Assembly (NCBI GenBank): GCA_964630595.1
Contig: CAZVVT010000001.1
Coordinates: forward strand, 399,383 to 463,382
Reading direction: 5' to 3'
Origin: an uncultured bacterium
Lineage (GTDB): Bacteria > Chlamydiota > Chlamydiia > Chlamydiales > VFKH01
Length of the DNA: 64,000 nt
In this document: piece after piece, positions 1 to 64,000 of the stretch
How positions within the stretch are numbered: the first letter of the stretch is position 1
Layout of the letters: the number at the start of each line of letters is the position of its first letter
Translations under genes and position numbers: made by a program
The notes under the pieces: generated by a model
Told to the model about the DNA's origin: nothing
Databases searched by the model: none
The model's input: the letters and a program-made list of their open reading frames with translations, nothing else

Positions 1-1146
1 GTTGAAACAACGCTTCGGGCCATACTTGGCGGTGAGATTCTTTGTGATGCCAAAAACGCCGCCTTTGCCATGTGCCACGTCTTGACCAAAGACAACAATG
101 CCCTTATTGCGCGCCATCTCTTCATCGATAGCGTGGTTGATGGCATCCATCATCACGATTTTTTCTTCTGAGAGTACGTTCTGATCGGTTTCACCCTGAT
201 CAAAGGGAGCAAAGACCTTTTCTATCGCGGAGTCTTCATCGGGATAGGGAAGTAGATCGGCTGCGGCAGCGGCCTCTTCCACTTGCTGGAAGCAGCTTTT
301 TTTCAACTCTTCTGTAGAAATGCCCTGACCTTCTAACCAAGCCACATAGTTGGTAATCGGATCGCGTGCAACATCTGCCGCGCGGTGCTCTTCTTTCTTG
401 TATTTGCCCGGATCATCGCTGCTGCTGTGAGGTCCAATGCGCGGCACCTTCACAACCACTACAGAGGGGCCTTCGCCCTTGCGCGCACGCGCCACCGCTT
501 TGGAGAAGGCGTCGCTTGTTTCGGGATAGTCCCACCCTTTGGGTTCGAAAACGGCCATGCCGGTGTATCCACGCGCCATCGGCGCAATGCCGCACGTCTG
601 CTCATGAGAGGGAACGGAGATCGCCCACTCATTGTCATGGATGGAAAAAATGACGGGTAATTGGTGGATGGCTGCAAAATTGAGCGCTTCGTGGAAATCG
701 CCCTCCGAGGTTGACCCATCACCGCCGGAAACATAGACCACTTCATTAAGGCCGGCGCACTTGATGCTCATCGCCACGCCCACTGCTTGCAAGAACTGTG
801 AGGCTACGACGCTGGATTGGCAGGGCATCCGCAACGCTTTGCTGGAAAAATGGCCTGGCATCATGCGACCAGCAGAATGGTCTTTTGTTTTGCGCGCCAA
901 GAAAGCGCCAAAGATTTCTACAAGATCGGCACCCAGACCCACTGCAAAGGGCTGATCGCGATAGTAGGGAAGCCCCCAATCTTTTCCTGGAATCAGCTCA
1001 AGTGCTGCGACCACGCCGGCCATTTCATGGCCTGCAGCAGAGAGCTGAAAGGTAGCGCCCTTGTTCTGGCGCACCAACTTGCCCATCTTCTCGTCGGTCA
1101 TGCGCGACAAGAACATCGCCTTGAGTACCTTCAGGCGTTTATCCAT
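1..1146 (-). CDS. 2-oxoacid (pyruvate/branched-chain) dehydrogenase E1 component, alpha-beta fusion; 5' part only, gene runs off the left edge
   Basis: The minus frame is open from the ATG at 1146 to position 1. It is absent from the ORF track because no stop lies in the window. My translation gives [23 protein letters not shown]...[20 protein letters not shown] (TPP-binding GDG..E motif of E1 alpha). It continues without a stop into ...[42 protein letters not shown] (typical E1 beta N-terminus). The start overlaps the dnaJ stop by 8 nt. Confidence 0.8.
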
Positions 1147-2323
1147 TCGCCATTTCCGGGAAGAACGATTTCACCTTCTCGAGAAAACTCTTCTTTTTGG
1201 GAAGATTAGAGCCGCTCTCCGTTGCTGCAAAGGCGCGCAACAAATCTTTCTGCTTTTCACTCAGCTTGGTCGGCACTTCCACAACGATGGTGACCAAAAG
1301 ATCTCCCTTGCCCTGACCGTGCACGTTGGGCATTCCCTCTCCCTTCACGCGGAAGAGCTTACCACTCTGCGTCCCCTCAGGAATCGAAATCTTCGTGCTC
1401 CCTTGCGGCGTAGGAATCTCTTTTTTGCACCCCATCGCTGCTTCTGCAAAACTGATGGGAAACTCGAAGGTTAGGTCATCTCCATTGCGGTGAAAAACAG
1501 GATGGTCTTCGACCTCTACGACGATATAGAGATCTCCCGCAGGAGCGCCCCACTCGCCCGCGTCCCCTAAACCGGCCATGCGCAGACGCATGCCACTTTC
1601 CACCCCCGCAGGGATGGGAATCTTGACGCGGCGCTTGTCTTTCACCCGCCCCGAGCCAGAGCAACCCTTGCAGGGATCGGTGATGATGCGTCCCTCGCCG
1701 CCGCACTTGGGGCAGGCCGTGGACATGGTGAAAAAACCGCGGGATTGGACGACCTGGCCCGTTCCTCGGCATTGCGTACACTGTTTAACGGATTTGCTAT
1801 CTTTGGCACCGCTGCCGGAACACTCGCCGCAACGGACAAAGGTGTTGAGAATCAGCTCTTTTTCCACGCCCTGAGCCGCCTCTTCAAAAGTCAGCTTGAG
1901 GTCAACTCGCTTGCTAGCGCCACTTTCTTGGCCGCGGCTACCACCGCCGCCGCCCTGGCCCCCAAAGAAGGTCTCGAAGATCGAATCCCCACCACCACCA
2001 CCTGCGCCGCCAAAGGCGCCCATAAAGGTGCGAAGGGCCTCTTCCATCGAGGAAAAGCCCTGCCCGCCGCCGCCAAAGCCGCCCGGGCCTGCTCCCGCAC
2101 CAGCGCGGAAAGCATCGGCGCCAAAACGGTCGAAGGTCGCCCGCTTCTGCTCGTCACTGAGGATTTCGTACGCCTCGGAGATCTCCTTGAACTTTGCCGC
2201 AGCTGCCGAGTCCCCCGGATTCTTGTCGGGGTGAAATTGCAAAGCCTTCTTGCGATAGGCCTTCTTGATCTCGTCTGCTGTGGCCGTCTTGGCGACCCCT
2301 AGGACTTCATAGTAGTCGGCCAT
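1139..2323 (-). CDS. dnaJ: Chaperone DnaJ (Hsp40)
   Basis: 394-aa ORF with a J domain ([19 protein letters not shown]), a Gly/Phe-rich linker and four CxxCxGxG zinc-finger repeats ([32 protein letters not shown]). Confidence 0.95.
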
Positions 2324-2344
2324 AACACACTAACGGATTTTAGA

Positions 2345-2518
2345 TTAACGCTTGAATTTGAGTGCAGCTTTCGATTTAGCGCGCTCTTTTACAGAGGGCT
2401 TGTCGTAGAAACGGTGTGCCTTTGCAGCCTTCATCACACCCTCTTTATCAAGCTTCTTTTTAAGAGCTCGAAGAGCCTTGTCGATTGATTCGCCTGCACG
2501 CACTTTTACGCTTGTCAT
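2345..2518 (-). CDS. rpsU: 30S ribosomal protein S21
   Basis: 57-aa ORF below the track cutoff, translated by hand: [57 protein letters not shown]. This is a typical S21. It lies directly upstream of dnaJ, as in Chlamydia. Confidence 0.9.
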
Positions 2519-2635
2519 TGACTATCCTTTTTTCCAAATAGGGAGCTCTAGAGCGTACCACAGACCCCTATTAACGAACAAGGCTTGCGGGAAAAGCTTT
2601 TCCTCCGTATCCTATTTGCAAAACTAAAGGAAAAA

Positions 2636-3250
2636 ATGGCTCGATATACCGGTCCTAAGAATCGCATTGCACGTCGTTTTGGCGTCAACATTTTCGGTCG
2701 CGCACGCAACCCCCTCATCCACAAACAAAACCCTCCCGGTCAGCATGGCGCCCGCCATAAGAAGAAGTCTGACTACGGCGTCCAACTGGAAGGCAAACAA
2801 AAGCTCCGCGCTGTCTACGGAATGATCGCTCACAAACAGCTGGTCAACATCTACAAAAAAGCCACTTTGAAGCAGGGTAACACCTCACAAAACTTCATTG
2901 CCGCTCTTGAAAGCCGTCTCGACAACGTCGTCTACCGCCTCAAACTAGCTCCCACCATCTTCGCCGCACAACAGCTCGTTTCCCATGGACACGTTCTCGT
3001 CGACGGCAAGAAAGTGGACATCCGCTCCTACGAAGTGGCTCCCGGCCAAACTGTGGCCATTAAGGAAGCTTCCCGCAATATGGAGATCCTCAAGCGCGCA
3101 CAAGCACAAGCTCGTGATGTGCCCGGTTATCTCACTGCAAGTGATGCGTTCTCAGGCCAGCTTCTTTCGAAGCCCACCCTGGAACAGATCCCCATGCCGA
3201 TTGAGATCAATCTCCACGAGATCTGCGACTTCCTCGCTCACACAACCTAA
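2636..3250 (+). CDS. rpsD: 30S ribosomal protein S4
   Basis: The ORF 2585..3250 contains the canonical S4 N-terminus MARYTGPKNRIARRFG starting at ATG 2636, preceded by aaaggaaaaa. An S4 RNA-binding domain follows (RLDNVVYRLKLAPTIFAAQQLVSHGHVLVDGKKVDIRSY). Confidence 0.93.
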   Translation: MARYTGPKNRIARRFGVNIFGRARNPLIHKQNPPGQHGARHKKKSDYGVQLEGKQKLRAVYGMIAHKQLVNIYKKATLKQGNTSQNFIAALESRLDNVVYRLKLAPTIFAAQQLVSHGHVLVDGKKVDIRSYEVAPGQTVAIKEASRNMEILKRAQAQARDVPGYLTASDAFSGQLLSKPTLEQIPMPIEINLHEICDFLAHTT

Positions 3251-4083
3251 GAGCCGAACAGCTCTTGGAAGACCTCTACCATCAGGGGATCTACGGGTCC
3301 CCAGAAGAGGTTAAGGTTAGCACGACACGCCTCTTCGTGCTCATCTCCCGGCCAGCTCGGCTGTGCCTTCCATTTGTTTATCGTACTGGAAACAATCGCG
3401 TCCTTATAGCCTGCTATAGCGTCCACTACCCTTACAGGGCCGGGATATGTTTGCAGCTTCATCAAGGCTTTCCGGAGAAATGGTCGCATGAGAGCCCAAT
3501 CAGGACGCCTCGCAGCAATGGTGTCAAAGGTGGCCGCCAATTCGATTACCTTTAGTGGCACTGTCGGTTCAGGAGCAGCTGCAAGAGGCAGATCTACCGT
3601 TTCCTCCGCCATAAGCTCTTCTCTAATCAACCGTGCACGCACTGTTTCATCAAAGCGCACGACGCGAGGAGCGGCCGCGGCGGCTGCAGCAGCCGCTGCC
3701 CCCTCACCCGCTACGGGGGAGGGCTCTTCACTTGTTGCAGGAGACCTGCGTAGAGCCGATTTGAGGGGCCGGACAGCCTGCGACTCCTCCCCCCTTCGTT
3801 TCTGTACCTTGAATGCCTTGAGGAGCTCTAGAGCATGTTCGAGCTTAGCAGGGTCAGAAACTTCGCGCCTGAGAACTCCATCGGCTGCCGTTATCACTGC
3901 CTCGTCCATTTCGCTGAGTGCAGAGCTTTCTCGAGGCACAATGCGAAAGAAGCCGACCGCCCCTTCGTTTTCTAACACCAGCTTATATGTTCGAGGGTTG
4001 GGGCAGGCCTTCAAGCCTTCATAGAGGCTATCGCCATCAGGAAAACGTTCAGGACCAACACCAGCAGCGGCCATACCCCCCAA
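3247..4083 (-). CDS. Hypothetical protein, paralog A of a tandem pair (10-Ala tract)
   Basis: 278-aa ORF with no recognisable family. The N-terminal ~60 aa align with the neighbouring ORF 4136..4873 (DSLYEGL..YKLVLENEGAVGFFRIVPRESSALSEMDEAVITAA). A GCN-encoded run of 10 Ala lies at 3670..3699. The stop overlaps the rpsD stop convergently. Confidence 0.6.
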   Translation of the reverse strand: MGGMAAAGVGPERFPDGDSLYEGLKACPNPRTYKLVLENEGAVGFFRIVPRESSALSEMDEAVITAADGVLRREVSDPAKLEHALELLKAFKVQKRRGEESQAVRPLKSALRRSPATSEEPSPVAGEGAAAAAAAAAAPRVVRFDETVRARLIREELMAEETVDLPLAAAPEPTVPLKVIELAATFDTIAARRPDWALMRPFLRKALMKLQTYPGPVRVVDAIAGYKDAIVSSTINKWKAQPSWPGDEHEEACRANLNLFWGPVDPLMVEVFQELFGS

Positions 4084-4135
4084 GTCATATAAGAGTCTTG
4101 AGTTTTTGCCTATTTATCCGTCAAAAGTGGCGTCG

Positions 4136-4873
4136 TTATAAAATTGCTTCATCCCGATTTGTGATCGCCATCTCGAACAGCTCAAGAATTTGATCGTTTA
4201 TTTCTAGAAGAGCATCTTGAATGGCAAGAGTGGCTTCATCTCGCTTTCTCCAAGAAATTCCCTTCACCAGCCCCTTAGTAAGAGTTGTCGTCAGCTGCAG
4301 TGCTAGTGTTGCAGAGTCGCTACCAACTCGCATCTTCATCACATTTTCTACCTTTTCTCGCACAAAACCTTTGAGATCAGGCGTTTCGACACATTCTTCC
4401 AATGCCTGTACGATAAAACGTAAATCTCGCCCGGTAAACAAAATGCGGGGAATCATCCTGACTTCTTCCGTTCCCCATGTGACAGATTTAGGGCGCGGTG
4501 TAAGAGAAGGGCTTTTCATTGCACTCGATCCCCCAAAACGGAAAGGAGAAGGACTCAAGGCCGTTGTAGCCGGACTTAGCATCTCAGAGCTTTCGATACG
4601 GTCATCATCTACCACCGCTCTTCCCAGCCTACAGAGTAGATCATTGACTACGTCCATCTCGTCCAACAAAAGCGACGCCTTCATCCACTTTTGTGCCACA
4701 GCAATGACGCGGTGATCCTGCTCGGAAAGCGCACTTTTACCCAAAGGAACGAGAGCAAAGGCTCCGCCCTCTACGCTAGCCACCATCAGCTTGTAGCTGC
4801 TCAGTGAGTCGCTTGCTCCATAAAGGGCCTCAAAAAGTTCTCGCGGATCTGTATAAAATGTAATGGCTGCCAT
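4136..4873 (-). CDS. Hypothetical protein, paralog B of a tandem pair
   Basis: 245-aa ORF. The N-terminus RELFEALYGASDSLSSYKLMVASVEGGAFALVPLGKSALSEQDHRVIAVA aligns with ORF 3247..4083. No known motif. Confidence 0.6.
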   Translation of the reverse strand: MAAITFYTDPRELFEALYGASDSLSSYKLMVASVEGGAFALVPLGKSALSEQDHRVIAVAQKWMKASLLLDEMDVVNDLLCRLGRAVVDDDRIESSEMLSPATTALSPSPFRFGGSSAMKSPSLTPRPKSVTWGTEEVRMIPRILFTGRDLRFIVQALEECVETPDLKGFVREKVENVMKMRVGSDSATLALQLTTTLTKGLVKGISWRKRDEATLAIQDALLEINDQILELFEMAITNRDEAIL

Positions 4874-4900
4874 AAAATGGGAAGCGATTGTATCACAAAA

Positions 4901-6364
4901 TTAAAATAATTTTCTCATCTCTCGAAAAGTAAGAGTCAGCAAAACTACAAGGAAGATGGTTCCTTGCAGACTTATTGCCATAAGTTGCTGTAAAACAGTT
5001 ACTTCTGGAAGTGTTATACTCCAGGCCGCGAGCAGGGCAGCCAACGAAGCCAGAGTGACTCGCAATGCCTCTTTCGAGAATAGAGGACGCAGTCTGCCGC
5101 GCAAAAGAATGGCGAGATTCACCATGGAGGCTAAAGAAGTGGCAAGAGCAATAGAGGCGGCCCCCCATTCTAATCCAAAGACTAAAAGCGCATTCAGGCC
5201 GATATTCACGACCACAGAGGCGGCCGAAGCAAAGGCGGGCAGGCCAAAACGCTTATCGGCATAACAACCGGTGGCCACCATCAACACTACCCCCTGCGGG
5301 AAGAGCCCCACAGCATACGCCCAGAGGCAGCGCGTTGTCTGCTCCACATCGACCGCGTTAAAATCGCCATGTTCAAACAAGATCGCAATCCCCAAACGAC
5401 CGCAGGCAAAGCAGGCAAAGGTCATAGGAATCAAGAGAAGGGCCGTTTTGCGTAAAGCATCCGTGAGAAGCTGCTCTAAGCCCGCCTCATCCCTCGCCGC
5501 ACGAGCGCGCGAAAGCGCGGGGAGAAGCGCATTGGCTAAAGCGATGCCAAAGAGGGCGAGGGGGAGCTGCTGGATGCGGATGGCGTACCAAAGCCAGGCC
5601 GGTCCTTGCAGATCAGCGGCGCGAGCAAAGAGCGCATCGAGGGCGCTGTTGACTTGCGCCGCTGAAACTCCAATCAGCCCCAAGCCCAGCCCAGAGGCCA
5701 TTTTCTTGATGACGCTCCAATCTGCATGCGCTCCTTTGAGTTGCCACACAGGGCGCGCAGCGGGCACCAATAAAAGCCACTGTGCTGCGAAGCCAAGCGT
5801 GACGCTCACTGCCAAGTAGGGCATGGCTGCTGCCATAGAAAAATCGCGCAACAAAAACGCAGCGGCCACCCACACCACATTCAGCATCACGGGGGCAACT
5901 CCCGTTAAAAAGAAACGACGCTCACATTGCAGCAGGGAGCTGAAGAGGCCGAAGAGGCTAATGAAGAGGATGCCCGGCATCAGCCACATTGCGAGATGAA
6001 TCACCTCCTCCCATTCGGGACTGGCAGGCACAGCCCAGAAGAGCAGCTCTGTTGCACCCACAACGACGACCAACAAAGAGACGACTAAGAAAACCAATCT
6101 GCGAAAGAAGGCGGCGGCTAGGGCGGGCTCTTGCGCACGTAGATGTTCGAACTGCGGCACAAAAGCCGCCTGCATTGCCCCCTCTCCCACCACGCGTCGC
6201 AACAGGTTAGCCAAGCGGTAGGCCACCATAAAGGCCGCCACGGAAGCGCTCGCGCCAAAGACCCAAGCCATGACCATGTCGCGCCCGAGACCAGTGATTC
6301 GACTAATCAACGTTCCCGACAAAAAACGCGCCGCTGAACGTACGATGCTTGTCTCATTTGCCAT
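4901..6364 (-). CDS. murJ: Lipid II flippase MurJ (MviN)
   Basis: 487-aa polytopic ORF. The N-terminus SAARFLSGTLISRITGLGRDMVMAWVFGAS is the conserved MurJ/MviN opening. About 14 hydrophobic segments. Confidence 0.88.
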   Translation of the reverse strand: MANETSIVRSAARFLSGTLISRITGLGRDMVMAWVFGASASVAAFMVAYRLANLLRRVVGEGAMQAAFVPQFEHLRAQEPALAAAFFRRLVFLVVSLLVVVVGATELLFWAVPASPEWEEVIHLAMWLMPGILFISLFGLFSSLLQCERRFFLTGVAPVMLNVVWVAAAFLLRDFSMAAAMPYLAVSVTLGFAAQWLLLVPAARPVWQLKGAHADWSVIKKMASGLGLGLIGVSAAQVNSALDALFARAADLQGPAWLWYAIRIQQLPLALFGIALANALLPALSRARAARDEAGLEQLLTDALRKTALLLIPMTFACFACGRLGIAILFEHGDFNAVDVEQTTRCLWAYAVGLFPQGVVLMVATGCYADKRFGLPAFASAASVVVNIGLNALLVFGLEWGAASIALATSLASMVNLAILLRGRLRPLFSKEALRVTLASLAALLAAWSITLPEVTVLQQLMAISLQGTIFLVVLLTLTFREMRKLF

Positions 6365-6387
6365 AGAGAACGTATTCTAGTTGAACC

Positions 6388-7227
6388 GTGAGTAAAAAAA
6401 AGCTCCTCATTGGGGCTCACACCTCTACCCAAGGGGGCGTTCACAACGCGCTTGTTGAAGGTCAAGAGATCGGGGCCACCTGCATCCAGATCTTCACCGC
6501 CAACCAGAGACAGTGGAAAAGCCGCCCGATCACCGACGAAATGGCGGATTTGTGGTTTGCTGCACGCGAAGAGACGGGCATTGAAGCCATCATGAGCCAC
6601 TCTAGCTACCTCATCAACTTAGGCTGCCCCCAAGCAGAGAACCTAGAGAAGAGTCGCGCTGCCTTTCGCCAAGAAATCGAGCGCTGCCTCAAGTTGGATC
6701 TCACCTTTCTCAACTTCCACCCAGGAGCTGCGCTCGACGGCACGGTAGAGCAGTGCATCAACCGCATCATTTCCAGCTTGAAAGCGTGCGCTTCTCTCTT
6801 AGAAAAAAGCCGCCTGACGCTGCTGATTGAAGCCACCGCTGGACAGGGCACAGTCGTGGGCCACCGCTTTGAAGAGCTCTCTTCCATCATTGAAGGGGTA
6901 AAAGATCACCTTCCCATCGGCGTGTGCATCGATACCTGCCACATTTTTGCCGCCGGCTATGATGTACGTGATGTCGATGCAGTCCTAAAAGAGTTCGACA
7001 AAGTAGTCGGCCTCAAGTACTTGAAAGCTTTTCACCTCAACGATTCATTGGGCGATTTAGGGTCGCGCAAGGACCGTCATATGCCTCTTGGCAAGGGCCG
7101 GATTGGCATCGACTGCTTCAAAGATTTGATGCGCGACAAACGCACAAGAGAGCTCCCCAAATACCTGGAAACCCCAGATGGACCCGCTTTATGGAAGAAG
7201 GAGATCGCTCTCCTTCGTTCGTTTTAA
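6388..7227 (+). CDS. nfo: Endonuclease IV (AP endonuclease, Nfo)
   Basis: 279-aa ORF with a GTG start. Matching segments are LLIGAHTSTQGG, FTANQRQWKS, HSSYLINL, NFHPGA, IDTCHIFAAGYD and FHLNDS...GSRKDRH, the metal-ligand pattern of the Nfo TIM barrel. Confidence 0.9.
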   Translation: MSKKKLLIGAHTSTQGGVHNALVEGQEIGATCIQIFTANQRQWKSRPITDEMADLWFAAREETGIEAIMSHSSYLINLGCPQAENLEKSRAAFRQEIERCLKLDLTFLNFHPGAALDGTVEQCINRIISSLKACASLLEKSRLTLLIEATAGQGTVVGHRFEELSSIIEGVKDHLPIGVCIDTCHIFAAGYDVRDVDAVLKEFDKVVGLKYLKAFHLNDSLGDLGSRKDRHMPLGKGRIGIDCFKDLMRDKRTRELPKYLETPDGPALWKKEIALLRSF

Positions 7228-7239
7228 TAAGGAACTGCG

Positions 7240-8580
7240 ATGAAAATACGAGAGATTCTGAGACAACAACAGACCGGTAAAAGTGCCGTCATAAAAGGTT
7301 GGGTGCGCACCGTGCGCAACCAGAAGAATATTGCTTTCGTTGAAGTAAATGACGGTTCCTCTCTTGCCGGTCTGCAGGTAGTGCTCGATGGACAACTGCC
7401 CCCTGATGTCACAACAGGCTGTTCTGTCATTGCCACGGGAGAACTGGTTGCCAGCCCCGCCAAAGGGCAACCCATCGAAATGAAAGCCACAAGCTTGGAA
7501 GTAGTGGGCACCTGCGATCCCGATGCCTACCCTCTGCAAAAAAAGCGTCACAGCTTTGAGTTTTTGCGCGAAATTGGCCACCTGCGTCCGCGCACCAACA
7601 CACAAGGGGCTGTAGCCCGCGTGCGCAACGCTCTTGCAATGGCCACCCACGAATTTTTCCAGTCGCGCGGATTTTTGTGGGTGCACACCCCCATCATCAC
7701 TACCTCTGACTGCGAAGGAGCGGGGCAGATGTTTCGCGTCTCTACTCTCCCTGCAGGAAAAACCGATTTCAGCGAAGACTTCTTCGGACGCGAGGCCTAC
7801 CTTACTGTGTCGGGGCAACTTGAGGGCGAAATCTATGCCTGCGCTCTTTCCGACATCTATACCTTTGGGCCCACCTTCCGCGCAGAAAACTCCAACACCT
7901 CGCGCCACCTAGCAGAGTTTTGGATGATTGAGCCAGAGATGGCTTTTGCCACACTCAATGACAACATGGACATTGCTGAGGCCTACCTCAAACACTGTTT
8001 GCAATATGTCATCAAAAATAACCTCGATGACCTCCAATTCTTTGACCAGTTCATCGAAAATGGCCTGCTCAAACGCCTCGACAACGTGGTCTCCAATGAA
8101 TTTGCTCGCATCACCTACACAGAAGCCATCGAGCTGCTCAAGCGCTCCGGAAAGACTTTTCAATTCCCTCACGAGTGGGGCGTGGATCTGCAATCAGAGC
8201 ACGAGAGATGGCTCGCCGAAGAGTACTACAAAAAGCCGGTGATTCTCACCAACTACCCCAAAGAGATCAAATCGTTCTACATGCGCGCCAACGATGACGG
8301 AAAAACCGTCGCCGCCATGGACGTCCTCGTCCCCAAAATTGGCGAAATCATCGGCGGCAGCCAGCGCGAAGAGCGCCTTCATCGCCTCGAAGCGAAGCTG
8401 CAAGAGTGCAACCTTCCCAAAGAGGCATACTGGTGGTACCTGGAATTGCGTAAGTGGGGTTCGGTACCTCACTCTGGTTTTGGTGCCGGCTTTGAGCGCC
8501 TAGTGCTCTTTGCCACGGGCATGGAGAACATCCGCGATGTCATCCCTTTCCCTCGCTGGCCCGGCCACGCAGAGTTTTAG
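7240..8580 (+). CDS. asnS: Asparaginyl-tRNA synthetase
   Basis: 446-aa class IIb aaRS with an OB-fold N-terminus ([24 protein letters not shown]), [21 protein letters not shown] and the C-terminus GGSQREER...[36 protein letters not shown]. Confidence 0.92.
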
Positions 8581-8915
8581 TTTTCAACGCCCTCGTTACC
8601 GAAACGGCCAAAAGGTAAAAAGGGCTTCTCAGACCCTCCGAAAGGCCTTTCTGCTGCTGCAGAAGCAGCCGTGCATCTGACGAGCACTGCGCTGACAGCT
8701 CCAGCAATAGCTCTGCTTGTCTCTGCCGGATAAGGCGCTTCAACGACAGATTTAAAATCCACCTTTGCCACATTTTCCGAGATCTCTTTTTCTGTAAGCG
8801 CTTGGCGAGCAAAAATGGTTGCAATTGTTTGGAGGCTTTTTTCACTTACATACGACCCAAACTCTCGATAAAGCACGCGTTCAATAACATCTGCATCGGA
8901 AAGTCGACATACCAT
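8577..8915 (-). CDS. Hypothetical small protein (112 aa)
   Basis: ORF lying 3 nt downstream of the 410-aa hypothetical gene on the same strand. No known motif. Coding status is inferred only from position and length. Confidence 0.45.
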
Positions 8916-8918
8916 AAT

Positions 8919-10151
8919 TTAAAAATCCATGTTGGATAAGCTATCAAGCACTGCCGTCACACCTAAAAGGTCCGGCGCTTCACTTGCTTGAGCTACTCGG
9001 CTGCGCATCAAATCAAGAGTGGGTTGCAGCTTTTCTCGCGGCAGAATCTCTTGCGCCTTTTGGAGAAACTCTTCAACAATGCTTTCTCCAAAATCGTGCA
9101 GGTCCTCATCTGTATGATCCGGTTTTTGCAACAACCGGTGAAATTCTCTCTCCTTATTGCGACTATATCGCGTGCTCTCAAAAGAGGGGGTTAATTCTCC
9201 CATTCGTTCAATCGCCGTGGAAATCGCGATTCGAATTTCATCTCGAGGCGGCAGAGGAGGGCTGTGCCTGTCAGCGCTTTCAACACTTGCACGCTCTTCT
9301 CTCTCTGCACTCGATTCGGCGCTCACAGGAGATCCGGCCTCCGTTAACCGACGCAACCTCTCCGCGCAAAAGCTGTCCACACTATCCTCTTGAGCCGTTT
9401 CCGCGTACTTTGCGGGCAAACCGCATAAATCAAGCACCGCTCCTGCGCAATTTTGTAGTAGATCTCCATGCATTTCGGATAAATGAGTAGGGTTTTTCCA
9501 ATCAATCACGCGACGTTCATAGCGCAAATCAAGAGGCGGCTCTACAATATATTCCTCATCGGGATCAAGTTTACGCGTCAAACACCCACTCCAGACAGCA
9601 ATGCCAAAGTCGTCGCGAAACTCGAGAGCTAACGCTTCAATCTCTGCTTGAATAGCGGCTCGATCAGCCCCCCCTGCATGATAGCGACGAATGGCGTTGA
9701 TCAATTTTCTGACACGCGCACGTAAAATAGGCGGGATTTCTCCTTCTATCGCCTTTCTTTCCACCTCTGCCAGATCTCGAAATGCCAGCGCAAATTTCAA
9801 CCGGCGATACTTGAGCAGCTCACCCGTATAGCTCTTCACCTCTTCCCAAGTAAGATCGGGGTGGCCCCAATCAGGAATTCTCTGTCGAAGAACAGGCTCT
9901 TCTTCTGCAACCGTTAAATCTCGGCTACTTTCTCTAACAACCACGCCCGTTACCGGATCGACGCGAAAACGATCTCTGATCTCCGCGCGGATTTTGTGAC
10001 AAGCCGCCAGCGATTCTGGAGTTCCCGTAGCTCCATAGTCACGGGATGCAACAAAGAGCTCGGCGAGCTTCGCCTCTAACTCTCTAGGAAGCCTCTTACC
10101 GGGGGATCCTTCAGGTGATGGGGAGCTCCCCTCAATGCCAGCAGCTGCCAT
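8919..10151 (-). CDS. Hypothetical protein with an internal ~70-aa duplication
   Basis: 410-aa ORF with no signal peptide and no known family. Two segments align with each other: HKIRAEIRDRFRVDPVTGVVV..EEEPVLRQRIPDWGHPDLTWEEV..GELL and IQAEIEALALEFRDDFGIAVWSGCL..EYIVEPPLDLRYERRVIDWKNPTHLSEMHGDLL. Confidence 0.6.
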   Translation of the reverse strand: MAAAGIEGSSPSPEGSPGKRLPRELEAKLAELFVASRDYGATGTPESLAACHKIRAEIRDRFRVDPVTGVVVRESSRDLTVAEEEPVLRQRIPDWGHPDLTWEEVKSYTGELLKYRRLKFALAFRDLAEVERKAIEGEIPPILRARVRKLINAIRRYHAGGADRAAIQAEIEALALEFRDDFGIAVWSGCLTRKLDPDEEYIVEPPLDLRYERRVIDWKNPTHLSEMHGDLLQNCAGAVLDLCGLPAKYAETAQEDSVDSFCAERLRRLTEAGSPVSAESSAEREERASVESADRHSPPLPPRDEIRIAISTAIERMGELTPSFESTRYSRNKEREFHRLLQKPDHTDEDLHDFGESIVEEFLQKAQEILPREKLQPTLDLMRSRVAQASEAPDLLGVTAVLDSLSNMDF

Positions 10152-10181
10152 ACTCCTTTGGATGTACCAAATGAGTGGAAT

Positions 10182-11060
10182 TTAGGCGACGAGCACTTCA
10201 GGGCTGCGTTTGCAGAACATCTCCAAATAACGGAGGGCCAGACGGGAAATTTCGCACTCAAATGCTTGAACAAGAGCATGATCCACCACGGGCCTTTCTG
10301 CAATGATATGATCCATGTTGAGCAATTCCACTTGCTCGCTTAATCGAGGATCGACATTGCGCGGCACACTCAAGTCGATGATACGCTTGGTCCCAAGCGC
10401 TTCAAACTCCTCAATATTAAGCAGATAAGAATTACAGCGGGTAGCAAACACCAGCGTCTCATAGCGCAGCCAGGAGCGCTTGTCATCCCAAGGCACATCG
10501 CACAGGCCGCTACGGTTGGTGAACGCCCCCGGCCTTTTCGCAGCGATAGCACAGTTGATCTCTGAGTGGCCCACATAGAGCACGCAGCCGCGGATGTGAC
10601 GGCAGACGATCTCTTCAACAGAGAGATTCTGCTGCGGCCACTGACTTCTCACCCATTTGCCGACCTTGAGAGCCTTCTGGAAGAGAAAGTGGAGGTCGGA
10701 GTTTGCATTGCACCGCCCCTCATCGTAGGCCTGGCGCACCTGGCCCTGCACCTGCGTCTCTCCCACCACTGCGCTGTCCAGCCCTGCCGTCACTCGGCAG
10801 AGGTGGGCAAAACAGTCGGCGCCAAAAAAAGTATAGAGTTTTTGCTCGAAATCCCCCGTAACCTCCGCTTTCAAGCGTTGGATAATGGCACTATGCAGGT
10901 TATCGGGTTCTGGATGGCTAAAGTAAATTTCAGTTCTATTACAAGTAGAAAGAAGAATATAGAAACCATCAAATCCACCGCGACCGAGGCTTTTTGCAAC
11001 CTGCTCGCGCAGCGCCAACTCGGCACATTTGTGGTTGATGCCCAAAATTCCTATTTGCAT
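10182..11060 (-). CDS. hemA: Glutamyl-tRNA reductase (short, divergent HemA)
   Basis: 292-aa ORF with the catalytic STCNRTEIY motif, GLDSAVVGETQVQGQVRQAY and IDLSVPRNVDP. The NADPH-loop position reads VLYVGHSEIN rather than the GxGxxG form. Confidence 0.75.
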   Translation of the reverse strand: MQIGILGINHKCAELALREQVAKSLGRGGFDGFYILLSTCNRTEIYFSHPEPDNLHSAIIQRLKAEVTGDFEQKLYTFFGADCFAHLCRVTAGLDSAVVGETQVQGQVRQAYDEGRCNANSDLHFLFQKALKVGKWVRSQWPQQNLSVEEIVCRHIRGCVLYVGHSEINCAIAAKRPGAFTNRSGLCDVPWDDKRSWLRYETLVFATRCNSYLLNIEEFEALGTKRIIDLSVPRNVDPRLSEQVELLNMDHIIAERPVVDHALVQAFECEISRLALRYLEMFCKRSPEVLVA

Positions 11061-11139
11061 GAAACATTAGGTATAATGAGGTGTAGGAATTTTTGGACAC
11101 TGGGAAAAAATCCTCTCCGGTAGATAATCTCCCGCCATC

Positions 11140-12933
11140 ATGGCGAAAGCGTATACAGAAGCTTCTATTCAAACCCTCGATGCCTTAGCGCATATCCGTC
11201 TTCGTTCAGGGATGTACATTGGGCGACTGGGAGATGGCTCACACCCCGATGATGGCATTTACATTCTCATCAAAGAGGCGATCGACAACAGCATCGATGA
11301 GTTCATCATGGGCCATGGCAAAAAGATCGAGGTGACTGTCGATGGACAGGAGGTTACCGTACGCGACTATGGCCGCGGCATTCCTCTTGGCAAGGTAGTT
11401 GACTGCGTTTCCAAAATCAATACGGGCGCGAAGTACAACGACGACGTCTTCCAATTTTCCGTCGGCTTAAATGGAGTCGGTCTCAAGGCCGTCAACGCTC
11501 TCTCCTCTTCCTTCACCGTGAAAAGCGTTCGCGAAGGGCAGGCGCAAGAGGCGCATTTTGAACGCGGCATGCTCAAAGGGGATAAAAAGAGCAAAAGCGC
11601 AGAAGAAAATGGCGTACTGATTCGCTTTACTCCCGACGTGGAGATCTTCAAAAAGTTTGCCTTTGATCAAAGCTATCTTCTCAAGCGATTCCATCATTAC
11701 GCCTATCTCAATTCCGGTCTCACCATCGTCTTTAACGGACAGTCCATCCGCTCCGAACATGGCCTACTTGATCTGCTCGATAGTGAAGTCAAAGAAGAGC
11801 GCCTTTATGAGCCTCTGAGCTACCGCGATAAGCAGCTCGAATTCGCCATCCTTCACACCACTTCGTACGGAGAAAACTACTTCTCTTTCGTCAACGGACA
11901 ACATACCAGCGATGGCGGAACCCATTTGAGTGCCTTCAAAGAGGGCATTTTGAAAGCGGTCAACGAATTTTCCGGAAAAGGCTTTCAAGGGGCTGATGTG
12001 CGCGAAGGGATTTTCGGCGCTATTTCCGTGCGCGTGAAAGACCCCGTCTTTGAATCTCAGACGAAGAACAAATTGGGCAACACCGACTTGAAAGGACCCC
12101 TTACACAAGCTGTGAAGGAGGCCCTCTTACGCCTTTTGTACGAAAATCCTGAAACGGGCAAGACGCTGGTTGACCGCGTGACCTTCAACGAAAAATTACG
12201 CAAAGAGCTCGCCGCAGTTAAAAAGGAAGCCTCCGAAAAGCAGAAAAAAATCAGCTTCAAGATCCCGAAACTGCGCGATAGCAAATTCCATAAAACAGAC
12301 AACGGCAAGAAAGAGACGATGATCTTCTTGACCGAGGGTGAATCGGCCAGCGCCTCCATCGTCTCTTCGCGTGACCCTCTGACGCAAGCCGTCTTTTCTC
12401 TGCGCGGAAAACCGTTGAACGTGCACGGCATGCGCCAAGACCAGCTCTACAAAAACGAGGAGATGTTCAACTTGATGAAGGCTCTCGATATTGAAGAGAG
12501 CTGCGAAAACTTGCGCTTCGATAAAGTCATCCTCGCCACCGATGCCGACGTGGACGGCATGCACATCCGCAATCTTCTGATCACCTTCTTCCTCACCTAC
12601 TTTGAATCGCTGGTGATGAATGGCCATCTCTACATTCTGCAAACGCCTCTTTTCAAAGTACGCAATAAGGAGAAGACCCTCTTCTGCTACTCTGAAGAAG
12701 AAAAAGAAGATGCGGTGAAGAAGCTCAAAACGAGCATTGAAATCACCCGCTTCAAAGGACTGGGAGAAATCTCACCCAATGAGTTCAAGCCCTTTATCGG
12801 CCCTGAGATGCGCCATGAGCTGGTGAATGTAGCAACCTTCTCCGACATCAAACCAACGCTAGAATTCTACATGGGGAAGAACACACCCGACCGCAAAGAG
12901 TTCATCATGAAAAATCTGATCACGGACTTATAG
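11140..12933 (+). CDS. Type IIA topoisomerase subunit B paralog (ParE / GyrB_2-like)
   Basis: 597-aa ORF with the GHKL ATPase N-terminus (LDALAHIRLRSGMYIG, EAIDNSIDE, DYGRGIP, GLNGVGLKAVNALS) and a Toprim domain (IFLTEGESA, ILATDADVDGMHI). Confidence 0.9.
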   Translation: MAKAYTEASIQTLDALAHIRLRSGMYIGRLGDGSHPDDGIYILIKEAIDNSIDEFIMGHGKKIEVTVDGQEVTVRDYGRGIPLGKVVDCVSKINTGAKYNDDVFQFSVGLNGVGLKAVNALSSSFTVKSVREGQAQEAHFERGMLKGDKKSKSAEENGVLIRFTPDVEIFKKFAFDQSYLLKRFHHYAYLNSGLTIVFNGQSIRSEHGLLDLLDSEVKEERLYEPLSYRDKQLEFAILHTTSYGENYFSFVNGQHTSDGGTHLSAFKEGILKAVNEFSGKGFQGADVREGIFGAISVRVKDPVFESQTKNKLGNTDLKGPLTQAVKEALLRLLYENPETGKTLVDRVTFNEKLRKELAAVKKEASEKQKKISFKIPKLRDSKFHKTDNGKKETMIFLTEGESASASIVSSRDPLTQAVFSLRGKPLNVHGMRQDQLYKNEEMFNLMKALDIEESCENLRFDKVILATDADVDGMHIRNLLITFFLTYFESLVMNGHLYILQTPLFKVRNKEKTLFCYSEEEKEDAVKKLKTSIEITRFKGLGEISPNEFKPFIGPEMRHELVNVATFSDIKPTLEFYMGKNTPDRKEFIMKNLITDL

Positions 12934-12936
12934 AGT

Positions 12937-14853
12937 ATGGACGACTTAAAACAGCAGATGCGGAACTATTTTCTGCAGTACGCCTCTTATGTGATCTTAG
13001 ACCGCGCGATCCCCAGCATTGTGGACGGCTTAAAACCGGTGCAGCGCCGCATTCTTCATACGCTCTACGGCATGCATGACGGGAAGCTGCACAAAGTCGC
13101 CAACGTGGCGGGGCAGACCATGGCGCTCCATCCGCACGGCGATGCGCCCATCATCGACGCGCTTGTCAACCTAGCGAACAAAAACCTGCTGATGGACCGC
13201 CAGGGAAATTTCGGCAACCTCTATACCGGCGATCCCGCTGCAGCAGCCCGTTATATTGAAACGCGCCTGTCTAAACTGGGGATCGATACACTCTTTAATC
13301 CCGAAATCACTCCCACCACTGCCTCTTACGACGGCCGCAACCAAGAACCGATCTATCTACCGGCGAAGATTCCCCTTCTCTTGATTTTGGGTGCAGAGGG
13401 CATTGCTGTGGGCATGTCGACCAAGATTTTGCCGCACAATTTCAAAGAGTTGCTCGAAGCGCAGATCTCTTTACTACAAGACAAAACCCCTAAGATTCTG
13501 CCCGACTTTCCCACGGGCGGCATCATGGATGCCTCTGAGTACAATTCCGGCCGCGGCCGCGTCAAGGTGCGCGTGAAGTGCGAAATCCCCGATGACAAAA
13601 CCATCATCATCCGCCAAATCTGTCCGGGCACAACAACGGAATCCTTGATTGAATCAATCGACGAGGCTGCCAAGAAGGGCAAAATCAAAATCGATTCCAT
13701 CAACGACTACACAGCAGAAAATGTTGAGATCGAAATCAAGCTGCCCCGCGGCCACTACGCTAAGCAGCTCCTGGACTCTCTCTACGCCTTCACGCAGTGT
13801 GAAGTGTCGATTCAGCCGCAGATGGTGGTCATCCAAGAAGGACACCCGGTCACGACCACGGTTTTGGAGATCCTCAAGCACAACACAGCGCAGCTCAAAG
13901 GCTTTCTGCAGCAGGAATTGGAACTGGATCGACACAAGATCAAGGAACGGATCTTCTCTAAAAACTTAGAGCAGATTTTCATTGAAAATCGCCTCTACAA
14001 GAAGTTGGAAGAGGTCAAGAGCGAAGATCTTTTGGATAAGACTGTCGAGACCAGCTTGAAGCCCTTTATCAAGATTCTCTACCGAGAACCCGTTGCCGAA
14101 GACAGAAGGCGCCTGCTCGCCATTCCCATTCGCCGCATCTCCAAATTCGACATCGACAAAAACCAAGAGGAGATCGCTGCTTGCGAGAAAGAGCTTGAAA
14201 TCGTGGAGAAGAAGCTCAAGAACATGGTGAAGACCGCCATCGACTACCTTCAAGCTCTTTTGGAGAAGTATGGCGCTCAATTTCCTCGCAAGACTGCCAT
14301 TAAGAGCATCGAAGAGGTGGACGTGCGCGCTGTTTCCACGCGCAAAGTAAAACTCTTTGTCGATCCCAGCGGATTTATTGGCACCAAAGTGGATGGCGAA
14401 ATCCAAATCGAATGCACCAACTACGACAAGATTCTCGCCTTTTCCAAAGACGGAACCTATACCGTCACTCCCATCCGCGATAAGCACTTTGTCTCCAAAG
14501 AAGAGATCGTTCATGTGGGCATCGCCGATAAGCAAACCGTATTCACCGTGCTCTTTCTCGATGAAAAGAAACAAATCTGCGTGAAAAGATTTGTCGTCTC
14601 GCAGTTCATTCAAGATAAGATTTACCGATTTGTCGATGAGAAGGGTAAATTTCTCGCCCTCACCACGGCAGAAAATCCCGCCGTCGAGCTATTCTATAAG
14701 GAGAAACCCAAACAGAAGGTCAACCAAGAGACCAAAAAGTTGGGTGAAGAATTGGTGAAGAATCCTCAAGCCAAAGGCGTGCGTATCTCCGATAAGGAGT
14801 TGAAACGCTTCAACTTTAACTGTCCTGTGAACTTGCGATGCATACCCGAATAG
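12937..14853 (+). CDS. Type IIA topoisomerase subunit A paralog (ParC / GyrA_2-like)
   Basis: 638-aa ORF with YASYVILDRAIPSIVDGLKPVQRRILH, HPHGD and the active-site Tyr context AAARYIETRLS. It starts 4 nt after the B subunit. Confidence 0.9.
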   Translation: MDDLKQQMRNYFLQYASYVILDRAIPSIVDGLKPVQRRILHTLYGMHDGKLHKVANVAGQTMALHPHGDAPIIDALVNLANKNLLMDRQGNFGNLYTGDPAAAARYIETRLSKLGIDTLFNPEITPTTASYDGRNQEPIYLPAKIPLLLILGAEGIAVGMSTKILPHNFKELLEAQISLLQDKTPKILPDFPTGGIMDASEYNSGRGRVKVRVKCEIPDDKTIIIRQICPGTTTESLIESIDEAAKKGKIKIDSINDYTAENVEIEIKLPRGHYAKQLLDSLYAFTQCEVSIQPQMVVIQEGHPVTTTVLEILKHNTAQLKGFLQQELELDRHKIKERIFSKNLEQIFIENRLYKKLEEVKSEDLLDKTVETSLKPFIKILYREPVAEDRRRLLAIPIRRISKFDIDKNQEEIAACEKELEIVEKKLKNMVKTAIDYLQALLEKYGAQFPRKTAIKSIEEVDVRAVSTRKVKLFVDPSGFIGTKVDGEIQIECTNYDKILAFSKDGTYTVTPIRDKHFVSKEEIVHVGIADKQTVFTVLFLDEKKQICVKRFVVSQFIQDKIYRFVDEKGKFLALTTAENPAVELFYKEKPKQKVNQETKKLGEELVKNPQAKGVRISDKELKRFNFNCPVNLRCIPE

Positions 14854-14976
14854 AAGAACCTGTGCAACAAACTCCCGCCACTGCCGTCCAAGAGCCTATG
14901 GAGGCCTTTCGCGAGGCGCTGCTCAAAAAAGTCATCCTCGATATCCAAAGCTTTGAACAGGCAATGAAGAGAGCGC

Positions 14977-15855
14977 GTGAGCGTAGTCGTTCCTAAAGAG
15001 AGCGCTGGTCAGCGCCTCGACGTCTTTCTTACACAGGCCTTTCCTGGCCAGTCGCGCTCCTATTTTCAAAAGCTGATCGACCAAGGGCTGGTGCTCGTCT
15101 CCGGCTGCGTGGTGAAAAAACGAACGCAGGTAGAAGAGGGCGACGAGATTGAAGTTGAGTTTGCCCTCACGCAAGAGCTGGCTGCCGTACCAGAAGAGAT
15201 TCCCCTCGATATCATCTTTGAAGATGAACATCTCATCGTCATCAATAAGCCCGCTGGCATGGTGGTCCATCCCGCCCCCGGCCATTTTTCGGGCACCTTT
15301 GCCAATGCTTTGTTGTGGCATTGCAAAAACCTGACTTTCGATGAAAAGGTACGTCCCGGCATTGTCCACCGCCTCGATAAAGACACCACGGGGCTGCTCG
15401 TTGCTGCAAAAACGCCCGAAGCCCACAGGGCTCTGGTGGCCGCTTTTGCTGCTCGCTCCATCGATAAACGCTATTTAGCTCTCGCTTCCGGCCATCCCAA
15501 AGACCAACGCATCGATCTGCCCATCGGCCGCGACCCCCAGAATCGACAACGCATGACCGTCACGAAAGGGGGCAAACAAGCCACCACCGACGTCCGAGTC
15601 CTAGCGCGCTATAAAGAAGCGAGCCTCATCGAATGCCACCTCATTACAGGTAGAACACACCAGATCCGCGTCCACCTCAAGGCCATCGGTTGCCCCCTCT
15701 TGGGAGACCCAATTTATGGGGCAGTCCACAGCCGTGCCTCTCGGCAGATGTTGCACGCCGCCCAGCTAAAATTTACTCATCCTATTAAGCAGGAAGAACT
15801 TACGTTTATAGCCCCTCTTCCGGCCGATATGGACGGCCTGATAAAAAATTTGTAG
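14977..15855 (+). CDS. RluA/RluD-family 23S rRNA pseudouridine synthase
   Basis: 292-aa ORF with a GTG start. It has an S4-like N-terminus (GQRLDVFLTQAFP), INKPAGMVVHPAPG, the catalytic HRLDKDTTGLLVAAK motif and TGRTHQIRVHL. Confidence 0.88.
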   Translation: MSVVVPKESAGQRLDVFLTQAFPGQSRSYFQKLIDQGLVLVSGCVVKKRTQVEEGDEIEVEFALTQELAAVPEEIPLDIIFEDEHLIVINKPAGMVVHPAPGHFSGTFANALLWHCKNLTFDEKVRPGIVHRLDKDTTGLLVAAKTPEAHRALVAAFAARSIDKRYLALASGHPKDQRIDLPIGRDPQNRQRMTVTKGGKQATTDVRVLARYKEASLIECHLITGRTHQIRVHLKAIGCPLLGDPIYGAVHSRASRQMLHAAQLKFTHPIKQEELTFIAPLPADMDGLIKNL

Positions 15856-15972
15856 CTGTTTTTCCCCTCTATGATCTATAGATGGAGGTATGAGAGCCTA
15901 TTAAGGAGCTTCCTCCGTTTGGCGGGAGAAGTGCCTCATAGGGTTCAAGTAATCATTTTAAGGAGTCATTCC

Positions 15973-16167
15973 ATGAAAAAAGCACTATCCGCTGCACTGA
16001 TCGCTGTTGCATCCGTTGCGGCTCTCGTAACAGGTTGTAGCCGTTGTGGCGATCCCTGTGGCAACCCATGTGATTGGAACAATTGCTGTGAGCCATGCCC
16101 ACAACCTTGTCCAGCACCTTGCCCACAACCCTGCGATCCTTGCCAGCCAACAAATTGCTGCTACTAA
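15973..16167 (+). CDS. Small cysteine/proline-rich lipoprotein (OmcA-like)
   Basis: ATG at 15973 with an aaggag RBS at 15959-15964. The 64-aa product is MKKALSAALIAVASVAALVTGC (lipobox) followed by SRCGDPCGNPCDWNNCCEPCPQPCPAPCPQPCDPCQPTNCCY. It lies immediately upstream of omcB, like chlamydial omcA. Confidence 0.8.
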   Translation: MKKALSAALIAVASVAALVTGCSRCGDPCGNPCDWNNCCEPCPQPCPAPCPQPCDPCQPTNCCY

Positions 16168-16200
16168 TCGTCAGTTAACTTTCGTTAACTGTGGGTTTTA

Positions 16201-16247
16201 ATCTTGAGATCGGTGGTTTTCACCCTGATCTCAAGATTTTTTATTTT
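16201..16247 (+). terminator. Rho-independent terminator after the OmcA-like gene
   Basis: Perfect 11-bp inverted repeat atcttgagatc (16201-16211) / gatctcaagat (16227-16237), followed by ttttttatttt. Confidence 0.75.
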
Positions 16248-16395
16248 CCCCTCTTAAAACCTGAATTTCTGATTCAAACTTAAAATTTTTCCTCTAGACC
16301 TTTTTCAAACGCATCCGCTATAGAGTGAGGGTAGAACGCAAGGGGCTACCAATGGCTCCGTGCCCAAATCTATTAATCTTGCAAGGAGTCTCCTC

Positions 16396-18135
16396 ATGCA
16401 AATCAATCAACTAGCAAAGAAGTTCGGGATTGCGGCAATCGCATCTTTCGCTCTTTTGCTAACAGCGTGCAACCAGTGCAATGACTGGTCGCAATGCTGC
16501 CCACAACCTGCCACACAATGTTGTCCAACAACGTGCTGTCCGACTACCGCGATGAATGGCGGGGTTGGCGCGCGTGGATTCATGGGTCTGGCTCAAACTA
16601 CTGACGAAGGCGAAGAGGGCAAAACTGTTGGTTTCGCTCGTTCTTTTGGCTTTGCTCAGACACTAAGTGCTAAAGCATCAAGCAACATCGTAGTAGCGCA
16701 AGGTTGCGCTCCCTGCGATCCTTGTGCTCCTGGCAGCAACGCAGTTGCTCGTACACCCTCTAGTGCTTGCCGCACCAATGTTGTGACGATCAACACAGAT
16801 CACGTACGCGTGACAAAGCAATATCCAGCCGGCATGGTGGACTTGAACCAAGAGTTCCCCATTGTTTACACAGTGACTGCTCTGGATAACGCTGAAAACA
16901 TCCAAGTGACAGAGACAATTCCTTCAGGCGTTGTTTATGTACGCGGTGATGTGAACGGCGCTGCTTCTGGCGATAGCGTTGTATGGACCATTGACTCTCT
17001 GTCAAAAGGCCAATCAAAGGTCATCAGAACATGGTTTAAAGCGACTCAAGTAGGGCAAATCTGCGGCTGCACAACAGTGACAGCAACTCCCTGCATCAGC
17101 GCTTGTATCTGTGTTGGTGAGGCATGCATTGAGTGCTCCAAAACAGCTCCTCCAAAAATCAACTGCGATGATTGGTTTGAGTACACAATCACAGTGAAAA
17201 ACACAGGTACAGCTGTAGCCCGCGATGTTGTGGTGACAGAGAACCTGCCTTCTGAGGTAGAACACCCCAGTGGACAGCGCGTACTGCGTTTTAACCTCGG
17301 TGATATTTGCCCCAAAGAGTGCAAACAGTTCAACGTGCGCGTAAAAGCGAAAACACGTTGCATCCATGTCTGCAACACCATCACTACAACCTCCTCGAAC
17401 TGCGAAAGCAGCTCTTGCGAGTGCTGTGTTGATATTTGCAAACAGATCGTTTCGATCCGCAAATCGGGTCCTGCTGAGCAGTTCGTCTGCAAAAACGCAG
17501 ATTACCAGTTGGTGATTCGCAACGAGGGTGATAACCCACTGCACGATGTAGTCGTAACTGACTTCGCGCCTCAAGGCACATGCATCGTCTCTGCTCCAGG
17601 AGCTTCGCTCTCTGGTAACACAGCGACATGGTGCTGCAAGGTACTGAACCCAGGCGAAGAGCGTGTGTTCAATATCCGCCTGACTGCAAGAAATTGCGGC
17701 GTATACTGCAACCGCGCTTCCGTCCGCGCTGCTGACGGCTGCGGTACAGACACCGAACTGTGCACAACCTGGAAAGGTTGCTCCGGCATTACAATGTGCG
17801 TAACAGACTGCCAAGACCCTATCTGTGTTGGTGAGTGCAATACGTACAAAATCGTCGTTGTGAACCAGGGTTCAGTACCCGACACAAACGTGTCGATCGT
17901 GGCGAATTTCAGCCCCGAACTGCTCCCTATCAGCGGCTGTGGTCCTACCTGTGCGACCGTTTCCGGTCAAACAGTGACCTTCAAGCCAATTGCTTCGCTT
18001 CCTGCTAAGCAAACAGCTGAGTTCACTATCCGTGCAAAAGGCGTTTCCTCCGGAGATGCCCGTCTGAAAGTCGACCTGATGGCTGACTTCCTGACAAAGC
18101 CGGTAACCGACGAGGAAAGCACACAGGTCTACTAG
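16396..18135 (+). CDS. omcB: Large cysteine-rich outer-membrane-complex protein (OmcB, 60-kDa CRP type)
   Basis: ATG at 16396 with an aaggag RBS at 16383-16388. The signal/lipobox is FALLLTAC. A CP-rich N-terminus follows (CNQCNDWSQCCPQPATQCCPTTCCP). The rest consists of repeated DUF11-like segments (YTITVKNTGTAVARDVVVTENLP, YQLVIRNEGDNPLHDVVVTDFAP, YKIVVVNQGSVPDTNVSIVANF) with many Cys. Confidence 0.88.
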   Translation: MQINQLAKKFGIAAIASFALLLTACNQCNDWSQCCPQPATQCCPTTCCPTTAMNGGVGARGFMGLAQTTDEGEEGKTVGFARSFGFAQTLSAKASSNIVVAQGCAPCDPCAPGSNAVARTPSSACRTNVVTINTDHVRVTKQYPAGMVDLNQEFPIVYTVTALDNAENIQVTETIPSGVVYVRGDVNGAASGDSVVWTIDSLSKGQSKVIRTWFKATQVGQICGCTTVTATPCISACICVGEACIECSKTAPPKINCDDWFEYTITVKNTGTAVARDVVVTENLPSEVEHPSGQRVLRFNLGDICPKECKQFNVRVKAKTRCIHVCNTITTTSSNCESSSCECCVDICKQIVSIRKSGPAEQFVCKNADYQLVIRNEGDNPLHDVVVTDFAPQGTCIVSAPGASLSGNTATWCCKVLNPGEERVFNIRLTARNCGVYCNRASVRAADGCGTDTELCTTWKGCSGITMCVTDCQDPICVGECNTYKIVVVNQGSVPDTNVSIVANFSPELLPISGCGPTCATVSGQTVTFKPIASLPAKQTAEFTIRAKGVSSGDARLKVDLMADFLTKPVTDEESTQVY

Positions 18136-18168
18136 TAGTCCTGTAGCTTCCCTTCCGGGAATACAAAA

Positions 18169-18208
18169 GGGCCGACCCCCACAGTGGGGGCCGGCCCTTT
18201 TTGTTTTT
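18169..18208. terminator. Bidirectional hairpin terminator between omcB and the convergent membrane-protein gene
   Basis: Stem gggccgaccccc (18169-18180) / gggggccggccc (18186-18197), loop acagt. It is followed by tttttgttttt and preceded by acaaaa, so it can serve both strands. Confidence 0.8.
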
Positions 18209-19085
18209 ACAAATAACGAATGTTGTCGATTTTCTCAGGCCCTACAAAGCCCGGATCGGGTCTTTGCCAAGTAATCTCTGCCTGAATCGTATGGGTCTTG
18301 GTTGAAATCACCCAGTACTGCCCATCGTGCTTAATACTCTCAATCGCCTCACCACCGACCAATTCCCGTAAACGGGGATCGTTCTTCAAGGCTTCTTCAA
18401 CGAGCTGATTGTGTGCTTCTGGCCCCAGGGTCCCCAGACGTGTTTCCTTCGCTTTCTGCTGCGCGACATAGGTTTGGCAGGTTTGAGCCAGGGCATAGCC
18501 CTGAAGGCCCGTAAAGGCCAAATAGCCCAGTCCCAGAACGTAGTCTTTCTTCGCAAAGCTCCATGCAGCCAAGCCCAGTGTCAAGGCAACTCCCACACTC
18601 AGCGCCGCAATGGCCACTTCAGCACTCTGCGTAAAGATCGCTGCAGCCAACAAAGCACACGAAACCGCATAGCCAATCTCTAAAACCGCCTCTTTCCAAC
18701 GCTCTTCTTTGATCATCAATGCCGCTTCCAAAAGGTGCAGCCCACTCTGTGCTGCCAGGGCCGGTCCCACTACGAAAGGCAAAGAAACGAACAGGGTCAC
18801 AGTAGCAAGAAGCGCCAGACCCGCAGCGGCTACTTTAAGCGCCACATGAGCGGCTTTATGCCTCTCTTCCCCTCCCGCCACGGCAGCGCCGACAACGCTC
18901 GTCATGACCGTAAATCCTTGCGACACAATACGCGCAACACCAGCCGTCACAGGAATAGCCCTCAACACCCCTAAAGCCACCTGCGCCGCCATTAACATCG
19001 CCCCAATATAAGGGATCTCATTGGTCTTACACGTTTCCGCTGTTTGAGCGGTCTGTCCCTGCCCAACGATCATCGCTGCTGCCAT
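18207..19085 (-). CDS. Hypothetical polytopic membrane protein (Inc-like hydrophobic lobes)
   Basis: 292-aa ORF. The N-terminal ~200 aa contain several long Ala/Gly/Val/Leu-rich hydrophobic stretches in pairs, for example VALKVAAAGLALLATVTLFVSLPFVVGPALAA and AVSCALLAAAIFTQSAEVAIAALSVGVALTLGLAAWSF. The soluble C-terminus is ~90 aa. No known family. Confidence 0.6.
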   Translation of the reverse strand: MAAAMIVGQGQTAQTAETCKTNEIPYIGAMLMAAQVALGVLRAIPVTAGVARIVSQGFTVMTSVVGAAVAGGEERHKAAHVALKVAAAGLALLATVTLFVSLPFVVGPALAAQSGLHLLEAALMIKEERWKEAVLEIGYAVSCALLAAAIFTQSAEVAIAALSVGVALTLGLAAWSFAKKDYVLGLGYLAFTGLQGYALAQTCQTYVAQQKAKETRLGTLGPEAHNQLVEEALKNDPRLRELVGGEAIESIKHDGQYWVISTKTHTIQAEITWQRPDPGFVGPEKIDNIRYL

Positions 19086-19206
19086 ATTACCCCCTTTGTG
19101 AAGAGAGTTATTCTAATTAATAAATATTAAGATCATGCAACGAAATCTTTACAAGATTTTAATATAAGAAAATTATCTTTTCCTCTTCATAACAAAGGGG
19201 AAAGCC

Positions 19207-19977
19207 ATGGCTGCTGTGAGTGGATTAGCCTTACTCAATATCTACGAAAGACGCATTACGAATTCTGCAAACCCTACAGCAGAAATAGATCGCTGTTTAG
19301 CGGAAATTGCTGCACTTGAATCCAGAGAAGAGCTCTCTCCTTCCGATGCAGCAGCCCTACGAGGGCGAGTCACAGCATTTCGCAAAGATCAATCCTGGGG
19401 ATGGAGCAGTGTTGCTTTGGCTGTTGCTGGCGTTGCAGGAGCAGCGCTTGCAGCACTTGCTTTCCTAAGAAGCGGGGCGAGTGTTGCAGCCAGCAGTGGG
19501 CACGTGGCCGCAAGGGCACATCCTGTAATTCATACTCTTTCACGTGTACCTGGAGCGATTCGCACTATCAACCAGCTACGCGGGCTCTTTTTTGGTTCAC
19601 CTTCCACTGCTCCTAGGCCATACATGCTAGCTTTCGAAGCTAACTCAAGGGGTCTTTCCGGGGCAACGGTTTTTCGAACTGCCGATCGCATGCCAAGCGA
19701 AGGCGTTGGACGTGGTGACATGGCCTGTGTTCCGGTGCCCGTTCCTTTTGAATTAGCTCCGGCCATTACAGTACCTCCACCCATGTTTACACCGCCCGCG
19801 CCGCTCATGCCAAGACTTCCCGATCTTCACGATGCACTTAAAGAAGCGGAGAGATTTTTAGATCACCCCCCACATCGTCACGAAGATCATGATGGGCATG
19901 GCACCGAGTGGGGCGCGGGCGGAAGCGGAGGCACCGACCGATATGAAGGCAATATCAATCCAAGCGACAGAGGCTGA
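19207..19977 (+). CDS. Hypothetical protein with a hydrophobic segment and a Pro/His-rich C-terminus
   Basis: 256-aa ORF with the hydrophobic segment WSSVALAVAGVAGAALAALAFL, a Pro-rich stretch (VPVPVPFELAPAITVPPPMFTPPAPLMPRLP) and a His-rich tail (HPPHRHEDHDGHG). It is divergent from 18207..19085 across an AT-rich 121-bp spacer. Confidence 0.55.
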   Translation: MAAVSGLALLNIYERRITNSANPTAEIDRCLAEIAALESREELSPSDAAALRGRVTAFRKDQSWGWSSVALAVAGVAGAALAALAFLRSGASVAASSGHVAARAHPVIHTLSRVPGAIRTINQLRGLFFGSPSTAPRPYMLAFEANSRGLSGATVFRTADRMPSEGVGRGDMACVPVPVPFELAPAITVPPPMFTPPAPLMPRLPDLHDALKEAERFLDHPPHRHEDHDGHGTEWGAGGSGGTDRYEGNINPSDRG

Positions 19978-20883
19978 TTACTTAGGAAACGGGAAGACCT
20001 TGAGGTCTTTCGCGACGTCAGTGCTCGGGAAGATAGCGCGGGCTTCGTCGAGGAGTGCTTTGGTGTCCTGGTAACGGGCGGAGAAGTGGGTGAGGACGAG
20101 CTGCTGGGCACCGGCGTCGCGGGCGATGGTGGCGGCCTGCTTGGCGGTGAGGTGGCGGTGGTCGCGGGCTAGCTCGCGGTGCTCTTCCGTGTAGGTGCTT
20201 TCACAAAGAAAGAGACGGGCGCCTTTGGCGAGGCGGGTGGCGGCTGCGCAAGGGAGCGTGTCGATGACAACCGCAAGGGTATCGCCGGGACGGATCCAGG
20301 AGACCTCGTCCAAAGTGATGGTTGTCCCATTGATCGTGATCGATCCGTTTCTCTCGAGTTCTTTGACAGCAGGACCGCGAATGCCGAAATGTTCGAGCTT
20401 TTCGCGGCTCCATTTACGCGTCTCTTTTTCCGTGATGCGCCAGCCCAGATTATCAACGCCGTGGTTGAGGAAGTCCGCTTCAATGCGGAAATGGCCATCG
20501 TCATGCACCAGACCCGCTTTTTCCACTGGATGTTTGATGACCTTGATGCGCTCATGGTAGATCGTACCGTAGCGCAGCCGCTCAAAGTAGGCTTCGCCGC
20601 TGGCAGGATAGTAGCAATGGATCTCATGATCCACGTTGTCCAAATTGAGCCGCATGAGCATCGAGCCCAGGCCGAGGCAATGGTCGCCGTGGAAGTGAGA
20701 GATGAAGATGCGGTTGACGACGGGCGGAGCGACGTTGGCAAAGATGAACTGGCGCTGTGTGCCCTCACCGGGATCAAAGAGCAGCCCCTCGTCATTCCAG
20801 CGGACCAGGTAGGCGCCGTGGTTGCGGAAGCGGGTGGGTTGCTGGGATGAGCAGCCGAGGATGATCAGATCACGAACGCTCAT
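19978..20883 (-). CDS. rnz: Ribonuclease Z (metallo-beta-lactamase fold)
   Basis: ORF 19978..20907. I prefer the start [11 protein letters not shown] at 20883. It has the HxHxDH motif [12 protein letters not shown] and C-terminal [10 protein letters not shown]. The stop abuts the stop of the convergent ORF 19207..19977 with 0 nt between them. Confidence 0.82.
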
Positions 20884-21610
20884 ACACTCCTGCGAGGGCG
20901 CCGGCAAGGGCCCCGGTGATATGCGCCGTGTTGGCCAGGCCCGTAGTCAACTCCGAACCCACAAGAAAAAAGAGCGTCTGCAGCAGTGCAGAGCCCGAAA
21001 CAAAGACGGCAATCATCAAGATGGTGACTTTAGGAACAGGCCAGTAGTCATGACGTTTGCGCACCCAGATATAGCCCACAAGGCCCGTGATGATGCCGGA
21101 GAGACCCAGAAAGTTAGCGCCACTCATCATGTATTGGCAAATATTGGAAAAGAGAGCGACGAAGAGGATGAGGGCTAAAAACCGCATGAAGCCGAGGCGT
21201 TGCTCTACGAGAGTGCCGAGAAAAAAGAGCCAGAGAATGTTGAAGAAGAGGTGCATGAGATTGCCATGCAGCACGGCAGGGGTGAACAAACGCCAGACTT
21301 GTCCTTGACGAATCGATTCGAAGAGAGGTCCTGTAGGAGCCTGTTTGGTGATGACGTCGTAGAGGCCAGGCCAGACAGGGGTGACTGCGATCTGTGACAA
21401 GAGCGCTGGATTTTTTGTCTCCGCCCACTGCTCAATCAACTGATCGCGCAAGGGAAAGTCGAAGAGAAGAGCGCGATCTACAGGCGGCAGTGACGCAGCG
21501 GACTGCGTCCACAGCACGGGTTGTCCTTCAAGAGAGGGCGCTGTGTAGACACCGAGTGCAAAGAGAGCGCTCGCGACCAAAATCAAAAGCAGCGTCACGG
21601 GTGTCTTCAT
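20870..21610 (-). CDS. Rhomboid-family intramembrane serine protease
   Basis: 246-aa polytopic ORF with [14 protein letters not shown] (H/N motif) and the catalytic GLSGIITGL (GxSG). Confidence 0.8.
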
Positions 21611-22101
21611 AAAGCTTTGATCCGTTCAATAATCGACGAAGTAGAAAGACCGGGCACCAGCGGCACAATCACGAGCTGCGCACCAATCTTTTTCACCGTC
21701 TCCGCTTCGATGCAGTCGCTGCCCCAATCCGCTCCGTTGACATGCACCTGAGGACGCACTGTTTCGAGAAAGCGGCGAGGATCGGTCTCTTCAAACCAAG
21801 TCACGTAATCGACAAATTCCAGCGCTGCCATCATCTGCAAACGGTATTCCAATGCAATGATGGGACGTTTGGGGCTCTTATATTTCTGAATCGAAGCATC
21901 GCTATTCAACGCCACCAAAAGCACATCCGCTTGCTGAGAGGCTTCAAAGATGATCTGCAAATGACCGGCATGGAGCAGATCAAAAGAGCCATTCAGCGTA
22001 GCCAGACTTTTTCCGCCCAGACGCTGTGAAAAGCTTCCCAGATCTTTGGGATGAACCAGCTTTTTTTCAAAAAACGATTGAAAAGACGTCACGGTAATCA
22101 C
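21607..22101 (-). CDS. Cytidylyltransferase-family nucleotidyltransferase (RfaE domain II / TagD-like)
   Basis: 164-aa ORF with the HxGH signature in LNGSFDLLHAGHLQIIFEA and C-terminal STSSIIERI (ISTT-like). Confidence 0.75.
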   Translation of the reverse strand: MITVTSFQSFFEKKLVHPKDLGSFSQRLGGKSLATLNGSFDLLHAGHLQIIFEASQQADVLLVALNSDASIQKYKSPKRPIIALEYRLQMMAALEFVDYVTWFEETDPRRFLETVRPQVHVNGADWGSDCIEAETVKKIGAQLVIVPLVPGLSTSSIIERIKAL

Positions 22102-24475
22102 TCACAAAGTGGAATTTCAGCCCTTTCTTCACTGCGGCAGGCAACTCTTGTACATCACGCTCATTCTCTTTGGGGAGAATGATGCGCTGCAGACCGGCGC
22201 GCTTCGCCGCCATCAGCTTCTCTTTGATGCCGCCTACGGGAAGGACTTTCCCCGTAAGAGTCATCTCCCCCGTCATCGCTACGGAAGAAAGGGGCGCCTT
22301 CTTCATCAACAACGACAGCAAAGCTGTCACCATCGTTACTCCTGCAGAGGGACCATCTTTGGGAACTGCTCCCTCCGGCAGGTGGATGTGGATCGACTGC
22401 TTTTCAAAGAACTGCGACTTCGGTGCAAACTGTTTGAACTGGCTCGAGACATAACTCCAGGCGATCTCGGACGACTCTTTCATCACCGAACCCGCCTGGC
22501 CCGTCATGTGCAGTCCATTTTTCTCCGCCGCCGTCGCCATCGCTTCCACGTAGATGGTCGATCCGCCCATCGATGTCCATGCAAGACCGCACGTCACACC
22601 AATGGGCAACTTCGGATAGAGACGATCTGATGTGAAAGGAGGCAGTCCAAGCCACTTGGAGAGCTCTTCTACCTTAATCGTAACGGTCTCTTCTCCCGAC
22701 ACAATCTTCACGGCAGCTTTGCGCACAATGCGCTTGATCGCGTTCTCCAGGCCACGTAGACCCGATTCACGTGCCCAACTGCGCACGATTTCCTTCACCG
22801 CTTCCTTTTCTATCTTCAACTGCGTCTGTTGAATACCCGCCTCTTTCAAATGCTTCGCAATCAGAAAGCGCGTGGCAATCACCACCTTCTCTTCTTCCAA
22901 ATACCCAGAGAGCCGAATGACTTCCATACGGTCTTTCAAAGGCTCCGGAATCGAATCGGTCATGTTTGCCGTCGTCACAAAAAGCACCTTGGATAGGTCC
23001 ACCGGCACATCTAAATAGTGGTCGAGAAATTCCCTGTTCTGTTCCGGATCGAGCACTTCCAACAAAGCCGATCCAGGATCCCCCTGAAACGAGCTTCCCA
23101 TCTTATCGATCTCATCGATCAACACGACAGGATTCATCGACTGTGTCAGTTTCATCGCCTGAATCAACTTGCCCGGCATCGCCCCCACGTAGGTGCGACG
23201 ATGGCCTTTAATTTCAGCCTCATCACGCATGCCGCCCACAGAGAAGCGGAAGAATTTGCGCCCGAGTGCTTTAGCCACACTCTTTGCAATCGATGTCTTG
23301 CCCACACCAGGAGGCCCTACCAAGCAGAGAATGCTGCCCTTCACACCACCGGAGAGCTTGCCTACGCTCATGAATTCGAGAATGCGCTCTTTCACATCAC
23401 TCAAACCGTAGTGATCCTCTTCCAGCACCTTTTTGGCGTGTACCAAATCGAAATTGTCTTCCGTTGTTTTGCCCCAAGGCATCACTGTCAGCCAATCAAC
23501 GTACGAAGAGCGCACAGCATATTCCGAAGAGGTCGGCTCTAGACTCCCCAAAATTTCCAACTCTTCTTGAATGGTCTTTGCGATCGATTCAGGAACAACG
23601 CGCTCTTTCAAACGCGTTTCATATTTACTCAAATCGTGCCCACGCACACCCTCAAGACCCAATTCTTTCTTGATTGTCTTAAGCTGCTCTTTCAGAAAAA
23701 ACTCGCGCTGATTTTTGGTAAACGAAGACTCCACCTTCTTGTGGATATCGCTTTGCATCTGCCCCAGGTCGATCTCTTTGCGCAACAAAATCAGCACCTT
23801 CTCCACGCGCTGCTCGATGTCGACTGTCTCAAGAATATCCTGTAGTTCATCGCGGGAAGCTGTGGTCAGCGAAGCGGCAAAGTCCGCCAGCTTGGCGCTC
23901 TCGGTAAAGTCAGAGTGGCTCAAGAAAATCTGCAGCTCTTCTTTGAAGAGCGGATTGAGTTTGAGCAACTCCTTAATAGCGGAAACGATGCTGATGGAAT
24001 AGGCCTTGAGTCGATCACTGGAGGTCTTAGGCTCGTCTAAAGGTACTCCTTGCGCTGTGATCAGTTCTCCGGCGCTGTCCCACTCATTGATCTGCAAGCG
24101 TTGGTCGACAGTGACCACCACCTGTGCCGCATGGCCGCCTGAGCTGGGAATGATGCGCAAAATGCGGGCAATGACCCCAAAGTTGTGTAAATCTTCTTTT
24201 TTGAGCTTCTTGAGGCTAACGTCTTCCTTCTTCGTCAACACCAACGCCACCAACCGCTGCTTAGACTGCGAAAGAGCCTTTAAGGCTTCGTAGTAGGGCC
24301 CTTTTTCAATCATCAGGGGGGTCGCCATGCCCGGGAAAAGGGGCCTTTTGACCAGGGGAAAAACCGTCAGGGGGCTCAAACGATCGGCCAGGACAGATTC
24401 ATCTTCTGCTTGGAGGGCTTGAACGATCTCTTCTTGCAACGCTTCGAAATCTAAATCTTCGGTTGTGCTACTCAT
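22067..24475 (-). CDS. lon: ATP-dependent Lon protease
   Basis: 802-aa ORF with a LON N-domain, AAA+ Walker A LCLVGPPGVGKTS, Walker B VVLIDEIDK and the protease-domain catalytic Ser context PKDGPSAGVTMVTALLS. Confidence 0.95.
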   Translation of the reverse strand: MSSTTEDLDFEALQEEIVQALQAEDESVLADRLSPLTVFPLVKRPLFPGMATPLMIEKGPYYEALKALSQSKQRLVALVLTKKEDVSLKKLKKEDLHNFGVIARILRIIPSSGGHAAQVVVTVDQRLQINEWDSAGELITAQGVPLDEPKTSSDRLKAYSISIVSAIKELLKLNPLFKEELQIFLSHSDFTESAKLADFAASLTTASRDELQDILETVDIEQRVEKVLILLRKEIDLGQMQSDIHKKVESSFTKNQREFFLKEQLKTIKKELGLEGVRGHDLSKYETRLKERVVPESIAKTIQEELEILGSLEPTSSEYAVRSSYVDWLTVMPWGKTTEDNFDLVHAKKVLEEDHYGLSDVKERILEFMSVGKLSGGVKGSILCLVGPPGVGKTSIAKSVAKALGRKFFRFSVGGMRDEAEIKGHRRTYVGAMPGKLIQAMKLTQSMNPVVLIDEIDKMGSSFQGDPGSALLEVLDPEQNREFLDHYLDVPVDLSKVLFVTTANMTDSIPEPLKDRMEVIRLSGYLEEEKVVIATRFLIAKHLKEAGIQQTQLKIEKEAVKEIVRSWARESGLRGLENAIKRIVRKAAVKIVSGEETVTIKVEELSKWLGLPPFTSDRLYPKLPIGVTCGLAWTSMGGSTIYVEAMATAAEKNGLHMTGQAGSVMKESSEIAWSYVSSQFKQFAPKSQFFEKQSIHIHLPEGAVPKDGPSAGVTMVTALLSLLMKKAPLSSVAMTGEMTLTGKVLPVGGIKEKLMAAKRAGLQRIILPKENERDVQELPAAVKKGLKFHFVSDYRDVFSIVF

Positions 24476-24537
24476 AAAAACGCTCTAGTTTACCGCGATT
24501 GCTCCCATTCCTGCAATGTAGTATGCTTGCCCAGCAA

Positions 24538-25041
24538 ATGAAACGAATCTTGTTCATTGATGCCTCTTTTGAGCAGGGGCTCATTGCCTTTGGCGATCAG
24601 ACCCGCACCTTTGACGCCCGCTTTGGTGGTTCCAACCAGATCGCCTCCTTGGTTGCTGACATCATGACGGAAACCCCCGACATCATCGCCTATGGCGAGG
24701 GCCCTGGCTCCTACACCGGCCTACGGGCCGCCGCCGCCTTCGCCATGGGGCTGAGCTGCGCCCTCAACCGCCCCCTGGTTGCCGTCCCCTTTCTTGCCGC
24801 CTTCCCCTTGCCCTGCCTGCTCGATGCCAAAAGTGGCGGCATCTGGGCCTACATCGAAGACCAGGGGATAAAAATTTCTTTAGAGAAGGCGCAAGGCCTC
24901 ACCGGCCCCCTCTTTTCGCCCCAACCGCTCTCGCAGCGCTTGGAGCGACCCATCGAGCCCGCTTCCTTCGACCTCAAGAAGCTCTACGAACTCATTCAAA
25001 ACAGACCCGCCTGTACAAATATTTCTTTGAACTATGTCTAA
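24538..25041 (+). CDS. tsaB: tRNA t6A biosynthesis protein TsaB (YeaZ)
   Basis: Within ORF 24499..25041 I prefer the ATG at 24538 (MKRILFIDAS). The conserved segment GEGPGSYTGLRAAAAFAMGLSCALNRPLVAV is present. Confidence 0.75.
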   Translation: MKRILFIDASFEQGLIAFGDQTRTFDARFGGSNQIASLVADIMTETPDIIAYGEGPGSYTGLRAAAAFAMGLSCALNRPLVAVPFLAAFPLPCLLDAKSGGIWAYIEDQGIKISLEKAQGLTGPLFSPQPLSQRLERPIEPASFDLKKLYELIQNRPACTNISLNYV

Positions 25042-25960
25042 CTACTTAGTCCTTGCGTACTACTACTTTGGCCCCATCGCCGACCCTCAAGCACTGGTTG
25101 CTGCCCACAAAGCTTTTTTTGCCGGACGCGATGTAGCCGGGCGCATCTACATTTCTCATGACGGCATCAATGGCCAGATGAGCGGCATCAAGGCAGATGC
25201 CGAAGCCTTCATGCAGTGGCTGCAGACCCAAATTCCCTCGATTGAATTCAAGATTCACCAGTGGCACGAAAACGTCTTTCCTCGCATGACGGTGAAGGTG
25301 CGCAAACAGCTCGTTGCCATCGACAAACCCGTCGATCTCGATAAGAAAGGGACCTATCTCTCTCCTCAACAATGGCGTGCTGCACTCGAAGGCGAGCGCG
25401 ACTTTCTGCTTCTCGACGTACGCAACAACTACGAATCCGAAGTGGGTACTTTTGAGGGCGCCGTCTGTCCTCCTCTGGAAACGTTTCGCGACTTTCCCGC
25501 CTATGTGCAATCTCTGAAAGAACAGATCGACCCAAAGACGAAAGTGCTGATGTTCTGCACCGGCGGCATTCGCTGCGAGCTCTTCTCTTCCCTCATGAAA
25601 GAGGAGGGTTTCGACAATGTGCAGCAGCTCCACGGAGGGGTCATCCAATACGGTCTTGAAGAGGGCGCCAAACATTGGAAGGGCAAGCTCTTCGTTTTCG
25701 ATGACCGTCTAACAATTCCTATCGGCGAAAGCTCTGCCATCAGCTCCTGCCACAAGTGCGGATGTGCGGAAGACACTTACTACAACTGTGCTAACATGGA
25801 TTGCAATGAGCTCTTTGTCTCCTGCAGAGAGTGTGCCACAGCCCTGGCCGGTTGCTGCAGCACGAAATGTAAAAGCGGACAACGCCTGCGTCCTTACAAT
25901 CCCGACCAGACTCCCAAGCCTTTCCGCAAAAAACACCTACTCTGTGGATGTAACCTCTAA
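25034..25960 (+). CDS. trhO: Rhodanese-domain tRNA uridine(34) hydroxylase TrhO (UPF0176/YceA)
   Basis: 308-aa ORF with YYYFGPIADPQ...GRIYISHDGINGQMSG, the rhodanese active-site loop MFCTGGIRCE and a C-terminal Cys cluster. Confidence 0.85.
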   Translation: MSNYLVLAYYYFGPIADPQALVAAHKAFFAGRDVAGRIYISHDGINGQMSGIKADAEAFMQWLQTQIPSIEFKIHQWHENVFPRMTVKVRKQLVAIDKPVDLDKKGTYLSPQQWRAALEGERDFLLLDVRNNYESEVGTFEGAVCPPLETFRDFPAYVQSLKEQIDPKTKVLMFCTGGIRCELFSSLMKEEGFDNVQQLHGGVIQYGLEEGAKHWKGKLFVFDDRLTIPIGESSAISSCHKCGCAEDTYYNCANMDCNELFVSCRECATALAGCCSTKCKSGQRLRPYNPDQTPKPFRKKHLLCGCNL

Positions 25961-27300
25961 TGCAAACCGCTGCCGCCATTGCTCTCTACTTCACCTTTCT
26001 GCTGATCATCGCTCTCGTGGCATGGAGAAAGCGCTCCTCCAATGATTTTCATTTGGGTGGACGGAATCTAAATTTCTATCTAACTGCTTTTTCCGCGCAC
26101 GCTAGCGACATGAGCGCGTGGCTCATCATGGGTTATCCCGCCGCCGTCGCCATCTCCGGCATCGGCAGCACCTGGACAGCGGTCGGACTCCTCTTCTTCA
26201 TGTATGTCAACTGGCAGTTCATCGCTCCCAAAATCCGCCGCGCCACAGAAGCGCACAACAGCTCCACCCTCTCCTCTTTTTTCGCCAGCCACTTTCAAGC
26301 AAAGGGCATCCGCATCCTTTCGGCCATCATGGCCTTCTTTTTCTTCACGATCTACCTCTCTGCGCAGCTCGTGGGCCTGGGAGAAATCTTCGGCAGCCTC
26401 TTTCACATCCCCTTTTCCTCCGCCATCTCCATCGGCATCGTCATTGCCCTGATCTATCCGCTCATCGGTGGCTATCTCACCCTTGCGTGGACTGATCTCT
26501 TCCAAGGCCTCTTCCTCCTCGCGATGATCATCATGGTGCCTCTCCACCTGCTCGGACAGGGAGCAACACTTTCTTTGCCTTCTTATTCCATCCACTGGAC
26601 GCAGGCGCTCTTTTTGGCCTGTGGATGGGGTCTGGGCTACTTTGGGCAACCTCACATCATCACGAAGTTCATGGGCATCCGCCATGTGCACGAGATGCAC
26701 AAATCGAAATGGGTGGGCATCAGCTGGATGACCCTCGCTCTCGCTGGCGCTACCCTCGTTGGCCTGCTTGGTTACGGCAGCCCCAACCCCGAGATGATCT
26801 TTGCTGACATGGTGCAAAGCCTCTACGCCCCCTTCTTCGCGGCTTTTATCCTCTGCGCCGTCCTCGCGGCCACGATTTCGGTCATGGGCTCTCAAATGCT
26901 TGTGCTCACCTCCAGCCTCACAGAAGACTTCTGGAAGCGATTCGACCCTCGCGCCTCCGACCGCAAACTCCTGCTCGTCTCCCGCCTCGGCATCATCGCC
27001 TTCGCCCTGATCGCCTTCGTTATCGCCTACTACAAGATCTCCTCCATCTACACCCTCGTCTTCTACGCCTGGACCGGCCTGGGCTGCAGCTTCGGCCCCC
27101 TTCTCATCCTCTCCCTCTATAGCAAATCGGTCACCAAAGCCGGCGCCTACTTCGCCATCCTCTTCGGCGGCCTCTTCGCTGCCGTCTGGCCCCTCATCAA
27201 CCACCAGCTCCTCCCCTCTCTCGAAATCCCCGCCATGCTCCCCGGCTTCGCCTTTAGCCTAATCGGAACTCTGCTCGTCTCTCGCCTTTTCAAAAGATGA
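25960..27300 (+). CDS. Sodium:solute symporter family transporter (PutP/PanF-like)
   Basis: 446-aa ORF with ~12-13 hydrophobic segments. The N-terminal segment NDFHLGGRNLNFYLTAFSAHASDMSAWLIMGYPAAV is typical of SSF transporters. Confidence 0.8.
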   Translation: MQTAAAIALYFTFLLIIALVAWRKRSSNDFHLGGRNLNFYLTAFSAHASDMSAWLIMGYPAAVAISGIGSTWTAVGLLFFMYVNWQFIAPKIRRATEAHNSSTLSSFFASHFQAKGIRILSAIMAFFFFTIYLSAQLVGLGEIFGSLFHIPFSSAISIGIVIALIYPLIGGYLTLAWTDLFQGLFLLAMIIMVPLHLLGQGATLSLPSYSIHWTQALFLACGWGLGYFGQPHIITKFMGIRHVHEMHKSKWVGISWMTLALAGATLVGLLGYGSPNPEMIFADMVQSLYAPFFAAFILCAVLAATISVMGSQMLVLTSSLTEDFWKRFDPRASDRKLLLVSRLGIIAFALIAFVIAYYKISSIYTLVFYAWTGLGCSFGPLLILSLYSKSVTKAGAYFAILFGGLFAAVWPLINHQLLPSLEIPAMLPGFAFSLIGTLLVSRLFKR

Positions 27301-28310
27301 AATTTATTGTTCCTCCACCTCCACCATCCTCAGCGCAAAAAACGCTCATTGTTTTTGGAGCTGGGGCGAGCAATGGATCAGAGGATAGCTCTCTAGATCA
27401 ACCCCCTTTAATGAAGGATGTCCTCAGTAAATTCGCTCCTGTATTTCCGAAAACCTGGGGTTTAATTTCCGCAAATCCCACATACCGCGAGATCTTCGAA
27501 GACAACTTCGAAAAAGGAATGAGTCAGCTGCTCAATGATGGTTCTGATTTTGCAATTCAGTGCCACAGAGATTTGGCTCGTGGATTCTTCAACTATATTC
27601 CTAGTTCGAAGAGCTTATACCGAATTTTAGTTAATAAAATAAAAGCAAAGGGCATATCGAACTTTTCTCTCATTTCCCTAAATTATGAACGGTGTTTACC
27701 GATAGCTTTAGCGGAAGAAGGAATCGAGGTCTATGCTTCGATCAATAACAGCTCCTCGTTACAAGTGGCATCCAGCAGCATTTCGAGTGCTTGTGGCTCA
27801 ACTGAGCTACTACTTCCCCACGGCTGCTGTCACCTGTTTGCCGGGCCTATCTTCAATAAAGGAAAAACAACGTTTTCACCAGAAACTTTCCTACGATTTA
27901 GCAAGGGAGGACAACATAAATCTACGTCAACTAATTCTTGGGTCTCTGGAGATATTTCTGGCGAGGGAAACATTTGTTTTGCTCACGATAACTCCTCATT
28001 CCTGACTGAAATCTGCCAAAGAAACCCAGTCATGTCTTATATCACGGGAAACAAAAGCTCCCACGCTGGCCATAGTTTCTTAGATTTCCAGCGCCAGAGA
28101 ATCTTTGAGGTTGCTCAAGATGCAACAAAAATTGTCCTGATCGGTATTAATTATCAAGAGCACGATGACCACATTTGGCTCCCATTTCAGCAATCAAAGA
28201 CTGCGGAAAAATTTCAATTTGGCGGAAAGGTGGTTCCTGGTTTCAAAAAAATCCAAACTTATTTTGATGCTGACGGATACAAAGACGTGCTTAATTGCAT
28301 TTTATCTTGA
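27297..28310 (+). CDS. SIR2_2-like protein (putative NAD-dependent enzyme), AT-rich gene
   Basis: 337-aa ORF with four spaced motifs resembling the SIR2-like (SIR2_2) family: KTLIVFGAGASNGS, LISLNYERCL (TTNYD-like), LLLPHGCCH (KxHG-like) and KIVLIGINYQEHDDHIW (hhFhGYSxxD-like). The ATG overlaps the symporter stop (ATGA). Local G+C is far below the neighbours. Confidence 0.55.
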   Translation: MKFIVPPPPPSSAQKTLIVFGAGASNGSEDSSLDQPPLMKDVLSKFAPVFPKTWGLISANPTYREIFEDNFEKGMSQLLNDGSDFAIQCHRDLARGFFNYIPSSKSLYRILVNKIKAKGISNFSLISLNYERCLPIALAEEGIEVYASINNSSSLQVASSSISSACGSTELLLPHGCCHLFAGPIFNKGKTTFSPETFLRFSKGGQHKSTSTNSWVSGDISGEGNICFAHDNSSFLTEICQRNPVMSYITGNKSSHAGHSFLDFQRQRIFEVAQDATKIVLIGINYQEHDDHIWLPFQQSKTAEKFQFGGKVVPGFKKIQTYFDADGYKDVLNCILS

Positions 28311-28311
28311 G

Positions 28312-29115
28312 CTAGCAAAATGCTTTCTTTCTCTTCAGCACAGTCTTGATGGTGAACTTTCTTGGATCGAGCCCCTCTTTCACTTCGCTCCAAGCCAGCG
28401 GCGTGGAAACTGTAGCTCCGGGCTTAGCACGAACAGAATAAGGGGCGACCACCGTCTGCATGGGGCGGTTTTGGAGAAAGTCGATGTAGACTCTCTTCTG
28501 TCGCTTCTTGGGAAGACGTTCCAGTGAGGTACTATCCGGAAGACGCTCGTGCGCCTCTTGTGCAATTTCTTTCGCAAGGGCTCGTACCTTGTCGTAGCTC
28601 ATCGCTTTTTTTAGCGGCACATAGATGTGCAAGCCGCGCGAACCGGAGGTTTTGCAATAACTGCGCAGCTTCCTCTCTTCGAGAATGGTGTGCAGCACCT
28701 GCGCTGTCTTGACAACAGCACTAAAAGAAATCGCTTCTGGATCAAGATCGAGAATAAGATAGTCCGGCGCTTTCAGTTTTTTTGCTTTGGCGCTAAAAGG
28801 ATGCAGTTCGATGCACCCCAAATTCACCACGTACAATAGTGTGTCGAGGTTGTTGACGACGATGTACTCAATCGTGCGCGCTTCATGCTTTACCTTAACG
28901 CGCTTTACAAAAGAGGGCGGATTCGCCGGGCATTCCTTCTGATAAAAGCTGACCCCTTCCACACCTTCTGGAAAGCGGTGCATCACTAAAGGACGGTCTT
29001 TGAGATGGGGCAAAAGACGCGGAGCAACGGCTTTGTAATACTTCAACAGATCACCCTTCGTGATCTTTTCTTTCTTCCAGTACAGTTTCTGCGTATGCGT
29101 AGGCTGGAATTTCAT
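28312..29115 (-). CDS. LigD polymerase/primase (AEP) domain protein
   Basis: 267-aa ORF. Matching segments are KLYWKKEKITKGDLLKYY..VAPRLLPHLKDRPLVMHRFPEGV..FYQKE and YLILDLDPE (the DxD metal site). The ATG overlaps the ligase stop (ATGA). Confidence 0.85.
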   Translation of the reverse strand: MKFQPTHTQKLYWKKEKITKGDLLKYYKAVAPRLLPHLKDRPLVMHRFPEGVEGVSFYQKECPANPPSFVKRVKVKHEARTIEYIVVNNLDTLLYVVNLGCIELHPFSAKAKKLKAPDYLILDLDPEAISFSAVVKTAQVLHTILEERKLRSYCKTSGSRGLHIYVPLKKAMSYDKVRALAKEIAQEAHERLPDSTSLERLPKKRQKRVYIDFLQNRPMQTVVAPYSVRAKPGATVSTPLAWSEVKEGLDPRKFTIKTVLKRKKAFC

Positions 29116-30038
29116 TTTTTGGCCACTCGTTTGGGTTTTTCGCGCACTACTTTTTTAGGAGGCTTATCGCTCCTCATGCCCTTGAAGACGGGTTGGCGCA
29201 AAATGCCATCATCCGTCCACTCTGCAAAAGCAACCTCACAAACCTTGACTGGCCTGATCCAGGCAACCTTTTCATTGGGATGGGGTTCGTTGAAAAAGGG
29301 ACAGCGCGCTGTACGTAAAGGAGCAAGCTCTTCATAGGCCTCCTTCAGCGAGCTGCGGCTGAACCCGCCTCCCACATGACCCACATAGCGCAGTTTGCCT
29401 CCTTCATAGACACCTACCAAAAGCGCCCCAAGGTAGGAGCGACTCCTGCGCGGCTGCGTAAAACCGCCGATCACTACCTCTTGCCGAAGTGTTGTTTTCA
29501 CCTTGAGCCACTCACGGCTACGCCTCAGAAGATAGTGGCTCTCTCCTCTCTTGGCGATCATCCCTTCCAGACCCTTATGAAGAGCCTTCTTGAAAAATGC
29601 CTTTCCTTTTCCCGCCACATGATCGCTGTATTTCACGTGTGGCATAGAGGCTGTCTTGAGCAGCGTGTGCAGAATCTTTTTGCGCTCCAGCAGCGGCTTG
29701 CTGCGCAAGTTCTTGCCGTTGAGAGAGAGAATGTCGAAGACGTAATAGTAAGGTGTTCCCTTCCTCGTACGCTGATAATTCTGCAGCAGCTGGAACTTTG
29801 AGCGACCCTGTCGATCTAAAATCACCATCTCGCCATCGAGAAAGCATCGCGCCCTCAGCCTTTCCAATTCCTGCACGATCGAAGGAAAATGTTCTGTATA
29901 GGACTTAGTACCACGCGAAAGAAGCTGCACCCCCACTCCCTTCTTTGCCAATGTGCGAAACCCATCCCACTTCGTCTCAAAAACCCAATTCCTATCATCG
30001 AAAGGCTCATCCACAAGGGTGGCCAACATGACCTTCAT
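29112..30038 (-). CDS. ligD: ATP-dependent DNA ligase (LigD ligase domain as a separate ORF)
   Basis: The track ORF 29112..30065 starts at a GTG. I prefer the ATG at 30038 (MKVMLATLVDEP), which overlaps the upstream stop as ATGA. The adenylation motif I is present (VFETKWDGFR, KxDG), plus EGMIAKR and an OB-fold C-terminus. Confidence 0.88.
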   Translation of the reverse strand: MKVMLATLVDEPFDDRNWVFETKWDGFRTLAKKGVGVQLLSRGTKSYTEHFPSIVQELERLRARCFLDGEMVILDRQGRSKFQLLQNYQRTRKGTPYYYVFDILSLNGKNLRSKPLLERKKILHTLLKTASMPHVKYSDHVAGKGKAFFKKALHKGLEGMIAKRGESHYLLRRSREWLKVKTTLRQEVVIGGFTQPRRSRSYLGALLVGVYEGGKLRYVGHVGGGFSRSSLKEAYEELAPLRTARCPFFNEPHPNEKVAWIRPVKVCEVAFAEWTDDGILRQPVFKGMRSDKPPKKVVREKPKRVAKK

Positions 30039-30421
30039 GTTTCCCTCGTCTTCATCAGCAGCCACATCTTTTTGCCTTTAAAACGGATCAGATCAAAGTT
30101 CCCCTTCAACCTCTTGCCCTGCAGCCGAATCTTGATGTGCCCCTTCTTCATCTGCTGCGCCAAACTTCCCTCACGCACGGTATAGCGACCCCGGTCCCAT
30201 ATCTCCACCCGCCCCGCCCCATACTCGCCCTTGGGAATCACCCCCTCAAACTTCCCATACGAGAGCGCATGGTCCTCCACCTGAATCGCCAGCCTCTTCT
30301 CATGCAACTTAGCTACCGGCCGCTTCGGTACCGCCCAACTTAGCAGCACACCCCCATGCTCCAAGCGAAAGTCATAATGCAGATGGCTAGCGTAGTGTTT
30401 TTGAATGACGAAGAGAGGCAT
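30035..30421 (-). CDS. LigD 3'-phosphoesterase domain protein
   Basis: 128-aa ORF. The sequence FVIQKHYASHLHYDFRLEHGGVLLSWAVPK....IQVEDHALSYGKFEGVIPKGEYGAG.VEIWDRGRY is the conserved LigD-PE core with its His/Asp metal ligands. Confidence 0.85.
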   Translation of the reverse strand: MPLFVIQKHYASHLHYDFRLEHGGVLLSWAVPKRPVAKLHEKRLAIQVEDHALSYGKFEGVIPKGEYGAGRVEIWDRGRYTVREGSLAQQMKKGHIKIRLQGKRLKGNFDLIRFKGKKMWLLMKTRET

Positions 30422-30465
30422 AAGCTCTATATATGCCGAAATCGATTTAAGCTGAATTTTAAGCC

Positions 30466-31332
30466 TTAAGCTCTTGGGTGGGCCTTGTCGTAGACTTGCC
30501 TCTTCAGCTTGGTGGAGACGTGGGTGTAGATGACGGTGGCGGCGAGGCTTGTGTGGCCGAGGAGGGTTTGGATGGATTTGAGGTCCATCCCGTTTTCGAG
30601 CCAGTGGGTGGCGACGGAGTGACGCAAGGTGTGAGGCGTGACGCGGCCGGCGATGCCGCTTGTGCGAAGGTAGCGCAGAAATGTGCGGTCGAGGGAGCGG
30701 GAGGAGAGACGAGTGCCGTGGCGATTGAGAAAAGTGGCGGGGTTTTTCGGACGCTCTTTGTGGTGGAGATAGCGAGAGAGCCAGTCGGCGGCGATGGAGG
30801 TGATGGGGACAAGGCGCTCTTTGCGCCCTTTGCCTCGCAGAAGCACCGAGAGGCCTTTGAGATCGAGGTCTTCGTTGTTCAGACCCACCAACTCGCTGTT
30901 GCGTAAGCCACTGCTGTAGAGCAACTCGAGAATCGCGCGGTCGCGTAGGCCAAGAAGCGTATCGGTGCGCGGCTGCTGAAAGAGCAGAAGGACTTGCTCA
31001 AAGGTGAGAAACTGCGGAATGCGCTGCTCTTGCTTGGGTCGCTCAATCTCCAACATCGGGTTGTGATCCACCCATTGAGCGGTCAGGGCGTAGGCGAAGA
31101 AGGTGCGCAGGGCGGAGACGCGGCGCGCTTGCGTGCGCTTGGAGCTGCCCTTTTCGGCAATGCCGGCGATGAAAGTGCGCAGGAGTTTGCGGTCGACATC
31201 GCGCAAAGTGAGTTCACCGAGAAATTCTTGGAAGCGCTGCAGGTCGAGTTGGTAATTGCGTATGGTGTGCGGCGAAAGATTGCGCTCCGCATCGAGATGT
31301 TTTAGGTAGGCAGTGATTTTTTCTCGAACCAT
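30466..31332 (-). CDS. xerC: Tyrosine recombinase XerC/XerD family
   Basis: 288-aa ORF with the N-terminal SAM-like domain (LSPHTIRNYQLDLQRFQEFL) and the catalytic R..HxxR..Y set (ELLYSSGLRNSE, PHTLRHSVATHWLENG, LLGHTSLAATVIYTHV). The start lies 31 nt inside the 3' end of the upstream MFS gene. Confidence 0.85.
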   Translation of the reverse strand: MVREKITAYLKHLDAERNLSPHTIRNYQLDLQRFQEFLGELTLRDVDRKLLRTFIAGIAEKGSSKRTQARRVSALRTFFAYALTAQWVDHNPMLEIERPKQEQRIPQFLTFEQVLLLFQQPRTDTLLGLRDRAILELLYSSGLRNSELVGLNNEDLDLKGLSVLLRGKGRKERLVPITSIAADWLSRYLHHKERPKNPATFLNRHGTRLSSRSLDRTFLRYLRTSGIAGRVTPHTLRHSVATHWLENGMDLKSIQTLLGHTSLAATVIYTHVSTKLKRQVYDKAHPRA

Positions 31333-32885
31333 ACAGTCTTGATGATGATGTAGCTCAATATAACAGCAATGGCGACAACAACCCAGCCCATTGCAAAGTA
31401 GGCGTCGTTGGTAGCGCTGAGGGTGGATTGGTGGATGAGGTTTTGGGCGACGCTGAGGTGAGAGAGGGTTTCAGCGGTGGGGGCATTGATCCCTAAGTCT
31501 TGGAAGCGCTCTTGGAGGGTGGTGGTGACGCTTTGGAAGGTGGTGCTGTAGGGAAGGACGTTCGCGCTGTAGACTTGCGTGTGGTAGGCCTGGCGGTAGA
31601 CGGCGATGAGACTGATGATCGAGGCACCAGAGGCGCCGCCCATTTGGCGACAGAAGGTGACCAGCATAGAACCGGGAGGAATGTCTTCTTTGGGAATGTC
31701 GATGAGAGCCAGGGCGGTGCCAGGACCCAGGGCGAGGCCGGTGCCCAGGGCGCGGATCATAAAAAGGGAGGCCCACTGCCATTGATCGCTTTGAATGGTA
31801 AGGGTCATTTGAGCAAAGCAGCTGATGGCCATGATCACAAGGCCGATAAGGGTGAGAATGCGCACATTGATCCACTCGGTGAGAAATCCAACGGTAGATC
31901 CCACGATGCCCAGCACCACTCCATAACCGGCAAAAAGGAGGGCGATGCGCCACTTTTCGTAGCCGAGGATGTGCTCAAAAAGGCCCGGCATGCCCGTGGC
32001 TGTGCCAAACAACAGTGCACCGTTGACGGCAAGGGCTATGCAACCAATCCAAAAATGACGAGAACGAAAGAGACGAATCATCACGGCGGGGTTTTGTGCT
32101 CTCAGCTCACGACGCACCATCAAGATAAGAGAAATAGCGCCAACGATTAAACAGCTGCGGATGAAGGTAGAACTCCACCCCAGAGTGTTCCAAAGGGCTT
32201 TTACGTTGGTGATGATCATGAGCCAACAAACCAGAAAACTCACGAAGAAGAAATAGCCTAAGTGGTCAAACATCGGCATTTCAGGATGAGCCTCTGTCTC
32301 TGGCTGGAAAAGCCATGTGACTATAAGACAGGGAATTCCTAAAAAAACGTTGATCCAGTACAGCCACTGCCAAGCAAGATACTGCCCCACATAGCCGCCG
32401 AAGAGAAACCCCGCTACGCTTCCCATACCAAAACCAATGCCCATGTAGATGGAGAGAGCCAGTGCCATGCGTTCTTTGGGAAAGACACGCTGGATGATCG
32501 TCAGCGAAATGGGAAAGATGATGCCCCCTCCACACCCCTCAATCACACGAAAGGTGATCAATGTGGCAAAATTAGGCGCTAGCGCTGCACAGATCGACGC
32601 AACAATAAAGATCGACAACCCTAAGAAAAAAGCAAACTTGTATCCGAAACGCTCCGCCAACCAACCCGAAATAGGCAAACAGGTTCCCACAGCCGCCAAA
32701 AAGCCTGTAGAGAGCCAGATCAAACCCGTTTGGTCGATCATCAATTCGCCTTGGATGTTGCTCGCCGCAAGAGAACTTGAAAGCGATGAGACAATGGCCA
32801 ATAAGGTCACCAAACTGATGTTGAGCAGAATCAACCAGGGAAAAACCGGATGACTCTGGTCGATCAATGGTTTGCGCCAGATCAT
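31302..32885 (-). CDS. MFS efflux transporter, DHA2/EmrB family (14 TMS)
   Basis: 527-aa ORF with ~14 hydrophobic segments. It contains the typical WLAERFGYKFAFFLGLSIFIVASICAALAP segment. Confidence 0.82.
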   Translation of the reverse strand: MIWRKPLIDQSHPVFPWLILLNISLVTLLAIVSSLSSSLAASNIQGELMIDQTGLIWLSTGFLAAVGTCLPISGWLAERFGYKFAFFLGLSIFIVASICAALAPNFATLITFRVIEGCGGGIIFPISLTIIQRVFPKERMALALSIYMGIGFGMGSVAGFLFGGYVGQYLAWQWLYWINVFLGIPCLIVTWLFQPETEAHPEMPMFDHLGYFFFVSFLVCWLMIITNVKALWNTLGWSSTFIRSCLIVGAISLILMVRRELRAQNPAVMIRLFRSRHFWIGCIALAVNGALLFGTATGMPGLFEHILGYEKWRIALLFAGYGVVLGIVGSTVGFLTEWINVRILTLIGLVIMAISCFAQMTLTIQSDQWQWASLFMIRALGTGLALGPGTALALIDIPKEDIPPGSMLVTFCRQMGGASGASIISLIAVYRQAYHTQVYSANVLPYSTTFQSVTTTLQERFQDLGINAPTAETLSHLSVAQNLIHQSTLSATNDAYFAMGWVVVAIAVILSYIIIKTVWFEKKSLPT

Positions 32886-33793
32886 TATCGTGTGTAGATG
32901 CGGACTTCCGCCGACATCCCCGGAAAGAGATAAAGCGACTCTAGATCATCGGGCAGATTGGTTTTGTCAATCGAGATCTTAATCGGAATGCGCTGCTCTA
33001 CTTTTGTGTAATTGCCCGTGGCATTGTCGGGAGGAATCAGAGAAAACTGACTTGCAGCTGAACCTTGAATGGCAAAGACCGTCCCCTCAAAAGTAGCTCC
33101 AGGATAAGCGTCGACCCATATTTTTACCGGATCGCCAATCGATACTCCCGCTAAGTCGGTCTCTTGCAAAATAGCCAGCACCCAAACATCTTCCAGATCG
33201 TAAAGAGAAAAAATCGATTGCCCAGGACGAATGACATTGCCCGTCCACTGCCAACGCTTTGTGATCTGCCCACTCATCGGAGCGTGAATGTAGGTATGAC
33301 GCAATTGGCTCTCTAGGTAGGCCGTATGCTTGCGATTCACTTCGTACTCCGCCTGCGCAACTTCTAAAGAGGCCTTTGCCATTTGTAGATTTTTGCTGGC
33401 ATGGTCCCACTGCTGAGCGGTAATAATCTGCTCGGAAAATCCCTTTTTCGCCCGCTCATAGTCATCATAGACCTTCGCTAAGTGCGCCTCTGCATACCGA
33501 ATCTGCGCCTCTTGCAAACTCACCTGCGCTTTGGATTGCTCAAACTGCGGTTCGATGAGCGTACGGTCAAGCTCCGCAAGCAGCTCACCTTCTTCCACCA
33601 TATCCCCTTCATCGACATAAAGAGCTGTAATGCGCAATGTCTCCAAATCATTGCTCACCAAGGTTTCAAAGCCCATCACCTGCGCATCGTTCGTATAGAC
33701 TGTCTCTCTAGTAAAGCTGTAGAGCCACCAGCCCACCGCGCCGCAGATGAGCGCTAAAACAAGGACAACAAGGACTGTTCTTCTATTTTCCAT
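32885..33793 (-). CDS. HlyD/EmrA-family membrane fusion protein
   Basis: 302-aa ORF with a single N-terminal TM, coiled-coil hairpin region (QFEQSKAQVSLQEAQIRYAEAHL...LEVAQAEYEVN) and a beta-barrel C-terminus (YTKVEQRIPIKISI). Confidence 0.82.
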   Translation of the reverse strand: MENRRTVLVVLVLALICGAVGWWLYSFTRETVYTNDAQVMGFETLVSNDLETLRITALYVDEGDMVEEGELLAELDRTLIEPQFEQSKAQVSLQEAQIRYAEAHLAKVYDDYERAKKGFSEQIITAQQWDHASKNLQMAKASLEVAQAEYEVNRKHTAYLESQLRHTYIHAPMSGQITKRWQWTGNVIRPGQSIFSLYDLEDVWVLAILQETDLAGVSIGDPVKIWVDAYPGATFEGTVFAIQGSAASQFSLIPPDNATGNYTKVEQRIPIKISIDKTNLPDDLESLYLFPGMSAEVRIYTR

Positions 33794-35171
33794 CTTTTAA
33801 GCTCCCCACAGCATGCTGTAGGCCCAAATAGGAGGTATAAAGGTTATAGGCGGCCTGGTCACGTAAAAGTTTTGCTCGCACACGCTCATCCACAGCGATT
33901 TCATAGTCGAAAATGTTGATGTACCCCACATCCAGCTGGTCATGCGCTTGCTGCACCAACTCATCGGCCAGAGCAACGTTTGTCTTGGCATAGGCCAATT
34001 GCGCAATCGACTCCTCGATATCCCAGATTTGCTTGCGCACCTCTTGATGCACAAGTTGTTGCATATTAAGGTAGTTATAACGCTCTGCCCGCCACTGCGC
34101 CTCTGCTTGACGAATCGATAATTCGCGCCCAAAACTATCAAAAAGCAGCCACTTCACATCGAGCCCGACACTCCACTGAAAACTCATGTCTTCAATGTTT
34201 TTACTGGGATAAAGGGCCCACAAAGCAGGCATCCCCCCATACTCCATCGTCAGATCCGCTGTAGGCAAATAAGTCCCCTGCCTATCGTGGACCTTCTCCG
34301 CCGCTATAGTCATGAGCAGCCCCGCTTGAAATAGGTCAGGACGCTGCTGGTTTGACAGCGCTTCCCAATAGGTAATCTCCTGCGAGTGAAAAAAGGAGGT
34401 ATGCGCATCGCGAATGAGCGTAGGAGCCGGTAGCGCAGCCACCTTCGTCTCCGCATCTTCAAGCTTCGAGATCATCGGGACCGGTATGGCCTGGCAAAGG
34501 CTTTCCACCTCCACACTGTGACAAGCGGGATCCATGCCAATCACTTGCGCCAAAGTGTCGCGGTCGGTCTTCAAATCACGAAGAGCTTGGTAATAAAGCG
34601 CTGTTGCATTCGCTAGAGCGACCTTGCTCTGGTTCACCTGGAAAATGATGGCCTCTCCAATAGAGAGCCTGCCCTCCATCTGCTTGAGCAAATTCGATAA
34701 AAGCTCAATGCGCTCCGCTTGCGTAGCCATCACTAACTTATCTAAAACAACTTTGTAATAAGCGCTTTTTACTCGATAAGTTAAATCGTTAATTAGAGCG
34801 CAATAAATTAAATTCAATTGCTGTTTCTGCAGTTTTTGCAGAACTACGTTGTAGTATTTGCCGCTCGAAAATAAAGCTTGCGTCAAGGTCAGCTGAGTGA
34901 GGTAGCCCACCGTCGAATCCTGCAGCGGCTTTTGCTCAAACTGACTCTTCGTGACCTGCGACTCCGCTACCAACTGCGGCAGCCACTTCGTGTAGGACTC
35001 CAAAACCCCCAGTTCTGCCTTGTAGACCAACTCTCTTGTCTTGAGGACCTGTTTGTTGCAGCGCATGGCCATCGCCATCGCCTCTTCGGGGCTGTGCAGC
35101 ACGCGTGTGTCGTTTGCAAAAAGAAGGAGCGTATGAGAGACTAGAACTGTCATAAAAAGAGGGTATCTCAT
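33783..35171 (-). CDS. TolC-like outer membrane efflux protein
   Basis: 462-aa ORF with a signal peptide and two OEP-type repeats with long helical segments. It is first in the tolC-emrA-emrB arrangement. Confidence 0.75.
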   Translation of the reverse strand: MRYPLFMTVLVSHTLLLFANDTRVLHSPEEAMAMAMRCNKQVLKTRELVYKAELGVLESYTKWLPQLVAESQVTKSQFEQKPLQDSTVGYLTQLTLTQALFSSGKYYNVVLQKLQKQQLNLIYCALINDLTYRVKSAYYKVVLDKLVMATQAERIELLSNLLKQMEGRLSIGEAIIFQVNQSKVALANATALYYQALRDLKTDRDTLAQVIGMDPACHSVEVESLCQAIPVPMISKLEDAETKVAALPAPTLIRDAHTSFFHSQEITYWEALSNQQRPDLFQAGLLMTIAAEKVHDRQGTYLPTADLTMEYGGMPALWALYPSKNIEDMSFQWSVGLDVKWLLFDSFGRELSIRQAEAQWRAERYNYLNMQQLVHQEVRKQIWDIEESIAQLAYAKTNVALADELVQQAHDQLDVGYINIFDYEIAVDERVRAKLLRDQAAYNLYTSYLGLQHAVGSLKDGK

Positions 35172-35176
35172 ATCTA

Positions 35177-35797
35177 ATGAACACTAAATTAGGTGGGTTA
35201 AAAACGAAAGAATTAACTCGCTCAACCCTCATTGTATTTTCCACTGAATTGGAGGCCAAAGCCACCATCGATTGCCTCGGTGCAAAGGGGCGAGGGCACC
35301 TGCGCTGGTTTCCCGGCGGAGCGGTGATGATCTGCGGCATGGGCTCCATCAACGCAGCCGCCCGCATCCTGGAAGTGGGCCACTGTTTCGACCAAATTTG
35401 GAATATCGGTATTGCAGGAGCTTTGAAACCTCTGCAAGGAATTCATCCTGTAGGGCGCATCGAAAAGCTCAAAAGCCTGCCAGCAACGACAAGCGCTCAT
35501 AGCCATCAGTTCTTCGACAAACTTCACCCCGCACAGCACATCGGCGAGGGGCTAACGCTTGTCACCAGCGATTTCCCCATTTTTGACGAGACCCTGAAGT
35601 CCACTTTGTCCCATGATCTGGTCGACATGGAGGGCTGGGGCATTGCCTATGCCGCTTCGCTTTTACATAAACCTCTGAAGATGTGGAAAATGCCCTCCGA
35701 CTCTGCCGGAGAAAACGACCAGCACGCCCTTCACGCAAACCTTCAGGCGTGTGCTTTTACCATCGCGGATTTTGTGGAGAAACAGATCCATGCATAG
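35177..35797 (+). CDS. PNP_UDP_1-family nucleosidase (MTA/SAH nucleosidase or futalosine hydrolase-like)
   Basis: 206-aa ORF with ICGMGSINAAA, NIGIAGAL and VDMEGWGIAYAA, matching the MtnN/MqnB-type fold signatures. Substrate cannot be assigned. Confidence 0.65.
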   Translation: MNTKLGGLKTKELTRSTLIVFSTELEAKATIDCLGAKGRGHLRWFPGGAVMICGMGSINAAARILEVGHCFDQIWNIGIAGALKPLQGIHPVGRIEKLKSLPATTSAHSHQFFDKLHPAQHIGEGLTLVTSDFPIFDETLKSTLSHDLVDMEGWGIAYAASLLHKPLKMWKMPSDSAGENDQHALHANLQACAFTIADFVEKQIHA

Positions 35798-36482
35798 ACA
35801 CTTTGACGACAAGTCCGCATTGCAACACGTGCACGAAAAACGCCTTGAGGGGGTATTGAGCGAGCCCCATGGCAAGGAGCTCTCCGGGCTGCTTTTTGGC
35901 TTTGTCGACGGCTGCCGGATGACAGCGGGCTTTCTTCTCATCGCCTCTTTCGCCTTAGACTGGAAAACGGGGCTCATCACCTCACTGGCTCTCTTGATTC
36001 TGCTAGCAGGCCGCTCTGCCCTACTCGGCAAAGAGCGCTTAGAGCGCCTGCACACGATGGCAGAACAGGAGCGCTACGAGATCGAACACCACCGCGGACA
36101 AGAACGCGAGGAGCTAAAAGCGCTTTATTCGACCAAAGGCTTTAAGGGCGAGCTGCTCGATAAGGTCGTCGATGTGCTCATGGCCGACGACAATCGCCTG
36201 CTGCGCGTCATGCTGGAAGAGGAGATGGGGCTTTCACTCGAAGCTTATGAGCATCCCTTAAAACAGGCCCTCTCCGTAGCCCTGGGCGGACTTCTTTCGA
36301 TCGCGATCTGCATTCCCCTTCTCTTCGTAGAAAGACCCTGGCCACAAGTAGCTGCCCTTACACTCGTTGCGATCACCAGCGGTTGGGCAGCGAAAAGCGA
36401 AAAGAGCCCCATCATCAACGCACTGATCTGGCAAGTTGCAGTGGTCTTGCTGGCCGGCATGCTGGTATACTTTATTTCCTGA
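35790..36482 (+). CDS. VIT1/CCC1-family (DUF125) iron/manganese transporter
   Basis: Within ORF 35751..36482 I prefer the ATG at 35790 (MHRHFDD), which overlaps the upstream stop by 8 nt. The central acidic helix region EQERYEIEHHRGQEREELKALYSTKGFKGELLDKVVDVLMADDNRLLRVMLEEEMGL is characteristic and is flanked by TM segments. Confidence 0.75.
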   Translation: MHRHFDDKSALQHVHEKRLEGVLSEPHGKELSGLLFGFVDGCRMTAGFLLIASFALDWKTGLITSLALLILLAGRSALLGKERLERLHTMAEQERYEIEHHRGQEREELKALYSTKGFKGELLDKVVDVLMADDNRLLRVMLEEEMGLSLEAYEHPLKQALSVALGGLLSIAICIPLLFVERPWPQVAALTLVAITSGWAAKSEKSPIINALIWQVAVVLLAGMLVYFIS

Positions 36483-38365
36483 TGAGCGTCCCTTACGTCT
36501 TTGACGAATTCTTTGAATCTGGTCTAGAGGAGTCCAAGAGCCCCTTTTTAGAGCCGCGCTCCAAACGGTGGGGCAAGAACTTGCAGCTGAAGGCTTCAAT
36601 TGTTGCAGCAGGCCTACTCGCAGCCGCTTTTGGATTTTTCTTCACTCACGAAACCGTATCGCACCTTCTCCTTGTCCTCGTCTTCTTTTTGGCAGGAACC
36701 GAATCGCTCATCGGCGCTATCGAAGATCTGCTGCGCTTTGAGGTCAACATCGATGTCTTGATGACACTAGCTGCCTTCTTGTCGATCTTCATCGGCAGCG
36801 GTTTGGAAGGCGGCTTATTGCTCGTTCTCTTCTCTCTTTCGGGAGCCATTGAGGAGAATGTGACGGGAAAGGCGCGCTCAGCCCTGTCGGGACTGCGCGA
36901 GCTAGCCCCGCCACAAGCCAACGCCCTCTTGCCCGACGGCAGTACCATCGAACGCTCCGTCAAGGACATCGTTGTCGGTGATGTGATCCTCGTCAAGGCA
37001 GGCGATGTCGTCCCTCTCGACGGAGAGATCCTCACCGGCTTCACCTCCGTCAACCTCATCCATCTCACCGGAGAAAACCTGCCGGTGGCTAAGCAAAAGG
37101 GGGACAATGTCCCTGCCGGTGCACGCAACTTAGAGGGAACCATTACGTTGCGCGTCTCGCATAGTTCGACAGAATCGACACTGGCCCGCCTCATCAAGTT
37201 GATCACTGAAGCGCAAGAGACCAAGCCGCGCCTGCAGTGGTGGATCGACCGCTTGAGCCGCACTTACGCCACCACCATCATCTCTCTCTTCATTCTCTTC
37301 TCCATTACCATTCCCCTCTTCACCCACCTGCCCTACCTCGGCGTAGAGGGCTCGATCTACCGCGCATTGGCCTTCTTGATCGCTGCGTCGCCCTGCGCGC
37401 TCATCATTGCGATTCCCATTGGGTATTTGAGCGCCATCAGTGTCTGCGCACGTAAAGGCATCCTCTTAAAAGGGGGCATCGTGCTCGATGCTCTCGCCTC
37501 CTGCAAAGCAATCGCCTTTGATAAAACAGGGACGATTACCAAGGCCGAACTGCGCATCGTCTCTTCCGAGATCCGTGATGATATTCTTGCTGCTGCTTAC
37601 GCCATTGAGCAGGGCTCTACTCACCCCATCGCCCAAGCCATCTGCCGTCTAGCCAAAGAACGCGGACTCAAACCCGCTGCGCTCCTCACTTCACGAGCTG
37701 TGCCCGGCAAGGGGGTTGAAGGAGAAGTCAGCACAGGAAAGATCTACGTAGGAAAGGCGGATTCGCCGGGACGTAAAGATCAGATCCATGCCGTTGCCAT
37801 CCTCAACGACGAGAAGATGGACCTCTATTTCGAGGACACCCCCCGCGAGGGCATGGCGGCTTTGATGACGCGCCTCAAGGAGCGCTTCTCCTTACGTCTT
37901 CTCATGTTAACGGGCGACTACCCCGAAAGCGCAAACCGCATCGCAAAGCTGGTCGGAGTCGAAGAGGTCTTTGCCAAACTGCTGCCCGAAGAGAAACTCA
38001 AAATGGTTGCAGACCTTTCTGAAACCGACCACCTCGCTATGATCGGTGATGGCATCAACGATGCCCCCGCTCTCACCCGCGCTACGGTGGGCATCTCCAT
38101 GGGTAAAGTGGGCTCTACCTCCGCCGTTGACGCCTCTGACATCGTCCTGCTCCACGACGACTTGAACCTGCTGGACTGGCTCATTGCCAAGGCGCGCAAA
38201 ACCCGCTCCATCATCGCTATGAATGTCATTTTTGCCATGACAGTGATCCTTGTCGCCTCGATGCTCGCTCTCTTTGGAATTGTGCCCCTATGGCTCGCCG
38301 TGGTCCTTCATGAAGGTGGCACAGTGCTGGTGGGACTCAATAGCCTACGACTGCTGCGCTCTTAG
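36482..38365 (+). CDS. P1B-4-type heavy-metal P-type ATPase (Co/Fe/Zn-exporter class)
   Basis: Within ORF 36383..38365 I prefer the ATG at 36482 (TGATG overlap with the VIT gene stop). There is no N-terminal CxxC metal-binding domain. The TM4 motif is SPC (AASPCALIIA). Other motifs are DKTGT, GDGINDAP and TM6 HEGGT. The SPC plus HEGxT combination is the P1B-4 signature. Confidence 0.85.
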   Translation: MSVPYVFDEFFESGLEESKSPFLEPRSKRWGKNLQLKASIVAAGLLAAAFGFFFTHETVSHLLLVLVFFLAGTESLIGAIEDLLRFEVNIDVLMTLAAFLSIFIGSGLEGGLLLVLFSLSGAIEENVTGKARSALSGLRELAPPQANALLPDGSTIERSVKDIVVGDVILVKAGDVVPLDGEILTGFTSVNLIHLTGENLPVAKQKGDNVPAGARNLEGTITLRVSHSSTESTLARLIKLITEAQETKPRLQWWIDRLSRTYATTIISLFILFSITIPLFTHLPYLGVEGSIYRALAFLIAASPCALIIAIPIGYLSAISVCARKGILLKGGIVLDALASCKAIAFDKTGTITKAELRIVSSEIRDDILAAAYAIEQGSTHPIAQAICRLAKERGLKPAALLTSRAVPGKGVEGEVSTGKIYVGKADSPGRKDQIHAVAILNDEKMDLYFEDTPREGMAALMTRLKERFSLRLLMLTGDYPESANRIAKLVGVEEVFAKLLPEEKLKMVADLSETDHLAMIGDGINDAPALTRATVGISMGKVGSTSAVDASDIVLLHDDLNLLDWLIAKARKTRSIIAMNVIFAMTVILVASMLALFGIVPLWLAVVLHEGGTVLVGLNSLRLLRS

Positions 38366-38652
38366 TTAGAGGCTAGAGCTCTTCCTGCTACAGCAGAAAC
38401 GAGGATGACTTCTCCGTCTCCGGAAGGACTCGTGCATACCAGAGCACGCTCTCCTCCCTCGCCAGGCCTTCGCAAGGTTTCAATAGCTCCACGCACCTCT
38501 TCGACGGTTGCCGCTACTCTCTCCGCCAAATCTTTCACCGTAAAAAGGGCGACTGAAGGGGATCTAGTCGTAAATTCTGTGATATAAGTTAGGACACTTT
38601 CTGCGACTCTAGTCATGAAAAAAAGGATAGGCGAAGACGGAATTTCCCTCAT
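38362..38652 (-). CDS. Hypothetical small protein
   Basis: 96-aa ORF with an alternative start MTRVAES at 38616. No known motif. It is convergent with the ATPase gene with a 4-nt stop overlap. Confidence 0.4.
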   Translation of the reverse strand: MREIPSSPILFFMTRVAESVLTYITEFTTRSPSVALFTVKDLAERVAATVEEVRGAIETLRRPGEGGERALVCTSPSGDGEVILVSAVAGRALASN

Positions 38653-38657
38653 TTATT

Positions 38658-38671
38658 CAATTAATTAATTG
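38658..38671. promoter_or_regulatory. Perfect 14-bp AT palindrome CAATTAATTAATTG in the divergent hrcA intergenic region
   Basis: The sequence caattaattaattg equals its own reverse complement. It lies between the divergent ORF 38362..38652 and hrcA. Confidence 0.4.
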
Positions 38672-38694
38672 ATATTTAGTACCTTAGAAAGAAT

Positions 38695-38721
38695 TCAGCA
38701 GTTTCGACGTCCGAGTGCTAA
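38695..38721 (+). promoter_or_regulatory. CIRCE-like HrcA operator (degenerate left arm)
   Basis: The site reads TCAGCAGTT-N9-GAGTGCTAA against the consensus TTAGCACTC-N9-GAGTGCTAA. The right arm matches 9/9 and the left arm 6/9. It lies 45 bp upstream of the hrcA start. Confidence 0.55.
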
Positions 38722-38765
38722 AAATCGATTGACTCTAGAAACTCACTGCGATTAGAATCGATGGC

Positions 38766-39836
38766 ATGTCCGCCAAGAAACAGGAGCGAGAAGAGAAAGT
38801 CCTTCTCGGGCTCATTGACCTCTACATTAAGACTGCCCGCCCGGTGGGCTCCCAAACGCTGCAAGAATGCGGCTTTAGCGACCTCTCTTCGGCCACCATC
38901 CGTAACTACTTTGCACGGCTCGAAAAAGAGGGGTTTTTGACCCAGGCGCACGCTTCTGGCGGACGGATGCCGACCGATAAAGCTTTCCATTTTTTTGCCG
39001 CAAAGTGCCTCCAAGAGCCAGTCGTTGCAGCAAGCGCTACGCAGCCTGTGCGCGAAGTGGCGGCGCTGCTCGACCGAGAGGCTGAACGGTTGTCGAGAGA
39101 GACAAGAACGGCTGTTGTCATCACCAGTCCCCGCTTTGATCACGACTTCATCCGCGACATCCGCATTGTGGTCATCGACGATTTTCGCATCTTGGCTGTC
39201 TTGATCACCGATTTTGGGCTGGTGAAGTCCGAAGTCATCGCTACGGCTCAAGCCATTGATGCCAAAATTGCCGCGCGCTTGGAGGCCAACTTTCTCTGGC
39301 ATATTCGTGGACGCGAGGGCAGCCCTGCCGAACTGGATGGTGCGTGGCAGCAAAGCGCGCAAGAGCTCTACCAAGAGATCATGGTCCGTTTTCTTGTCGG
39401 CTATTCCCACTTCCCACGACCTGATCTGCATAAAAAGGGCTTTTCCACTCTTCTCTCCTATCCCGAATGTGGCGACCCCGTGCCGCTGGCGGAAATTCTC
39501 GGTCTCTTCGAGCAAGAAGAGGCGCTCTTTGCACTGGCACAGGAAGCAGTCTCCGGCATTAAGTTGTGGATTGGTTCTGATTTGTCCTCGTTTGGTTGCA
39601 ATGCGGCCACGCTCATCGCAATGCCCTACCACCTGCACCAAAAATCGGTGGGCATGATTTTGATGCTGGCGCCGACGCGCATGGACTACAAAAAAGCGCT
39701 CGAGAAGATTCAAACGCTCTCTCAAGGTCTCTCTGAGCACCTCACGGCCAGCTTATACACCTTCAAACTCTCTTATCGAGAACCCAACATCAAAACCCCT
39801 TACGTTACGGAAAGTGAACGACGCCTACTGACATGA
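38766..39836 (+). CDS. hrcA: Heat-inducible transcription repressor HrcA
   Basis: 356-aa ORF whose N-terminal winged-helix segment REEKVLLGLIDLYIKTARPVGSQTL is the HrcA signature. It is first in the hrcA-grpE-dnaK order. Confidence 0.92.
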   Translation: MSAKKQEREEKVLLGLIDLYIKTARPVGSQTLQECGFSDLSSATIRNYFARLEKEGFLTQAHASGGRMPTDKAFHFFAAKCLQEPVVAASATQPVREVAALLDREAERLSRETRTAVVITSPRFDHDFIRDIRIVVIDDFRILAVLITDFGLVKSEVIATAQAIDAKIAARLEANFLWHIRGREGSPAELDGAWQQSAQELYQEIMVRFLVGYSHFPRPDLHKKGFSTLLSYPECGDPVPLAEILGLFEQEEALFALAQEAVSGIKLWIGSDLSSFGCNAATLIAMPYHLHQKSVGMILMLAPTRMDYKKALEKIQTLSQGLSEHLTASLYTFKLSYREPNIKTPYVTESERRLLT

Positions 39837-40312
39837 GTGAAGAACCGAACAACCCGCCTCCTGAAGAGGATTTCAAAGACAAGTACTTTCGCGCCATTGC
39901 TGAGCTGGAAAATGCTCGCAAACGGCTCTTAAAAGAGAAATTGGAAGCCATTGGAGCTGCGCAAGAGGATGTCATTACCGATTTCCTGCAGCCCATCGAC
40001 AACTTTGAAAATGCACTTCGCTTTGCCAAAGGTGGCAGCGATGAACTAAAAAATTGGGCCATCGGCTTTGAGATGATTCTAGGACAGTTGAAATCGGTGC
40101 TCACACAGCACCAAGTCACCTCTTACGAATCGCTGCACAAAACGTTTGACCCCGCCCTCCACGATGCTGTGGAGAGTGTAGAAACTGAAGAACATCCCGC
40201 CGGCACTATTCTGCAAGAATTCTGCCCCGGATACCGCATGAACGGGCACACCATTCGCCCGGCGCGTGTAAAAGTAGCTAAAAAAAAGGAAGATCATGAC
40301 GAAAAAAAGTAA
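39833..40312 (+). CDS. grpE: Nucleotide exchange factor GrpE
   Basis: 159-aa ORF with [18 protein letters not shown] and the C-terminal beta domain FDPALHDAV. It overlaps the hrcA stop with ATGA. Confidence 0.9.
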
Positions 40313-42188
40313 AATCATCGGAATCGACCTAGGAACCACCAACTCCTGCGTCGCAGTGATGGAAGGAGGCGTTGCAAAGGTCATCGCCTCAGCAGAAGGA
40401 ACACGTACAACTCCCTCTGTCGTTGGTTTCAAAGGCGCTGAAAAAATTGTCGGCGTTTCTGCGAAACGGCAAGCCGTCACCAACCCCACCAACACCTTCT
40501 CCTCCACAAAGCGCTTCATCGGCCGCAAAGCCTCGGAAGTGCAAGCGGAGATCAAAAACGTGCCCTACAAGGTAGTTTCAGGCCCAGGTGGCAACGCTGT
40601 CTTCGAATGCGAAGGCAAAACCATGACGCCGGAAGAAATCGCTGCCTACATCCTCATCAAGATGAAGGAGACGGCAGAAGCCTACTTGGGCGAAAAAGTA
40701 ACGGAAGCGGTGATCACCGTTCCTGCCTACTTCAACGATGCACAGCGTCAGTCAACCAAAGACGCAGGCCGCATTGCAGGGTTGGATGTCAAGCGCATCA
40801 TCCCTGAGCCCACAGCGGCTGCTTTGGCCTACGGTCTCGACAAAGTCGGCGAGAAAAAAATTGCTGTCTTTGACCTCGGCGGCGGTACCTTTGATATCTC
40901 CGTGCTCGAACTGGGCGACGGCGTATTTGAAGTACTGGCGACCAACGGCGACACCCACTTGGGTGGTGACGACTTTGACAATGCCATCCTCAACTGGCTC
41001 TTAGAGGAGTTCAAGAAGGAGCACGGCATTGATCTGAGAAATGATCGTATGGCGCTCCAGCGTCTACGCGATGCAGCAGAAAAGGCGAAAATTGAACTCT
41101 CCGGCACGCAGTCGACAGAGATCAACCAACCCTTCATCACGATGGACCAGTCTGGCCCCAAACACTTGTCGACGACGTTGACGCGTGCCAAATTGGAGAG
41201 TCTGACACACAGCTTGATCGAGCGTACGCGCGAGCCTTGCCTGAAGGCACTGAAAGATGCCGGCTTGTCTCCTGCGCAAATCGACGAAGTGGTTCTCGTG
41301 GGCGGCATGACGCGTATGCCCGCCGTTCAGGATATGGTGAAGGCCATTTTCCAAGGCAAAGAACCGCATAAAGGGGTGAACCCCGACGAAGTCGTTGCCA
41401 TCGGTGCAGCGATTCAAGGCGGCGTACTTACAGGAGACGTGAAAGACGTTCTTCTGCTCGACGTCATTCCTTTGACGCTCGGGATCGAAACTCTCGGCGG
41501 CGTGCTCACTCCCCTCGTGGAGCGCAATACCACCATCCCCACACAGAAGAAACAGGTCTTCTCTACAGCGAGCGACAACCAGCCCGCTGTGACGATCGTT
41601 GTTCTGCAAGGGGAGCGCAAGATGGCCAAAGACAACAAGGAAATTGGCCGCTTTGATCTGACAGATATCCCTCCCGCACCACGTGGTGTGCCGCAAATCG
41701 AAGTCGCCTTCGACATCGATGCGGACGGGATTCTGCACGTATCCGCACGCGATGTCCAATCCGGCAAGCAACAGAAAATCCGCATCGAAGCGACCTCCGG
41801 CCTCAGTGAGGCAGAGATCCAGAAAGCGATTAAGGATGCTGAAGCTCATGCTGAAGAGGACAAGCGCCTCAAAGAAGAGATCGATGTCAAAAACGAAGCC
41901 GATGCTCTCGTCTTCCGCGCAGAAAAGTCCATCAAGGAATTCAAGGACAAACTGCCCGCTGAGATCGTCTCCGATATCGAATCGAAGATCCATGCTGTCA
42001 AGAAGGCTCTTGAAAGCAAGGAAATCTCGGCGATTAAGGCAGCCGCTGAAGAGCTCTCCTCGCACATGCAAAAAATTGGCGAAGAGCTGCAAAAGGCTTC
42101 TGCTGCGCAAGGCAGTGCTCAACCCGCTCCTGGCAACGAGAAAGTGGAAGAAGCTGACGTCGAAATTGTAGACGAAGAAAAGAAGTAA
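40296..42188 (+). CDS. dnaK: Chaperone DnaK (Hsp70)
   Basis: 630-aa ORF with [38 protein letters not shown] and an acidic C-terminus. Confidence 0.97.
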
Positions 42189-42199
42189 TTGTTTCTTTT

Positions 42200-42232
42200 G
42201 GGTCTCTGGAGAAATCCAGAGACCCTTTTTTT
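42200..42232. terminator. Hairpin terminator after dnaK (also faces the convergent gene)
   Basis: Stem gggtctctgga (42200-42210) / tccagagaccc (42215-42225), loop gaaa, then ttttttt. A T-rich run precedes it, so it can function on the opposite strand. Confidence 0.85.
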
Positions 42233-43103
42233 ATTTCTCGATCACAGCAATCGAGATCACTCCATCATCAAAGGATTGCTCCGGAACAAAGGCCTTTGCC
42301 ACGAAACCTGCTTCACGATAGGTCTCAGATATTTGCTTTGCAATGCCTTGCAGCGCTTCCAAGCTCCACCTTTTCCCCGCATAAGTATTTGCTAAACACT
42401 CTAGCTGTTTGGTGGGAAGAATGGTGGCCCCTACTACTTTAAACCGACGCACATTCACCGACGCGGTCATGTCGCGATCATCTATGTCCATGGTAGCAAC
42501 CGTGCGCAGAGGGCGCTTTCCACGTACAGGCACCGTCGCTGGAACCACAGGAGAGGAGGGTGTTGCGGGGATAATGGCTTGATGAGATGCAACGTGTATC
42601 ATTTTGCCGGGTTCAGGCAAGCGCTCTTCTGTGCGCAAATCGAAAACAACGGTTTGTTGCTGGGGCAAGCTGCTTTCTTGACATGCCAAAAGAAAGCTTC
42701 GGCTCTTTTCTTCCGCAAAGACCAACTCCAGCGCATCGGGGGCGACGCAATCCTCGCCATTGTTGCAGCCCGCCAGCGTCAAGGCAATCGGGTCCGCATA
42801 GGAGGTGTCTTGAGCCAAAGCGATTTCCTCATCTGCAGGATCATTGAAAAAAGCTGCGTGAGAAAGCGGCGTCTGCACCTTTTCAGCGACCTGCGCAAAA
42901 AGAGATGTCGACTCCTCGTTTTGAGGCAGCAAGGCTTCTGTATGTTCCTCTAGAGCAAGAGCGATGACATCGGGAGTTGTTTGCTCAACTGCGGAAACTA
43001 GACCAGAGTGCGGTGCTGCATGATCATCGAGCACCGACAACAGTTTATCTTCCAGATCGGCAGCGCACAGTACACAGGGAAGCGCCCATAAAATCCATTT
43101 CAT
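42231..43103 (-). CDS. Secreted hypothetical protein ending in an orphan ShlB/TpsB-type POTRA domain
   Basis: 290-aa ORF with a signal peptide (MKWILWALPCVLCAADL) and an acidic middle. The last ~75 aa are VNVRRFKVVGATILPTKQLECLANTYAGKRWSLEALQGIAKQISETYREAGFVAKAFVPEQSFDDGVISIAVIEK, which match the POTRA_2 pattern. The ORF then stops. Confidence 0.65.
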   Translation of the reverse strand: MKWILWALPCVLCAADLEDKLLSVLDDHAAPHSGLVSAVEQTTPDVIALALEEHTEALLPQNEESTSLFAQVAEKVQTPLSHAAFFNDPADEEIALAQDTSYADPIALTLAGCNNGEDCVAPDALELVFAEEKSRSFLLACQESSLPQQQTVVFDLRTEERLPEPGKMIHVASHQAIIPATPSSPVVPATVPVRGKRPLRTVATMDIDDRDMTASVNVRRFKVVGATILPTKQLECLANTYAGKRWSLEALQGIAKQISETYREAGFVAKAFVPEQSFDDGVISIAVIEK

Positions 43104-44227
43104 ACTGACTCCACAACAACAATAACGACAATGCCATATTGCAGTGACTGTGTGGGCACATACACCTTAACGGCAGGCAAACTAGCCTTCACATAAGCAA
43201 GTTTGATTTGGTAGGCAATATCTTCTAGTTCATCAATCGTGAGCTTTTGTTTTGCATAGCGATTCGCGATTCTGTTCAGTTGCTCGGTTGAAAGAAGAGA
43301 GGCTCCTACAACGGTGACGCAGTTTACCTGCACACATGCTCCTGGACCCCTTTCGTCTACCAAACGAGGCATAGAGCGAATCGGCGGCGCGTACACTTTC
43401 GCAGCGGGCGAGCAAGAGCCTTGCGGCTGCTTCTCGCAACAAGGTGATGGACACTGGCAAGGCTGCGGGCAACGGCACGGCTGTGGGCAGCAGGGTTGTG
43501 GTTGCACGTCGCAGCAGGGCGATGGACACTGGCAAGGTGGCGGACAGCGGCAGGGCTGCGGGCAACAAACGGAGGGCTGCACAACAGGTATGACAGGACA
43601 ACAGGGCTCTGTGGGCTGCGGCGCGGGCTGCGTAGAGGGACACCACTGCACATTGCAGAAGGGTTCAGGAAGTGGGTAATCAGGCTCTGGGTAGGGACCG
43701 GTGTCCTCACAGCATTGGTCCTGCCAGGTATTGATGGTCTCCGGAGTAATCACCAGGCCAGGCTCAGGTTCTTGAGGGGGAAAAACTGTCTCAGTAGGAG
43801 CCGGTGCTGGTGCTGGCGTAGGCGCAACAACTGCTGGAGGAGTCGGTGTTGGGGTAGGCGCAACAACTGCTGGAGGAGCCGGTGCTGGAACAACTGGCTG
43901 CGGGGCGGGAAGCGGCAGGAGAGTAGAGGGAGTGGGGTTGAGTGGAATGGGATCTTCGAAGGTGCTTTCTACCACCGGAGTGATCCAAAAACCTCCTCCA
44001 AGAGAGGTCGAAGTAGGCTCCGCCTGGCCCGGCTCATCCTGGCTAATGTCGATCCCGTAGCCCTCTTCTTCATCCGAAGTATCGGGCGTTACAGGCAGAT
44101 CATAGCCCTCTTCATCGTCGTCCAGCTCAACAGATTCGCTTTCGTCCGGAGGCGAAGAGTTCTCCGCCCGCAAGGGAGCAGAGGCAAAAAGGGTAAGCAA
44201 ACCTAAAGCCAACAGCACTTGGATCAT
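43100..44227 (-). CDS. Secreted Cys/Pro-rich repeat protein ending in an orphan ShlB/TpsB-type POTRA domain
   Basis: 375-aa ORF with a signal peptide (MIQVLLALGLLTLFASAPLRAEN), an acidic region and PPAVVAPTP repeats. Two 25-aa CCPQPCRCPxPCQCPSPCC repeats follow. The C-terminal segment VQVNCVTVVGASLLSTEQLNRIANRYAKQKLTIDELEDIAYQIKLAYVKASLPAVKVYVPTQSLQYGIVVIVVVESV is paralogous to the end of ORF 42231..43103. The stop overlaps the next start (ATGA). Confidence 0.65.
   Translation of the reverse strand: MIQVLLALGLLTLFASAPLRAENSSPPDESESVELDDDEEGYDLPVTPDTSDEEEGYGIDISQDEPGQAEPTSTSLGGGFWITPVVESTFEDPIPLNPTPSTLLPLPAPQPVVPAPAPPAVVAPTPTPTPPAVVAPTPAPAPAPTETVFPPQEPEPGLVITPETINTWQDQCCEDTGPYPEPDYPLPEPFCNVQWCPSTQPAPQPTEPCCPVIPVVQPSVCCPQPCRCPPPCQCPSPCCDVQPQPCCPQPCRCPQPCQCPSPCCEKQPQGSCSPAAKVYAPPIRSMPRLVDERGPGACVQVNCVTVVGASLLSTEQLNRIANRYAKQKLTIDELEDIAYQIKLAYVKASLPAVKVYVPTQSLQYGIVVIVVVESV
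43418..43567 (-). repeat. Tandem 2 x 75-nt coding repeat (25-aa CCPQPCRCP(P/Q)PCQCPSPCC module)
   Basis: Hand alignment of 43418-43492 against 43493-43567 gives 58/75 identical nt. The peptides are CCPQPCRCPPPCQCPSPCCDVQPQP and CCPQPCRCPQPCQCPSPCCEKQPQG. Confidence 0.85.
43818..43878 (-). repeat. 36-nt-period coding repeat (PPAVVAPTP x2)
   Basis: The 25-mer gtaggcgcaacaactgctggaggag occurs at 43818-43842 and again at 43854-43878. Confidence 0.8.
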
Positions 44228-44274
44228 CTTACCCTCAGTTATCTGGCACTCTTCATTTTCCTGTCAAAGAACCT

Positions 44275-45465
44275 TCAAAGTTCCTCTGATTCGCTGTAGT
44301 ACTTGCTTCTCCAATCTACGGCAGAGGGAGGATTAACAGCTGGCGGAGGTCCTTCGGGCGGTAAGGCCGGGCCTTTTGCCTCACCTGTCGGTGCCACAAC
44401 GGATACTCCAGCGCTTGCAGCGGCTTCCACACCTGGTTTTCTCTCAGGCACACCTCCTCCAGAAGGAGCAAGCTCGGCAGGACGAGGATCCTCTCCTCCT
44501 GCACGAACAACCGGTGGAGGCGGCGCTGCTGGTTCTGCCGGTCGCTCCGGCGGTGTTGTTGACGCAGCACCGTCTGCAGCCGCTCCGCCACGAAGCGCTA
44601 CGTCCAACTCGGACTCTTCGCTTGATTTCCCTTCCGGCGCAGTAAATCTGATCGGAGCGGAGAAAGGAGGTGCTATGCCTACTGCCCTTTCTGCTGGAAT
44701 AGCTCCCCCCATCAAAATTGTCGCATAATCTCGAGCGGAGAGCTCTCCTTCCATAATTTGTGAGAGGTTGAGTTGACCTCGAATCGCAGAAAGACCCTCG
44801 GGCTCCACCGCTGTTAACCCACGTCTTGCAATCTCTTGCGCGATCAGACGGCGTAAATAGCTGTCTTTTATGTCGCCCATCTTCGCACCAAATAACAATG
44901 TGCGCACTTGATCCAAAACCTGTTTTACCTGACTTCTATCGAGTGGAGTTGCCTCTGCACTTTTACATAAGTTAATATCTGCGTACGAACGCAGTGCCTC
45001 ATCAAACCGACCCAGAGTCACGCTTACCGCCCCGTGAGCGGCCAGTCTCGCTACTCCCGGCGGACTGTCAGCTGGTCTCTCTGCAGCACCACCAGTATTC
45101 AGCACCCTGGCTTCTTCGTAGATACGCATCTGCGTTAGCCATTTTTCCACCGCAAGCCGCCCTCCAAACATGAGATCAACGACTCTGGAAGCCGTTTCTT
45201 GTTGCTTTAGAGTCAGAGCTTCCTCCTTTTGCCAAAGATGCTTAAAAATCTCTCTTTGGTAGGGTGTTAACGCTTTCGCAGTAATAAAATCGGCAAGCGG
45301 AATGCGTCTTTCTGAACAGCAGCTGAACAGCCGTCCCAAAAAAGAGCCGGTATCAGCCTCTGCCTTTGGCGATATCCCTGTAGTAATATTTACCGTACCA
45401 GTATTGCACAACGTTGCAAAGCACCCAGCACACCCACCCACATCTACTCTCGTACCAGACGCCAT
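44275..45465 (-). CDS. Hypothetical protein with an N-terminal Cys cluster and a Pro/Ala/Gly-rich C-terminal third
   Basis: 396-aa ORF with no signal peptide. The N-terminus reads GGCAGCFATLCNTG..FSCCSERR. The C-terminal ~110 aa are low-complexity (PPERPAEPAAPPPPVVRAGGEDPRPAELAPSGGG...). It lies 47 bp upstream of the POTRA-protein genes on the same strand. Confidence 0.55.
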   Translation of the reverse strand: MASGTRVDVGGCAGCFATLCNTGTVNITTGISPKAEADTGSFLGRLFSCCSERRIPLADFITAKALTPYQREIFKHLWQKEEALTLKQQETASRVVDLMFGGRLAVEKWLTQMRIYEEARVLNTGGAAERPADSPPGVARLAAHGAVSVTLGRFDEALRSYADINLCKSAEATPLDRSQVKQVLDQVRTLLFGAKMGDIKDSYLRRLIAQEIARRGLTAVEPEGLSAIRGQLNLSQIMEGELSARDYATILMGGAIPAERAVGIAPPFSAPIRFTAPEGKSSEESELDVALRGGAAADGAASTTPPERPAEPAAPPPPVVRAGGEDPRPAELAPSGGGVPERKPGVEAAASAGVSVVAPTGEAKGPALPPEGPPPAVNPPSAVDWRSKYYSESEEL

Positions 45466-45540
45466 ACACCTACTCCTCCAAAAAAATTTTTGTGATACCG
45501 AAGGTGTATGCTACTTCCGTAAAGATTTGATGAAAAGAGT

Positions 45541-47364
45541 TTAGAAAATTCTGCGCAGATCCCAGTAAGTGACGAAGAGGAAGAAGCCGATGAGCAAAAT
45601 CACGAAGGGAAAGACGATGCGCTCAAAGAGTTTGGGGCTCACTTTTTGGCCGCTGATCATCTCGTACAGAGAGAGCAAAATATAGCCCCCATCAAGAACA
45701 GGAAGAGGGAGAAGATTCAGCAAGCCTAAGTTGATGGAGATGAAAGCAACCCAATAAACAGCCTCGAGAATGCCTCTAGAGGAGTTGTTTTGAATAACGT
45801 TGACGATGCCGATGGGACCACTGAGAGCTTTGGGACTGATAGTGCCCGTAGCGAGCGAGCGCAGCGTTTGCCCTACCTCTGTGAAAGCGCCCACAAAGAG
45901 CTGCTGAGGTGTGGGATTGTAGCGCACAGGAAGGTCTGTGAGGGGGATGCCCAACTTTAAGCGCGCCACCTCTTCATCGAAGAGCGGCAGAAGTTGTGCC
46001 CGTTTTTCACTGTCGCTTTCCGCTTCCAAGCGTCGGCGCATCTCAGCCACACTGCGCTGAAACTCCGCTCTCCACTCCGGGCTAACGGCGAATTCCGCTT
46101 GCGGTTTGGCCTCTACAGGTGTCAGGAGAACCAGATTGCCCACTGGAGTGCTATGACCCCCTACTTGAGCCACCATTTTTTCTATATCACTGCGATCCAG
46201 AAGAGAGTCAAAGTAGCTGTTCGCCTCCGCTGCAGAGAGGTCTTCTCGATACTGCACACCGCGCTGGACAATGATTGCCACGCGATGCACCTGCAAGGCA
46301 CGCAAAATATCGGCGCTCGTAGCCACAGCAACTCCATCGACAGCAATAATGCGATCGCCGCGCTGCAGATCCATCCCAATCGCTCTGTCGACAACACCCG
46401 TGTCGGTCAATTCGTACGGGATCGTCATCAGCGAGGTCCAGCGGCCGCGCAAACCAGAGGTGTACTGCTGGTCCATCAAGTCATCCACCGCACTCGGCGA
46501 AAAGCCCATTTGTCCGGCAGTCACACGCGGCACACGCACGACCATCCTTTGACCACCACGCAGAATGGTCAGGAGCGCCTTTTGCTCATTGATCAGGAAA
46601 GAGAGCTGCTCTTGTGAATAGATGGTCTCTCCATCGGCCCACACCAATCGATCCCCTTCTTGAATGCCGCTGCCTTCCATGGGCACGCCGGGAAGCATGC
46701 CGCCTCGATAGATCAAGAAACTCGCGGGAGCCAAAATGCCCGTCGTCTTCAGCTGGCTGCCCTTCATTTCATAAGGAACGGCGCAGAAAGAAAAAGGAGC
46801 TAACCTTCCATTTTCTTGTATGTGTTGACCCGTCAATTGCACACAATCGCTGCTCGTCAGCGTCGCTTTCATCAAATTGATGAAAGTGTCGTAGGGTTGT
46901 CCATTGACCGTCTCAATGATATCACCGGGTGCGACAGCTAGATGCGACTTGGCGTCAACAAAACCAACGCGGTTGGAAACCTCGTCATAATCCTTGATTC
47001 GGCCGCCACACGCCCAGATCAGCCCGAAAAGAACAAAGCCGACGAGCAGATTGACCAAAGGTCCGGCAATGGCCACCTTCAAGCGATCGATGGGTTTTTT
47101 TCCAAAGAAGCCGTCGGCGGGGATTTTGCCCCCCTCTACCTGCATGCCGGCGATCTTGACATACCCGCCAAAGGGCATCCAACCTATCTGCCAGCGCACA
47201 CCTTTGCGATCCCAGGCCAAAATAGGTTTGCCAAAGCCGATACTGAAGCACTCCACCCGCATTTTACAGCGGCGCGCCACCCAATAGTGGCCCCACTCGT
47301 GGACGAAAACAAGAATGCCGAGGGCAAAGACGGCTAAGATAACGGGAAGAAACTGGATCAACAT
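45541..47364 (-). CDS. rseP: RIP site-2 metalloprotease RseP (YaeL)
   Basis: 607-aa ORF with the HExxH motif in LVFVHEWGHYWVARR, PDZ-containing periplasmic region and the C-terminal LNLLPLPVLDGG motif. Confidence 0.9.
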   Translation of the reverse strand: MLIQFLPVILAVFALGILVFVHEWGHYWVARRCKMRVECFSIGFGKPILAWDRKGVRWQIGWMPFGGYVKIAGMQVEGGKIPADGFFGKKPIDRLKVAIAGPLVNLLVGFVLFGLIWACGGRIKDYDEVSNRVGFVDAKSHLAVAPGDIIETVNGQPYDTFINLMKATLTSSDCVQLTGQHIQENGRLAPFSFCAVPYEMKGSQLKTTGILAPASFLIYRGGMLPGVPMEGSGIQEGDRLVWADGETIYSQEQLSFLINEQKALLTILRGGQRMVVRVPRVTAGQMGFSPSAVDDLMDQQYTSGLRGRWTSLMTIPYELTDTGVVDRAIGMDLQRGDRIIAVDGVAVATSADILRALQVHRVAIIVQRGVQYREDLSAAEANSYFDSLLDRSDIEKMVAQVGGHSTPVGNLVLLTPVEAKPQAEFAVSPEWRAEFQRSVAEMRRRLEAESDSEKRAQLLPLFDEEVARLKLGIPLTDLPVRYNPTPQQLFVGAFTEVGQTLRSLATGTISPKALSGPIGIVNVIQNNSSRGILEAVYWVAFISINLGLLNLLPLPVLDGGYILLSLYEMISGQKVSPKLFERIVFPFVILLIGFFLFVTYWDLRRIF

Positions 47365-48257
47365 CGCCGAAATGATACGACGAGTGTAGCGATTGCAGCA
47401 ACGCTAAGAAGCGTGGCATAGAGTGCCCCGGTGGACAAAGCGGTGCCAAACTCGCTCAAAATATGCCTACTGAGGGCCACGGCAACAAAGGCCGCCGCTG
47501 CTGCCACCGTAAAGGCCAGCAGATGCATAGTGCCAAAGCGGCGCGCGAGACGGTGCCCAATGAGCCCCGGAGCAATCAGGCAAGCTAAAACAGCGACCAC
47601 TCCAAAGGTGTGGATGCCGATGACCATGGCCGCGGCGCTTTCAACCATCAAAAGCCAAAAAAGGGAGCGCACGGGCAGCCCAACACTCTGCCCAAAGCGG
47701 GGATCAAAGCAGGCCATCTTCCACTCTTTGTAAAAAAGAATCTGCAACCCCAAAACAAGCCCCGCGATGACCCACAAGGGCCCAAGCTCGTCGCTCGTCA
47801 ATGTGTCGGAGGAGCCCATGATCACCGACGTCCCCAAATGGATATTCTTCGCATAAGAGGTAACGAGAAGCAGCGCGAGGGCAAAAAGAGCGGTAAAGAC
47901 CAATCCAATCGCCGCATCTTCCTGCAGCCGCACATAGGTGCGAAAAAAACCCACCAGCGCACAGGTGAGCACCGCCGCAAGAATGCCGCCGATGAAAAAG
48001 GAATCGGCGGCGAAAAGATCGCCCATGATCAACCACACCACGACCACTCCTAAAAGGGTGGTATGCGAGAGCGCGTTGGCCAACATGGTCAACCGCTTGT
48101 AGATCAACATGGGGCCAATGATCGCGGCCGTGACGCTAAAGGCTAAAAGCGCCATGAGCTGCACTTCGTCGGGCGCTAGCGATTCTGCCCCCTGCACAAG
48201 CCGCTGCCCTAACGTAGCAAAAAACGAAAAGAAATCGGCGCCGCGGTAGGGATTCAC
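47358..48257 (-). CDS. ytgD: Metal ABC transporter permease (ABC-3 family), YtgD-like
   Basis: 299-aa polytopic ORF of the ZnuB/MntB/TroD type. It is last in the ytgA-B-C-D order. Confidence 0.8.
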   Translation of the reverse strand: MNPYRGADFFSFFATLGQRLVQGAESLAPDEVQLMALLAFSVTAAIIGPMLIYKRLTMLANALSHTTLLGVVVVWLIMGDLFAADSFFIGGILAAVLTCALVGFFRTYVRLQEDAAIGLVFTALFALALLLVTSYAKNIHLGTSVIMGSSDTLTSDELGPLWVIAGLVLGLQILFYKEWKMACFDPRFGQSVGLPVRSLFWLLMVESAAAMVIGIHTFGVVAVLACLIAPGLIGHRLARRFGTMHLLAFTVAAAAAFVAVALSRHILSEFGTALSTGALYATLLSVAAIATLVVSFRRC

Positions 48258-49429
48258 TTCTTCCTCGGGATGGGTTGACGATGCGGATCCAAGTGAGGAA
48301 AGCCGAGGAGCTGCTCGATTTCCTGCTCCATCTCAGCAGTGATCTTGTGCTCCGCCTCTTCCGCAATGGCATGCACAGCCTCTTTATCCAAGCCCACCTC
48401 TTCGGTGAGGTAGAGTTCAAAAAGGCGGTGGAGGCGAATGACATGCATCGCTCTTTCTCGCCCCTTTTCTGTCAGACTGTGGTCCGAGTATAAATATCCT
48501 TTACACACCAAAAGAAAGAGCAACCACGCCGATTCCTCTATCTTGCGTTCTTTGACAAGCGCTTTGAGAACGTTTTCTGCGCGAATCTTGAAGCGACTGC
48601 GAAGGCTACGCACAAGAGTGGCTACAAAGCCGCGACCAGGAGCAAAGAGAAGGCTCAGTAGAGCTATGGCGGAGGCAATCAGGCTCACGATAGGTCCTGT
48701 GGGGATGTTGTAGCTCCAACTTAAAGCAACCCCTAGCAAAGCACTGGCGGCCGCAACGAGTGCGGAAACCATGAGCATGCAGCTCAAGCTTTTCACCCAA
48801 GCGCGCGCTGCAATGGCCGGAGCAATGAGCATCGCGGAGAGAAGCACAACACCGAGAGTGCGAATTCCGAGAACAACCACCGCTAACGTCAGTGCTGCAA
48901 TCCCGATACGAGAAAAGCGCAAGCCCTGGGTCTGCGCAAAACTCTCATCAAAAAGGGTGGCCAGAATCTGTTTGTAGAGCAGCACCAAAACGGTAATGAC
49001 AACGGCCGCCAAAATTGCAAAGAGCAGCGCGTCATTTTCCGACAAGGTGGCTGCCTGGCCGAAGAGGTAGTGGTTGGCCGAGCGCCAGCTTTGCGGGAAA
49101 GCGCGTTGCACACCACTGGCAAGAAGGGTCCCGACGGCGAAAAAAGCCGAAAGGGTGAAGCTTAAAGAAAGATCTTGGCTCATGCCTTTTTTGCGCAACA
49201 AACTCGCCAGCAACCAACCCGCACAAGCCATTACTGCAGCACATACAACTGTGATTACCCCCAAGCTACTTACAAACAACGCAGCGATGACAATCCCGGG
49301 AAAGGTGGCGTGACTTAAACATTCCGCAATCAACAGCTGCTTGCGCGCAAAAAGCAAAACACCCACCAACCCCAGCGCAATCGCCATGAAGAGAGAAGCA
49401 ATCATGGGAGTGAGTAAGAGTTGATCCAT
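48254..49429 (-). CDS. ytgC: Metal ABC permease fused to a C-terminal DtxR/MntR-like repressor domain (YtgC-YtgR fusion)
   Basis: Within ORF 48254..49549 I prefer the ATG at 49429 (MDQLLLTPMIASL), a TAATG junction with the ytgB stop. The N-terminal ~290 aa are an ABC-3 permease. The C-terminal ~100 aa (LTEKGRERAMHVIRLHRLFELYLTEEVGLDKEAVHAIAEEAEHKITAEMEQEIEQLLGFPHLDPHRQPIP) match the DtxR-family metal-binding/dimerisation region. Confidence 0.85.
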   Translation of the reverse strand: MDQLLLTPMIASLFMAIALGLVGVLLFARKQLLIAECLSHATFPGIVIAALFVSSLGVITVVCAAVMACAGWLLASLLRKKGMSQDLSLSFTLSAFFAVGTLLASGVQRAFPQSWRSANHYLFGQAATLSENDALLFAILAAVVITVLVLLYKQILATLFDESFAQTQGLRFSRIGIAALTLAVVVLGIRTLGVVLLSAMLIAPAIAARAWVKSLSCMLMVSALVAAASALLGVALSWSYNIPTGPIVSLIASAIALLSLLFAPGRGFVATLVRSLRSRFKIRAENVLKALVKERKIEESAWLLFLLVCKGYLYSDHSLTEKGRERAMHVIRLHRLFELYLTEEVGLDKEAVHAIAEEAEHKITAEMEQEIEQLLGFPHLDPHRQPIPRKK

Positions 49430-50157
49430 TATTGTGTCACAGCGTCGAAAATTTTGGGTTGAGCACCAAAGGTTTTCTGGATGTTTTCTTCGGTGCACAC
49501 CTGCGCCGTTATACCGGAGGCAATCAGGCGACGGTTGAGCAAAATACACGAGTCAAAATAGCGTTTCAGCGTGGCCAAATCGTGGTGTACAATCAATATG
49601 GTTTTGCCCTCATCGCGCAGGGCACTGAGCTGCTCAATCAGCAGCTCTTCGGTCACCTTGTCAACGCCGGCAAAGGGCTCATCCATGAGAAGAATTTCCG
49701 CGCCCTGCATCAGAGCGCGAGCAATGAAGAGTCGCTGTTTTTGTCCGCCAGATAAGGAGCTAATTGGTTGATCGGCAAAGGACTGCATGTTGAGCTGAGA
49801 CAGCAGCTGATCGGCCTGGGCGTGTTCTTTTTGAGATGGGCGGCGGAAAATTCCCAAACGACCATAGCAGCCCATCAAAACAACGCCTCGTCCCGTGATG
49901 GGAAAATCCCAATCCACACTGTCGCGCTGAGGCACATAGGCCACCTTAGTGCGCACCGCTTTCAAAGGTTGGCCCAAAAAACGCACCGACCCACAGCTGG
50001 TGCGCACAAGCCCCAGCATCGCTTTCAGCAGCGTGCTCTTGCCGGCACCGTTGGGTCCTGCAATTGCCACCAACGTGCCTGCAGGAATACGAAAGGTGAG
50101 ATCCCACAACACAGGCTTTTCATTGAAATGAACGGAAAGACCTTCTACCTCGATCAT
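49429..50157 (-). CDS. ytgB: Metal ABC transporter ATP-binding protein, YtgB-like
   Basis: 242-aa ORF with Walker A GPNGAGKST, the signature LSGGQKQR and Walker B ILLMDEPFAGVD. Confidence 0.9.
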   Translation of the reverse strand: MIEVEGLSVHFNEKPVLWDLTFRIPAGTLVAIAGPNGAGKSTLLKAMLGLVRTSCGSVRFLGQPLKAVRTKVAYVPQRDSVDWDFPITGRGVVLMGCYGRLGIFRRPSQKEHAQADQLLSQLNMQSFADQPISSLSGGQKQRLFIARALMQGAEILLMDEPFAGVDKVTEELLIEQLSALRDEGKTILIVHHDLATLKRYFDSCILLNRRLIASGITAQVCTEENIQKTFGAQPKIFDAVTQ

Positions 50158-51077
50158 TGCAGTCCCTCACGAATCACTTGAGCATTGTAGAGAACCATGC
50201 CCTCCCACAAAGCCGCCTGACTCTCTTTGGGTCCCAGAGTGTCGCTGTAGAGGGGCTTTTCTGCGATGGAGACAGTAACCCCCTCCCCTTTTGCTACTGT
50301 GACAATGCGCTCAATGGCATCTCGGTTCACCGCCTCTTCCACAAAAACAACGGGGATGGCGTGACGCTTGATCTGCGAAATAATGGTACGCAGGTCGGAC
50401 AAACTAATCTGGCCGTCAGGAGCCAGCCCCTCGGGGGCAAAACAGTGGTTCTGCCAGTCGGTCACGTTGAAATAGGCGCGCACAAAATAGTGAAAGGCGT
50501 CGTGGCAAGTAACAAGATAGCGACACTGCGGCGGAATATGCGCAATCTCCTCGCGAACTTGGCGGTCGAGCTGCTGAAGCCGCGCGCTGAGTTGTGCCGC
50601 ACGCTGCCGGTATTGGGCCGCATGTTCTGGATCTGCTTCACAAAGCGCCTGCTCAATGAAGGGCACGCTGCGCGCAAATAGCGCCACATCCATCCAGATG
50701 TGCGGATCGAGCTCGGAGGCGCTGTGAATAATAGCCGAAGGCTCCTGCTTCAGGATCAAATCGCCCAAACCCACCGCATGTGGGGAGTTTTTGAGCCATC
50801 GACAAAGGCTCGCTCCGTGCTCTAACCCTAAACCGTTGTAGAAAACCAGCCGCGCATCAAAAAGTTTTTCCTCATCCCCTTTGACGAATTCGTACGAATG
50901 AGGATCGAGCCCCTCCCCGATGAGAGTATCCACGAATACCTCCTCTCCGCCCACCGCCTGTACGATGTCGGCAATCATGGCTGTTGTGGCTACAACCCGT
51001 AACTGAGTGGAATCCGCAGGAGCTTTAGAGCCGCAGGAGGCCAACAAAATAAGGGCTATGAAGAGAATATTTTTCAT
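50154..51077 (-). CDS. ytgA: Periplasmic metal-binding protein (cluster A-I SBP: TroA/ZnuA/MntC type), YtgA-like
   Basis: 307-aa ORF with the lipoprotein-like signal LILLASCGS. Conserved segments are DPHSYE and DPHIWMD, with CHDAFHYF in the C-lobe. Confidence 0.85.
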   Translation of the reverse strand: MKNILFIALILLASCGSKAPADSTQLRVVATTAMIADIVQAVGGEEVFVDTLIGEGLDPHSYEFVKGDEEKLFDARLVFYNGLGLEHGASLCRWLKNSPHAVGLGDLILKQEPSAIIHSASELDPHIWMDVALFARSVPFIEQALCEADPEHAAQYRQRAAQLSARLQQLDRQVREEIAHIPPQCRYLVTCHDAFHYFVRAYFNVTDWQNHCFAPEGLAPDGQISLSDLRTIISQIKRHAIPVVFVEEAVNRDAIERIVTVAKGEGVTVSIAEKPLYSDTLGPKESQAALWEGMVLYNAQVIREGLQ

Positions 51078-51153
51078 CTGAAAGAGGCAAATTGTATCAA
51101 ATACTTGAAATTAATCGTTGAAGTTTTCAATAGTCTCCCCCGAGGTTGCTAAA

Positions 51154-51630
51154 ATGGCGCAAATGGATCTAGAGAATTTAATTGAAACAGCTCTGCAGAA
51201 GATTGGCGGAAATAACATTAACGCTCTGTGTCGGTTCATCCCGAACGAAGAGGGCTACTGTTTACATCACTTTACGTTGCACAAACTAAAGAGACGCAAT
51301 CCCCCTGCTTTGGTGGCAATGTTGGAAAAATACATCTTGCATGTGGAAAAACCCAGCAAGCTCCAGCCCCAAAGAAGAGCCCCCCGCGGTAGCGGTACGC
51401 AGAAACACACCATCTCTCTCACGAGAGGCGATGTCTCCCGCATTGCGGAAATCTGCCGCAAGGAAGCCCCTGATATCTACCAGAAGCTCTCCCCAAGCCG
51501 CTCTCTGCCGAGAATCAAAAAAGAATTAATACGCTCCATCCAAAATGATGAGCTCAAAAAAGAACTTTGGGATGCCTTCGCGGATGCGGTGATGGCCAGC
51601 AAGGCCGCCTTCGCTACGGCTCGCGTATAA
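51154..51630 (+). CDS. Hypothetical protein
   Basis: The track ORF 51118..51630 starts at a TTG. I prefer the ATG at 51154 (MAQMDLENL). The product is basic, has no known motif and is followed by a clear terminator. Confidence 0.5.
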   Translation: MAQMDLENLIETALQKIGGNNINALCRFIPNEEGYCLHHFTLHKLKRRNPPALVAMLEKYILHVEKPSKLQPQRRAPRGSGTQKHTISLTRGDVSRIAEICRKEAPDIYQKLSPSRSLPRIKKELIRSIQNDELKKELWDAFADAVMASKAAFATARV

Positions 51631-51687
51631 TTTGAGGGCCGAATTTGACCCAAATTCCCCTTCGGCTGTAATCTATTCTCTTTAAAT

Positions 51688-51722
51688 GTGTCCGACTCTT
51701 AAGGGTCGGACACTTCTTTTTT
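51688..51722 (+). terminator. Rho-independent terminator
   Basis: Stem gtgtccgac (51688-51696) / gtcggacac (51705-51713), followed by ttctttttt. Confidence 0.8.
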
Positions 51723-51742
51723 CACAAGGAACCAAAAACCCC

Positions 51743-53287
51743 ATGTCTAGCAAATCGCAAGAGTTTGGACGCTGGCGCTCTTTTTTCTGGCCGGTCCACG
51801 CTCATGAGCTGAAGAAAATTCTTCCGATGCTCCTTATGTTTTTTTGTATCTCGTTCAACTACACAATCCTGCGCGATACGAAAGATGCTCTCGTAGTAAC
51901 TGCCCCCGGTTCGGGTGCCGAAGCCATTCCCTTCATTAAGGTATGGTGTGTCGTGCCTGCGGCCGTGGTCTTTATGATCGTCTATGCCAAGTTGAGCAAC
52001 ATGCTCAGCAAGCAGGCGCTCTTCTACGCGACAACAATTCCCTTTCTCCTCTTTTTCGCTCTCTTTGCGTTGGTCTTTTATCCCGCAAAAGATGCCCTTC
52101 ATCCCACAGACTTAGCAGACCGTTTGCAAGCAGTCCTTCCTCAAGGTTTGGGCGGCTTAGTAGCGATTTTCCGTAACTGGATCTACGCCGTGTTCTACGT
52201 CTTGGCAGAACTCTGGGGTTCTGTGATGCTCTCTCTGCTCTTCTGGGGCTTTGCCAACGACATCACACGCGTTTCGGAAGCAAAGCGTTTCTACGCTCTC
52301 TTCGGTATCGGTGCGAACCTGGCCTTGATGGTCTCCGGACCTGCCATCGTCTACGTCTCCGATATTAAGCGTAAACTACCCGTCGGCATTGATGCTTGGG
52401 GCGTTTCGATTAACTATCTCATGACGATGGTCGTCGTTGCCGGATTAGTCATTATGGCCACCTACTGGTGGATCAACAAGAACGTCTTGACCGACCCACG
52501 TTTCTACAATCCTGGCGAAGTCAAGAAGGCGAAGAAAGAAAAGCCCAAGATGAGTGTCATGGAAAGCTTCAAGTACCTCGCTCGTTCGAAGTACATCGCT
52601 TGCCTGGCTATTCTCGTCATCGCCTACGGCGTATCCATCAACCTCGTCGAAGTGACTTGGAAGAGCCAACTCAAACTGCAATACCCCGACGCCAACGACT
52701 ACAGCACATTCATGGGTAAATTCTCGTTCACAACGGGAATTGTCACCGTCTTTATGATGCTCTTCGTCGGTGGTAACGTCATCCGCCGTTTCGGCTGGGG
52801 CGTGGGCGCCATGATTACTCCGGTTGTTTTGTTGATCACCGGGATCGCCTTCTTCGCCTTCGTTCTCTTTAGAGACAACTTGGCGGGCACCATTGCTGCT
52901 TTGGGCACCACTCCCCTCTTCTTAGCGGTGATTGTGGGTATGATCCAAAACATCATGAGTAAGTCGGCAAAGTACTCACTCTTTGATCCTACGAAGGAAA
53001 TGGCCTACATTCCCCTCGACCAGGAAGCGAAGGTAAAGGGTAAAGCGGCGATTGACGTAGTAGGTGCTCGTCTGGGTAAATCCGGCGGCTCGCTCGTTCA
53101 GCAAGGCCTGCTCCTCATGTTTGGTACCATTGCAGCGATTACCCCCTATGTGGCGGTCGTCCTCTTTGCCATCATCGGTGCTTGGCTCATCGCTGCTCGC
53201 TCTCTGAGTAAGCAGTTCCACACTGTTTCGGCAGGTCATGATGCCCCTATGGGTCATGCAGTACCTCCGGTAGCAGAAAAAGGCTAA
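51743..53287 (+). CDS. Nucleotide transporter, NTT/Tlc ATP:ADP antiporter family, copy 1
   Basis: The track ORF 51686..53287 begins inside the upstream terminator, so I prefer the ATG at 51743 (MSSKSQEF). The product is a 12-TM protein with FNYTILRDTKDALVVTAPGSGAEAIPFIKVW, LFWGFANDIT and KYSLFDPTKEMAYIPLDQE, hallmarks of chlamydial/rickettsial/plastid NTTs. Confidence 0.9.
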   Translation: MSSKSQEFGRWRSFFWPVHAHELKKILPMLLMFFCISFNYTILRDTKDALVVTAPGSGAEAIPFIKVWCVVPAAVVFMIVYAKLSNMLSKQALFYATTIPFLLFFALFALVFYPAKDALHPTDLADRLQAVLPQGLGGLVAIFRNWIYAVFYVLAELWGSVMLSLLFWGFANDITRVSEAKRFYALFGIGANLALMVSGPAIVYVSDIKRKLPVGIDAWGVSINYLMTMVVVAGLVIMATYWWINKNVLTDPRFYNPGEVKKAKKEKPKMSVMESFKYLARSKYIACLAILVIAYGVSINLVEVTWKSQLKLQYPDANDYSTFMGKFSFTTGIVTVFMMLFVGGNVIRRFGWGVGAMITPVVLLITGIAFFAFVLFRDNLAGTIAALGTTPLFLAVIVGMIQNIMSKSAKYSLFDPTKEMAYIPLDQEAKVKGKAAIDVVGARLGKSGGSLVQQGLLLMFGTIAAITPYVAVVLFAIIGAWLIAARSLSKQFHTVSAGHDAPMGHAVPPVAEKG

Positions 53288-53314
53288 CTAATAATTTAGT
53301 TTAATGTCTTGACA

Positions 53315-53351
53315 CCCCCATTCTTGGTAACGAGAATGGGGGTTTCTTTTT
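53315..53351 (+). terminator. Rho-independent terminator between the two NTT genes
   Basis: Stem cccccattct (53315-53324) / agaatggggg (53333-53342), followed by tttcttttt. Confidence 0.8.
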
Positions 53352-53363
53352 GGGAACAAAACG

Positions 53364-54830
53364 ATGCAACCGCATTTCAGCAAACTCCGCTCTTTCTTCT
53401 GGCCTGTTCATAGCCACGAACTGCGCAAGGTGCTGCCCATGCTGCTCATGTTCTTTTTTATCACCTTTAACTACACGATCCTACGTGACGCAAAAGACAC
53501 TCTTTTAATCACCGCTCCCGGATCGGGTGCTGAAGTGATCCCTTTCCTCAAGCTCTGGCTCGTTCTGCCTGCAGCTGTCCTCTTCATGCTGCTCTATGCC
53601 GAGATGAGCAACATCCTTTCCCGTCCGGCACTCTTTTATTCGACCCTCTTTCCCTTCCTGATCTTCTTCGGCATCTTCGGATTCGTCCTCTACCCTTTGC
53701 GCGACTCACTGCATCCTCATGAAAGTGGGCAGTGGCTCAGCTCCCTACTCCCCCAAGGACTCAGTGGTCTTGTGGCCATCTGGCGCAACTGGAGCTTTGC
53801 TCTCTTCTACGTCTTTGCCGAGCTCTGGGGCTCCGTCATGCTCTCGCTCGTCTTCTGGGGTTTTGCCAACCAGATCACAAAAGTAGGTGAAGCCAAGCGG
53901 TTCTATAACTTCTTCGGCCTCGGCGGCAACATCGCCCCCGCCTTTGCCGGTCCGCTCACGGTCTTTCTCTCTAACTTAAGCCCCAGCATGTCCACAGGCT
54001 ACGGCACCACCATTCGCTTTATCTGCGGCACCTCCATCATCGTCGGTCTCTGCATCGCAGGCTGCTACTGGTGGATGACGCGCAACGTACTCACCGACCC
54101 CCTGCTCTACAAAGAAAACCCCCACAAACCGAACAAACCCAAACTGGGACTCAAAGAAAGTTTCCGCGTCCTGTCCCGCTCTAAGTACTTGGGCTGCATC
54201 GCCATCCTCGTGATCACTTACGGCATTGCAATGAACCTGATTGAGGTGAACTGGAAGAGCCAGGTGCGCATGCAGTACCCCGACGCCAACGACTACGCGC
54301 GCTTCATGGGCCACTTTTCGACCTGGACGGGCATTGCCTCTTTCATCATGGTCTTCTTAGTTGGCGGTAACGTCATCCGCCGCTTCGGCTGGGACACCGC
54401 TGCCCTCGTCACCCCCATTGTACTTCTCGTCACCAGTATCTGTTTTTTCGCCTTCGTTCTCTTCCAAAACGAGCTGACCTCACTCACCCTTCTCTTCGGC
54501 ACCTCGCCCCTGATGCTGGCGGTCATCTTCGGCGCCATCCAAAACATCATGAGCAAGTCGACCAAGTACTCCCTCTTTGACCCCACCAAAGAGATGGCCT
54601 ACATTCCGCTCGATGAGGAGTCCAAAGTAAAAGGTAAAGCCGCCATTGACGTGGTTGGCAGCCGCTTCGGCAAATCGGGTGGCGCCTTCATCCAGCAAGG
54701 GCTCCTGCTCGGCTTCGGCACTGTCACCGCCATCACTCCGTACGTTGCTTCCACCATGTTCTTCGTCATCGCCGCCTGGGTCTTCGCCGCCCGCTCCCTC
54801 GGCCGTCAATTCGCTAGCAAAACAACGTAA
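53364..54830 (+). CDS. Nucleotide transporter, NTT/Tlc family, copy 2 (tandem paralog)
   Basis: 488-aa ORF collinear with copy 1 (FNYTILRDAKDTLLITAPGSGAEVIPFLKLW, VFWGFANQIT, KYSLFDPTKEMAYIPLDEE). About two thirds of residues are identical over the stretches I aligned by eye. Confidence 0.9.
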   Translation: MQPHFSKLRSFFWPVHSHELRKVLPMLLMFFFITFNYTILRDAKDTLLITAPGSGAEVIPFLKLWLVLPAAVLFMLLYAEMSNILSRPALFYSTLFPFLIFFGIFGFVLYPLRDSLHPHESGQWLSSLLPQGLSGLVAIWRNWSFALFYVFAELWGSVMLSLVFWGFANQITKVGEAKRFYNFFGLGGNIAPAFAGPLTVFLSNLSPSMSTGYGTTIRFICGTSIIVGLCIAGCYWWMTRNVLTDPLLYKENPHKPNKPKLGLKESFRVLSRSKYLGCIAILVITYGIAMNLIEVNWKSQVRMQYPDANDYARFMGHFSTWTGIASFIMVFLVGGNVIRRFGWDTAALVTPIVLLVTSICFFAFVLFQNELTSLTLLFGTSPLMLAVIFGAIQNIMSKSTKYSLFDPTKEMAYIPLDEESKVKGKAAIDVVGSRFGKSGGAFIQQGLLLGFGTVTAITPYVASTMFFVIAAWVFAARSLGRQFASKTT

Positions 54831-54851
54831 AGTCCTGCTAGAACCACCCCT

Positions 54852-55418
54852 ATGGCAGCCGTAGGTCCCAAACCACCCTCTGATGAAGAAAAGCCCGCTA
54901 TTCGCTATGAAACACCTCTTACCGACGAGGCTGTGAGAGTAGCGCAAGCCGCCATTCCTGCCATTCACGCTTCTGTGAGCTGGACTCGTTATGATGCCAC
55001 CATACGTGGCGCACTCTCCTATGAGCCTGAATCATTTATTATTGCCAAAGAAGAGGGACGCACGATCGGGTATATTCTATCCCAGAATAGAGGCCGAACT
55101 TGGACAGTAGAGTATATTGCTGTAACCGCTGAAAAGGCCACTCGTGGAGTGGGAAGCGAACTTATGCTGCGTACCATGAAAAAGGCGAAGAAGGCGGGTG
55201 CCTTAGTTGTCGTCGCCCACTTCCGCGGCAACAAGCCCAACCTTCAGAAGTTCTACGGAAGTCTGGGAGACAAAGCGCGCGCCCGTCATCTCGTCATTTC
55301 CACCACCATTGAAGACACGGGGACTACTTACCAAAATGACGATCCACGGCACGAAGTGCGCTACACCATCGACCCGTCAGAGGAACCTCCACCAGAGGAA
55401 GGTAAAGCCTCTAAGTGA
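54852..55418 (+). CDS. GNAT-family N-acetyltransferase (probable)
   Basis: 188-aa ORF. The segment VEYIAVTAEKATRGVGSELMLRTMKKAKKAGALVV resembles the GNAT motif A (Q/RxxGxG/A) acetyl-CoA loop and is followed by NLQKFYGSLG. Confidence 0.55.
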   Translation: MAAVGPKPPSDEEKPAIRYETPLTDEAVRVAQAAIPAIHASVSWTRYDATIRGALSYEPESFIIAKEEGRTIGYILSQNRGRTWTVEYIAVTAEKATRGVGSELMLRTMKKAKKAGALVVVAHFRGNKPNLQKFYGSLGDKARARHLVISTTIEDTGTTYQNDDPRHEVRYTIDPSEEPPPEEGKASK

Positions 55419-56212
55419 TCTTTGAAGCGCACATCCACGAAAAGCTTTGCGGCAGTTCGCCATAAAACCGTGGAAAAGTCTTCGGAGGCTGTATATCCCA
55501 TCACAAGATCACCAGTCAGACCCGCATCACAGTGGATCGCGCCCTTTCCCGTATAGACAGCTAAACCGTCGGGAATGCGAAACCCCGTCATAGAGAGTCG
55601 AGTTCCCTTCTTGTTCCATCTAGCAAGTAGATAGCAACCGCCCCCTTTTACCGATTGGTGATAGTGCGGTTGGTCATGATGGTACTCTAGATACATCTTC
55701 CCATCTTTCGACATAGCGGGGAAATAGTCTTCGCCCACAGACATCCTCCATAGAGGAAAAAGAGGGGTTGGAAAACGCACCACCTCACCTTTACGAATGA
55801 GCTTCGCACCATAATAGGCAAGTGACGACTCCGTCGCTTCTATACAAGGAATATCCACCGACTCTCTAGACAACTGCAAACAGCCATTGCCTCCTAAAGC
55901 ATTATCACCTGCTCCAGAAGAAATGATTGTCTTATCCCACACAGCAGCAACTTTGCACCGTATGGGTTTCTCTATCTCTTTAGAATCCCGGATCGCCTCT
56001 TCAAGATCTACTCCAGCAAGCGCTGAAGGCACCAGGCGATGGCCATCGAATTGATAGGCAATATCTCCTCGAATAACACTCTCCAAGTCCAGCGTCTTCA
56101 TGTGCTGCCCCGGCTCTCCTCGATCCACAAACATCGAAGCCACCAGACTTGGTGAATAACTCGGTAGAGCTTCACAAGCTCTTTGGATCGGACTCAGTGT
56201 GCATGCTGCCAT
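55361..56212 (-). CDS. Hypothetical protein (283 aa)
   Basis: ORF lying 46 bp downstream of the M56 protease gene on the same strand. No recognisable family. The His-rich patch is YLEYHHDQPHYHQ. The 3' end overlaps the convergent GNAT gene by 58 nt. Confidence 0.55.
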   Translation of the reverse strand: MAACTLSPIQRACEALPSYSPSLVASMFVDRGEPGQHMKTLDLESVIRGDIAYQFDGHRLVPSALAGVDLEEAIRDSKEIEKPIRCKVAAVWDKTIISSGAGDNALGGNGCLQLSRESVDIPCIEATESSLAYYGAKLIRKGEVVRFPTPLFPLWRMSVGEDYFPAMSKDGKMYLEYHHDQPHYHQSVKGGGCYLLARWNKKGTRLSMTGFRIPDGLAVYTGKGAIHCDAGLTGDLVMGYTASEDFSTVLWRTAAKLFVDVRFKDHLEALPSSGGGSSDGSMV

Positions 56213-56258
56213 ATACTTCTCCTTTACTACACTTGTAGTATTTAAAAATAAAAAAACT

Positions 56259-57257
56259 CTAACAAACCCAAAACACCACCAGCGCCAATGAACTGATGAT
56301 CGCTCCGATCACCGCAGTTAGCGTCAACTTCATCGAGTCGTCACGCAACAGAATCGCAAAGCGTTTCACTAAAAAGTGATTGCGCGTTGCAAGATGACAG
56401 AAAGCTTCCTCTTCTTGGTGCGGCTGCTGCACCATTTTCAGGATTGCAGAGGCCAGTGCGTGATGATCCAAAACTTCTGCATCAGAAGCTAGCTCCTGCT
56501 CCCCTTCTAATCGGTCAAGCCACCACTTCGTAGGAATCCACCAAAAAACACTTGTGATCACACGAGATAAAAGCTTGGCTAAAGGGTCCTTCCAGCGCAC
56601 GTGAGCCAATTCATGACCAATCACTGCTTCCAGCTCTTCTTGCGATAGATGCTTGAGCGCTGTTTCCGAGAGTACAATTTTCCGCTCGCGAGTGGCGAAA
56701 GGCATTTGTGTCTTGTTTGAAACGAGCACTTTTACGCGGGATACATCGATCTGCTGCCATAATTTCCCACTCACCATTCCCTGAGCGATCGGTGTTGCCG
56801 TCAAACAAATGGTATTCAGCTGTTTGATCGCCCAGAAACAGTTGAGAAGTCTTTTCGTTAAAAGAGCTGCCGATACCACTGCGACAATCCCCACAATGGC
56901 TTGCAGCAGTCCCTCCGATATATGATGCGATAAAACGCTCGCCAAAGGAGCTCTCGCATTCACGACAATGCCTTCTGTTATCGATAGTGGAAGAGCTTTC
57001 ACAATGGCTTCCTCAATCAAAAACTGACAACTGAAGGGGTTGAAGTTTGTGAAAAAATTCCAGTTAGAGAATTTGTACAAAAGCAGATCGAGCGGAAGCT
57101 TCATGATGGGCAAGAGACGGCAGAGCACTCTCAATCGCGGATTTTTGACACGAAAAAGACTCAGCCCGCCCTCAATCAACAGTGCCGTAACACTGAAGAC
57201 TAAGAGACTGCTTACAAAGAAGTGCGAGATCTGTAGAAACGTACTGCTTGCGCTCAT
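56259..57257 (-). CDS. M56-family (BlaR1/MecR1-like) membrane zinc metalloprotease lacking a C-terminal sensor domain
   Basis: 332-aa ORF with N-terminal TM segments and the HExxH motif in LEAVIGHELAHVRWKDP. It ends after one more TM, with no transpeptidase-like sensor. Its start overlaps the upstream repressor stop (ATGA). Confidence 0.8.
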   Translation of the reverse strand: MSASSTFLQISHFFVSSLLVFSVTALLIEGGLSLFRVKNPRLRVLCRLLPIMKLPLDLLLYKFSNWNFFTNFNPFSCQFLIEEAIVKALPLSITEGIVVNARAPLASVLSHHISEGLLQAIVGIVAVVSAALLTKRLLNCFWAIKQLNTICLTATPIAQGMVSGKLWQQIDVSRVKVLVSNKTQMPFATRERKIVLSETALKHLSQEELEAVIGHELAHVRWKDPLAKLLSRVITSVFWWIPTKWWLDRLEGEQELASDAEVLDHHALASAILKMVQQPHQEEEAFCHLATRNHFLVKRFAILLRDDSMKLTLTAVIGAIISSLALVVFWVC

Positions 57258-57637
57258 CCTCTATCCTTTCGCTTCTGTTTTGCCTCTGCAATCATCTTCT
57301 GCATTTGGTCGAGCTCTTCCTCGGTCAACTCATCTGCTCCATCGAGAAGACAGCTCACTACTTCTGCGGGTTTGAACCCAAACAGCTTCTTTTTTAAAAC
57401 CTTGATGAAGGAGGGGAAGGTGCCCTCAGATTGCACAATCCAATAGGTGCATCTAAGGCCATTGCGCTCTCGTGCGAGCTCTTTCTTCTGCACAAGACGA
57501 TTCATGACCGTTAAAATGGTGGTGTACTTATCTTTGCCACCCAGAGCACGATGCATATCCATGACGGTCCATTTTTTGCCGTCAGAAAGCATCTTCAGTA
57601 CACTCAGTTCTAACTCACCAAAACCGCGTTTCACCAT
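57254..57637 (-). CDS. BlaI/MecI/CopY-family winged-helix repressor
   Basis: 127-aa ORF. The segment ELELSVLKMLSDGKKWTVMDMHRALGGKDKYTTILTVMNRLVQKKELARERNG..YWIV matches the Penicillinase_R fold pattern. Confidence 0.82.
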   Translation of the reverse strand: MVKRGFGELELSVLKMLSDGKKWTVMDMHRALGGKDKYTTILTVMNRLVQKKELARERNGLRCTYWIVQSEGTFPSFIKVLKKKLFGFKPAEVVSCLLDGADELTEEELDQMQKMIAEAKQKRKDRG

Positions 57638-57666
57638 ATCCCTCTCACTTGATTAGGGAACGATTG

Positions 57667-57682
57667 TACTACAGTTGTAGTA
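57667..57682. promoter_or_regulatory. BlaI/CopY-type operator palindrome TACTACA-GT-TGTAGTA (contains TACAnnTGTA)
   Basis: Perfect 7-bp inverted repeat with a 2-bp spacer, 30-45 bp upstream of the repressor start. It contains the TACAnnTGTA core known for CopY/BlaI/MecI boxes. No U-run follows on either strand. Confidence 0.7.
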
Positions 57683-57708
57683 AATTGGCAAGTTTTATAC
57701 GTATTTGC

Positions 57709-59508
57709 TTAAGCTTTAAGGACTTCCATAAAGGCGCTCTGAGGGATATTCACCTTGCCGATCTCCTTCATGCGCTTCTTGCCCTCTTTCTGCTTCTCCC
57801 AAAGCTTGCGCTTGCGGGAGATGTCGCCGCCGTAGCACTTAGCGGTGACGTTTTTGCCCATCGCTTTGATGGTTTCGCGGGCAATGATTTTGCCTCCGAT
57901 GGCTGCCTGCACGGGCACTTTGAAGAGCTGCGGGGGGATGACCTCAATGAGTTTTTCGCAGATGGCGCGGCCTTTGTATTCCGCTTTGCTGCGGTGCACA
58001 AGACAGGAGAAGGCGTCAACGGGCTCTTCGTTCACGCGGATTTCCAATTTGACAATGTCGCTTTTGGCGTAGTCGCTCACTTCGTAGTCGAAAGAACCGT
58101 AGCCTTTGGAAAGAGATTTGAGGCGGTCGTTGAAGTCAGTGACGATTTCGTTTAAGGGAAAGCGGTAGGTCAATAGCAGCCTGGTTCCATCAATCGAGTC
58201 GGTCTTTTCGGGGATGCCGCGCTTTTCAGTAGCAAGGCTCATCAGCGCGCCCAGGTACTCCTGAGGTAGCATGATGCGGCAGGTCACCCAGGGCTCTTCG
58301 ACAAAGTCGATGTGAGTGGGATCGGGGTAGTGCGCCACGTTGTCGATCTCAATCATCTCGCCACTATGCGTATGAAAGCGGTAGACCACACTCGGTGCTG
58401 TCGTGATGATGTCGAGGTTGAATTCCCTCTGTAGGCGCTCAAAGACAATCTCTAAATGAAGCAGTCCCAAAAAGCCGCAGCGGAAGCCAAAGCCAAGAGC
58501 TTGGCTGCTCTCCTGTTCGACGTGCAGCGCCGAATCATTGAGCTGCAGTTTTGCCAAGCCATCGCGCAACGCTTCAAAATCGCTGGAGTCGACGGGATAG
58601 ATCCCTGCAAAAACCACCGGCTTAATCAACTTGAATCCGGGAAGCGCTTCAGGGCAGGGGTATTTTGAATTCGTCAGCGTATCCCCGATCTTCACATCAC
58701 GCGTCTCTTTGATGTTGGCAATGACATAGCCCACTTCGCCCGGACCGAGCGCCGCCTGCGGCTTAATGCCGGGGCAGAAAGCGCCTACTTCCAGCACCTC
58801 AAAGCGCTGGTCGGAGAGCATCAGCAAAATCGGCGTACCTTTCTTCAGCTCTCCCGAAATGATTCGCACATAGAGCATCACCCCGCGGTAGGGGTCGTAA
58901 TGAGAGTCAAAAACCAGCGCCCGCAGTAGGCCATCTTCGGGCACCTTCGGCGGCGGTACGAGAATCAAGACGCGCTCGAGCACATCGGCAATACCGATGC
59001 CACTCTTCGCCGAACAAAGGGCGGCATTGCTGGTGTCCAGACCAATGACGTCTTGAATCTGACGCTTGACGCTCTCTACGTCTGCCGAAGGCAGGTCAAT
59101 CTTGTTGATGACGGGAATTACTTCGAGATTTCTCTCCAACGCCAGCCAGACGTTGGCCAAACTCTGCGCCTGCACCCCTTGCACCGCATCAACCACCAAC
59201 AACGCCCCCTCACAAGCCGACAGCGACCGCGACACTTCGTAGGTAAAGTCCACGTGCCCGGGAGTGTCAATCAAGTTGAGCTGCCACTTGATGCCCTCCT
59301 TATCGGTGAAGTTCATCGTCACCGGATGGGCTTTAATCGTAATGCCCCGCTCCCTCTCCAAATCCATCGCATCCAGCACCTGCTCCTGCATGAGCCGCTT
59401 TTCAATGGTATGCGTCAACTCCAGCAATCGGTCGGCGAGGGTGGACTTGCCATGGTCGATGTGGGCAATGATCGAAAAGTTACGGATGTACTTAGGGTCG
59501 TGAGGCAT
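57709..59508 (-). CDS. lepA: Translation elongation factor 4 (LepA)
   Basis: 599-aa ORF with [30 protein letters not shown] and NKIDL, plus the LepA-specific C-terminal domain. Confidence 0.95.
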
Positions 59509-59540
59509 AAAAGGGGCCTACATTATACCCATTCGACCCT

Positions 59541-60992
59541 TTAAACATTATAAGAACTGGAACTCACCGCCCCGCCCGTGCCCGTCCAATTGGTGTGGAA
59601 GAACTTGCCGCGCGGCTGGTCGATTCGCTCGTAGGTGTGCGCCCCGAAGAAGTCGCGCTGCGCCTGAATGAGATTGGCAGGCAAAAGAGGGCTTCGAATG
59701 CCGTCGAAGAAGGCCAGGGCCGTGGCAAAGCAAGGAACGGGAATCGCCTCCTGCACTGCAAAAGCCACCGCTTTTCTCCACCCCTCTTGACACTTGAGCA
59801 CCTCGTTTTTGAAGTAGTCATCCAATAAGAGATTTTCTAGCGTCGCACTCTTGTCAAAAGCCTTTTTGATTTCGCCCAGGAAGCGGCTGCGGATGATGCA
59901 TCCACCGCGCCACATCAGGGCAATATTGCCAAAGCTCAGCTTCCAGTTGTAGTCGCGTGCTGCCTGCAGCATCATCATGTACCCTTGCGTGTAACTGATG
60001 ATTTTGGAGGCATAGAGCGCTTGGCGAATGAACTCGATCATCTGCTTTTTATCGCCGGAGAAGAGCTTTGTTTTGGGCTCTCCCAATACTTTGGCCGCAC
60101 GTCCGCGTTCGTCCTTGAGCGCCGAGAGGCAGCGTGCAAAGACCGACTCCGCGATCAGCGTCACAGGAACGCCAATTTCCAGCGCGTTGATCCCCGTCCA
60201 CTTGCCCGTTCCCTTTTGCCCCGCAGCATCAACGATGTTGTCAATCAGGTACTTGCCATTTTCTTTATAGTGAAAAATCTTCGCCGTAATCTCAATCAGG
60301 TAGCTGTCGAGCTCCGTCTTGTTCCATTCTTCGAAGACCGCTGCAATCTCCTCGTTGGAAAGCCCAAGCGCCTTCTTCAACAGCCAGTAGCTTTCTCCAA
60401 TGAGCTGCATGTCGCCATACTCAATGCCGTTATGCACCATCTTCACATAGTGGCCCGCACCACCATCGCCTACCCAATCGCAGCAAGGGCTACCGCCATC
60501 GACTTTGGCCGAAACGCCCTGAAAAATATCCTTGATCAAAGGCCACGCCGCAGGATCGCCTCCCGGCATCAGCGAGGGACCATTGCGCGCCCCCTCTTCT
60601 CCGCCGGAAATGCCCGTGCCGATAAAGAGCATCCCCTTCGCTTTCAGTTCCAGGTAGCGACGGTTGGTGTCTTGGAAATTGCTGTTGCCCCCATCAATGA
60701 TCAAGTCGCCCTTTTCCATGAAGGGCAGACACTCTGCGATCAAATCATCCACTGCCTGGCCCGCTTTCACTAAAAACATCACCTTGCGCGGCCGCTTGAG
60801 CATGCCAAATAATTCTTTGAGGGTGTGGGCTCCCATCACCTTTGTGCCCTTGGCCGAGCCCGCCAGAAAGTCATCCACTTTAGAAACCGTACGGTTGAAC
60901 ACTGCCACCGTATAGCCATGGTCGTTCATGTTCAGAACCAAGTTCTGCCCCATTACAGCCAGTCCAATGAGTCCGATATCTGCTTGTGCCAT
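59541..60992 (-). CDS. gnd: 6-phosphogluconate dehydrogenase, decarboxylating
   Basis: 483-aa ORF with IGLIGLAVMGQNLVLN (Rossmann), GHYVKMVHNGIEYGDMQLI and RDFFGAHTYER. Confidence 0.95.
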   Translation of the reverse strand: MAQADIGLIGLAVMGQNLVLNMNDHGYTVAVFNRTVSKVDDFLAGSAKGTKVMGAHTLKELFGMLKRPRKVMFLVKAGQAVDDLIAECLPFMEKGDLIIDGGNSNFQDTNRRYLELKAKGMLFIGTGISGGEEGARNGPSLMPGGDPAAWPLIKDIFQGVSAKVDGGSPCCDWVGDGGAGHYVKMVHNGIEYGDMQLIGESYWLLKKALGLSNEEIAAVFEEWNKTELDSYLIEITAKIFHYKENGKYLIDNIVDAAGQKGTGKWTGINALEIGVPVTLIAESVFARCLSALKDERGRAAKVLGEPKTKLFSGDKKQMIEFIRQALYASKIISYTQGYMMMLQAARDYNWKLSFGNIALMWRGGCIIRSRFLGEIKKAFDKSATLENLLLDDYFKNEVLKCQEGWRKAVAFAVQEAIPVPCFATALAFFDGIRSPLLPANLIQAQRDFFGAHTYERIDQPRGKFFHTNWTGTGGAVSSSSYNV

Positions 60993-61024
60993 GTTCTTTC
61001 CGTGTGTTATTTTAATCTGTTTAT

Positions 61025-61097
61025 GTGCCCGTAGCTCAGTGGATAGAGCGGTCGCCTCCTAAGCGACAGGTCGCGCGTTCGACTCGCGCCGGGGACG
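61025..61097 (+). tRNA. tRNA-Arg (anticodon CCU)
   Basis: Hand-folded cloverleaf. The acceptor is GTGCCCG/CGGGGAC with one G3-G70 mismatch. The D-arm is GCTC-AGTGGATA-GAGC and the anticodon arm GTCGC-CTCCTAA-GCGAC (CCT). The variable loop is AGGTC, the T-arm GCGCG-TTCGACT-CGCGC and the discriminator G. CCA is not encoded. Confidence 0.8.
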
Positions 61098-61742
61098 ACA
61101 ATAGGCGTCCAGTATGTACTTGTCAATTCCGCGGGCCACGCCAAGAGCCAGTCGACTCAAGTAGTTTTTCTCCAAAATAGCCGCCTTTTCCTCCGGGTTG
61201 GTCAAAAACCCCCCCTCCACCAAAACAGCCGGCATATGAGTATTGCGAATCACCCGAAAGTTGGCCGATTTGACACCGCGCGATGTACGCCTTGTTAAAG
61301 AAATAATCTGATCTAAAATGGACTGCCCCAGCGCCTTCGAAGCCTCCATGCGCACCGGATTCTTCTCATCTTTAAAATAGAATACTTCGATGCCCTTGGC
61401 TTTTTTTGACTCTGCCGCATTGAAATGCAGCGAAACGAAGAGATCTCCATCGAGATCATTCGCTATTGCTACTCTGCGATCTAGATCGACAAAGGTATCG
61501 GCACTGCGCGTCATGAGCACGCGATAGCCCATGGTGTGCAAGTAGTTGCGCAAGGTATAGGCCGTTGTCAGTGAAAGAGTCTTTTCATCAACATCATCCG
61601 GTTCTGGCGCCGCTCCCTCATCTGCACCACCATGACCTGCATCAATAACAATCAATGGACCGGTGGGTTGCATACGCGGTTGTGGCATTTGGCGAGAACA
61701 GCCCACCAACACAATAAAGAAAAGCACTAAGAGGCGAAGCAT
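61059..61742 (-). CDS. amiA: N-acetylmuramoyl-L-alanine amidase (Amidase_3; AmiA-like lipoprotein)
   Basis: 227-aa ORF with the lipobox LVGC. Matching segments are VIDAGHGG, SLHFNA and LVEGGFLTNPEE. The last 13 codons are antisense to the tRNA-Arg gene. Confidence 0.85.
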   Translation of the reverse strand: MLRLLVLFFIVLVGCSRQMPQPRMQPTGPLIVIDAGHGGADEGAAPEPDDVDEKTLSLTTAYTLRNYLHTMGYRVLMTRSADTFVDLDRRVAIANDLDGDLFVSLHFNAAESKKAKGIEVFYFKDEKNPVRMEASKALGQSILDQIISLTRRTSRGVKSANFRVIRNTHMPAVLVEGGFLTNPEEKAAILEKNYLSRLALGVARGIDKYILDAYCRPRRESNARPVA

Positions 61743-63169
61743 GCAGCAGCAACCTCTACATCATCGAAGGGAGTTTGGTGACCGCGGAAGATCTGCGTTG
61801 TCTCATGACCTTTGCCGGCAATAATGATCACATCCCCTTTCTTGGCCTCTCGAATGGAAAGAGCAATCGCGCTGGCTCGATCGAGCTCCACGGTAACATT
61901 GTCTCTCTGCTGAATACCGGAGAGAATATCGCGTGCAATCGCTTCGGGATCTTCGCTGCGCGGATTGTCCGAAGTGACAATCACTCGGTCTGCCCACTCA
62001 GCAGCCACCTTTCCCATCAAGGGCCTCTTGCCCTTATCGCGATCACCGCCGGCGCCAAAGACCACAAACAAACGACCCGCATTTTCCATCTCGCGCACGG
62101 TGCGCAGCACATTCTTCAACGAATCATCATTGTGCGCATAGTCCACAAACAGATGCACACCCCGCTTGTTCTCCACTCGCTGCAGCCGTCCACGCACGGT
62201 GGAGAACGAAGAAAGCGCCTCAGCACATTGCTGCAAAGGCAAACCCCGATGCAGCCCTACTGCAATGGCCCCTAGCGCATTCAAAACATTGAAACGTCCC
62301 GGGATCGCCAACGTGAAGGGACAGCTCTGCTCGCCGTACACCAATTGGCACTCACTGCGATCGGCATAAAGCCTGACGTTTTCTGCGCGCAGATCAGCTC
62401 TTTCAGAAAAGCCAATCGTTAACGTCGGCGCATTGCTTTTCATCCGTCCAGCCCAAGGGTCTTCGAGGTTAATGACCGCCAGGCCGCCTGATTTCAGCTG
62501 CTGAAAAAGAAGGCTCTTGGCTTCGGCGTAGGATTCCATCGTCTTGTGATAGTCGAGATGGTCCTGTGTCAAATTCGTAAAAATCGCCACATCAAAGTCG
62601 ATCTGCGCTACTCGCTTCTGCACAAGGGCATGAGACGAGACCTCCATCGCGCAAGCACCACACCCATCAACCACCATCTCTTTTAGCAGCCGGTGGCAAG
62701 TCACCACATCGGGCGTCGTCATCGTTGCCCCTAGCCTACGCGTACGCGTCAGCCAATCCACCGTGCCAATGACGCCGCACGCCAAGCTGGCCTGATCGAG
62801 CAGATGTTTGATCATGTAGGTCGACGTCGTCTTCCCATTCGTCCCCGTCACCCCTACTACGAAGAGCTTGCGGCTGGGATCTTCAAACAAACGCGAGGCC
62901 AAAAAGGCCTCTGCCTCTGTCACATCGCTAGCCACAATTTGCACAACCTTAACCTGCGGATTGAACAAAGAACACAAAATCGCCACCGCTCCAGCATCGA
63001 GAGCTTTGGGAATAAAGTGGTGTCCATCTACCTGTGCGCCCCTTTTCGCCACAAACAAATGGCCCGGCGCGACTACTTGCGAATTCGACGTAATGCCGCT
63101 GACATCCACATCGCGATTGCCATACACCGTACAGCCCGGTAGCTCTTTAAGAAGGTCTTTCAGTTTCAT
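61727..63169 (-). CDS. murE: UDP-MurNAc-L-Ala-D-Glu:meso-DAP ligase MurE
   Basis: 480-aa ORF with the P-loop VGVTGTNGKTT, the Mur ligase middle and C domains, and DNPR (the DAP-specific motif) in TSDNPRSEDP. Confidence 0.92.
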   Translation of the reverse strand: MKLKDLLKELPGCTVYGNRDVDVSGITSNSQVVAPGHLFVAKRGAQVDGHHFIPKALDAGAVAILCSLFNPQVKVVQIVASDVTEAEAFLASRLFEDPSRKLFVVGVTGTNGKTTSTYMIKHLLDQASLACGVIGTVDWLTRTRRLGATMTTPDVVTCHRLLKEMVVDGCGACAMEVSSHALVQKRVAQIDFDVAIFTNLTQDHLDYHKTMESYAEAKSLLFQQLKSGGLAVINLEDPWAGRMKSNAPTLTIGFSERADLRAENVRLYADRSECQLVYGEQSCPFTLAIPGRFNVLNALGAIAVGLHRGLPLQQCAEALSSFSTVRGRLQRVENKRGVHLFVDYAHNDDSLKNVLRTVREMENAGRLFVVFGAGGDRDKGKRPLMGKVAAEWADRVIVTSDNPRSEDPEAIARDILSGIQQRDNVTVELDRASAIALSIREAKKGDVIIIAGKGHETTQIFRGHQTPFDDVEVAAACFAS

Positions 63170-64000
63170 TTACTTATTCCATGAATCGTACAGCTGGCGC
63201 AGCTTTTCTGTCTGTAGCAGCCAGTCGCCCTTCTCTTTGTCGCGGCGAGGATCACCAGATGGCCAGCCGTAGGGGTCATCGGGGCTCTCTCCAAGGAAGG
63301 AGAGAACGCGCGTGCCGATGAAGCGGAAGAGGGGCGCAGCGCATCTGCCGCCGCGGCTGTTTTTTCCCCAGCCGGGAATGTAGATAGCCGCCGGCTCATC
63401 CATCGAGATGATGAGAACAAAGCGTGGATGAGTCAGAGGGGCAAAACCGATGAAACTGGAGACGTTTTTGTCTTTGGCATAAACCCCATTCACAATCTTT
63501 TCTGTTGAAGCGGTTTTGCCGCATTCAGTAAAGCCGTAGATGTCCGCCAAAGAACACGACCCGCCCGGCTTTGTCGTGAACTTCATCGCATCAATGACCC
63601 GGCGCAGAATCGCTGCATCGATAATCGGCTCTGCACTGCGCTGCGGCTTCATTTCGTAGACGATTTTCTTTTCGCCGTGCGCATCGGTTTTTGTAATGCG
63701 CTTGATCAGCGTGGGCTTCACCAGGTAGCCTCCATTAGCAAAGGCGGCATAGACACGCATCACCTGAAGCGTTGTGGCTTGAATGTTGTGGCCCATCGCG
63801 AGCGAATAAGGCGTCGGAGTCGACCACTGCAACTTCCCGTTCTTATGCTTCTTGCCAAAACCGGGCAGCACACCCTCGCTCTCTCCGGGCAGCTCGATGC
63901 CTGTCTTGGTGCCAAATCCAAAGAGTGCGAGTTGGTCGTGATACCACTGCGCCCCCTTCGTATTGATGATGCGCTGCACCATACGCGCCACGTAGATGTT
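63170..64000 (-). CDS. ftsI: Penicillin-binding protein 3 / FtsI transpeptidase (3' part; gene continues beyond right edge)
   Basis: The frame is open to the window edge (NIYVARMVQRIINTKG...). The transpeptidase C-terminal motifs are present (SFIGFAP, the KTGT-like ECGKTAST). It abuts the murE start, giving the amiA-murE-pbp3 order. Confidence 0.85.
   Translation of the reverse strand, partial: NIYVARMVQRIINTKGAQWYHDQLALFGFGTKTGIELPGESEGVLPGFGKKHKNGKLQWSTPTPYSLAMGHNIQATTLQVMRVYAAFANGGYLVKPTLIKRITKTDAHGEKKIVYEMKPQRSAEPIIDAAILRRVIDAMKFTTKPGGSCSLADIYGFTECGKTASTEKIVNGVYAKDKNVSSFIGFAPLTHPRFVLIISMDEPAAIYIPGWGKNSRGGRCAAPLFRFIGTRVLSFLGESPDDPYGWPSGDPRRDKEKGDWLLQTEKLRQLYDSWNK

What the first reader, a model, noticed from the sequence alone, without database searches (positions are those of the whole stretch)
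28312..30421. LigD split into three translationally coupled ORFs (PE, ligase, polymerase) with no Ku in the window
All three LigD modules are present as separate ORFs in the order phosphoesterase (128 aa), ATP-dependent ligase (KxDG motif) and AEP polymerase/primase. This is the same order as the domains of single-chain Pseudomonas-type LigD. The two junctions are ATGA start/stop overlaps located exactly at domain boundaries. That argues for genuine separate polypeptides rather than random frameshift decay. NHEJ normally needs Ku, yet no Ku-like ORF occurs anywhere in these 64 kb. An end-joining or end-healing kit is unexpected in an obligate intracellular lineage. It sits back to back with the SIR2-like gene and directly downstream of xerC.
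Basis: partly seen in the sequence, partly recalled or inferred. Interest (0 to 1): 0.65.

Follow-up and report, generated by a model that had tools for sequence, protein, structure and literature searches.

The report
Split three-gene LigD repair operon
An environmental chlamydia encodes the three activities of the DNA-repair enzyme LigD (end-trimming phosphoesterase, ligase, repair polymerase) as three intact, overlapping genes; this split layout is real but already well known, and whether the end-binding partner Ku is missing from the genome could not be tested.

Summary
On the minus strand lie PE (30421..30035, 128 aa), a LigD-type ATP ligase (30038..29112, 308 aa) and an AEP polymerase (29115..28312, 267 aa). 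They are joined by two ATGA start/stop overlaps. Every catalytic motif I checked is intact, and no Ku occurs in any frame of the 64 kb. The genes are not a frameshift artefact. Two independent assemblies are 100% identical over the region, a 65%-identical relative has the same three ORFs, and the breaks replace the 20-80 aa linkers of fused LigDs.

Split Lig/Pol/PE operons are described in the literature (Methanocella paludicola; "nonconventional NHEJ"), and nearly all of the 120 closest Pol homologues are stand-alone proteins. Ku|Lig|Pol operons are common in chlamydial MAGs, so NHEJ genes are not unexpected there. About one fifth of LigD-Pol loci have no Ku within 10 kb, so a Ku-free window says little about the genome.

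The window and its nearest relatives do form a small PE|Lig|Pol subclade with no Ku nearby. This leaves a Ku-independent repair role open (about 0.3). Verdict: new member of a known kind, low interest.

The parts
30035..30421 (-). Stand-alone 'minimized' LigD-type 3'-phosphoesterase (PE), 128 aa
   Evidence: PF13298 matches 1-107/107 with E 6e-42, and TIGR02777 scores 177 bits against a cutoff of 144. [quoted passage not shown] The active-site motifs QKHxxxxLHYDFRLE and VEDHxLxY are conserved: H9, H15, D17, R19, E49, H51, Y55 correspond to Pae H42, H48, D50, R52, E82, H84, Y88. The protein lacks the N-peptide, as does the 117-aa CkoPE (PMC3082917).
29112..30038 (-). Stand-alone LigD-type ATP-dependent DNA ligase (nucleotidyltransferase + OB domains), 308 aa
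   Evidence: PF01068 plus PF04679, and TIGR02779 at 309 bits against a cutoff of 227.75. The best PDB match is the M. tuberculosis LigD ligase domain 1vs0, E 2e-47. Motif I is K23 in KWDG. Motifs III (LDGE), IIIa (FDIL), IV (EGMIAK), V (WLKVK) and VI (LRQPVFKGMRSDK) are all present. Public gene calls use the ATG at 30038, giving 308 aa.
28312..29115 (-). Stand-alone LigD-type AEP primase-polymerase (Pol), 267 aa
   Evidence: PF21686 at 312 bits and TIGR02778 at 274 bits against a cutoff of 214.7. PDB matches rank as M. paludicola NHEJ Pol 5dmu (171 bits), then M. smegmatis Prim-PolC 5op0/6sa0 (156), then Pae LigD Pol 2fao (127), then Mtb PolDom 2iru (122). The catalytic residues D123 and D125 (DLD) and D212 (YIDF), and the SGSRGLH motif, align with Pae and Mtb.
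30035..30038 (-). ATGA overlap: PE stop TGA / ligase start ATG
   Evidence: Read directly from the sequence. A GAGG Shine-Dalgarno-like motif ends 5 nt upstream of the ATG. The junction corresponds to the PE-LIG linker of fused LigDs.
29112..29115 (-). ATGA overlap: ligase stop TGA / Pol start ATG
   Evidence: Read directly from the sequence. The same Lig|Pol ATGA junction occurs in the chlamydial-type relatives L042 and L043.

Best explanation
This is a functional, translationally coupled three-gene operon. It encodes the three LigD activities as separate polypeptides, in the same order (PE, ligase, polymerase) as the domains of Pseudomonas/Bacteroidota-type single-chain LigD. It belongs to the known class of split ('nonconventional', archaeo-prokaryotic NHEJ-type) LigD systems.

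Inferred mechanism, from the characterised homologues:
- The AEP polymerase docks on the 5'-phosphate of a break or gap and fills in, preferentially with ribonucleotides.
- The Mn-dependent PE trims 3'-ribonucleotides and 3'-phosphates back to a ligatable 3'-OH. As a 'minimized' PE without the N-peptide, it probably has strong phosphodiesterase and weaker monoesterase activity.
- The ligase seals the nick through the adenylated K23.

The ATGA overlaps give coupled translation (the expected consequence, roughly equimolar synthesis, is inferred). In a chlamydia the likely use is repair in the non-replicating, single-chromosome extracellular stage. This would parallel spores and stationary-phase mycobacteria, and it is inference only.

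Gene identity, integrity and separateness are shown. The activities, the partners and the involvement of Ku are inferred.
For: - Domain and family scores are above the curated cutoffs for all three proteins.
- Catalytic residues are conserved against solved Pae, Mtb and archaeal structures.
- The trio region is 100% identical, with no gaps, in Logan assemblies of SRR12808459 and SRR12808457. The same three proteins are called in public records, including an NCBI contig of 644,759 nt.
- The nearest long relative, L041 (59-65% aa identity), has the same PE|Lig|Pol order as three ORFs, with junction overlaps of different length.
- Lig|Pol is split in L042, L043, L128, L129 and L130.
- 111 of the 120 closest Pol homologues carry only Pol-domain Pfam families (105 of them are 258-312 aa).
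- The pieces align to fused LigDs of 812-935 aa with the 20-80 aa linkers missing.
- GC and GC3 of the trio match the genome, so it is not a recent import.
- The literature describes split operons and active stand-alone proteins: PMC4797286, PMC3082917, PMC7719229.
Against: No enzymatic or expression data exist for this locus. Ku, which the characterised systems need for double-strand break joining, is absent from the window and could not be looked for in the rest of the genome. The ligase lacks an N-terminal DNA-binding domain, so how it finds its substrate without a partner is open. The only promoter-like site found lies far upstream at 35259..35231, so the transcription unit is undefined.
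Confidence: 0.85

Rival explanations
1. Ku-independent module. In this chlamydial sublineage the PE/Lig/Pol trio works without any Ku. It would act as a single-strand break, gap or excision-repair finishing kit, analogous to mycobacterial LigC/Prim-PolC, or as a Ku-less end joiner. This overlaps with the best explanation and differs only on Ku.
For: - No Ku lies in the 64 kb window, and none within 10 kb of the trio in L041.
- The window, P0002 and L041 form a subclade apart from the Ku|Lig|Pol group in a quick NJ tree.
- None of the 120 best chlamydial-type Ku proteins lies on a 644,759-nt contig. The only one with the same 'ncbi,lgn' source signature comes from another sample.
- Ku appears dispensable in relatives. 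L128 has Lig|Pol with no Ku, whereas the syntenic L129 has Ku. In L130 Ku is split over two frames.
- Pol scores higher against Prim-PolC, a Ku-independent BER polymerase (PMC5663958), than against the Pae or Mtb LigD Pol domains.
Against: - Only about 64 kb of a genome probably larger than 1 Mb was examined.
- 22-25% of ordinary Ku-containing systems keep Ku more than 10 kb away (PMC7719229).
- 90% of published 'LigD-only' genomes lack POL and PE, so a full PE+LIG+POL set usually travels with Ku (PMC7719229).
- The ligase is LigD-type, not LigC-type: NF006078 scores 136 bits against a cutoff of 296.
- The NJ tree has no support values.
Confidence: 0.3
2. Decaying or mis-assembled single-chain LigD. 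On this reading the two junctions are frameshifts, either sequencing errors or pseudogenisation, in an originally fused PE-Lig-Pol gene.
For: The domain order is the same as in fused LigDs of Bacteroidota, which are 47-53% identical.
Against: - Two assemblies from different runs are identical across the region, with no gaps.
- Each ORF has its own ATG exactly at the start of its domain, and the linker sequence of fused forms is absent rather than frameshifted.
- The split is conserved at 60-65% identity in several relatives, with differing junction overlaps.
- All catalytic motifs are intact.
Confidence: 0.03
3. Cargo of a mobile or defence island. On this reading the trio is functionally tied to the adjacent tyrosine recombinase and the SIR2-like gene.
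For: A XerC/D-like recombinase lies 44 nt upstream. The tail-to-tail neighbour has a SIR2 fold like the defence SIR2-HerA protein and a foreign GC of 42%.
Against: - The GC of the trio matches the genome.
- The recombinase scores as a housekeeping-type XerC/XerD and sits at the end of an efflux operon.
- Neither neighbour is conserved next to the trio in L041 or in the other relatives.
- PE and the ligase have no PADLOC hit. Pol has only a weak AEP-domain similarity to DRT UG10.
- No tRNA or repeats flank the region.
Confidence: 0.04

Closest known systems
Methanocella paludicola AP-NHEJ Pol-Lig-PE operon (structures 5dmu, 5dmp)
   Same: Lig, Pol and PE are separate proteins expressed from one operon. 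These are the best PDB sequence matches for the window's Pol (171 bits) and PE (128 bits). The source paper states that such split operons occur in many organisms (PMC4797286).
   Different: The host is an archaeon. Its PE is full length (198 aa, with the N-peptide; PMC3082917), against 128 aa here. That organism does have a Ku. Ku status is unknown here.
Single-chain LigD of Pseudomonas aeruginosa / Bacteroidota type (PE-Lig-Pol)
   Same: The domain order and the catalytic residues are the same. The trio is 47-54% identical to fused metagenomic and Bacteroidota LigDs.
   Different: Here there are three polypeptides without the 20-80 aa linkers. The PE lacks the N-peptide. Ku is usually adjacent in the fused loci.
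Chlamydial-type Ku|Lig|Pol operons (L042, L043 Rhabdochlamydiaceae, L129)
   Same: These are the closest clade with taxonomic names, with Lig and Pol about 60% identical. They show the same Lig|Pol split, with the same ATGA junction in L042 and L043.
   Different: They have Ku where the window has PE, and they lack a PE gene in the operon.
Mycobacterial LigC / Prim-PolC excision-repair complex
   Same: A stand-alone AEP polymerase is encoded next to a stand-alone ATP-dependent ligase, and the complex acts without Ku on gaps (PMC5663958). Prim-PolC is the second-best PDB match for Pol.
   Different: The window's ligase scores as LigD-type (TIGR02779 met) and not LigC-type (NF006078 below cutoff). 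The LigC operon has no PE.
'Minimized' archaeal stand-alone PEs (CkoPE, 117 aa; M. boonei, 128 aa)
   Same: The size is the same and the N- and C-peptides are missing in both. The metal ligands sit at the same positions, His9 and His15 (PMC3082917).
   Different: Those PE genes were reported as not clustered with other repair genes. Here PE is translationally coupled to the ligase and Pol.

Membership tests
LigD 3'-phosphoesterase superfamily (PF13298 / TIGR02777) | Profile match above the curated cutoff over the whole beta-barrel core | tested here: met
   PF13298 scores 142.5 bits against 31.1 and covers 1-107/107. TIGR02777 scores 177.2 bits against 144.
LigD 3'-phosphoesterase superfamily (PF13298 / TIGR02777) | Mn and phosphate ligands (Pae H42, H48, D50, R52, H84, Y88) | tested here: met
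   H9, H15, D17, R19, H51 and Y55 are conserved in the alignments to 3n9b, 5dmp and 3p43. Residue numbering is taken from PMC3082917 and from my knowledge of the Shuman laboratory papers.
LigD 3'-phosphoesterase superfamily (PF13298 / TIGR02777) | Mn-dependent 3'-ribonucleoside resection and 3'-phosphatase activity | not testable with these tools
   This needs biochemistry.
NHEJ/LigD-type ATP-dependent DNA ligase (TIGR02779) | Equivalog-domain profile above the cutoff; NTase plus OB domains and no N-terminal DNA-binding domain | tested here: met
   TIGR02779 scores 309.4 bits against 227.75 and covers 4-298. PF01068 and PF04679 both match.
NHEJ/LigD-type ATP-dependent DNA ligase (TIGR02779) | Nucleotidyltransferase motifs I, III, IIIa, IV, V and VI, with the motif I lysine | tested here: met
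   K23 lies in KWDG, and LDGE, FDIL, EGMIAK, WLKVK and RQPVFKGMRSDK are present. The protein aligns to Mtb LigD 1vs0.
LigD primase-polymerase / AEP (PF21686 / TIGR02778) | Profile above the cutoff, plus the catalytic Asp triad and the SGxxGxH motif | tested here: met
   PF21686 scores 311.8 bits and TIGR02778 scores 274 bits against 214.7. D123, D125, D212 and SGSRGLH align to Pae 2fao and Mtb 2iru.
Single-chain multifunctional LigD (TIGR02776 / NF004628) | LIG, POL and, where present, PE on one polypeptide | tested here: not met
   There are three ORFs in different frames. Each piece scores below the full-length cutoffs: 281 and 291 bits against 373.2 (TIGR02776), and 181-307 bits against 895 (NF004628).
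Complete bacterial NHEJ system (Ku + LigD activities) | Ku (PF02735) encoded next to the LigD genes | tested here: not met
   No Ku is found in 64 kb in six frames, with best E 2.8, or above 1 with the improved HMM.
Complete bacterial NHEJ system (Ku + LigD activities) | Ku encoded anywhere in the genome | not testable with these tools
   The rest of the 644,759-nt contig and of the assembly could not be retrieved. The only indirect evidence is that no top-120 chlamydial-type Ku lies on a contig of that length.
LigC / Prim-PolC excision-repair pair | LigC-type ligase (NF006078 equivalog) | tested here: not met
   NF006078 scores 136 bits against a cutoff of 296, whereas the LigD-type model is met.

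The most novel reading that the evidence does not exclude
A sublineage of environmental Chlamydiota (this genome, L041, P0002) may have replaced Ku with PE in its LigD operon. It would then run a Ku-independent PE/Lig/Pol pathway, either for ribonucleotide-based gap and nick repair or for Ku-less end joining. That would make it a natural system for asking what LigD-type enzymes do without Ku in an obligate intracellular bacterium.
Probability: 0.3. Interest if true: 0.45.

Novelty: new member of a known kind. Interest (0 to 1): 0.2.

Why it matters
As it stands, the locus adds one more example to a well-documented class, the split LigD operons. It also confirms that environmental chlamydiae, unlike the reduced Chlamydiaceae, keep LigD-type repair genes. 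It would matter more if the genome truly lacks Ku. A conserved, complete PE+Lig+Pol set without Ku is uncommon, since 90% of published 'LigD-only' genomes lack POL and PE (PMC7719229). Such a set would point to a Ku-independent role for these enzymes. A plausible setting is the non-dividing extracellular stage, when nucleotide pools favour ribonucleotides.

Tried and rejected
1. The genome-contig scan with the Pol protein chose query-specific peptides. It returned only distant relatives (33-49% identity, mostly Bacillota), not the source genome or chlamydial genomes. It was useful only for harvesting Ku sequences and architectures.

2. I tried to obtain the NCBI record of the 644,759-nt contig, or more flanking DNA, through exact-protein look-ups. 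Three window ORFs were not on record, probably because my start codons differ from the gene calls. DnaK returned only a third Logan contig. Genome-wide Ku status therefore remains untested.

3. I followed up the one Ku hit with the same source signature as the window proteins (P0188). It belongs to another sample and shows a Ku|PE|Lig-Pol architecture.

4. The frameshift or pseudogene reading is rejected.

5. A mobile or defence island link through xerC and the SIR2-like gene is rejected, because neither is conserved in relatives and the GC of the trio is native.

6. A single-sequence AlphaFold model of the 337-aa neighbour was useless (pLDDT 33). It was redone with an alignment.

7. The promoter and terminator scan gave fewer sites than shuffled controls and is not informative.

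8. The PNAS 2013 M. paludicola paper was not available. My recollection that its Ku gene lies far from the Pol-Lig-PE operon is therefore unverified and is not used as evidence.
Full report
**Observation.** Three consecutive minus-strand ORFs occupy the stated interval.
- PE runs 30421..30035 (128 aa).
- The ligase runs 30038..29112 (308 aa from the ATG). A longer reading from GTG 30065 exists, but public gene calls use the ATG.
- Pol runs 29115..28312 (267 aa).

The + strand reads 'tcat' at 30035-30038 and at 29112-29115, so both junctions are ATGA stop/start overlaps. A GAGG motif ends 5 nt upstream of the ligase ATG.

Profile searches place the three proteins in the three LigD modules, all above the curated thresholds.
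- PE: PF13298 over its full length (E 6e-42) and TIGR02777 (177 bits against 144).
- Ligase: PF01068 plus PF04679 and TIGR02779 (309 bits against 227.75).
- Pol: PF21686 (312 bits) and TIGR02778 (274 bits against 214.7).

ATGA overlaps are the usual operon packing in this window. At least six other same-strand pairs overlap by 4 nt.

**Integrity.** Alignments to solved structures show every catalytic residue I checked to be in place.
- PE has H9, H15, D17, R19, E49, H51 and Y55. These match P. aeruginosa H42, H48, D50, R52, E82, H84 and Y88.
- The ligase has the motif I lysine K23 (KWDG) and motifs III to VI, aligned to M. tuberculosis LigD 1vs0.
- Pol has D123 and D125, D212 and SGSRGLH, aligned to Pae 2fao and Mtb 2iru.

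The PE is of the 'minimized' kind. It lacks the N-peptide, as do the 117-128 aa archaeal PEs. CkoPE has its metal histidines at the same positions 9 and 15, and it is a good 3'-phosphodiesterase but a weak 3'-monoesterase (PMC3082917). The same is a reasonable prediction here.

**Not an artefact or pseudogene.**
- The 2.4 kb around the trio is 100% identical, without gaps, in Logan assemblies of two different runs, SRR12808459 and SRR12808457. The same three proteins are on record from an NCBI contig of 644,759 nt.
- The closest relative with a long contig, L041 (PE 59%, Lig 59%, Pol 65% identical), has the same three ORFs in the same order, with junction overlaps of 25 and 14 nt instead of 4 and 4.
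- Against fused LigDs of 812-935 aa, the three proteins align as blocks separated by 20-80 aa of linker that is simply absent here.
- The GC of the trio (50-54%, GC3 58-70%) matches the genome (52.7%), so it is resident DNA.

**Organism.** The window carries several chlamydial hallmarks.
- Two tandem TLC/NTT nucleotide transporters lie at 51686-54830.
- An ABC-3 permease fused to an iron-dependent repressor domain lies at 48254-49549. From my own knowledge, this is the YtgC-YtgR arrangement known from Chlamydia.
- A DUF11 protein at 16360-18135 has a weak Chlam_OMP6 match.

The DnaK is at most 84% identical to any other sequence. Its named neighbours, at 77-78% identity, are mostly Chlamydiota, Parachlamydiales and Chlamydiales MAGs.

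**How common is the split?** Of the 120 best Pol homologues, 111 carry only Pol-domain Pfam families (105 of them are 258-312 aa). I surveyed 38 GTDB loci, 80 metagenome loci and nine context look-ups. Every arrangement occurs:
- fused PE-Lig-Pol;
- Ku|PE|Lig-Pol;
- Ku|PE-Lig|Pol;
- Ku|Lig|Pol;
- Lig|Ku|Pol;
- Ku|Pol;
- PE|Lig|Pol.

[quoted passage not shown] Methanocella paludicola is the biochemically and structurally characterised example (PMC4797286). Its Pol (5dmu) and PE (5dmp) are the best PDB matches to the window proteins. A survey of about 6,000 genomes files such layouts under 'nonconventional NHEJ' (PMC7719229).

**NHEJ genes in chlamydiae.** These are not a surprise either.
- Ku|Lig|Pol operons about 60% identical to the window's genes occur in a Rhabdochlamydiaceae MAG (L043) and in L042, L129 and L130.
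- Ku proteins are annotated in 'Chlamydiales bacterium' MAGs.
- Two contigs of 2.0 and 2.3 Mb appear to carry both a chlamydia-like DnaK and a Ku. This is inferred from matching contig lengths.
- Ku of Parachlamydia acanthamoebae is discussed in PMC7719229 and PMC11936186.

**Ku.** No Ku is encoded in the window. A Ku HMM, positive control 1.7e-79, finds nothing better than E 2.8 in any frame, and nothing at E<=1 after chlamydial Ku sequences were added.

This says little about the genome. Of 50 Pol loci with at least 8 kb on both sides, 39 have Ku within about 10 kb and 11 do not. Four of those 11 carry PE, LIG and POL. The published figure is 75% of conventional systems with Ku within 10 kb (PMC7719229).

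I could not retrieve the rest of the genome. The indirect evidence is weak.
- None of the 120 best chlamydial-type Ku proteins sits on a 644,759-nt contig. The only one with the window's source signature comes from another sample.
- The window, P0002 and L041 form a subclade in a quick NJ tree without support values, next to the Ku|Lig|Pol group.
- Within that Ku|Lig|Pol group, L128 has lost Ku relative to the syntenic L129. In L130 Ku is split over two frames.

Against a Ku-less genome, 90% of 'LigD-only' genomes lack POL and PE (PMC7719229), so a complete set usually accompanies Ku. I put a truly Ku-independent system at about 0.3.

**Mechanism.** Shown: three intact, separately initiated and translationally coupled genes for a 3'-end-healing phosphoesterase, a LigD-type ligase and an AEP polymerase.

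Inferred from homologues (PMC4797286, PMC3082917, PMC5663958):
- Pol binds the 5'-phosphate at a break or gap and fills in, preferring rNTPs.
- PE resects 3'-ribonucleotides and 3'-phosphates to give a ligatable end.
- The ligase seals the nick.

With Ku this is NHEJ. Without Ku it would resemble the LigC/Prim-PolC gap-repair pathway, although the ligase here is LigD-type and not LigC-type. A role in the non-replicating extracellular stage is speculation by analogy with spores and stationary-phase mycobacteria.

**Context.** The trio ends a co-directional string: OEP, HlyD-like protein, MFS transporter, XerC/D-like recombinase, PE, Lig, Pol. The single promoter-like site lies at 35259..35231. 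Neither the recombinase nor the tail-to-tail 337-aa gene is conserved beside the trio in relatives.

The 337-aa protein has no direct Pfam, NCBIfam or PADLOC hit. It does have about 500 homologues, a few of which touch PF13289 SIR2_2 or AbiH. An alignment-based AlphaFold model (pLDDT 85.8) matches the SIR2 subunit of the E. coli SIR2-HerA defence complex (E 8e-8) and sirtuins. Its GC is 42%, so it looks acquired. The 'SIR2-like' label is right, but nothing links the gene to the trio.

**Verdict.** This is a new member of a known kind. The one open and mildly interesting point is whether this chlamydial sublineage truly lacks Ku.

Noticed in passing
window 27297-28310 (+): A 337-aa ORF lies tail to tail with Pol. 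Its GC is 42% (GC3 40%) against about 52% for the genome. It has no direct Pfam, NCBIfam or PADLOC hit but about 500 homologues, with an invariant GAGAS motif, E72, Y130, H175-G176 and K253. An AlphaFold model built with an alignment (pLDDT 85.8) matches the SIR2 subunit of the E. coli SIR2-HerA anti-phage complex (E 8e-8, TM about 0.5) and sirtuins. No HerA or other partner gene is adjacent. Its start overlaps the stop of a sodium:solute symporter.
   Followed up: yes
L128 versus L129 (loci around P0045 and P0066); L130 8333-9146: Two syntenic relatives differ only in Ku: L129 has Ku|Lig|Pol, and L128 has Lig|Pol with no Ku within 10 kb. In L130 the Ku reading frame is split in two, by a frameshift or an assembly error, next to intact Lig|Pol. 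This suggests recurrent loss of Ku with retention of Lig and Pol in this clade.
   Followed up: partly
window 51686-53287 and 53364-54830 (+): Two tandem TLC-type ATP/ADP (nucleotide) transporters score 765 and 680 bits. They are a hallmark of energy-parasitic intracellular bacteria.
   Followed up: no
window 48254-49549 (-): An ABC-3 metal permease is fused to an iron-dependent repressor C-terminal domain, the YtgC-YtgR-like fusion known from Chlamydia. The public gene call is shorter (391 aa) than the longest ORF (431 aa).
   Followed up: no
window 42231-43103 and 43100-44227 (-): Two adjacent ORFs of 290 and 375 aa overlap by 4 nt. Each carries only a C-terminal ShlB-type POTRA_2 domain and has no detected beta-barrel. 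This is an odd pair of POTRA-only paralogues.
   Followed up: no
window 16360-18135 (+): A 591-aa protein has three DUF11 repeats and a sub-threshold match to the Chlamydia cysteine-rich outer membrane protein 6 (OmcB) family (29 bits against a cutoff of 34).
   Followed up: no
window 30466-35259 (-): The trio is the tail of a seven-gene co-directional string: OEP, HlyD-like protein, MFS transporter, XerC/D-like recombinase, PE, Lig, Pol. The MFS and recombinase ORFs overlap by 31 nt. The only sigma-70-like site found on this strand lies at 35259..35231.
   Followed up: partly
L041 5826-6719: In the closest relative that has the trio, an RNase HII gene and an SMC_N/AAA_23 ATPase gene lie 2-4 kb upstream of PE|Lig|Pol. 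RNase HII could be relevant to ribonucleotide-containing repair patches, or its position may be coincidence.
   Followed up: no

Follow-up and report, generated by a model that had tools for sequence, protein, structure and literature searches.

The window analysed in this study is a stretch of 64,000 nucleotides whose host is chlamydial, as indicated by the two TLC transporters encoded on it together with a gene resembling OmcB (16360-18135). Two genes of its minus strand, ORF2 (43100-44227, 375 aa) and ORF1 (42231-43103, 290 aa), are arranged in tandem, and the list of open reading frames confirms the positions given for them in the original prediction. They are framed by two genes that served us as synteny anchors: rseP on the upstream side (Peptidase_M50; 45541-47364, minus strand; supported by Pfam, alignment and a locus scan) and the convergent dnaK on the downstream side (40296-42188, plus strand). 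Between rseP and ORF2 lies ORF3 (44275-45465, minus strand), an orphan of 396 aa with no family match in Pfam and no signal peptide in its sequence, which is not demonstrably part of the feature.

Organization of the two genes

A Shine-Dalgarno-like GAGGG motif precedes ORF2 at about 44232-44236, and a GGAG motif is located 7 nt 5' of the ATG of ORF1. The stop codon of ORF2 and the start codon of ORF1 overlap in the tetranucleotide ATGA (43100-43103, minus strand; the plus strand reads tcat), so the predicted overlap is real, and judged from its sequence this junction is consistent with co-transcription and translational coupling of both genes. At the other end, the stop codon of ORF1 (TAA, 42231-42233, minus strand) sits within the T-tract of the intrinsic terminator of dnaK (42200-42233, plus strand; hairpin at 42200-42225 plus T-tract), which was recognized by a terminator scan and in the sequence itself. 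The end of ORF1 therefore marks its junction with the convergent dnaK, the gap to the dnaK stop codon being only 42 bp.

Both gene products share the same general layout, which consists of a putative signal peptide, a variable middle part and a C-terminal POTRA1 domain directly before the stop. As read from the sequence, the predicted Sec signal peptide of ORF2 (aa 1-21; 44165-44227, minus strand) is MIQVLLALGLLTLFASAPLRA, followed by E, and the putative signal peptide of ORF1 is MKWILWALPCVLCAA, followed by D. The middle of ORF1 is acidic and not conserved, with 42 D+E and 6 Cys. That of ORF2 comprises acidic, Pro-rich and Cys-rich repeats; the protein possesses 25 Cys and 72 Pro in total, and 23 of the Cys are found in the Cys-rich region (aa 172-272; 43412-43714, minus strand). 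This region holds two 25-aa repeats of the type CCPQPCRCPxPCQCPSPCC, whose coding sequence at 43412-43561 is a 75-nt tandem repeat (a direct repeat with 76% nt identity).

Word-indexed homology searches with full-length ORF1 and ORF2 matched each protein to itself alone, which means that the lineage of the window is sampled once, and an alignment of three POTRA sequences gave zero matches when used as a homology query. The GC3 values of ORF1 (0.50) and ORF2 (0.51) are lower than the value of 0.62 for rseP/dnaK. Antisense ORFs within ORF2 reach 236 aa; this weighs against a functional reading of the genes, since open frames easily arise in sequences of such a composition.

The C-terminal POTRA domain and the missing barrel

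The C-terminal domain of ORF1 and ORF2 is a complete and genuine POTRA domain of the ShlB/TpsB type. Its assignment to POTRA_2 (PF08479), originally made from a sequence pattern, was borne out by searches with the Pfam model, whose gathering cut-off is 24 bits. The domain of ORF1 (residues 217-289 of 290; 42237-42455, minus strand) scores 48.8 bits (E=6.3e-13), that of ORF2 (residues 301-373 of 375; 43109-43327, minus strand) scores 39.2 bits (E=6.4e-10), and the matches span the profile positions 2/3-75 of 76, with the one in ORF2 starting at position 3. The two C-terminal segments quoted in the original prediction match the translations and align to each other with 42% identity.

The proposed POTRA fold was also recovered for ORF1. 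An AF2 model of ORF1 residues 201-290, based on an alignment of 56 sequences, has a pLDDT of 91.3 and a secondary structure of E-H-(E)-H-E-E, which corresponds to the beta-alpha-alpha-beta-beta order of POTRA domains. The Foldseek comparison of this model with the PDB yielded 2mhj, 6wim and 4ql0 as best matches; the N-terminal POTRA of TpsB4 (2mhj; TMq 0.79, rmsd 2.4) is on top, and CdiB and FhaC rank after it. A PDB profile search with the POTRA alignment, the ORF1 domain being its first sequence, likewise identified 2mhj_A (E=4e-24). This structure of 95 aa also illustrates that an isolated TpsB POTRA1 folds stably on its own. The single-sequence AF2 model of full-length ORF1 was uninformative (pLDDT 37).

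To our knowledge, POTRA domains are seen as periplasmic arms that belong to Omp85/TpsB barrels, the sole exception being FtsQ. A division protein similar to FtsQ/DivIB would be the well-known kind of barrel-less POTRA protein, and chlamydial FtsQ (CT764) is indeed divergent (PMC4643143). However, it is extremely improbable that ORF1 and ORF2 are such proteins, since they agree with FtsQ in the possession of a POTRA domain and the absence of a beta-barrel but differ from it in other respects. Their domain belongs to POTRA_2 and not to the FtsQ-type POTRA_1 (PF08478), the FtsQ beta-domain was not found with Pfam, and the POTRA is located at the C-terminus instead of close to the membrane. Furthermore, the N-termini resemble cleavable signal peptides and not a cytoplasmic tail with a membrane anchor, the neighboring genes are rseP and dnaK instead of the dcw division cluster, and the chlamydial FtsQ itself has been reported to be without an identifiable POTRA (PMC4643143).

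POTRA1 is followed by one residue in ORF1 and by two residues in ORF2, and a second POTRA is absent from both. Neither protein gave a Pfam match to ShlB (PF03865), Omp85 (PF01103) or FtsQ, even at E<=10. The claim that no barrel is encoded in cis holds for the entire 64-kb window, as neither an HMM of the TpsB tail nor the TpsB from the related lineage L046 as query detected a barrel in any frame, and the L046 TpsA as query detected no TPS-like sequence in any frame. A hidden POTRA2 past both stops was considered as well, but the corresponding tblastn extensions turned out to be gap-ridden noise running into antisense dnaK.

A trivial explanation would be a frameshift or a mis-join that conceals an ordinary full-length TpsB. 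Such cases are known in databases, for instance P0004, in which Chlam_PMP-like repeats are combined with three POTRAs at the end of the protein. It looked like a further barrel-less architecture, but we dismissed it as an artefact, since its contig has 1.73x coverage and is full of broken genes, among them fragmented TPS/TpsB genes. For the window, this explanation is effectively refuted and retains a negligible probability. Barrel-like sequence is absent 3' of either stop in any frame, the tblastn extensions are noise, and ORF1 is only 42 bp away from the dnaK stop. In addition, window positions 39814-53103 (13.3 kb) match an independent assembly, that of SRR12822863 by Logan (L001), with 100% identity, and this agreement of two assemblies makes an assembler-specific frameshift unlikely.

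Relationship to chlamydial two-partner secretion loci

The original prediction regarded the POTRA domains as orphans. This part has to be revised, since the nearest single-domain matches among 1.84 billion representatives are the chlamydial-type TpsBs P0012, P0018 and P0027, which possess the same layout of signal peptide, long acidic/Pro-rich extension and POTRA1. They differ from the window ORFs in that POTRA2 and a ShlB barrel follow. The POTRA1 identity between the window ORFs and these long-extension TpsBs amounts to 35-43%, with the best pairs involving P0012 and P0018 (41-43%); the POTRA1 of ORF2 and that of P0012, for example, share 41% identity. The conserved motifs SIQDYxxPYN and YMEPW of the extensions of the chlamydial TpsBs were not detected in ORF1 and ORF2.

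One of these relatives even occupies the same genomic slot. In L046, the gene order is rseP, TpsB, TpsA and convergent dnaK, which represents a complete two-partner (type Vb) secretion operon. The TpsB of this locus (P0018, L046:9942-12326) consists of a signal peptide, an acidic/Pro-rich extension of ~290 aa, a POTRA_2 domain (301-374) and a ShlB domain (442-753), and the TpsA contains a TPS domain (107 bits). Across the Chlamydiota this slot varies, and the other chlamydial rseP-dnaK gaps carry unrelated genes without a POTRA signal. Since TpsB and TpsA are located in this very slot in L046, the barrel-coding region has very probably been lost from the window by evolutionary deletion. A lost barrel region, which the original prediction had considered as an objection, would thus be part of the history of the locus, and this objection is partly borne out, but not as a result of a sequencing error, given the identical Logan assembly.

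A neighbor-joining tree of the 75-aa POTRA1 domains places ORF1 and ORF2 with bootstrap values below 35% and does not date the order of duplication and truncation. Because of this low bootstrap, descent from a TpsB of the L046 type rests on architecture and synteny: the window ORFs have in common with the full-length TpsBs both the position in the rseP-[gene]-dnaK slot and the succession of signal peptide, extension and POTRA1.

A parallel case exists in a sister lineage (L003/L006), where P0151/P0017 between rseP and dnaK is an unambiguous ortholog of the L046 TpsB, aligned over residues 1-376. It ends five residues past POTRA1 with ITVVEP, SPGN and the stop codon, at the point where the L046 protein runs on with TFDRIFIERF..., and a DUF818 gene substitutes for the barrel and tpsA. 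In the database the protein is MCX6994577.1, named 'hypothetical protein', and belongs to the Chlamydiota MAGs GCA_009885615.1 and GCA_026398475.1. P0017/P0151 resembles the window ORFs as a truncated TpsB in the rseP-dnaK slot, with signal peptide, acidic extension and POTRA1 before the stop. In contrast to them, it exists in one copy, its extension shows clear homology to that of the L046 TpsB, it has no Cys/Pro repeat block, and its POTRA shares only 38-41% identity with theirs. The truncation of P0017/P0151 is independent of that of the window ORFs. The distances from the last POTRA1 strand to the stop codon in the three truncated genes are 1, 2 and 5 residues.

Taking architecture, synteny and this parallel case together, we are rather confident that ORF1 and ORF2 are TpsB derivatives from which POTRA2 and the barrel have disappeared, together with the tpsA gene. 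The product of the ancestral tpsB would have started with a signal peptide and a long periplasmic extension of acidic/Pro-rich composition, continued with POTRA1 and POTRA2 and ended in the 16-strand barrel, and the substrate gene tpsA would have followed. A deletion in the lineage of the window would then have removed tpsA together with all of tpsB past POTRA1, and the leftover module of signal peptide, extension and POTRA1 would now exist in two copies that lie in tandem and have diverged.

When metagenomes were scanned with the chlamydial POTRA1 alignment, no further truncated members came to light; all 49 POTRA_2 loci found (49/49) carry POTRA2 or barrel sequence. Outside the Chlamydiota, there are secreted proteins that also end a few residues past a single TpsB-type POTRA, namely the 143/144-aa proteins of L138-L140, which consist of a signal peptide and POTRA1, occur twice per locus directly upstream of a complete TpsB and belong to a cluster with 21 members, and the stand-alone POTRA_2-only ORF of L142/L143 from Armatimonadota. 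In contrast to the window ORFs, all of them are short (only 120-144 aa) with a short linker, and the L138 type adjoins a full TpsB downstream. Our literature search identified no paper on natural barrel-less TpsB-type or POTRA-only proteins and none specific to chlamydial TpsB. The view that the architecture is undescribed can therefore be maintained, but these additional ORFs make it rare and not unique.

Relics or retained POTRA1 proteins

The best overall explanation is in our view that ORF1 and ORF2 are tpsB remnants which have been retained as exported POTRA1 proteins (probability roughly 0.55). The POTRA domains of ORF1 and ORF2 have diverged with a dN of 0.54 and a dS of 2.8 (saturated), and both still score above the Pfam cut-off. 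Ends at a domain boundary, intact export signals and a fold kept in spite of saturated dS favor a retained function. Free POTRA_2-only ORFs conserved beside complete TpsBs (L138-L140) speak for this explanation too. On the other side, tpsA is gone from the locus, and a TpsB/Omp85 barrel was not detected in the 64-kb window. With regard to the function itself, the odds are about even or slightly better that both proteins are still made and exported, that POTRA1 serves for docking and that the N-terminal part is its payload.

According to this model, ORF1 and ORF2 would be co-transcribed with coupled translation, exported by Sec and released to the periplasm, either soluble or bound to the envelope. 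The autonomously folding POTRA1 might act as a docking module that takes up an extended partner strand by beta-augmentation, which is how POTRA domains bind their partners; the ligands of TpsB POTRAs are extended TPS domains (review PMC5422565). Candidate partners are a machine of the Omp85/TpsB family or a substrate of such a machine. The adaptors, decoys or anchors suggested in the original prediction are likewise putative roles. The fast-evolving N-terminal region would represent the payload, and that of ORF2, a Pro-rich spacer with a repeat block containing 23 Cys, would presumably become part of the disulfide cross-linked network in a chlamydial envelope.

It is a serious but weaker possibility that both genes are useless relics left over when a two-partner secretion locus decayed in a reductively evolving intracellular genome, and that they are still open by chance or because the decay is recent. 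The parent gene has clearly lost its pore and its substrate gene, ORF1 and ORF2 are orphans for which close homologs were not found, and their GC3 is below that of the flanking housekeeping genes. Metagenomes commonly contain TpsB fragments with truncations or frameshifts (L095, L097, L099, L101, L119); however, these fragments retain pieces of POTRA2 or the barrel, whereas the three truncated genes stop 1-5 residues past POTRA1. The parallel truncated clade (L003/L006) has a dN/dS of 0.42, compared to 0.11 for rseP, which is based on about 13 substitutions and compatible with relaxed constraint, but the POTRA of L006 is conserved far better (dN to L046 of 0.15) than the N-extension (0.62). 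Decay is also at odds with the fact that ORF1 and ORF2 have preserved a full high-scoring POTRA, export signals and the coupled ATGA junction despite synonymous saturation, and the repeat blocks accumulated in ORF2 suggest elaboration of the gene.

Another possibility, which we regard as rather unlikely, is that the proteins act in trans as helpers of a TPS system or of a POTRA-less Omp85 barrel encoded elsewhere, the free POTRA1 capturing or holding the TPS domain (PF05860) of TpsA or competing for it as a decoy. TPS domains are bound by TpsB POTRAs (PMC5422565), TPS operons are present in Chlamydiae (PMC6490308; L046), and a class of Omp85 barrels called 'noNterm' is known (PMC4104836). The position of the L138-L140 proteins of the 21-member cluster directly 5' of complete TpsB genes fits this idea. 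A TpsB split at the boundary of POTRA1 and POTRA2 (L141) would fit as well, but might be a long-read frameshift. Against it, neither TpsB nor TpsA nor an Omp85 barrel was detected in the 64-kb window, and the local tpsA is lost.

Returning to retained POTRA1 proteins, it is conceivable, though less likely than not, as a generalization that goes well beyond the locus, that free periplasmic TpsB-type POTRA1 proteins are a real, recurrent and undescribed class of soluble strand-capturing adaptors or anchors for Omp85-family machines. They might arise from tpsB by clean truncation at the POTRA1/POTRA2 boundary, as in Chlamydiota at least twice, or exist as small ORFs beside complete TpsBs, as in other phyla, and the chlamydial ones might tie segments that are rich in Cys and Pro and can be cross-linked to the complex of the outer membrane. 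The two ORFs may belong to a small class of free POTRA proteins that has been overlooked, or may be mere gene remnants.

If a barrel-free POTRA1 is kept by selection, the module works alone as a periplasmic strand-binding unit. This would bear on substrate recognition by the POTRAs of TpsB and BamA, and provide a natural soluble probe or competitor for TpsB/BamA machines. Environmental chlamydiae, whose disulfide cross-linked envelope is poorly defined, would gain a further candidate for one of its components. Should the genes be relics, they are still a clear example of the decay of a two-partner secretion operon in an intracellular lineage. Annotations as 'POTRA domain-containing protein' need context before they are interpreted.

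In comparison to the TpsB transporters (FhaC, ShlB, CdiB, TpsB4/LepB), the window ORFs share a bona fide TpsB POTRA1, as judged by HMM, PDB profile search and fold, and a predicted Sec export. However, they have neither POTRA2 nor the 16-strand barrel nor a TpsA next to them and cannot form a pore, and where the transporters have a short H1 helix and linker, they possess an acidic/Pro/Cys-rich extension of 200-300 aa. The type Vd autotransporter PlpD also has an N-terminal non-transporter region in front of a POTRA of the TpsB lineage (PMC5422565), but this region is a patatin passenger and a barrel follows, whereas the window ORFs have neither a barrel nor a recognizable passenger fold. OmcA and OmcB show no homology to ORF1 and ORF2 (no match to Chlam_OMP3 or Chlam_OMP6/DUF11), so the likeness is compositional only: they are Cys-rich as is ORF2, which is predicted to be periplasmic and has 23 Cys in 100 residues, and the host encodes an OmcB-like protein. 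By analogy to these proteins, ORF2 might be cross-linked by disulfide bonds as well.

Tandem POTRA proteins between rseP and dnaK

ORF2 (43100-44227, minus strand, 375 aa) and ORF1 (42231-43103, minus strand, 290 aa) are joined by an ATGA overlap of the ORF2 stop with the ORF1 start, and the ORF1 stop codon falls in the dnaK terminator, within the T-tract of its hairpin (42200-42225), 42 bp from the dnaK stop. The overlap and the adjoining terminator are seen in the sequence as originally predicted. Both N-termini read as Sec signal peptides and SD-like motifs precede both starts. In Pfam, the last ~73 residues of ORF1 (48.8 bits) and ORF2 (39.2 bits) match POTRA_2 (PF08479) above its gathering cut-off of 24 bits and span the profile almost entirely, while neither protein matches the ShlB, Omp85, FtsQ or chlamydial Omc families even at E ≤ 10. 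The two domains share 42% identity. An AF2 model of ORF1 residues 201-290, made from a 56-sequence alignment, shows the strand-helix-helix-strand-strand order of POTRA (pLDDT 91.3). The closest solved structure is 2mhj (TMq 0.79), the isolated first periplasmic module (POTRA1) of TpsB4, a two-partner secretion transporter (TpsB) from P. aeruginosa, followed by CdiB and FhaC. Both ORFs are confirmed as POTRA proteins of the TpsB type that lack a barrel.

The claim that no barrel is encoded in cis was also borne out. We searched the 64-kb window in every frame with an HMM made from the ~420-aa POTRA2-plus-barrel tails of 74 TpsB matches and with chlamydial TpsB and TpsA (the secreted substrate) as further queries, and found only the two POTRA domains. 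Apparent tblastn extensions past the stops of both ORFs were dismissed as noise. A sequencing or assembly artefact as cause of the missing barrel was rejected, since the window agrees at 100% identity with an independent assembly of SRR12822863 (Logan) across a 13.3-kb stretch that includes both ORFs.

Relationship to chlamydial two-partner secretion transporters

A two-domain profile, run with HMMER against all 1.84 billion representatives, gave 2141 matches. Among the 150 best, 84 carry ~380-500 residues beyond the POTRA and are thus ordinary TpsB proteins; 14 end at most 12 residues past it, which exceeds the prediction from uniform contig truncation, most of these being unverified fragments. 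The top single-domain matches (P0012, P0018, P0027; 727-834 aa) consist of a signal peptide, an acidic/Pro-rich extension of 230-340 aa, POTRA_2 and the ShlB barrel. Another leading match, P0017 (340 aa; its cluster contains the Chlamydiota MAG protein MCX6994577.1), has its POTRA at the extreme C-terminus, and its gene occupies the rseP-dnaK interval, with TLC-TLC-ytgABCD upstream, in an arrangement identical to the window.

TPS operons have been reported in Chlamydiae (PMC6490308). An RseP-alignment scan with one genome per species yielded 42 chlamydial loci, only one of which (L046, a Chlamydiota MAG) has a POTRA_2 gene after rseP; its RseP is 49% identical to that of the window and 87% to that of L006. 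L046 holds a complete two-partner secretion operon between rseP and dnaK (L046:9942-14962), with a complete TpsB (794 aa; POTRA_2 301-374, ShlB 442-753) and then an 887-aa TpsA (TPS domain, 107 bits), followed by the convergent dnaK. The long N-terminal extension of this TpsB (~290 aa, acidic/Pro-rich) is common to P0012 and P0027, is uncharacterised and has conserved motifs (SIQDYxxPYN, YMEPW). In the proteobacterial loci of the same scan, a BamA-like ORF with weak POTRA and barrel HMM matches follows rseP.

P0151/P0017, from L003 and L006, aligns to residues 1-376 of the L046 TpsB and ends five residues past POTRA1, where ITVVEP is followed by SPGN and a stop versus TFDRIFIERF in L046; an opposite-strand DUF818 gene takes the place of the remaining TpsB/tpsA region. 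Judged by sequence, it is unambiguously a truncated TpsB. The window ORFs occupy the same slot as this group, have the same layout and match its POTRA domains at 35-43% identity, which points to the same origin. From architecture and synteny, the latter in a slot that varies across Chlamydiota, we infer that ORF1 and ORF2 descend by truncation from a two-partner secretion transporter of chlamydiae; bootstrap support for their placement in a tree of the 75-aa domain stays below 35%. The original prediction was right about barrel-less POTRA proteins, but they appear to be truncated TpsB descendants and not a free-standing new architecture.

Further POTRA_2-only proteins exist elsewhere. In L138-L140, proteins of 144 and 143 aa (L138:5001-5435, 7821-8252), made of a signal peptide and POTRA1, each immediately precede a complete TpsB of 594 aa. 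Every locus has two such pairs, with type I secretion genes ahead of them and a giant ORF behind. The cluster comprises 21 proteins (143-145 aa), and free POTRA and TpsB may form a conserved pair here. On nine Armatimonadota-like contigs (L142:5001-5363, L143:5001-5363), no barrel gene lies in the 5 kb around a 120-aa ORF, and the next gene encodes a secreted protein (158 aa) of unknown family. In L141 (5001-6666), a TpsB is split at the POTRA1/POTRA2 boundary into ORFs of 130 aa (POTRA1) and 401 aa (ShlB), followed by a TPS-domain gene; the split may be genuine or may stem from a frameshift in long reads. We found no paper on barrel-less TpsB-type POTRA proteins; a 2014 Omp85/TpsB survey, centred on barrels, treats 'noNterm' barrels and not the converse.

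Decay or retained function

It is possible, though less likely than retained function, that both ORFs are relics of a decayed TpsB locus. Both pore and substrate gene have been lost, no partner is seen in the window, and GC3 of both ORFs is below that of neighbouring genes. The truncated L003/L006 clade has a dN/dS of 0.42 versus 0.11 for rseP, a value from ~13 changes only. Moreover, open frames appear readily in this composition, as in a 236-aa antisense ORF inside ORF2 (43496-44206) that arises from the same bias as the ORF2 repeats. However, the truncations end only 1, 2 and 5 residues past the last POTRA1 strand (ORF1, ORF2, P0017/P0151), and those in the window and in L003/L006 are independent, since L046, a near relative of the latter, has a full-length TpsB. 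POTRA2/barrel sequence is retained in each of the 49 POTRA_2 loci of a metagenome scan, broken ones included. Between the two window domains dS is saturated (2.8; dN 0.54; the codon is shared at only 13 of the 32 identical residues), yet each is still recognised as a complete POTRA domain. Between L006 and L046, dN is 0.15 for POTRA1 versus 0.62 for the N-extension (rseP dS ~1.07). Both ORFs keep their apparent signal peptides, their SD-like motifs and the ATGA junction, and ORF2 has elaborated three sets of in-frame tandem repeats, 2 x 25 aa Cys-rich (75 nt; 43412-43561), 2 x 12 aa Pro-rich (36 nt; 43809-43880) and 2 x 15 aa acidic (45 nt; 44058-44119). These features favour retained function, to which we assign a probability of roughly 55%.

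Host and possible role in the envelope

The host, a lineage sampled a single time, is by its sequence a Chlamydia-like bacterium (GC ~52%). The nearest rseP loci are all Chlamydiota MAGs, and the window encodes two tandem TLC ATP/ADP translocases (51686-54830, plus strand). They adjoin a ytgABCD-like metal ABC operon with an ABC-3/Fe_dep_repr_C (YtgCR-type) fusion (47358-51077, minus strand), an order kept in L003 and L006. The gap between the convergent rseP and dnaK (45541-42188 in the window) varies from 590 bp to 7.6 kb across Chlamydiota (L009-L048) and is filled by unrelated genes in different lineages. Here ORF3 (44275-45465, minus strand; 396 aa) separates rseP from ORF2; it is an orphan with a Pro/Ala-rich C-terminal third, a GC3 of only 0.42, no Pfam or NCBIfam match and no signal peptide, which could be a lineage-specific effector-type protein.

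After Sec export and signal-peptide cleavage, ORF1 and ORF2 would be set free in the periplasm. The 95-aa NMR structure 2mhj shows that POTRA1 can fold on its own. POTRA domains engage their partners through beta-augmentation, and those of TpsB bind extended TPS domains (PMC5422565). This suggests a docking role, in which the POTRA domain would attach to an extended strand of a partner and so bring the variable N-terminal region to it; the partner could be an Omp85-family machine, a second TpsB or a substrate on its way through. The window encodes an OmcB-like protein (16360-18135, plus strand; four DUF11 repeats, sub-threshold Chlam_OMP6 match), a sign that the chlamydial envelope of this host is cross-linked by disulfides. 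With 23 Cys within 100 residues, adjoining Pro-rich spacers, ORF2 is a reasonable candidate component of it. Its likeness to the chlamydial Omc proteins is one of composition only and not of homology.

Follow-up and report, generated by a model that had tools for sequence, protein, structure and literature searches.

A probable three-gene BlaI/BlaR1-type derepression module in an environmental chlamydia

What could a BlaI-type repressor control, and what could it respond to, when the membrane protease encoded next to it carries no penicillin-binding sensor? This question is raised by a gene pair of an environmental chlamydia, located in the window, i.e. the whole 64 kb stretch of DNA analysed here. 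Chlamydiae have few transcriptional regulators with a defined operator, and genetic manipulation is difficult in their environmental lineages. A literature search on BlaI/M56 in Chlamydiae found no relevant paper, and annotation pipelines already tag some close homologues as BlaR1-like. The original prediction described the pair as an autoregulated repressor-protease switch, a reading on which the family assignments, the overlap with the promoter and the conservation across loci agree, while we infer DNA binding, proteolysis and the direction of regulation. In our analysis, the locus is probably a proteolytic derepression module of the BlaI/BlaR1 type, comprising three genes.

The repressor and its membrane protease partner

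The first gene (57254..57637, minus strand) encodes a 127-aa winged-helix repressor of the BlaI/MecI/CopY family, as originally claimed, matching PF03965 along its full length (E=8e-16, residues 7-117 on profile positions 2-114 of 115). Proteins of this family measure about 120-140 aa and combine an N-terminal winged helix with a helical dimerisation region at the C-terminus, a build that the repressor shares. Searched as a single sequence, it matched no solved structure at E<=0.01. The profile of its chlamydial orthologues found M. tuberculosis BlaI 2G9W as the best solved sequence match (5e-7), and also matched BlaI 1P6R, MecI 1OKR and 1SD4, the alignment to MecI 1OKR being full length (positions 10-118 vs 12-122). 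In this profile alignment, the MecI scissile bond N101-F102 faces C96-L97 in the repressor of the window and Y/H-L in its relatives, and the BlaI/MecI cleavage site is therefore not conserved. A Shine-Dalgarno-like GAGAGGG, read from the sequence, is located 2 nt 5' of the repressor ATG (57640..57646, minus strand). At its other end, the repressor stop overlaps the start of the protease gene in an ATGA, seen on the plus strand as TCAT at 57254-57257. This overlap, already part of the original prediction, is also kept in related loci, and the M56 partner is present and translationally coupled in 20 of the 21.

The second gene (56259..57257, minus strand) encodes the predicted 332-aa M56 membrane zinc metalloprotease with the sequence HELAHVRWKD, assigned to PF05569 above the cutoff (E=3e-16), so that both proposed domain families were matched. 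Its catalytic residues comprise H215-E216-xx-H219 and E255. Together with D259, the residues H215, E216, H219 and E255 are invariant among 19 protease orthologues, and the 24 close M56 orthologues all measure 325-343 aa. The AlphaFold2 model (pLDDT 80) places helices at residues 2-34, 40-63, 115-153 and 313-331, which is the M56 layout of four helices and a protease domain set between the third and the fourth; the hydropathy profile has its peaks at 7-37, 112-142 and 308-332, and helix 40-63 is only weakly hydrophobic. The best solved fold found by Foldseek for this model is S. aureus BlaR1 (8EXP/8EXQ/8EXS), a moderate match with E=7e-5 and TM of 0.43-0.45. In sequence comparisons with solved structures, the single protease sequence retrieved nothing at E<=0.01, and the protease profile retrieved minigluzincins and HtpX only, missing BlaR1.

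A Pfam search of the protease for a transpeptidase or PBP sensor domain, which in BlaR1/MecR1 is C-terminal, extracellular and some 250 aa in size, found none, with no PF00905 match, and the C-terminus is the last residue of the fourth and final hydrophobic helix (308-332). Scores far below the BlaR1/MecR1 cutoffs (NF000326, 35.7 vs 400; NF033109, 19.9 vs 1200), together with the lack of this domain, led us to reject a true BlaR1/MecR1 identity. The description of the protease as sensor-less thus holds in regard to the penicillin-binding domain, but it does not make the protease unusual, since, of 254 architectures reported, the most frequent is an M56 domain with no C-terminal domain that can be recognised; true transpeptidase-bearing BlaR1 proteins account for only about 6%, and for 96% of M56 genes a BlaI homologue is found no more than 5 genes away (PMC13492132). 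As the protease has no sensor domain and ends at helix 4, the signal cannot be beta-lactam acylation of such a domain, in line with the original prediction.

Alternatively, the M56 protein could be a general membrane quality-control protease of the HtpX/M48 kind, or could sequester the repressor at the membrane without cleaving it. The secondary hits on PF01435 (M48) and on HtpX models, the unconserved BlaI cleavage site and the lack of a sensor would all suit such a role. However, PF05569 is the best match and BlaR1 the best solved fold, and a strictly paired, ATGA-coupled repressor of the BlaI type is a hallmark of BlaIR systems. Moreover, the invariance of the catalytic HExxH, E255 and D259 argues against a non-catalytic role, and we consider this explanation unlikely.

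Predicted operators and the genes behind them

The perfect palindrome originally reported upstream of the repressor was found at 57667..57682 (operator O1, TACTACAGTTGTAGTA, 16 bp, without strand), separated from the repressor ATG by 29 nt. It fills the spacer of a sigma-70-like promoter predicted by the promoter scan for the repressor, TTGCCA-17-TACAAT, with 10/12 matches. The -35 hexamer TTGCCA lies at 57686..57691 and the -10 hexamer TACAAT at 57663..57668, both on the minus strand, the latter overlapping O1 by 2 nt, so that O1 provides the first two bases of the -10 element. Since O1 is positioned between -35 and -10, repressor binding would block RNA polymerase, and its occupancy would result in autoregulation of the repressor and the coupled M56 gene.

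A second perfect palindrome, operator O2 (TACTACACTTGTAGTA, 56225..56240, without strand), is located between the M56 stop and the Shine-Dalgarno of the next gene, and the two 16-mers, 1.4 kb apart, flank the repressor-M56 pair. In the 64 kb, TACANNTGTA occurs 3 times vs 0.15 expected, and the 16-mer with <=2 mismatches 3 times vs 0.02 expected. The remaining weak matches, at 17208 and 25778, sit in long ORFs and look like chance, and were not accepted as regulon members elsewhere in the window. The gene behind O2 (55361..56212, minus strand) encodes a cupin-like conserved protein of 283 aa, the predicted regulated target, or cargo, of the module. Its Shine-Dalgarno AAGGAG (56219..56224, minus strand, read from the sequence) abuts O2 and precedes the ATG by 6 nt, and O2 itself ends 12 nt 5' of this ATG. 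The boundaries originally drawn were too narrow, as O2 and its downstream gene (55361..56240) had been overlooked; with these, the unit consists of three genes, not two.

As O2 stands directly before the ribosome-binding site of the cupin-like gene, the same repressor would silence this gene as well. The promoter scan revealed no convincing promoter of its own in the window, and for the interval from the M56 gene to the cargo, scans of the window and three relatives gave no consistent promoter or terminator. The relatives have a distal operator with promoter-like flanks, whereas the window lacks it. A repressor bound at O2 could shut off the gene by covering an internal promoter that overlaps the site, or it could stand as a roadblock in the way of transcription reading through from the repressor promoter. 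The opposite direction of regulation was also considered, in which the repressor would activate from O2, in the manner of PetR at petJ, and its presence would turn the cupin-like gene on. BlaI/CopY homologues are able to activate transcription (bioRxiv 10.1101/2020.07.31.226407), but the activating site of PetR is centred at -35, unlike O2, which abuts the Shine-Dalgarno 12 nt before the ATG and is thus downstream of any possible promoter. This position fits repression, not activation, and makes an activating role very improbable.

The arrangement is conserved well beyond the window. In an operator census covering 21 related chlamydial loci (169 kb), 20 loci have an operator at a distance of 24-36 nt upstream of the repressor ATG, and 23 sites, in one to three copies each, follow just after the M56 gene in 16 of the 21. 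In total, 43 placed sites and 1 elsewhere were found vs 0.54 expected by chance. Across 51 sites the CTAC/GTAG core never changes, whereas the two bases at the centre are free to vary. The layout of -35, operator and TAnnnT recurs in 11 aligned loci despite diverged flanks, the last TA of the operator forming with NNNT the TAnnnT -10 element in all of them (11/11), and a -35-like hexamer is present 3-4 nt upstream of the operator in most related loci. Sites after the M56 gene stand directly 5' of the ribosome-binding site of the next gene, and the succession of operator and GGAG is repeated in the relatives.

Palindromes at such positions could also act in RNA, as the terminator of lepA (57709..59508) or as hairpins, and not as protein-binding operators. 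O1 lies 27 nt past the lepA stop and each palindrome is able to form a 6-bp hairpin. However, these hairpins are weak, the whole segments folding at -6.1 and -8.1 kcal/mol (z-scores -1.8 and -1.6), and are indistinguishable from shuffles, no U-tract follows the palindromes, and O1 is placed within the -35/-10 elements. In addition, the repressor is preceded by this motif even where the gene upstream is a different one, as in L022, whose upstream neighbour is oriented divergently. Free central bases, invariant half-sites and the lack of compensatory changes fit a protein-binding dyad. The earlier dismissal of the lepA terminator is therefore upheld, and the probability that we assign to any RNA-level role is close to negligible.

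With the palindromes taken as protein-binding sites, the related loci show that operators go with the downstream gene whatever its product. The cupin-like gene is found behind the repressor-M56 pair in L003, L004, L005, L006, L009 and L010, and elsewhere the downstream operator precedes a 2OG-Fe(II) oxygenase, RidA (including secreted RidA pairs), UDP-sugar enzymes (dehydrogenase/epimerase), an EamA transporter (exporter) or small secreted proteins. In L007 operators are kept although the repressor and M56 genes are not adjacent. In L008 the M56 gene has been lost, with repressor, operators and cargo retained, and derepression there must work in another way or not at all. In the window, amiA (61059..61742), murE (61727..63169) and a PBP transpeptidase fragment (63170..63991) are present nearby, as had been noted. 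The suggested link to reduced peptidoglycan machinery is nevertheless unsupported, as the operator-borne genes of relatives encode mostly small-molecule enzymes and transporters, not cell-wall functions. No beta-lactamase gene was found at the locus.

The 283-aa protein itself gave no match in the Pfam, NCBIfam or PDB sequence profile search. It has 59 homologues, and 635 representatives (~635 sequence clusters) were collected by profile search, the family being enriched in host-associated bacteria. Its confident AlphaFold2 model (pLDDT 92) suggests a cupin-like beta-barrel, for which Foldseek found only weak cupin matches in the PDB (E=2e-3, TM about 0.2). The invariant residues E176, H178, H183, H185, H227, C228 and D229, i.e. 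the conserved E, H, H, H and HCD, do not match canonical cupin motifs. Gene neighbourhoods of the non-chlamydial homologues are heterogeneous, and fusions to cNMP-binding, NhaC-type and ankyrin domains pointed to no activity.

The His/Cys-rich conserved site suggests a metalloprotein, which touches on another possible explanation, a CopY-type switch in which the metal-bound repressor leaves the TACAnnTGTA box and the M56 protein plays an accessory part in derepression or none. The operator includes the cop box and agrees with the CopY consensus of 16 bp at 12/14 positions (PMC7253601), TIGR02698 CopY_TcrY is the best NCBIfam match of the repressor, PetRP, the closest of the sensor-less pairs studied, is copper-responsive (bioRxiv 10.1101/2020.07.31.226407), and the protease is absent from L008. 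Against this, the TIGR02698 score is 35.7 vs a cutoff of 121.95, and a search of the repressor for the CxC motif found none, including the C-terminal CxC...CxC. Its only cysteines, C63 and C96, are not kept in relatives, no copper ATPase or chaperone was found near the pair, and the M56 gene is conserved and coupled in nearly all loci. CopY identity of the repressor was rejected on the missing motif and the sub-cutoff score, and a metal-driven switch of this kind appears distinctly unlikely.

Proposed mechanism and possible signals

According to the proteolytic model that we prefer, a repressor dimer would bind the 16-bp dyad aaTACTACRnnYGTAGTA at both operators, keeping its own promoter and the cupin-like gene silent. 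On signal, the membrane-embedded zinc protease would cleave the repressor, and both operators would be freed. As the protease has no extracytoplasmic C-terminal domain, sensing would have to proceed via the membrane helices, the periplasmic loop of ~50 residues, the cytoplasmic face, or the repressor.

In regard to the nature of the signal, several cysteines of the protease deserve mention. The periplasmic loop carries the conserved NFNPFSC, with C77 within it, the invariant C287 sits close to the active site in a flexible loop, and the chain closes with a cysteine, C332, behind transmembrane helix 4. A chlamydia-specific envelope cue could be sensed directly through C77, C287 and the C-terminal cysteine, and this cue could be the periplasmic thiol/disulfide state, changing between the elementary body and reticulate body stages. 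In its full form, in which the short M56/BlaI pair is a portable cassette that has captured unrelated genes and its protease is gated by a redox or cysteine switch, we hold this idea to be quite improbable. We know of no redox- or cysteine-switch-gated BlaR-type protease described so far.

With a promoter, a 16-bp predicted operator in >20 loci, a repressor, a protease and a target gene, the module represents a complete testable circuit, and once its signal is known, it could be a possible entry to regulon mapping or an inducible-expression tool. It also flags the uncharacterised cupin-like family as a predicted regulated output, and brings one more phylum into the growing evidence for BlaIR systems as general signal transducers, not beta-lactam sensors.

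Comparison with known systems

The S. aureus BlaI/BlaR1 and MecI/MecR1 systems share with the chlamydial locus the PF03965 repressor, promoter-overlapping TACA/TGTA dyads with autoregulation (the operator being predicted in the chlamydia), and an M56 zinc protease with HExxH, whose best structural match is BlaR1. They differ in that S. aureus BlaR1 has 585 aa with a penicillin-binding sensor, in comparison with 332 aa without it, and in that the chlamydial locus has neither a beta-lactamase nor a PBP2a target, nor a conserved N101-F102 site. In the chlamydial order, the genes are co-directional and the repressor comes first.

CopY/CopR of Firmicutes belong to the same repressor fold family and recognise an experimentally refined 16-bp operator, RNYKACANNYGTMRNY, which contains TACAnnTGTA (PMC7253601) and whose specified positions, 14 in number, are those used for the comparison above. 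Its outermost bases are R...Y, whereas those of the chlamydial operator are T...A, and the chlamydial system has a partnered protease but neither the CxC motif nor a cop operon.

Sensor-less M56 proteases have been characterised in PetRP, CenIR and the mycobacterial BlaIR. In Synechocystis sp. PCC 6803, the abundance of PetR is controlled by the sensor-less M48/M56 protease PetP (bioRxiv 10.1101/2020.07.31.226407). As in the chlamydial pair, the regulator gene comes first and its stop overlaps the start of the protease gene. The protease is likewise predicted to span the membrane with four helices and lacks an extracytoplasmic domain, and an inverted repeat bound by the regulator lies between -35 and -10 of a repressed promoter, binding and repression being predicted in the chlamydia. 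PetR recognises GACN5GTC, whereas the predicted chlamydial operator is a TACA/TGTA dyad, and the copper-responsive PetRP controls plastocyanin and cytochrome c6, whereas the chlamydial targets are the cupin-like protein or variable genes. Likewise, the proteases of CenI/CenR of Clostridioides difficile and of the mycobacterial BlaI/BlaR (Rv1846c/Rv1845c) have no transpeptidase domain and answer to a signal that is other than a beta-lactam or not yet known (PMC13492132), although CenR has an extracellular tail of about 125 residues and the chlamydial protease none. The regulons of these two systems differ as well, with cell-envelope genes in the former and blaC and ATP synthase in the latter. 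The architecture and logic of the chlamydial module are those of the known sensor-less BlaIR pairs, to which it adds without overturning anything.

Composition and setting of the locus

The functional unit consists of three genes and two operators (~55361..57691), because a second palindrome precedes a 283-aa ORF and the remaining motif matches in the window are intragenic. The BlaI/MecI/CopY-type repressor recognized in the original prediction (127 aa, 57254..57637, minus strand) matches PF03965 along its entire length (E=8e-16). It shares the expected ATGA overlap with the gene for a 332-aa M56 protease (56259..57257, minus strand), which contains HELAHVRWKD and matches PF05569 (peptidase M56, E=3e-16). 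The perfect 16-bp palindrome foreseen upstream of the repressor, operator O1 (TACTACAGTTGTAGTA, 57667..57682), lies 29 nt before its ATG. The original prediction of a repressor-protease pair with one palindrome therefore held for both genes and O1, but it had missed a second perfect copy and the gene behind it. This second operator, O2 (TACTACACTTGTAGTA, 56225..56240), is positioned between the M56 stop (56259) and the cupin-like gene for the 283-aa protein (55361..56212, minus strand). On the coding strand, AAGGAG directly adjoins O2, and the ATG of this ORF comes six bases later.

In the 64-kb window, TACANNTGTA is present in 3 copies vs 0.15 expected, and the 16-mer with ≤2 mismatches was found 3 times vs 0.02 expected. 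Two other, weaker matches (17208 and 25778) sit within long ORFs and most likely reflect chance.

Judged from the context genes of the window (two TLC nucleotide transporters, a YtgC-YtgR-type fusion, amiA, murE, a PBP fragment, lepA and gnd), the host is a member of Chlamydiae. For each of the three proteins, the closest relatives are from Parachlamydiaceae, Protochlamydia and further chlamydial metagenome-assembled genomes. A link of the pair to reduced peptidoglycan machinery, also proposed originally, received no support from the data. The surroundings include a metal ABC transporter operon (48254..51077, minus strand), in which 50154..51077 encodes a ZnuA/YtgA-like binding protein, 49429..50157 the ATPase, and 48254..49549 an ABC-3 permease that carries the C-terminal domain of an iron-dependent repressor as a fusion. 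This fusion is of the YtgC-YtgR type typical of Chlamydiae, itself a repressor freed by cleavage. Two tandem TLC-family nucleotide transporter genes (533 and 488 aa, 51686..54830, plus strand; the first with PF03219 E=5e-230) are followed by a GNAT acetyltransferase gene (54852..55418, plus strand), which overlaps convergently with the cupin-like gene by 58 bp (55361..55418).

The three proteins

A repressor profile built from ten chlamydial orthologues matched, at full length, M. tuberculosis BlaI 2G9W (5e-7), B. licheniformis BlaI 1P6R and S. aureus MecI 1OKR. Its identification as CopY was rejected, with a TIGR02698 score of 35.7 vs a cutoff of 121.95. C63 and C96 are the only cysteines in the repressor, which thus has no CxC motif, and neither is conserved. 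Aligned to MecI, the repressor has C96-L97 in place of the scissile bond N101-F102; the cleavage site, if any, is not conserved.

The protease belongs to a small chlamydial M56 subfamily, with 24 close homologues, all of 325-343 aa, and H215, E216, H219, E255 and D259 invariant among the orthologues (n=19). Its AlphaFold2 model (mean pLDDT 80) has four long helices in BlaR1 order, and the best solved structural matches are the S. aureus BlaR1 cryo-EM structures 8EXP, 8EXQ and 8EXS (E=7e-5 to 7e-4, TM 0.43-0.45). The chain ends together with its fourth helix, leaving no extracytoplasmic C-terminal domain at all; the absence of a penicillin-binding sensor, already reported, is confirmed. It scores far under the equivalog cutoffs for both BlaR1 and MecR1. 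The protein is an M56 protease and not BlaR1; public pipelines annotate two chlamydial homologues as beta-lactamase-regulating signal transducers. Within the NFNPFSC periplasmic loop motif of the subfamily (which includes residues 73-77), N73 and P74 are invariant and C77 nearly so. C287, also invariant, sits in a flexible loop (282-287) modelled with low confidence, which separates the final two cytoplasmic helices, while a C-terminal cysteine (residue 332, right after transmembrane helix 4) is present in 13/19 orthologues. The conserved cysteines allow redox sensing, but do not support it.

The 283-aa protein has no match in Pfam or NCBIfam. It has 59 close homologues, and a profile search yielded 635 cluster representatives, an unannotated domain family (proteins cited: P0094, P0097, P0099, P0125, P0170, P0172 and P0180) largely in host-associated bacteria. 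Its AlphaFold2 model is confident (pLDDT 92), except for the last ~10 residues, which are also unconserved. Resemblance to solved structures is weak, with all the weak matches being cupins (E ~2e-3, TM ~0.2). E176, H178, H183, H185, H227, C228 and D229 are invariant and may form a metal site. Fusions to a pair of cNMP-binding domains, to an NhaC-type antiporter or to ankyrin repeats occur in some members of the family.

Conserved operators and variable cargo

In 21 loci encoding the repressor-M56 pair (169 kb in total, ≤2 mismatches), the motif was found 24-36 nt before the repressor ATG in 20/21 loci, and 1-3 copies were present just 3′ of the M56 gene in 16/21. Elsewhere in the 169 kb there was one further match only, while ~0.5 would be expected by chance over the whole sample. 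At ≤2 mismatches, no downstream operator was found in L022 and L024, whose pairs are closest to that of the window; in L022 one degenerate core-motif copy lies just after the M56 stop. The 51 sites give the consensus aaTACTACRnnYGTAGTA, with an invariant CTAC/GTAG core and two freely variable central bases, a pattern that fits a protein-binding dyad, not an RNA helix. According to the alternative considered from the outset as unlikely, the palindrome before the repressor would be the lepA terminator. We reject it, together with a role of the palindromes as RNA hairpins, since the hairpins are weak (segment energies -6.1 and -8.1 kcal/mol, z-scores -1.8 and -1.6), no U-tract follows them, and the motif keeps its place before the repressor in loci with a different or divergently oriented upstream neighbour.

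In most loci (L004-L010, L029-L038), 6-8 consecutive T and then an A-rich stretch (e.g. TTTTTTTAAAAATAAA) occur 10-20 nt upstream of the proximal downstream operator, at 56241..56258 in the window. This stretch could serve as a UP-like or -10 element or be the tail of a terminator; scans of the window and of three relatives gave no consistent terminator stem.

The cupin-like gene follows the pair, with operators, in six more chlamydial loci (L003, L004, L005, L006, L009 and L010). Non-chlamydial homologues (Entotheonella, Legionellaceae, Endozoicomonas and others) have mixed neighbours, without the pair or the motif. The gene behind the downstream operator varies by lineage, being a 2OG-Fe(II) oxygenase (L029), a UDP-sugar dehydrogenase with an epimerase (L030), an EamA transporter (L031, L034), paired RidA genes encoding signal peptides (L026, L027, L035) or small proteins with no known domains (L032, L036, L037, L038), which suggests a regulatory cassette with swappable cargo across chlamydial lineages. 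In L006 (4319-4555), a frameshift or an assembly error cuts the repressor ORF short at 78 aa. A cupin-like homologue in L007 (1823-2806) bears two operators, and since neither repressor nor M56 gene was found in the 1.9 kb before it, regulation there may be in trans.

Putative derepression switch and comparison with known systems

The consensus scan placed a predicted promoter, TTGCCA-17-TACAAT, at 57691..57663 on the minus strand (10/12 positions matched). O1 takes up 14 of its spacer bases and contributes the TA of the -10 element, a classical site for a repressor excluding RNA polymerase. A TAnnnT -10 element, formed by the operator's last TA and NNNT, is present in 11/11 aligned related loci, most with a -35-like hexamer (TTGACA, TTGCAT, TTGCAA and similar) 3-4 nt before the operator; this layout was kept while the flanking sequence diverged.

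Beyond the family assignments, geometry and conservation of the module, which the data establish, the best-supported reading of the system is a BlaI/BlaR1-type derepression switch, for which we infer DNA binding, proteolysis and signal. The repressor would occupy O1, leading to autoregulation, and O2, controlling the cupin-like gene, until a signal causes the coupled zinc protease to remove it. Since the M56-to-cargo intergenic region in the window is just 46 bp and the promoter scan gave no convincing separate promoter for the cupin-like gene there, O2 may block read-through from the repressor promoter, or a weak promoter overlapping O2. Relatives have an additional, distal operator with flanks resembling a promoter, 70-90 bp before the proximal one. 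A caution for the derepression switch is raised by L008 (Protochlamydia MAG JACDAQ010000014.1, 5303-5960), a natural protease-less variant in which only seven codons of the M56 gene are left (MIANPIF*), although the repressor and its operator persist along with the cupin-like gene and two downstream operators.

Our literature search found no paper on a repressor-M56 system in Chlamydiae. Mycobacterial BlaIR is a characterised sensor-less pair. Others are CenIR of C. difficile (PMC13492132), PvmSR of P. aeruginosa (bioRxiv 10.64898/2026.08.03.742534) and the copper-responsive PetR/PetP, with an overlapping gene layout as in the chlamydial pair (bioRxiv 10.1101/2020.07.31.226407). A sensor-less M56 is no anomaly, since M56 with no recognisable C-terminal domain is the commonest of 254 architectures, transpeptidase-bearing BlaR1 makes up ~6% of the family, and a BlaI homologue lies within five genes of 96% of M56 genes (PMC13492132). 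The experimentally refined CopY operator RNYKACANNYGTMRNY shares its 16-bp format with the chlamydial motif, which fits 12/14 specified positions and differs in the outermost bases (PMC7253601). Of note in the chlamydial system are an operator conserved in very clean form, cargo that varies, several conserved cysteines and a protease with no extracytoplasmic tail whatever.
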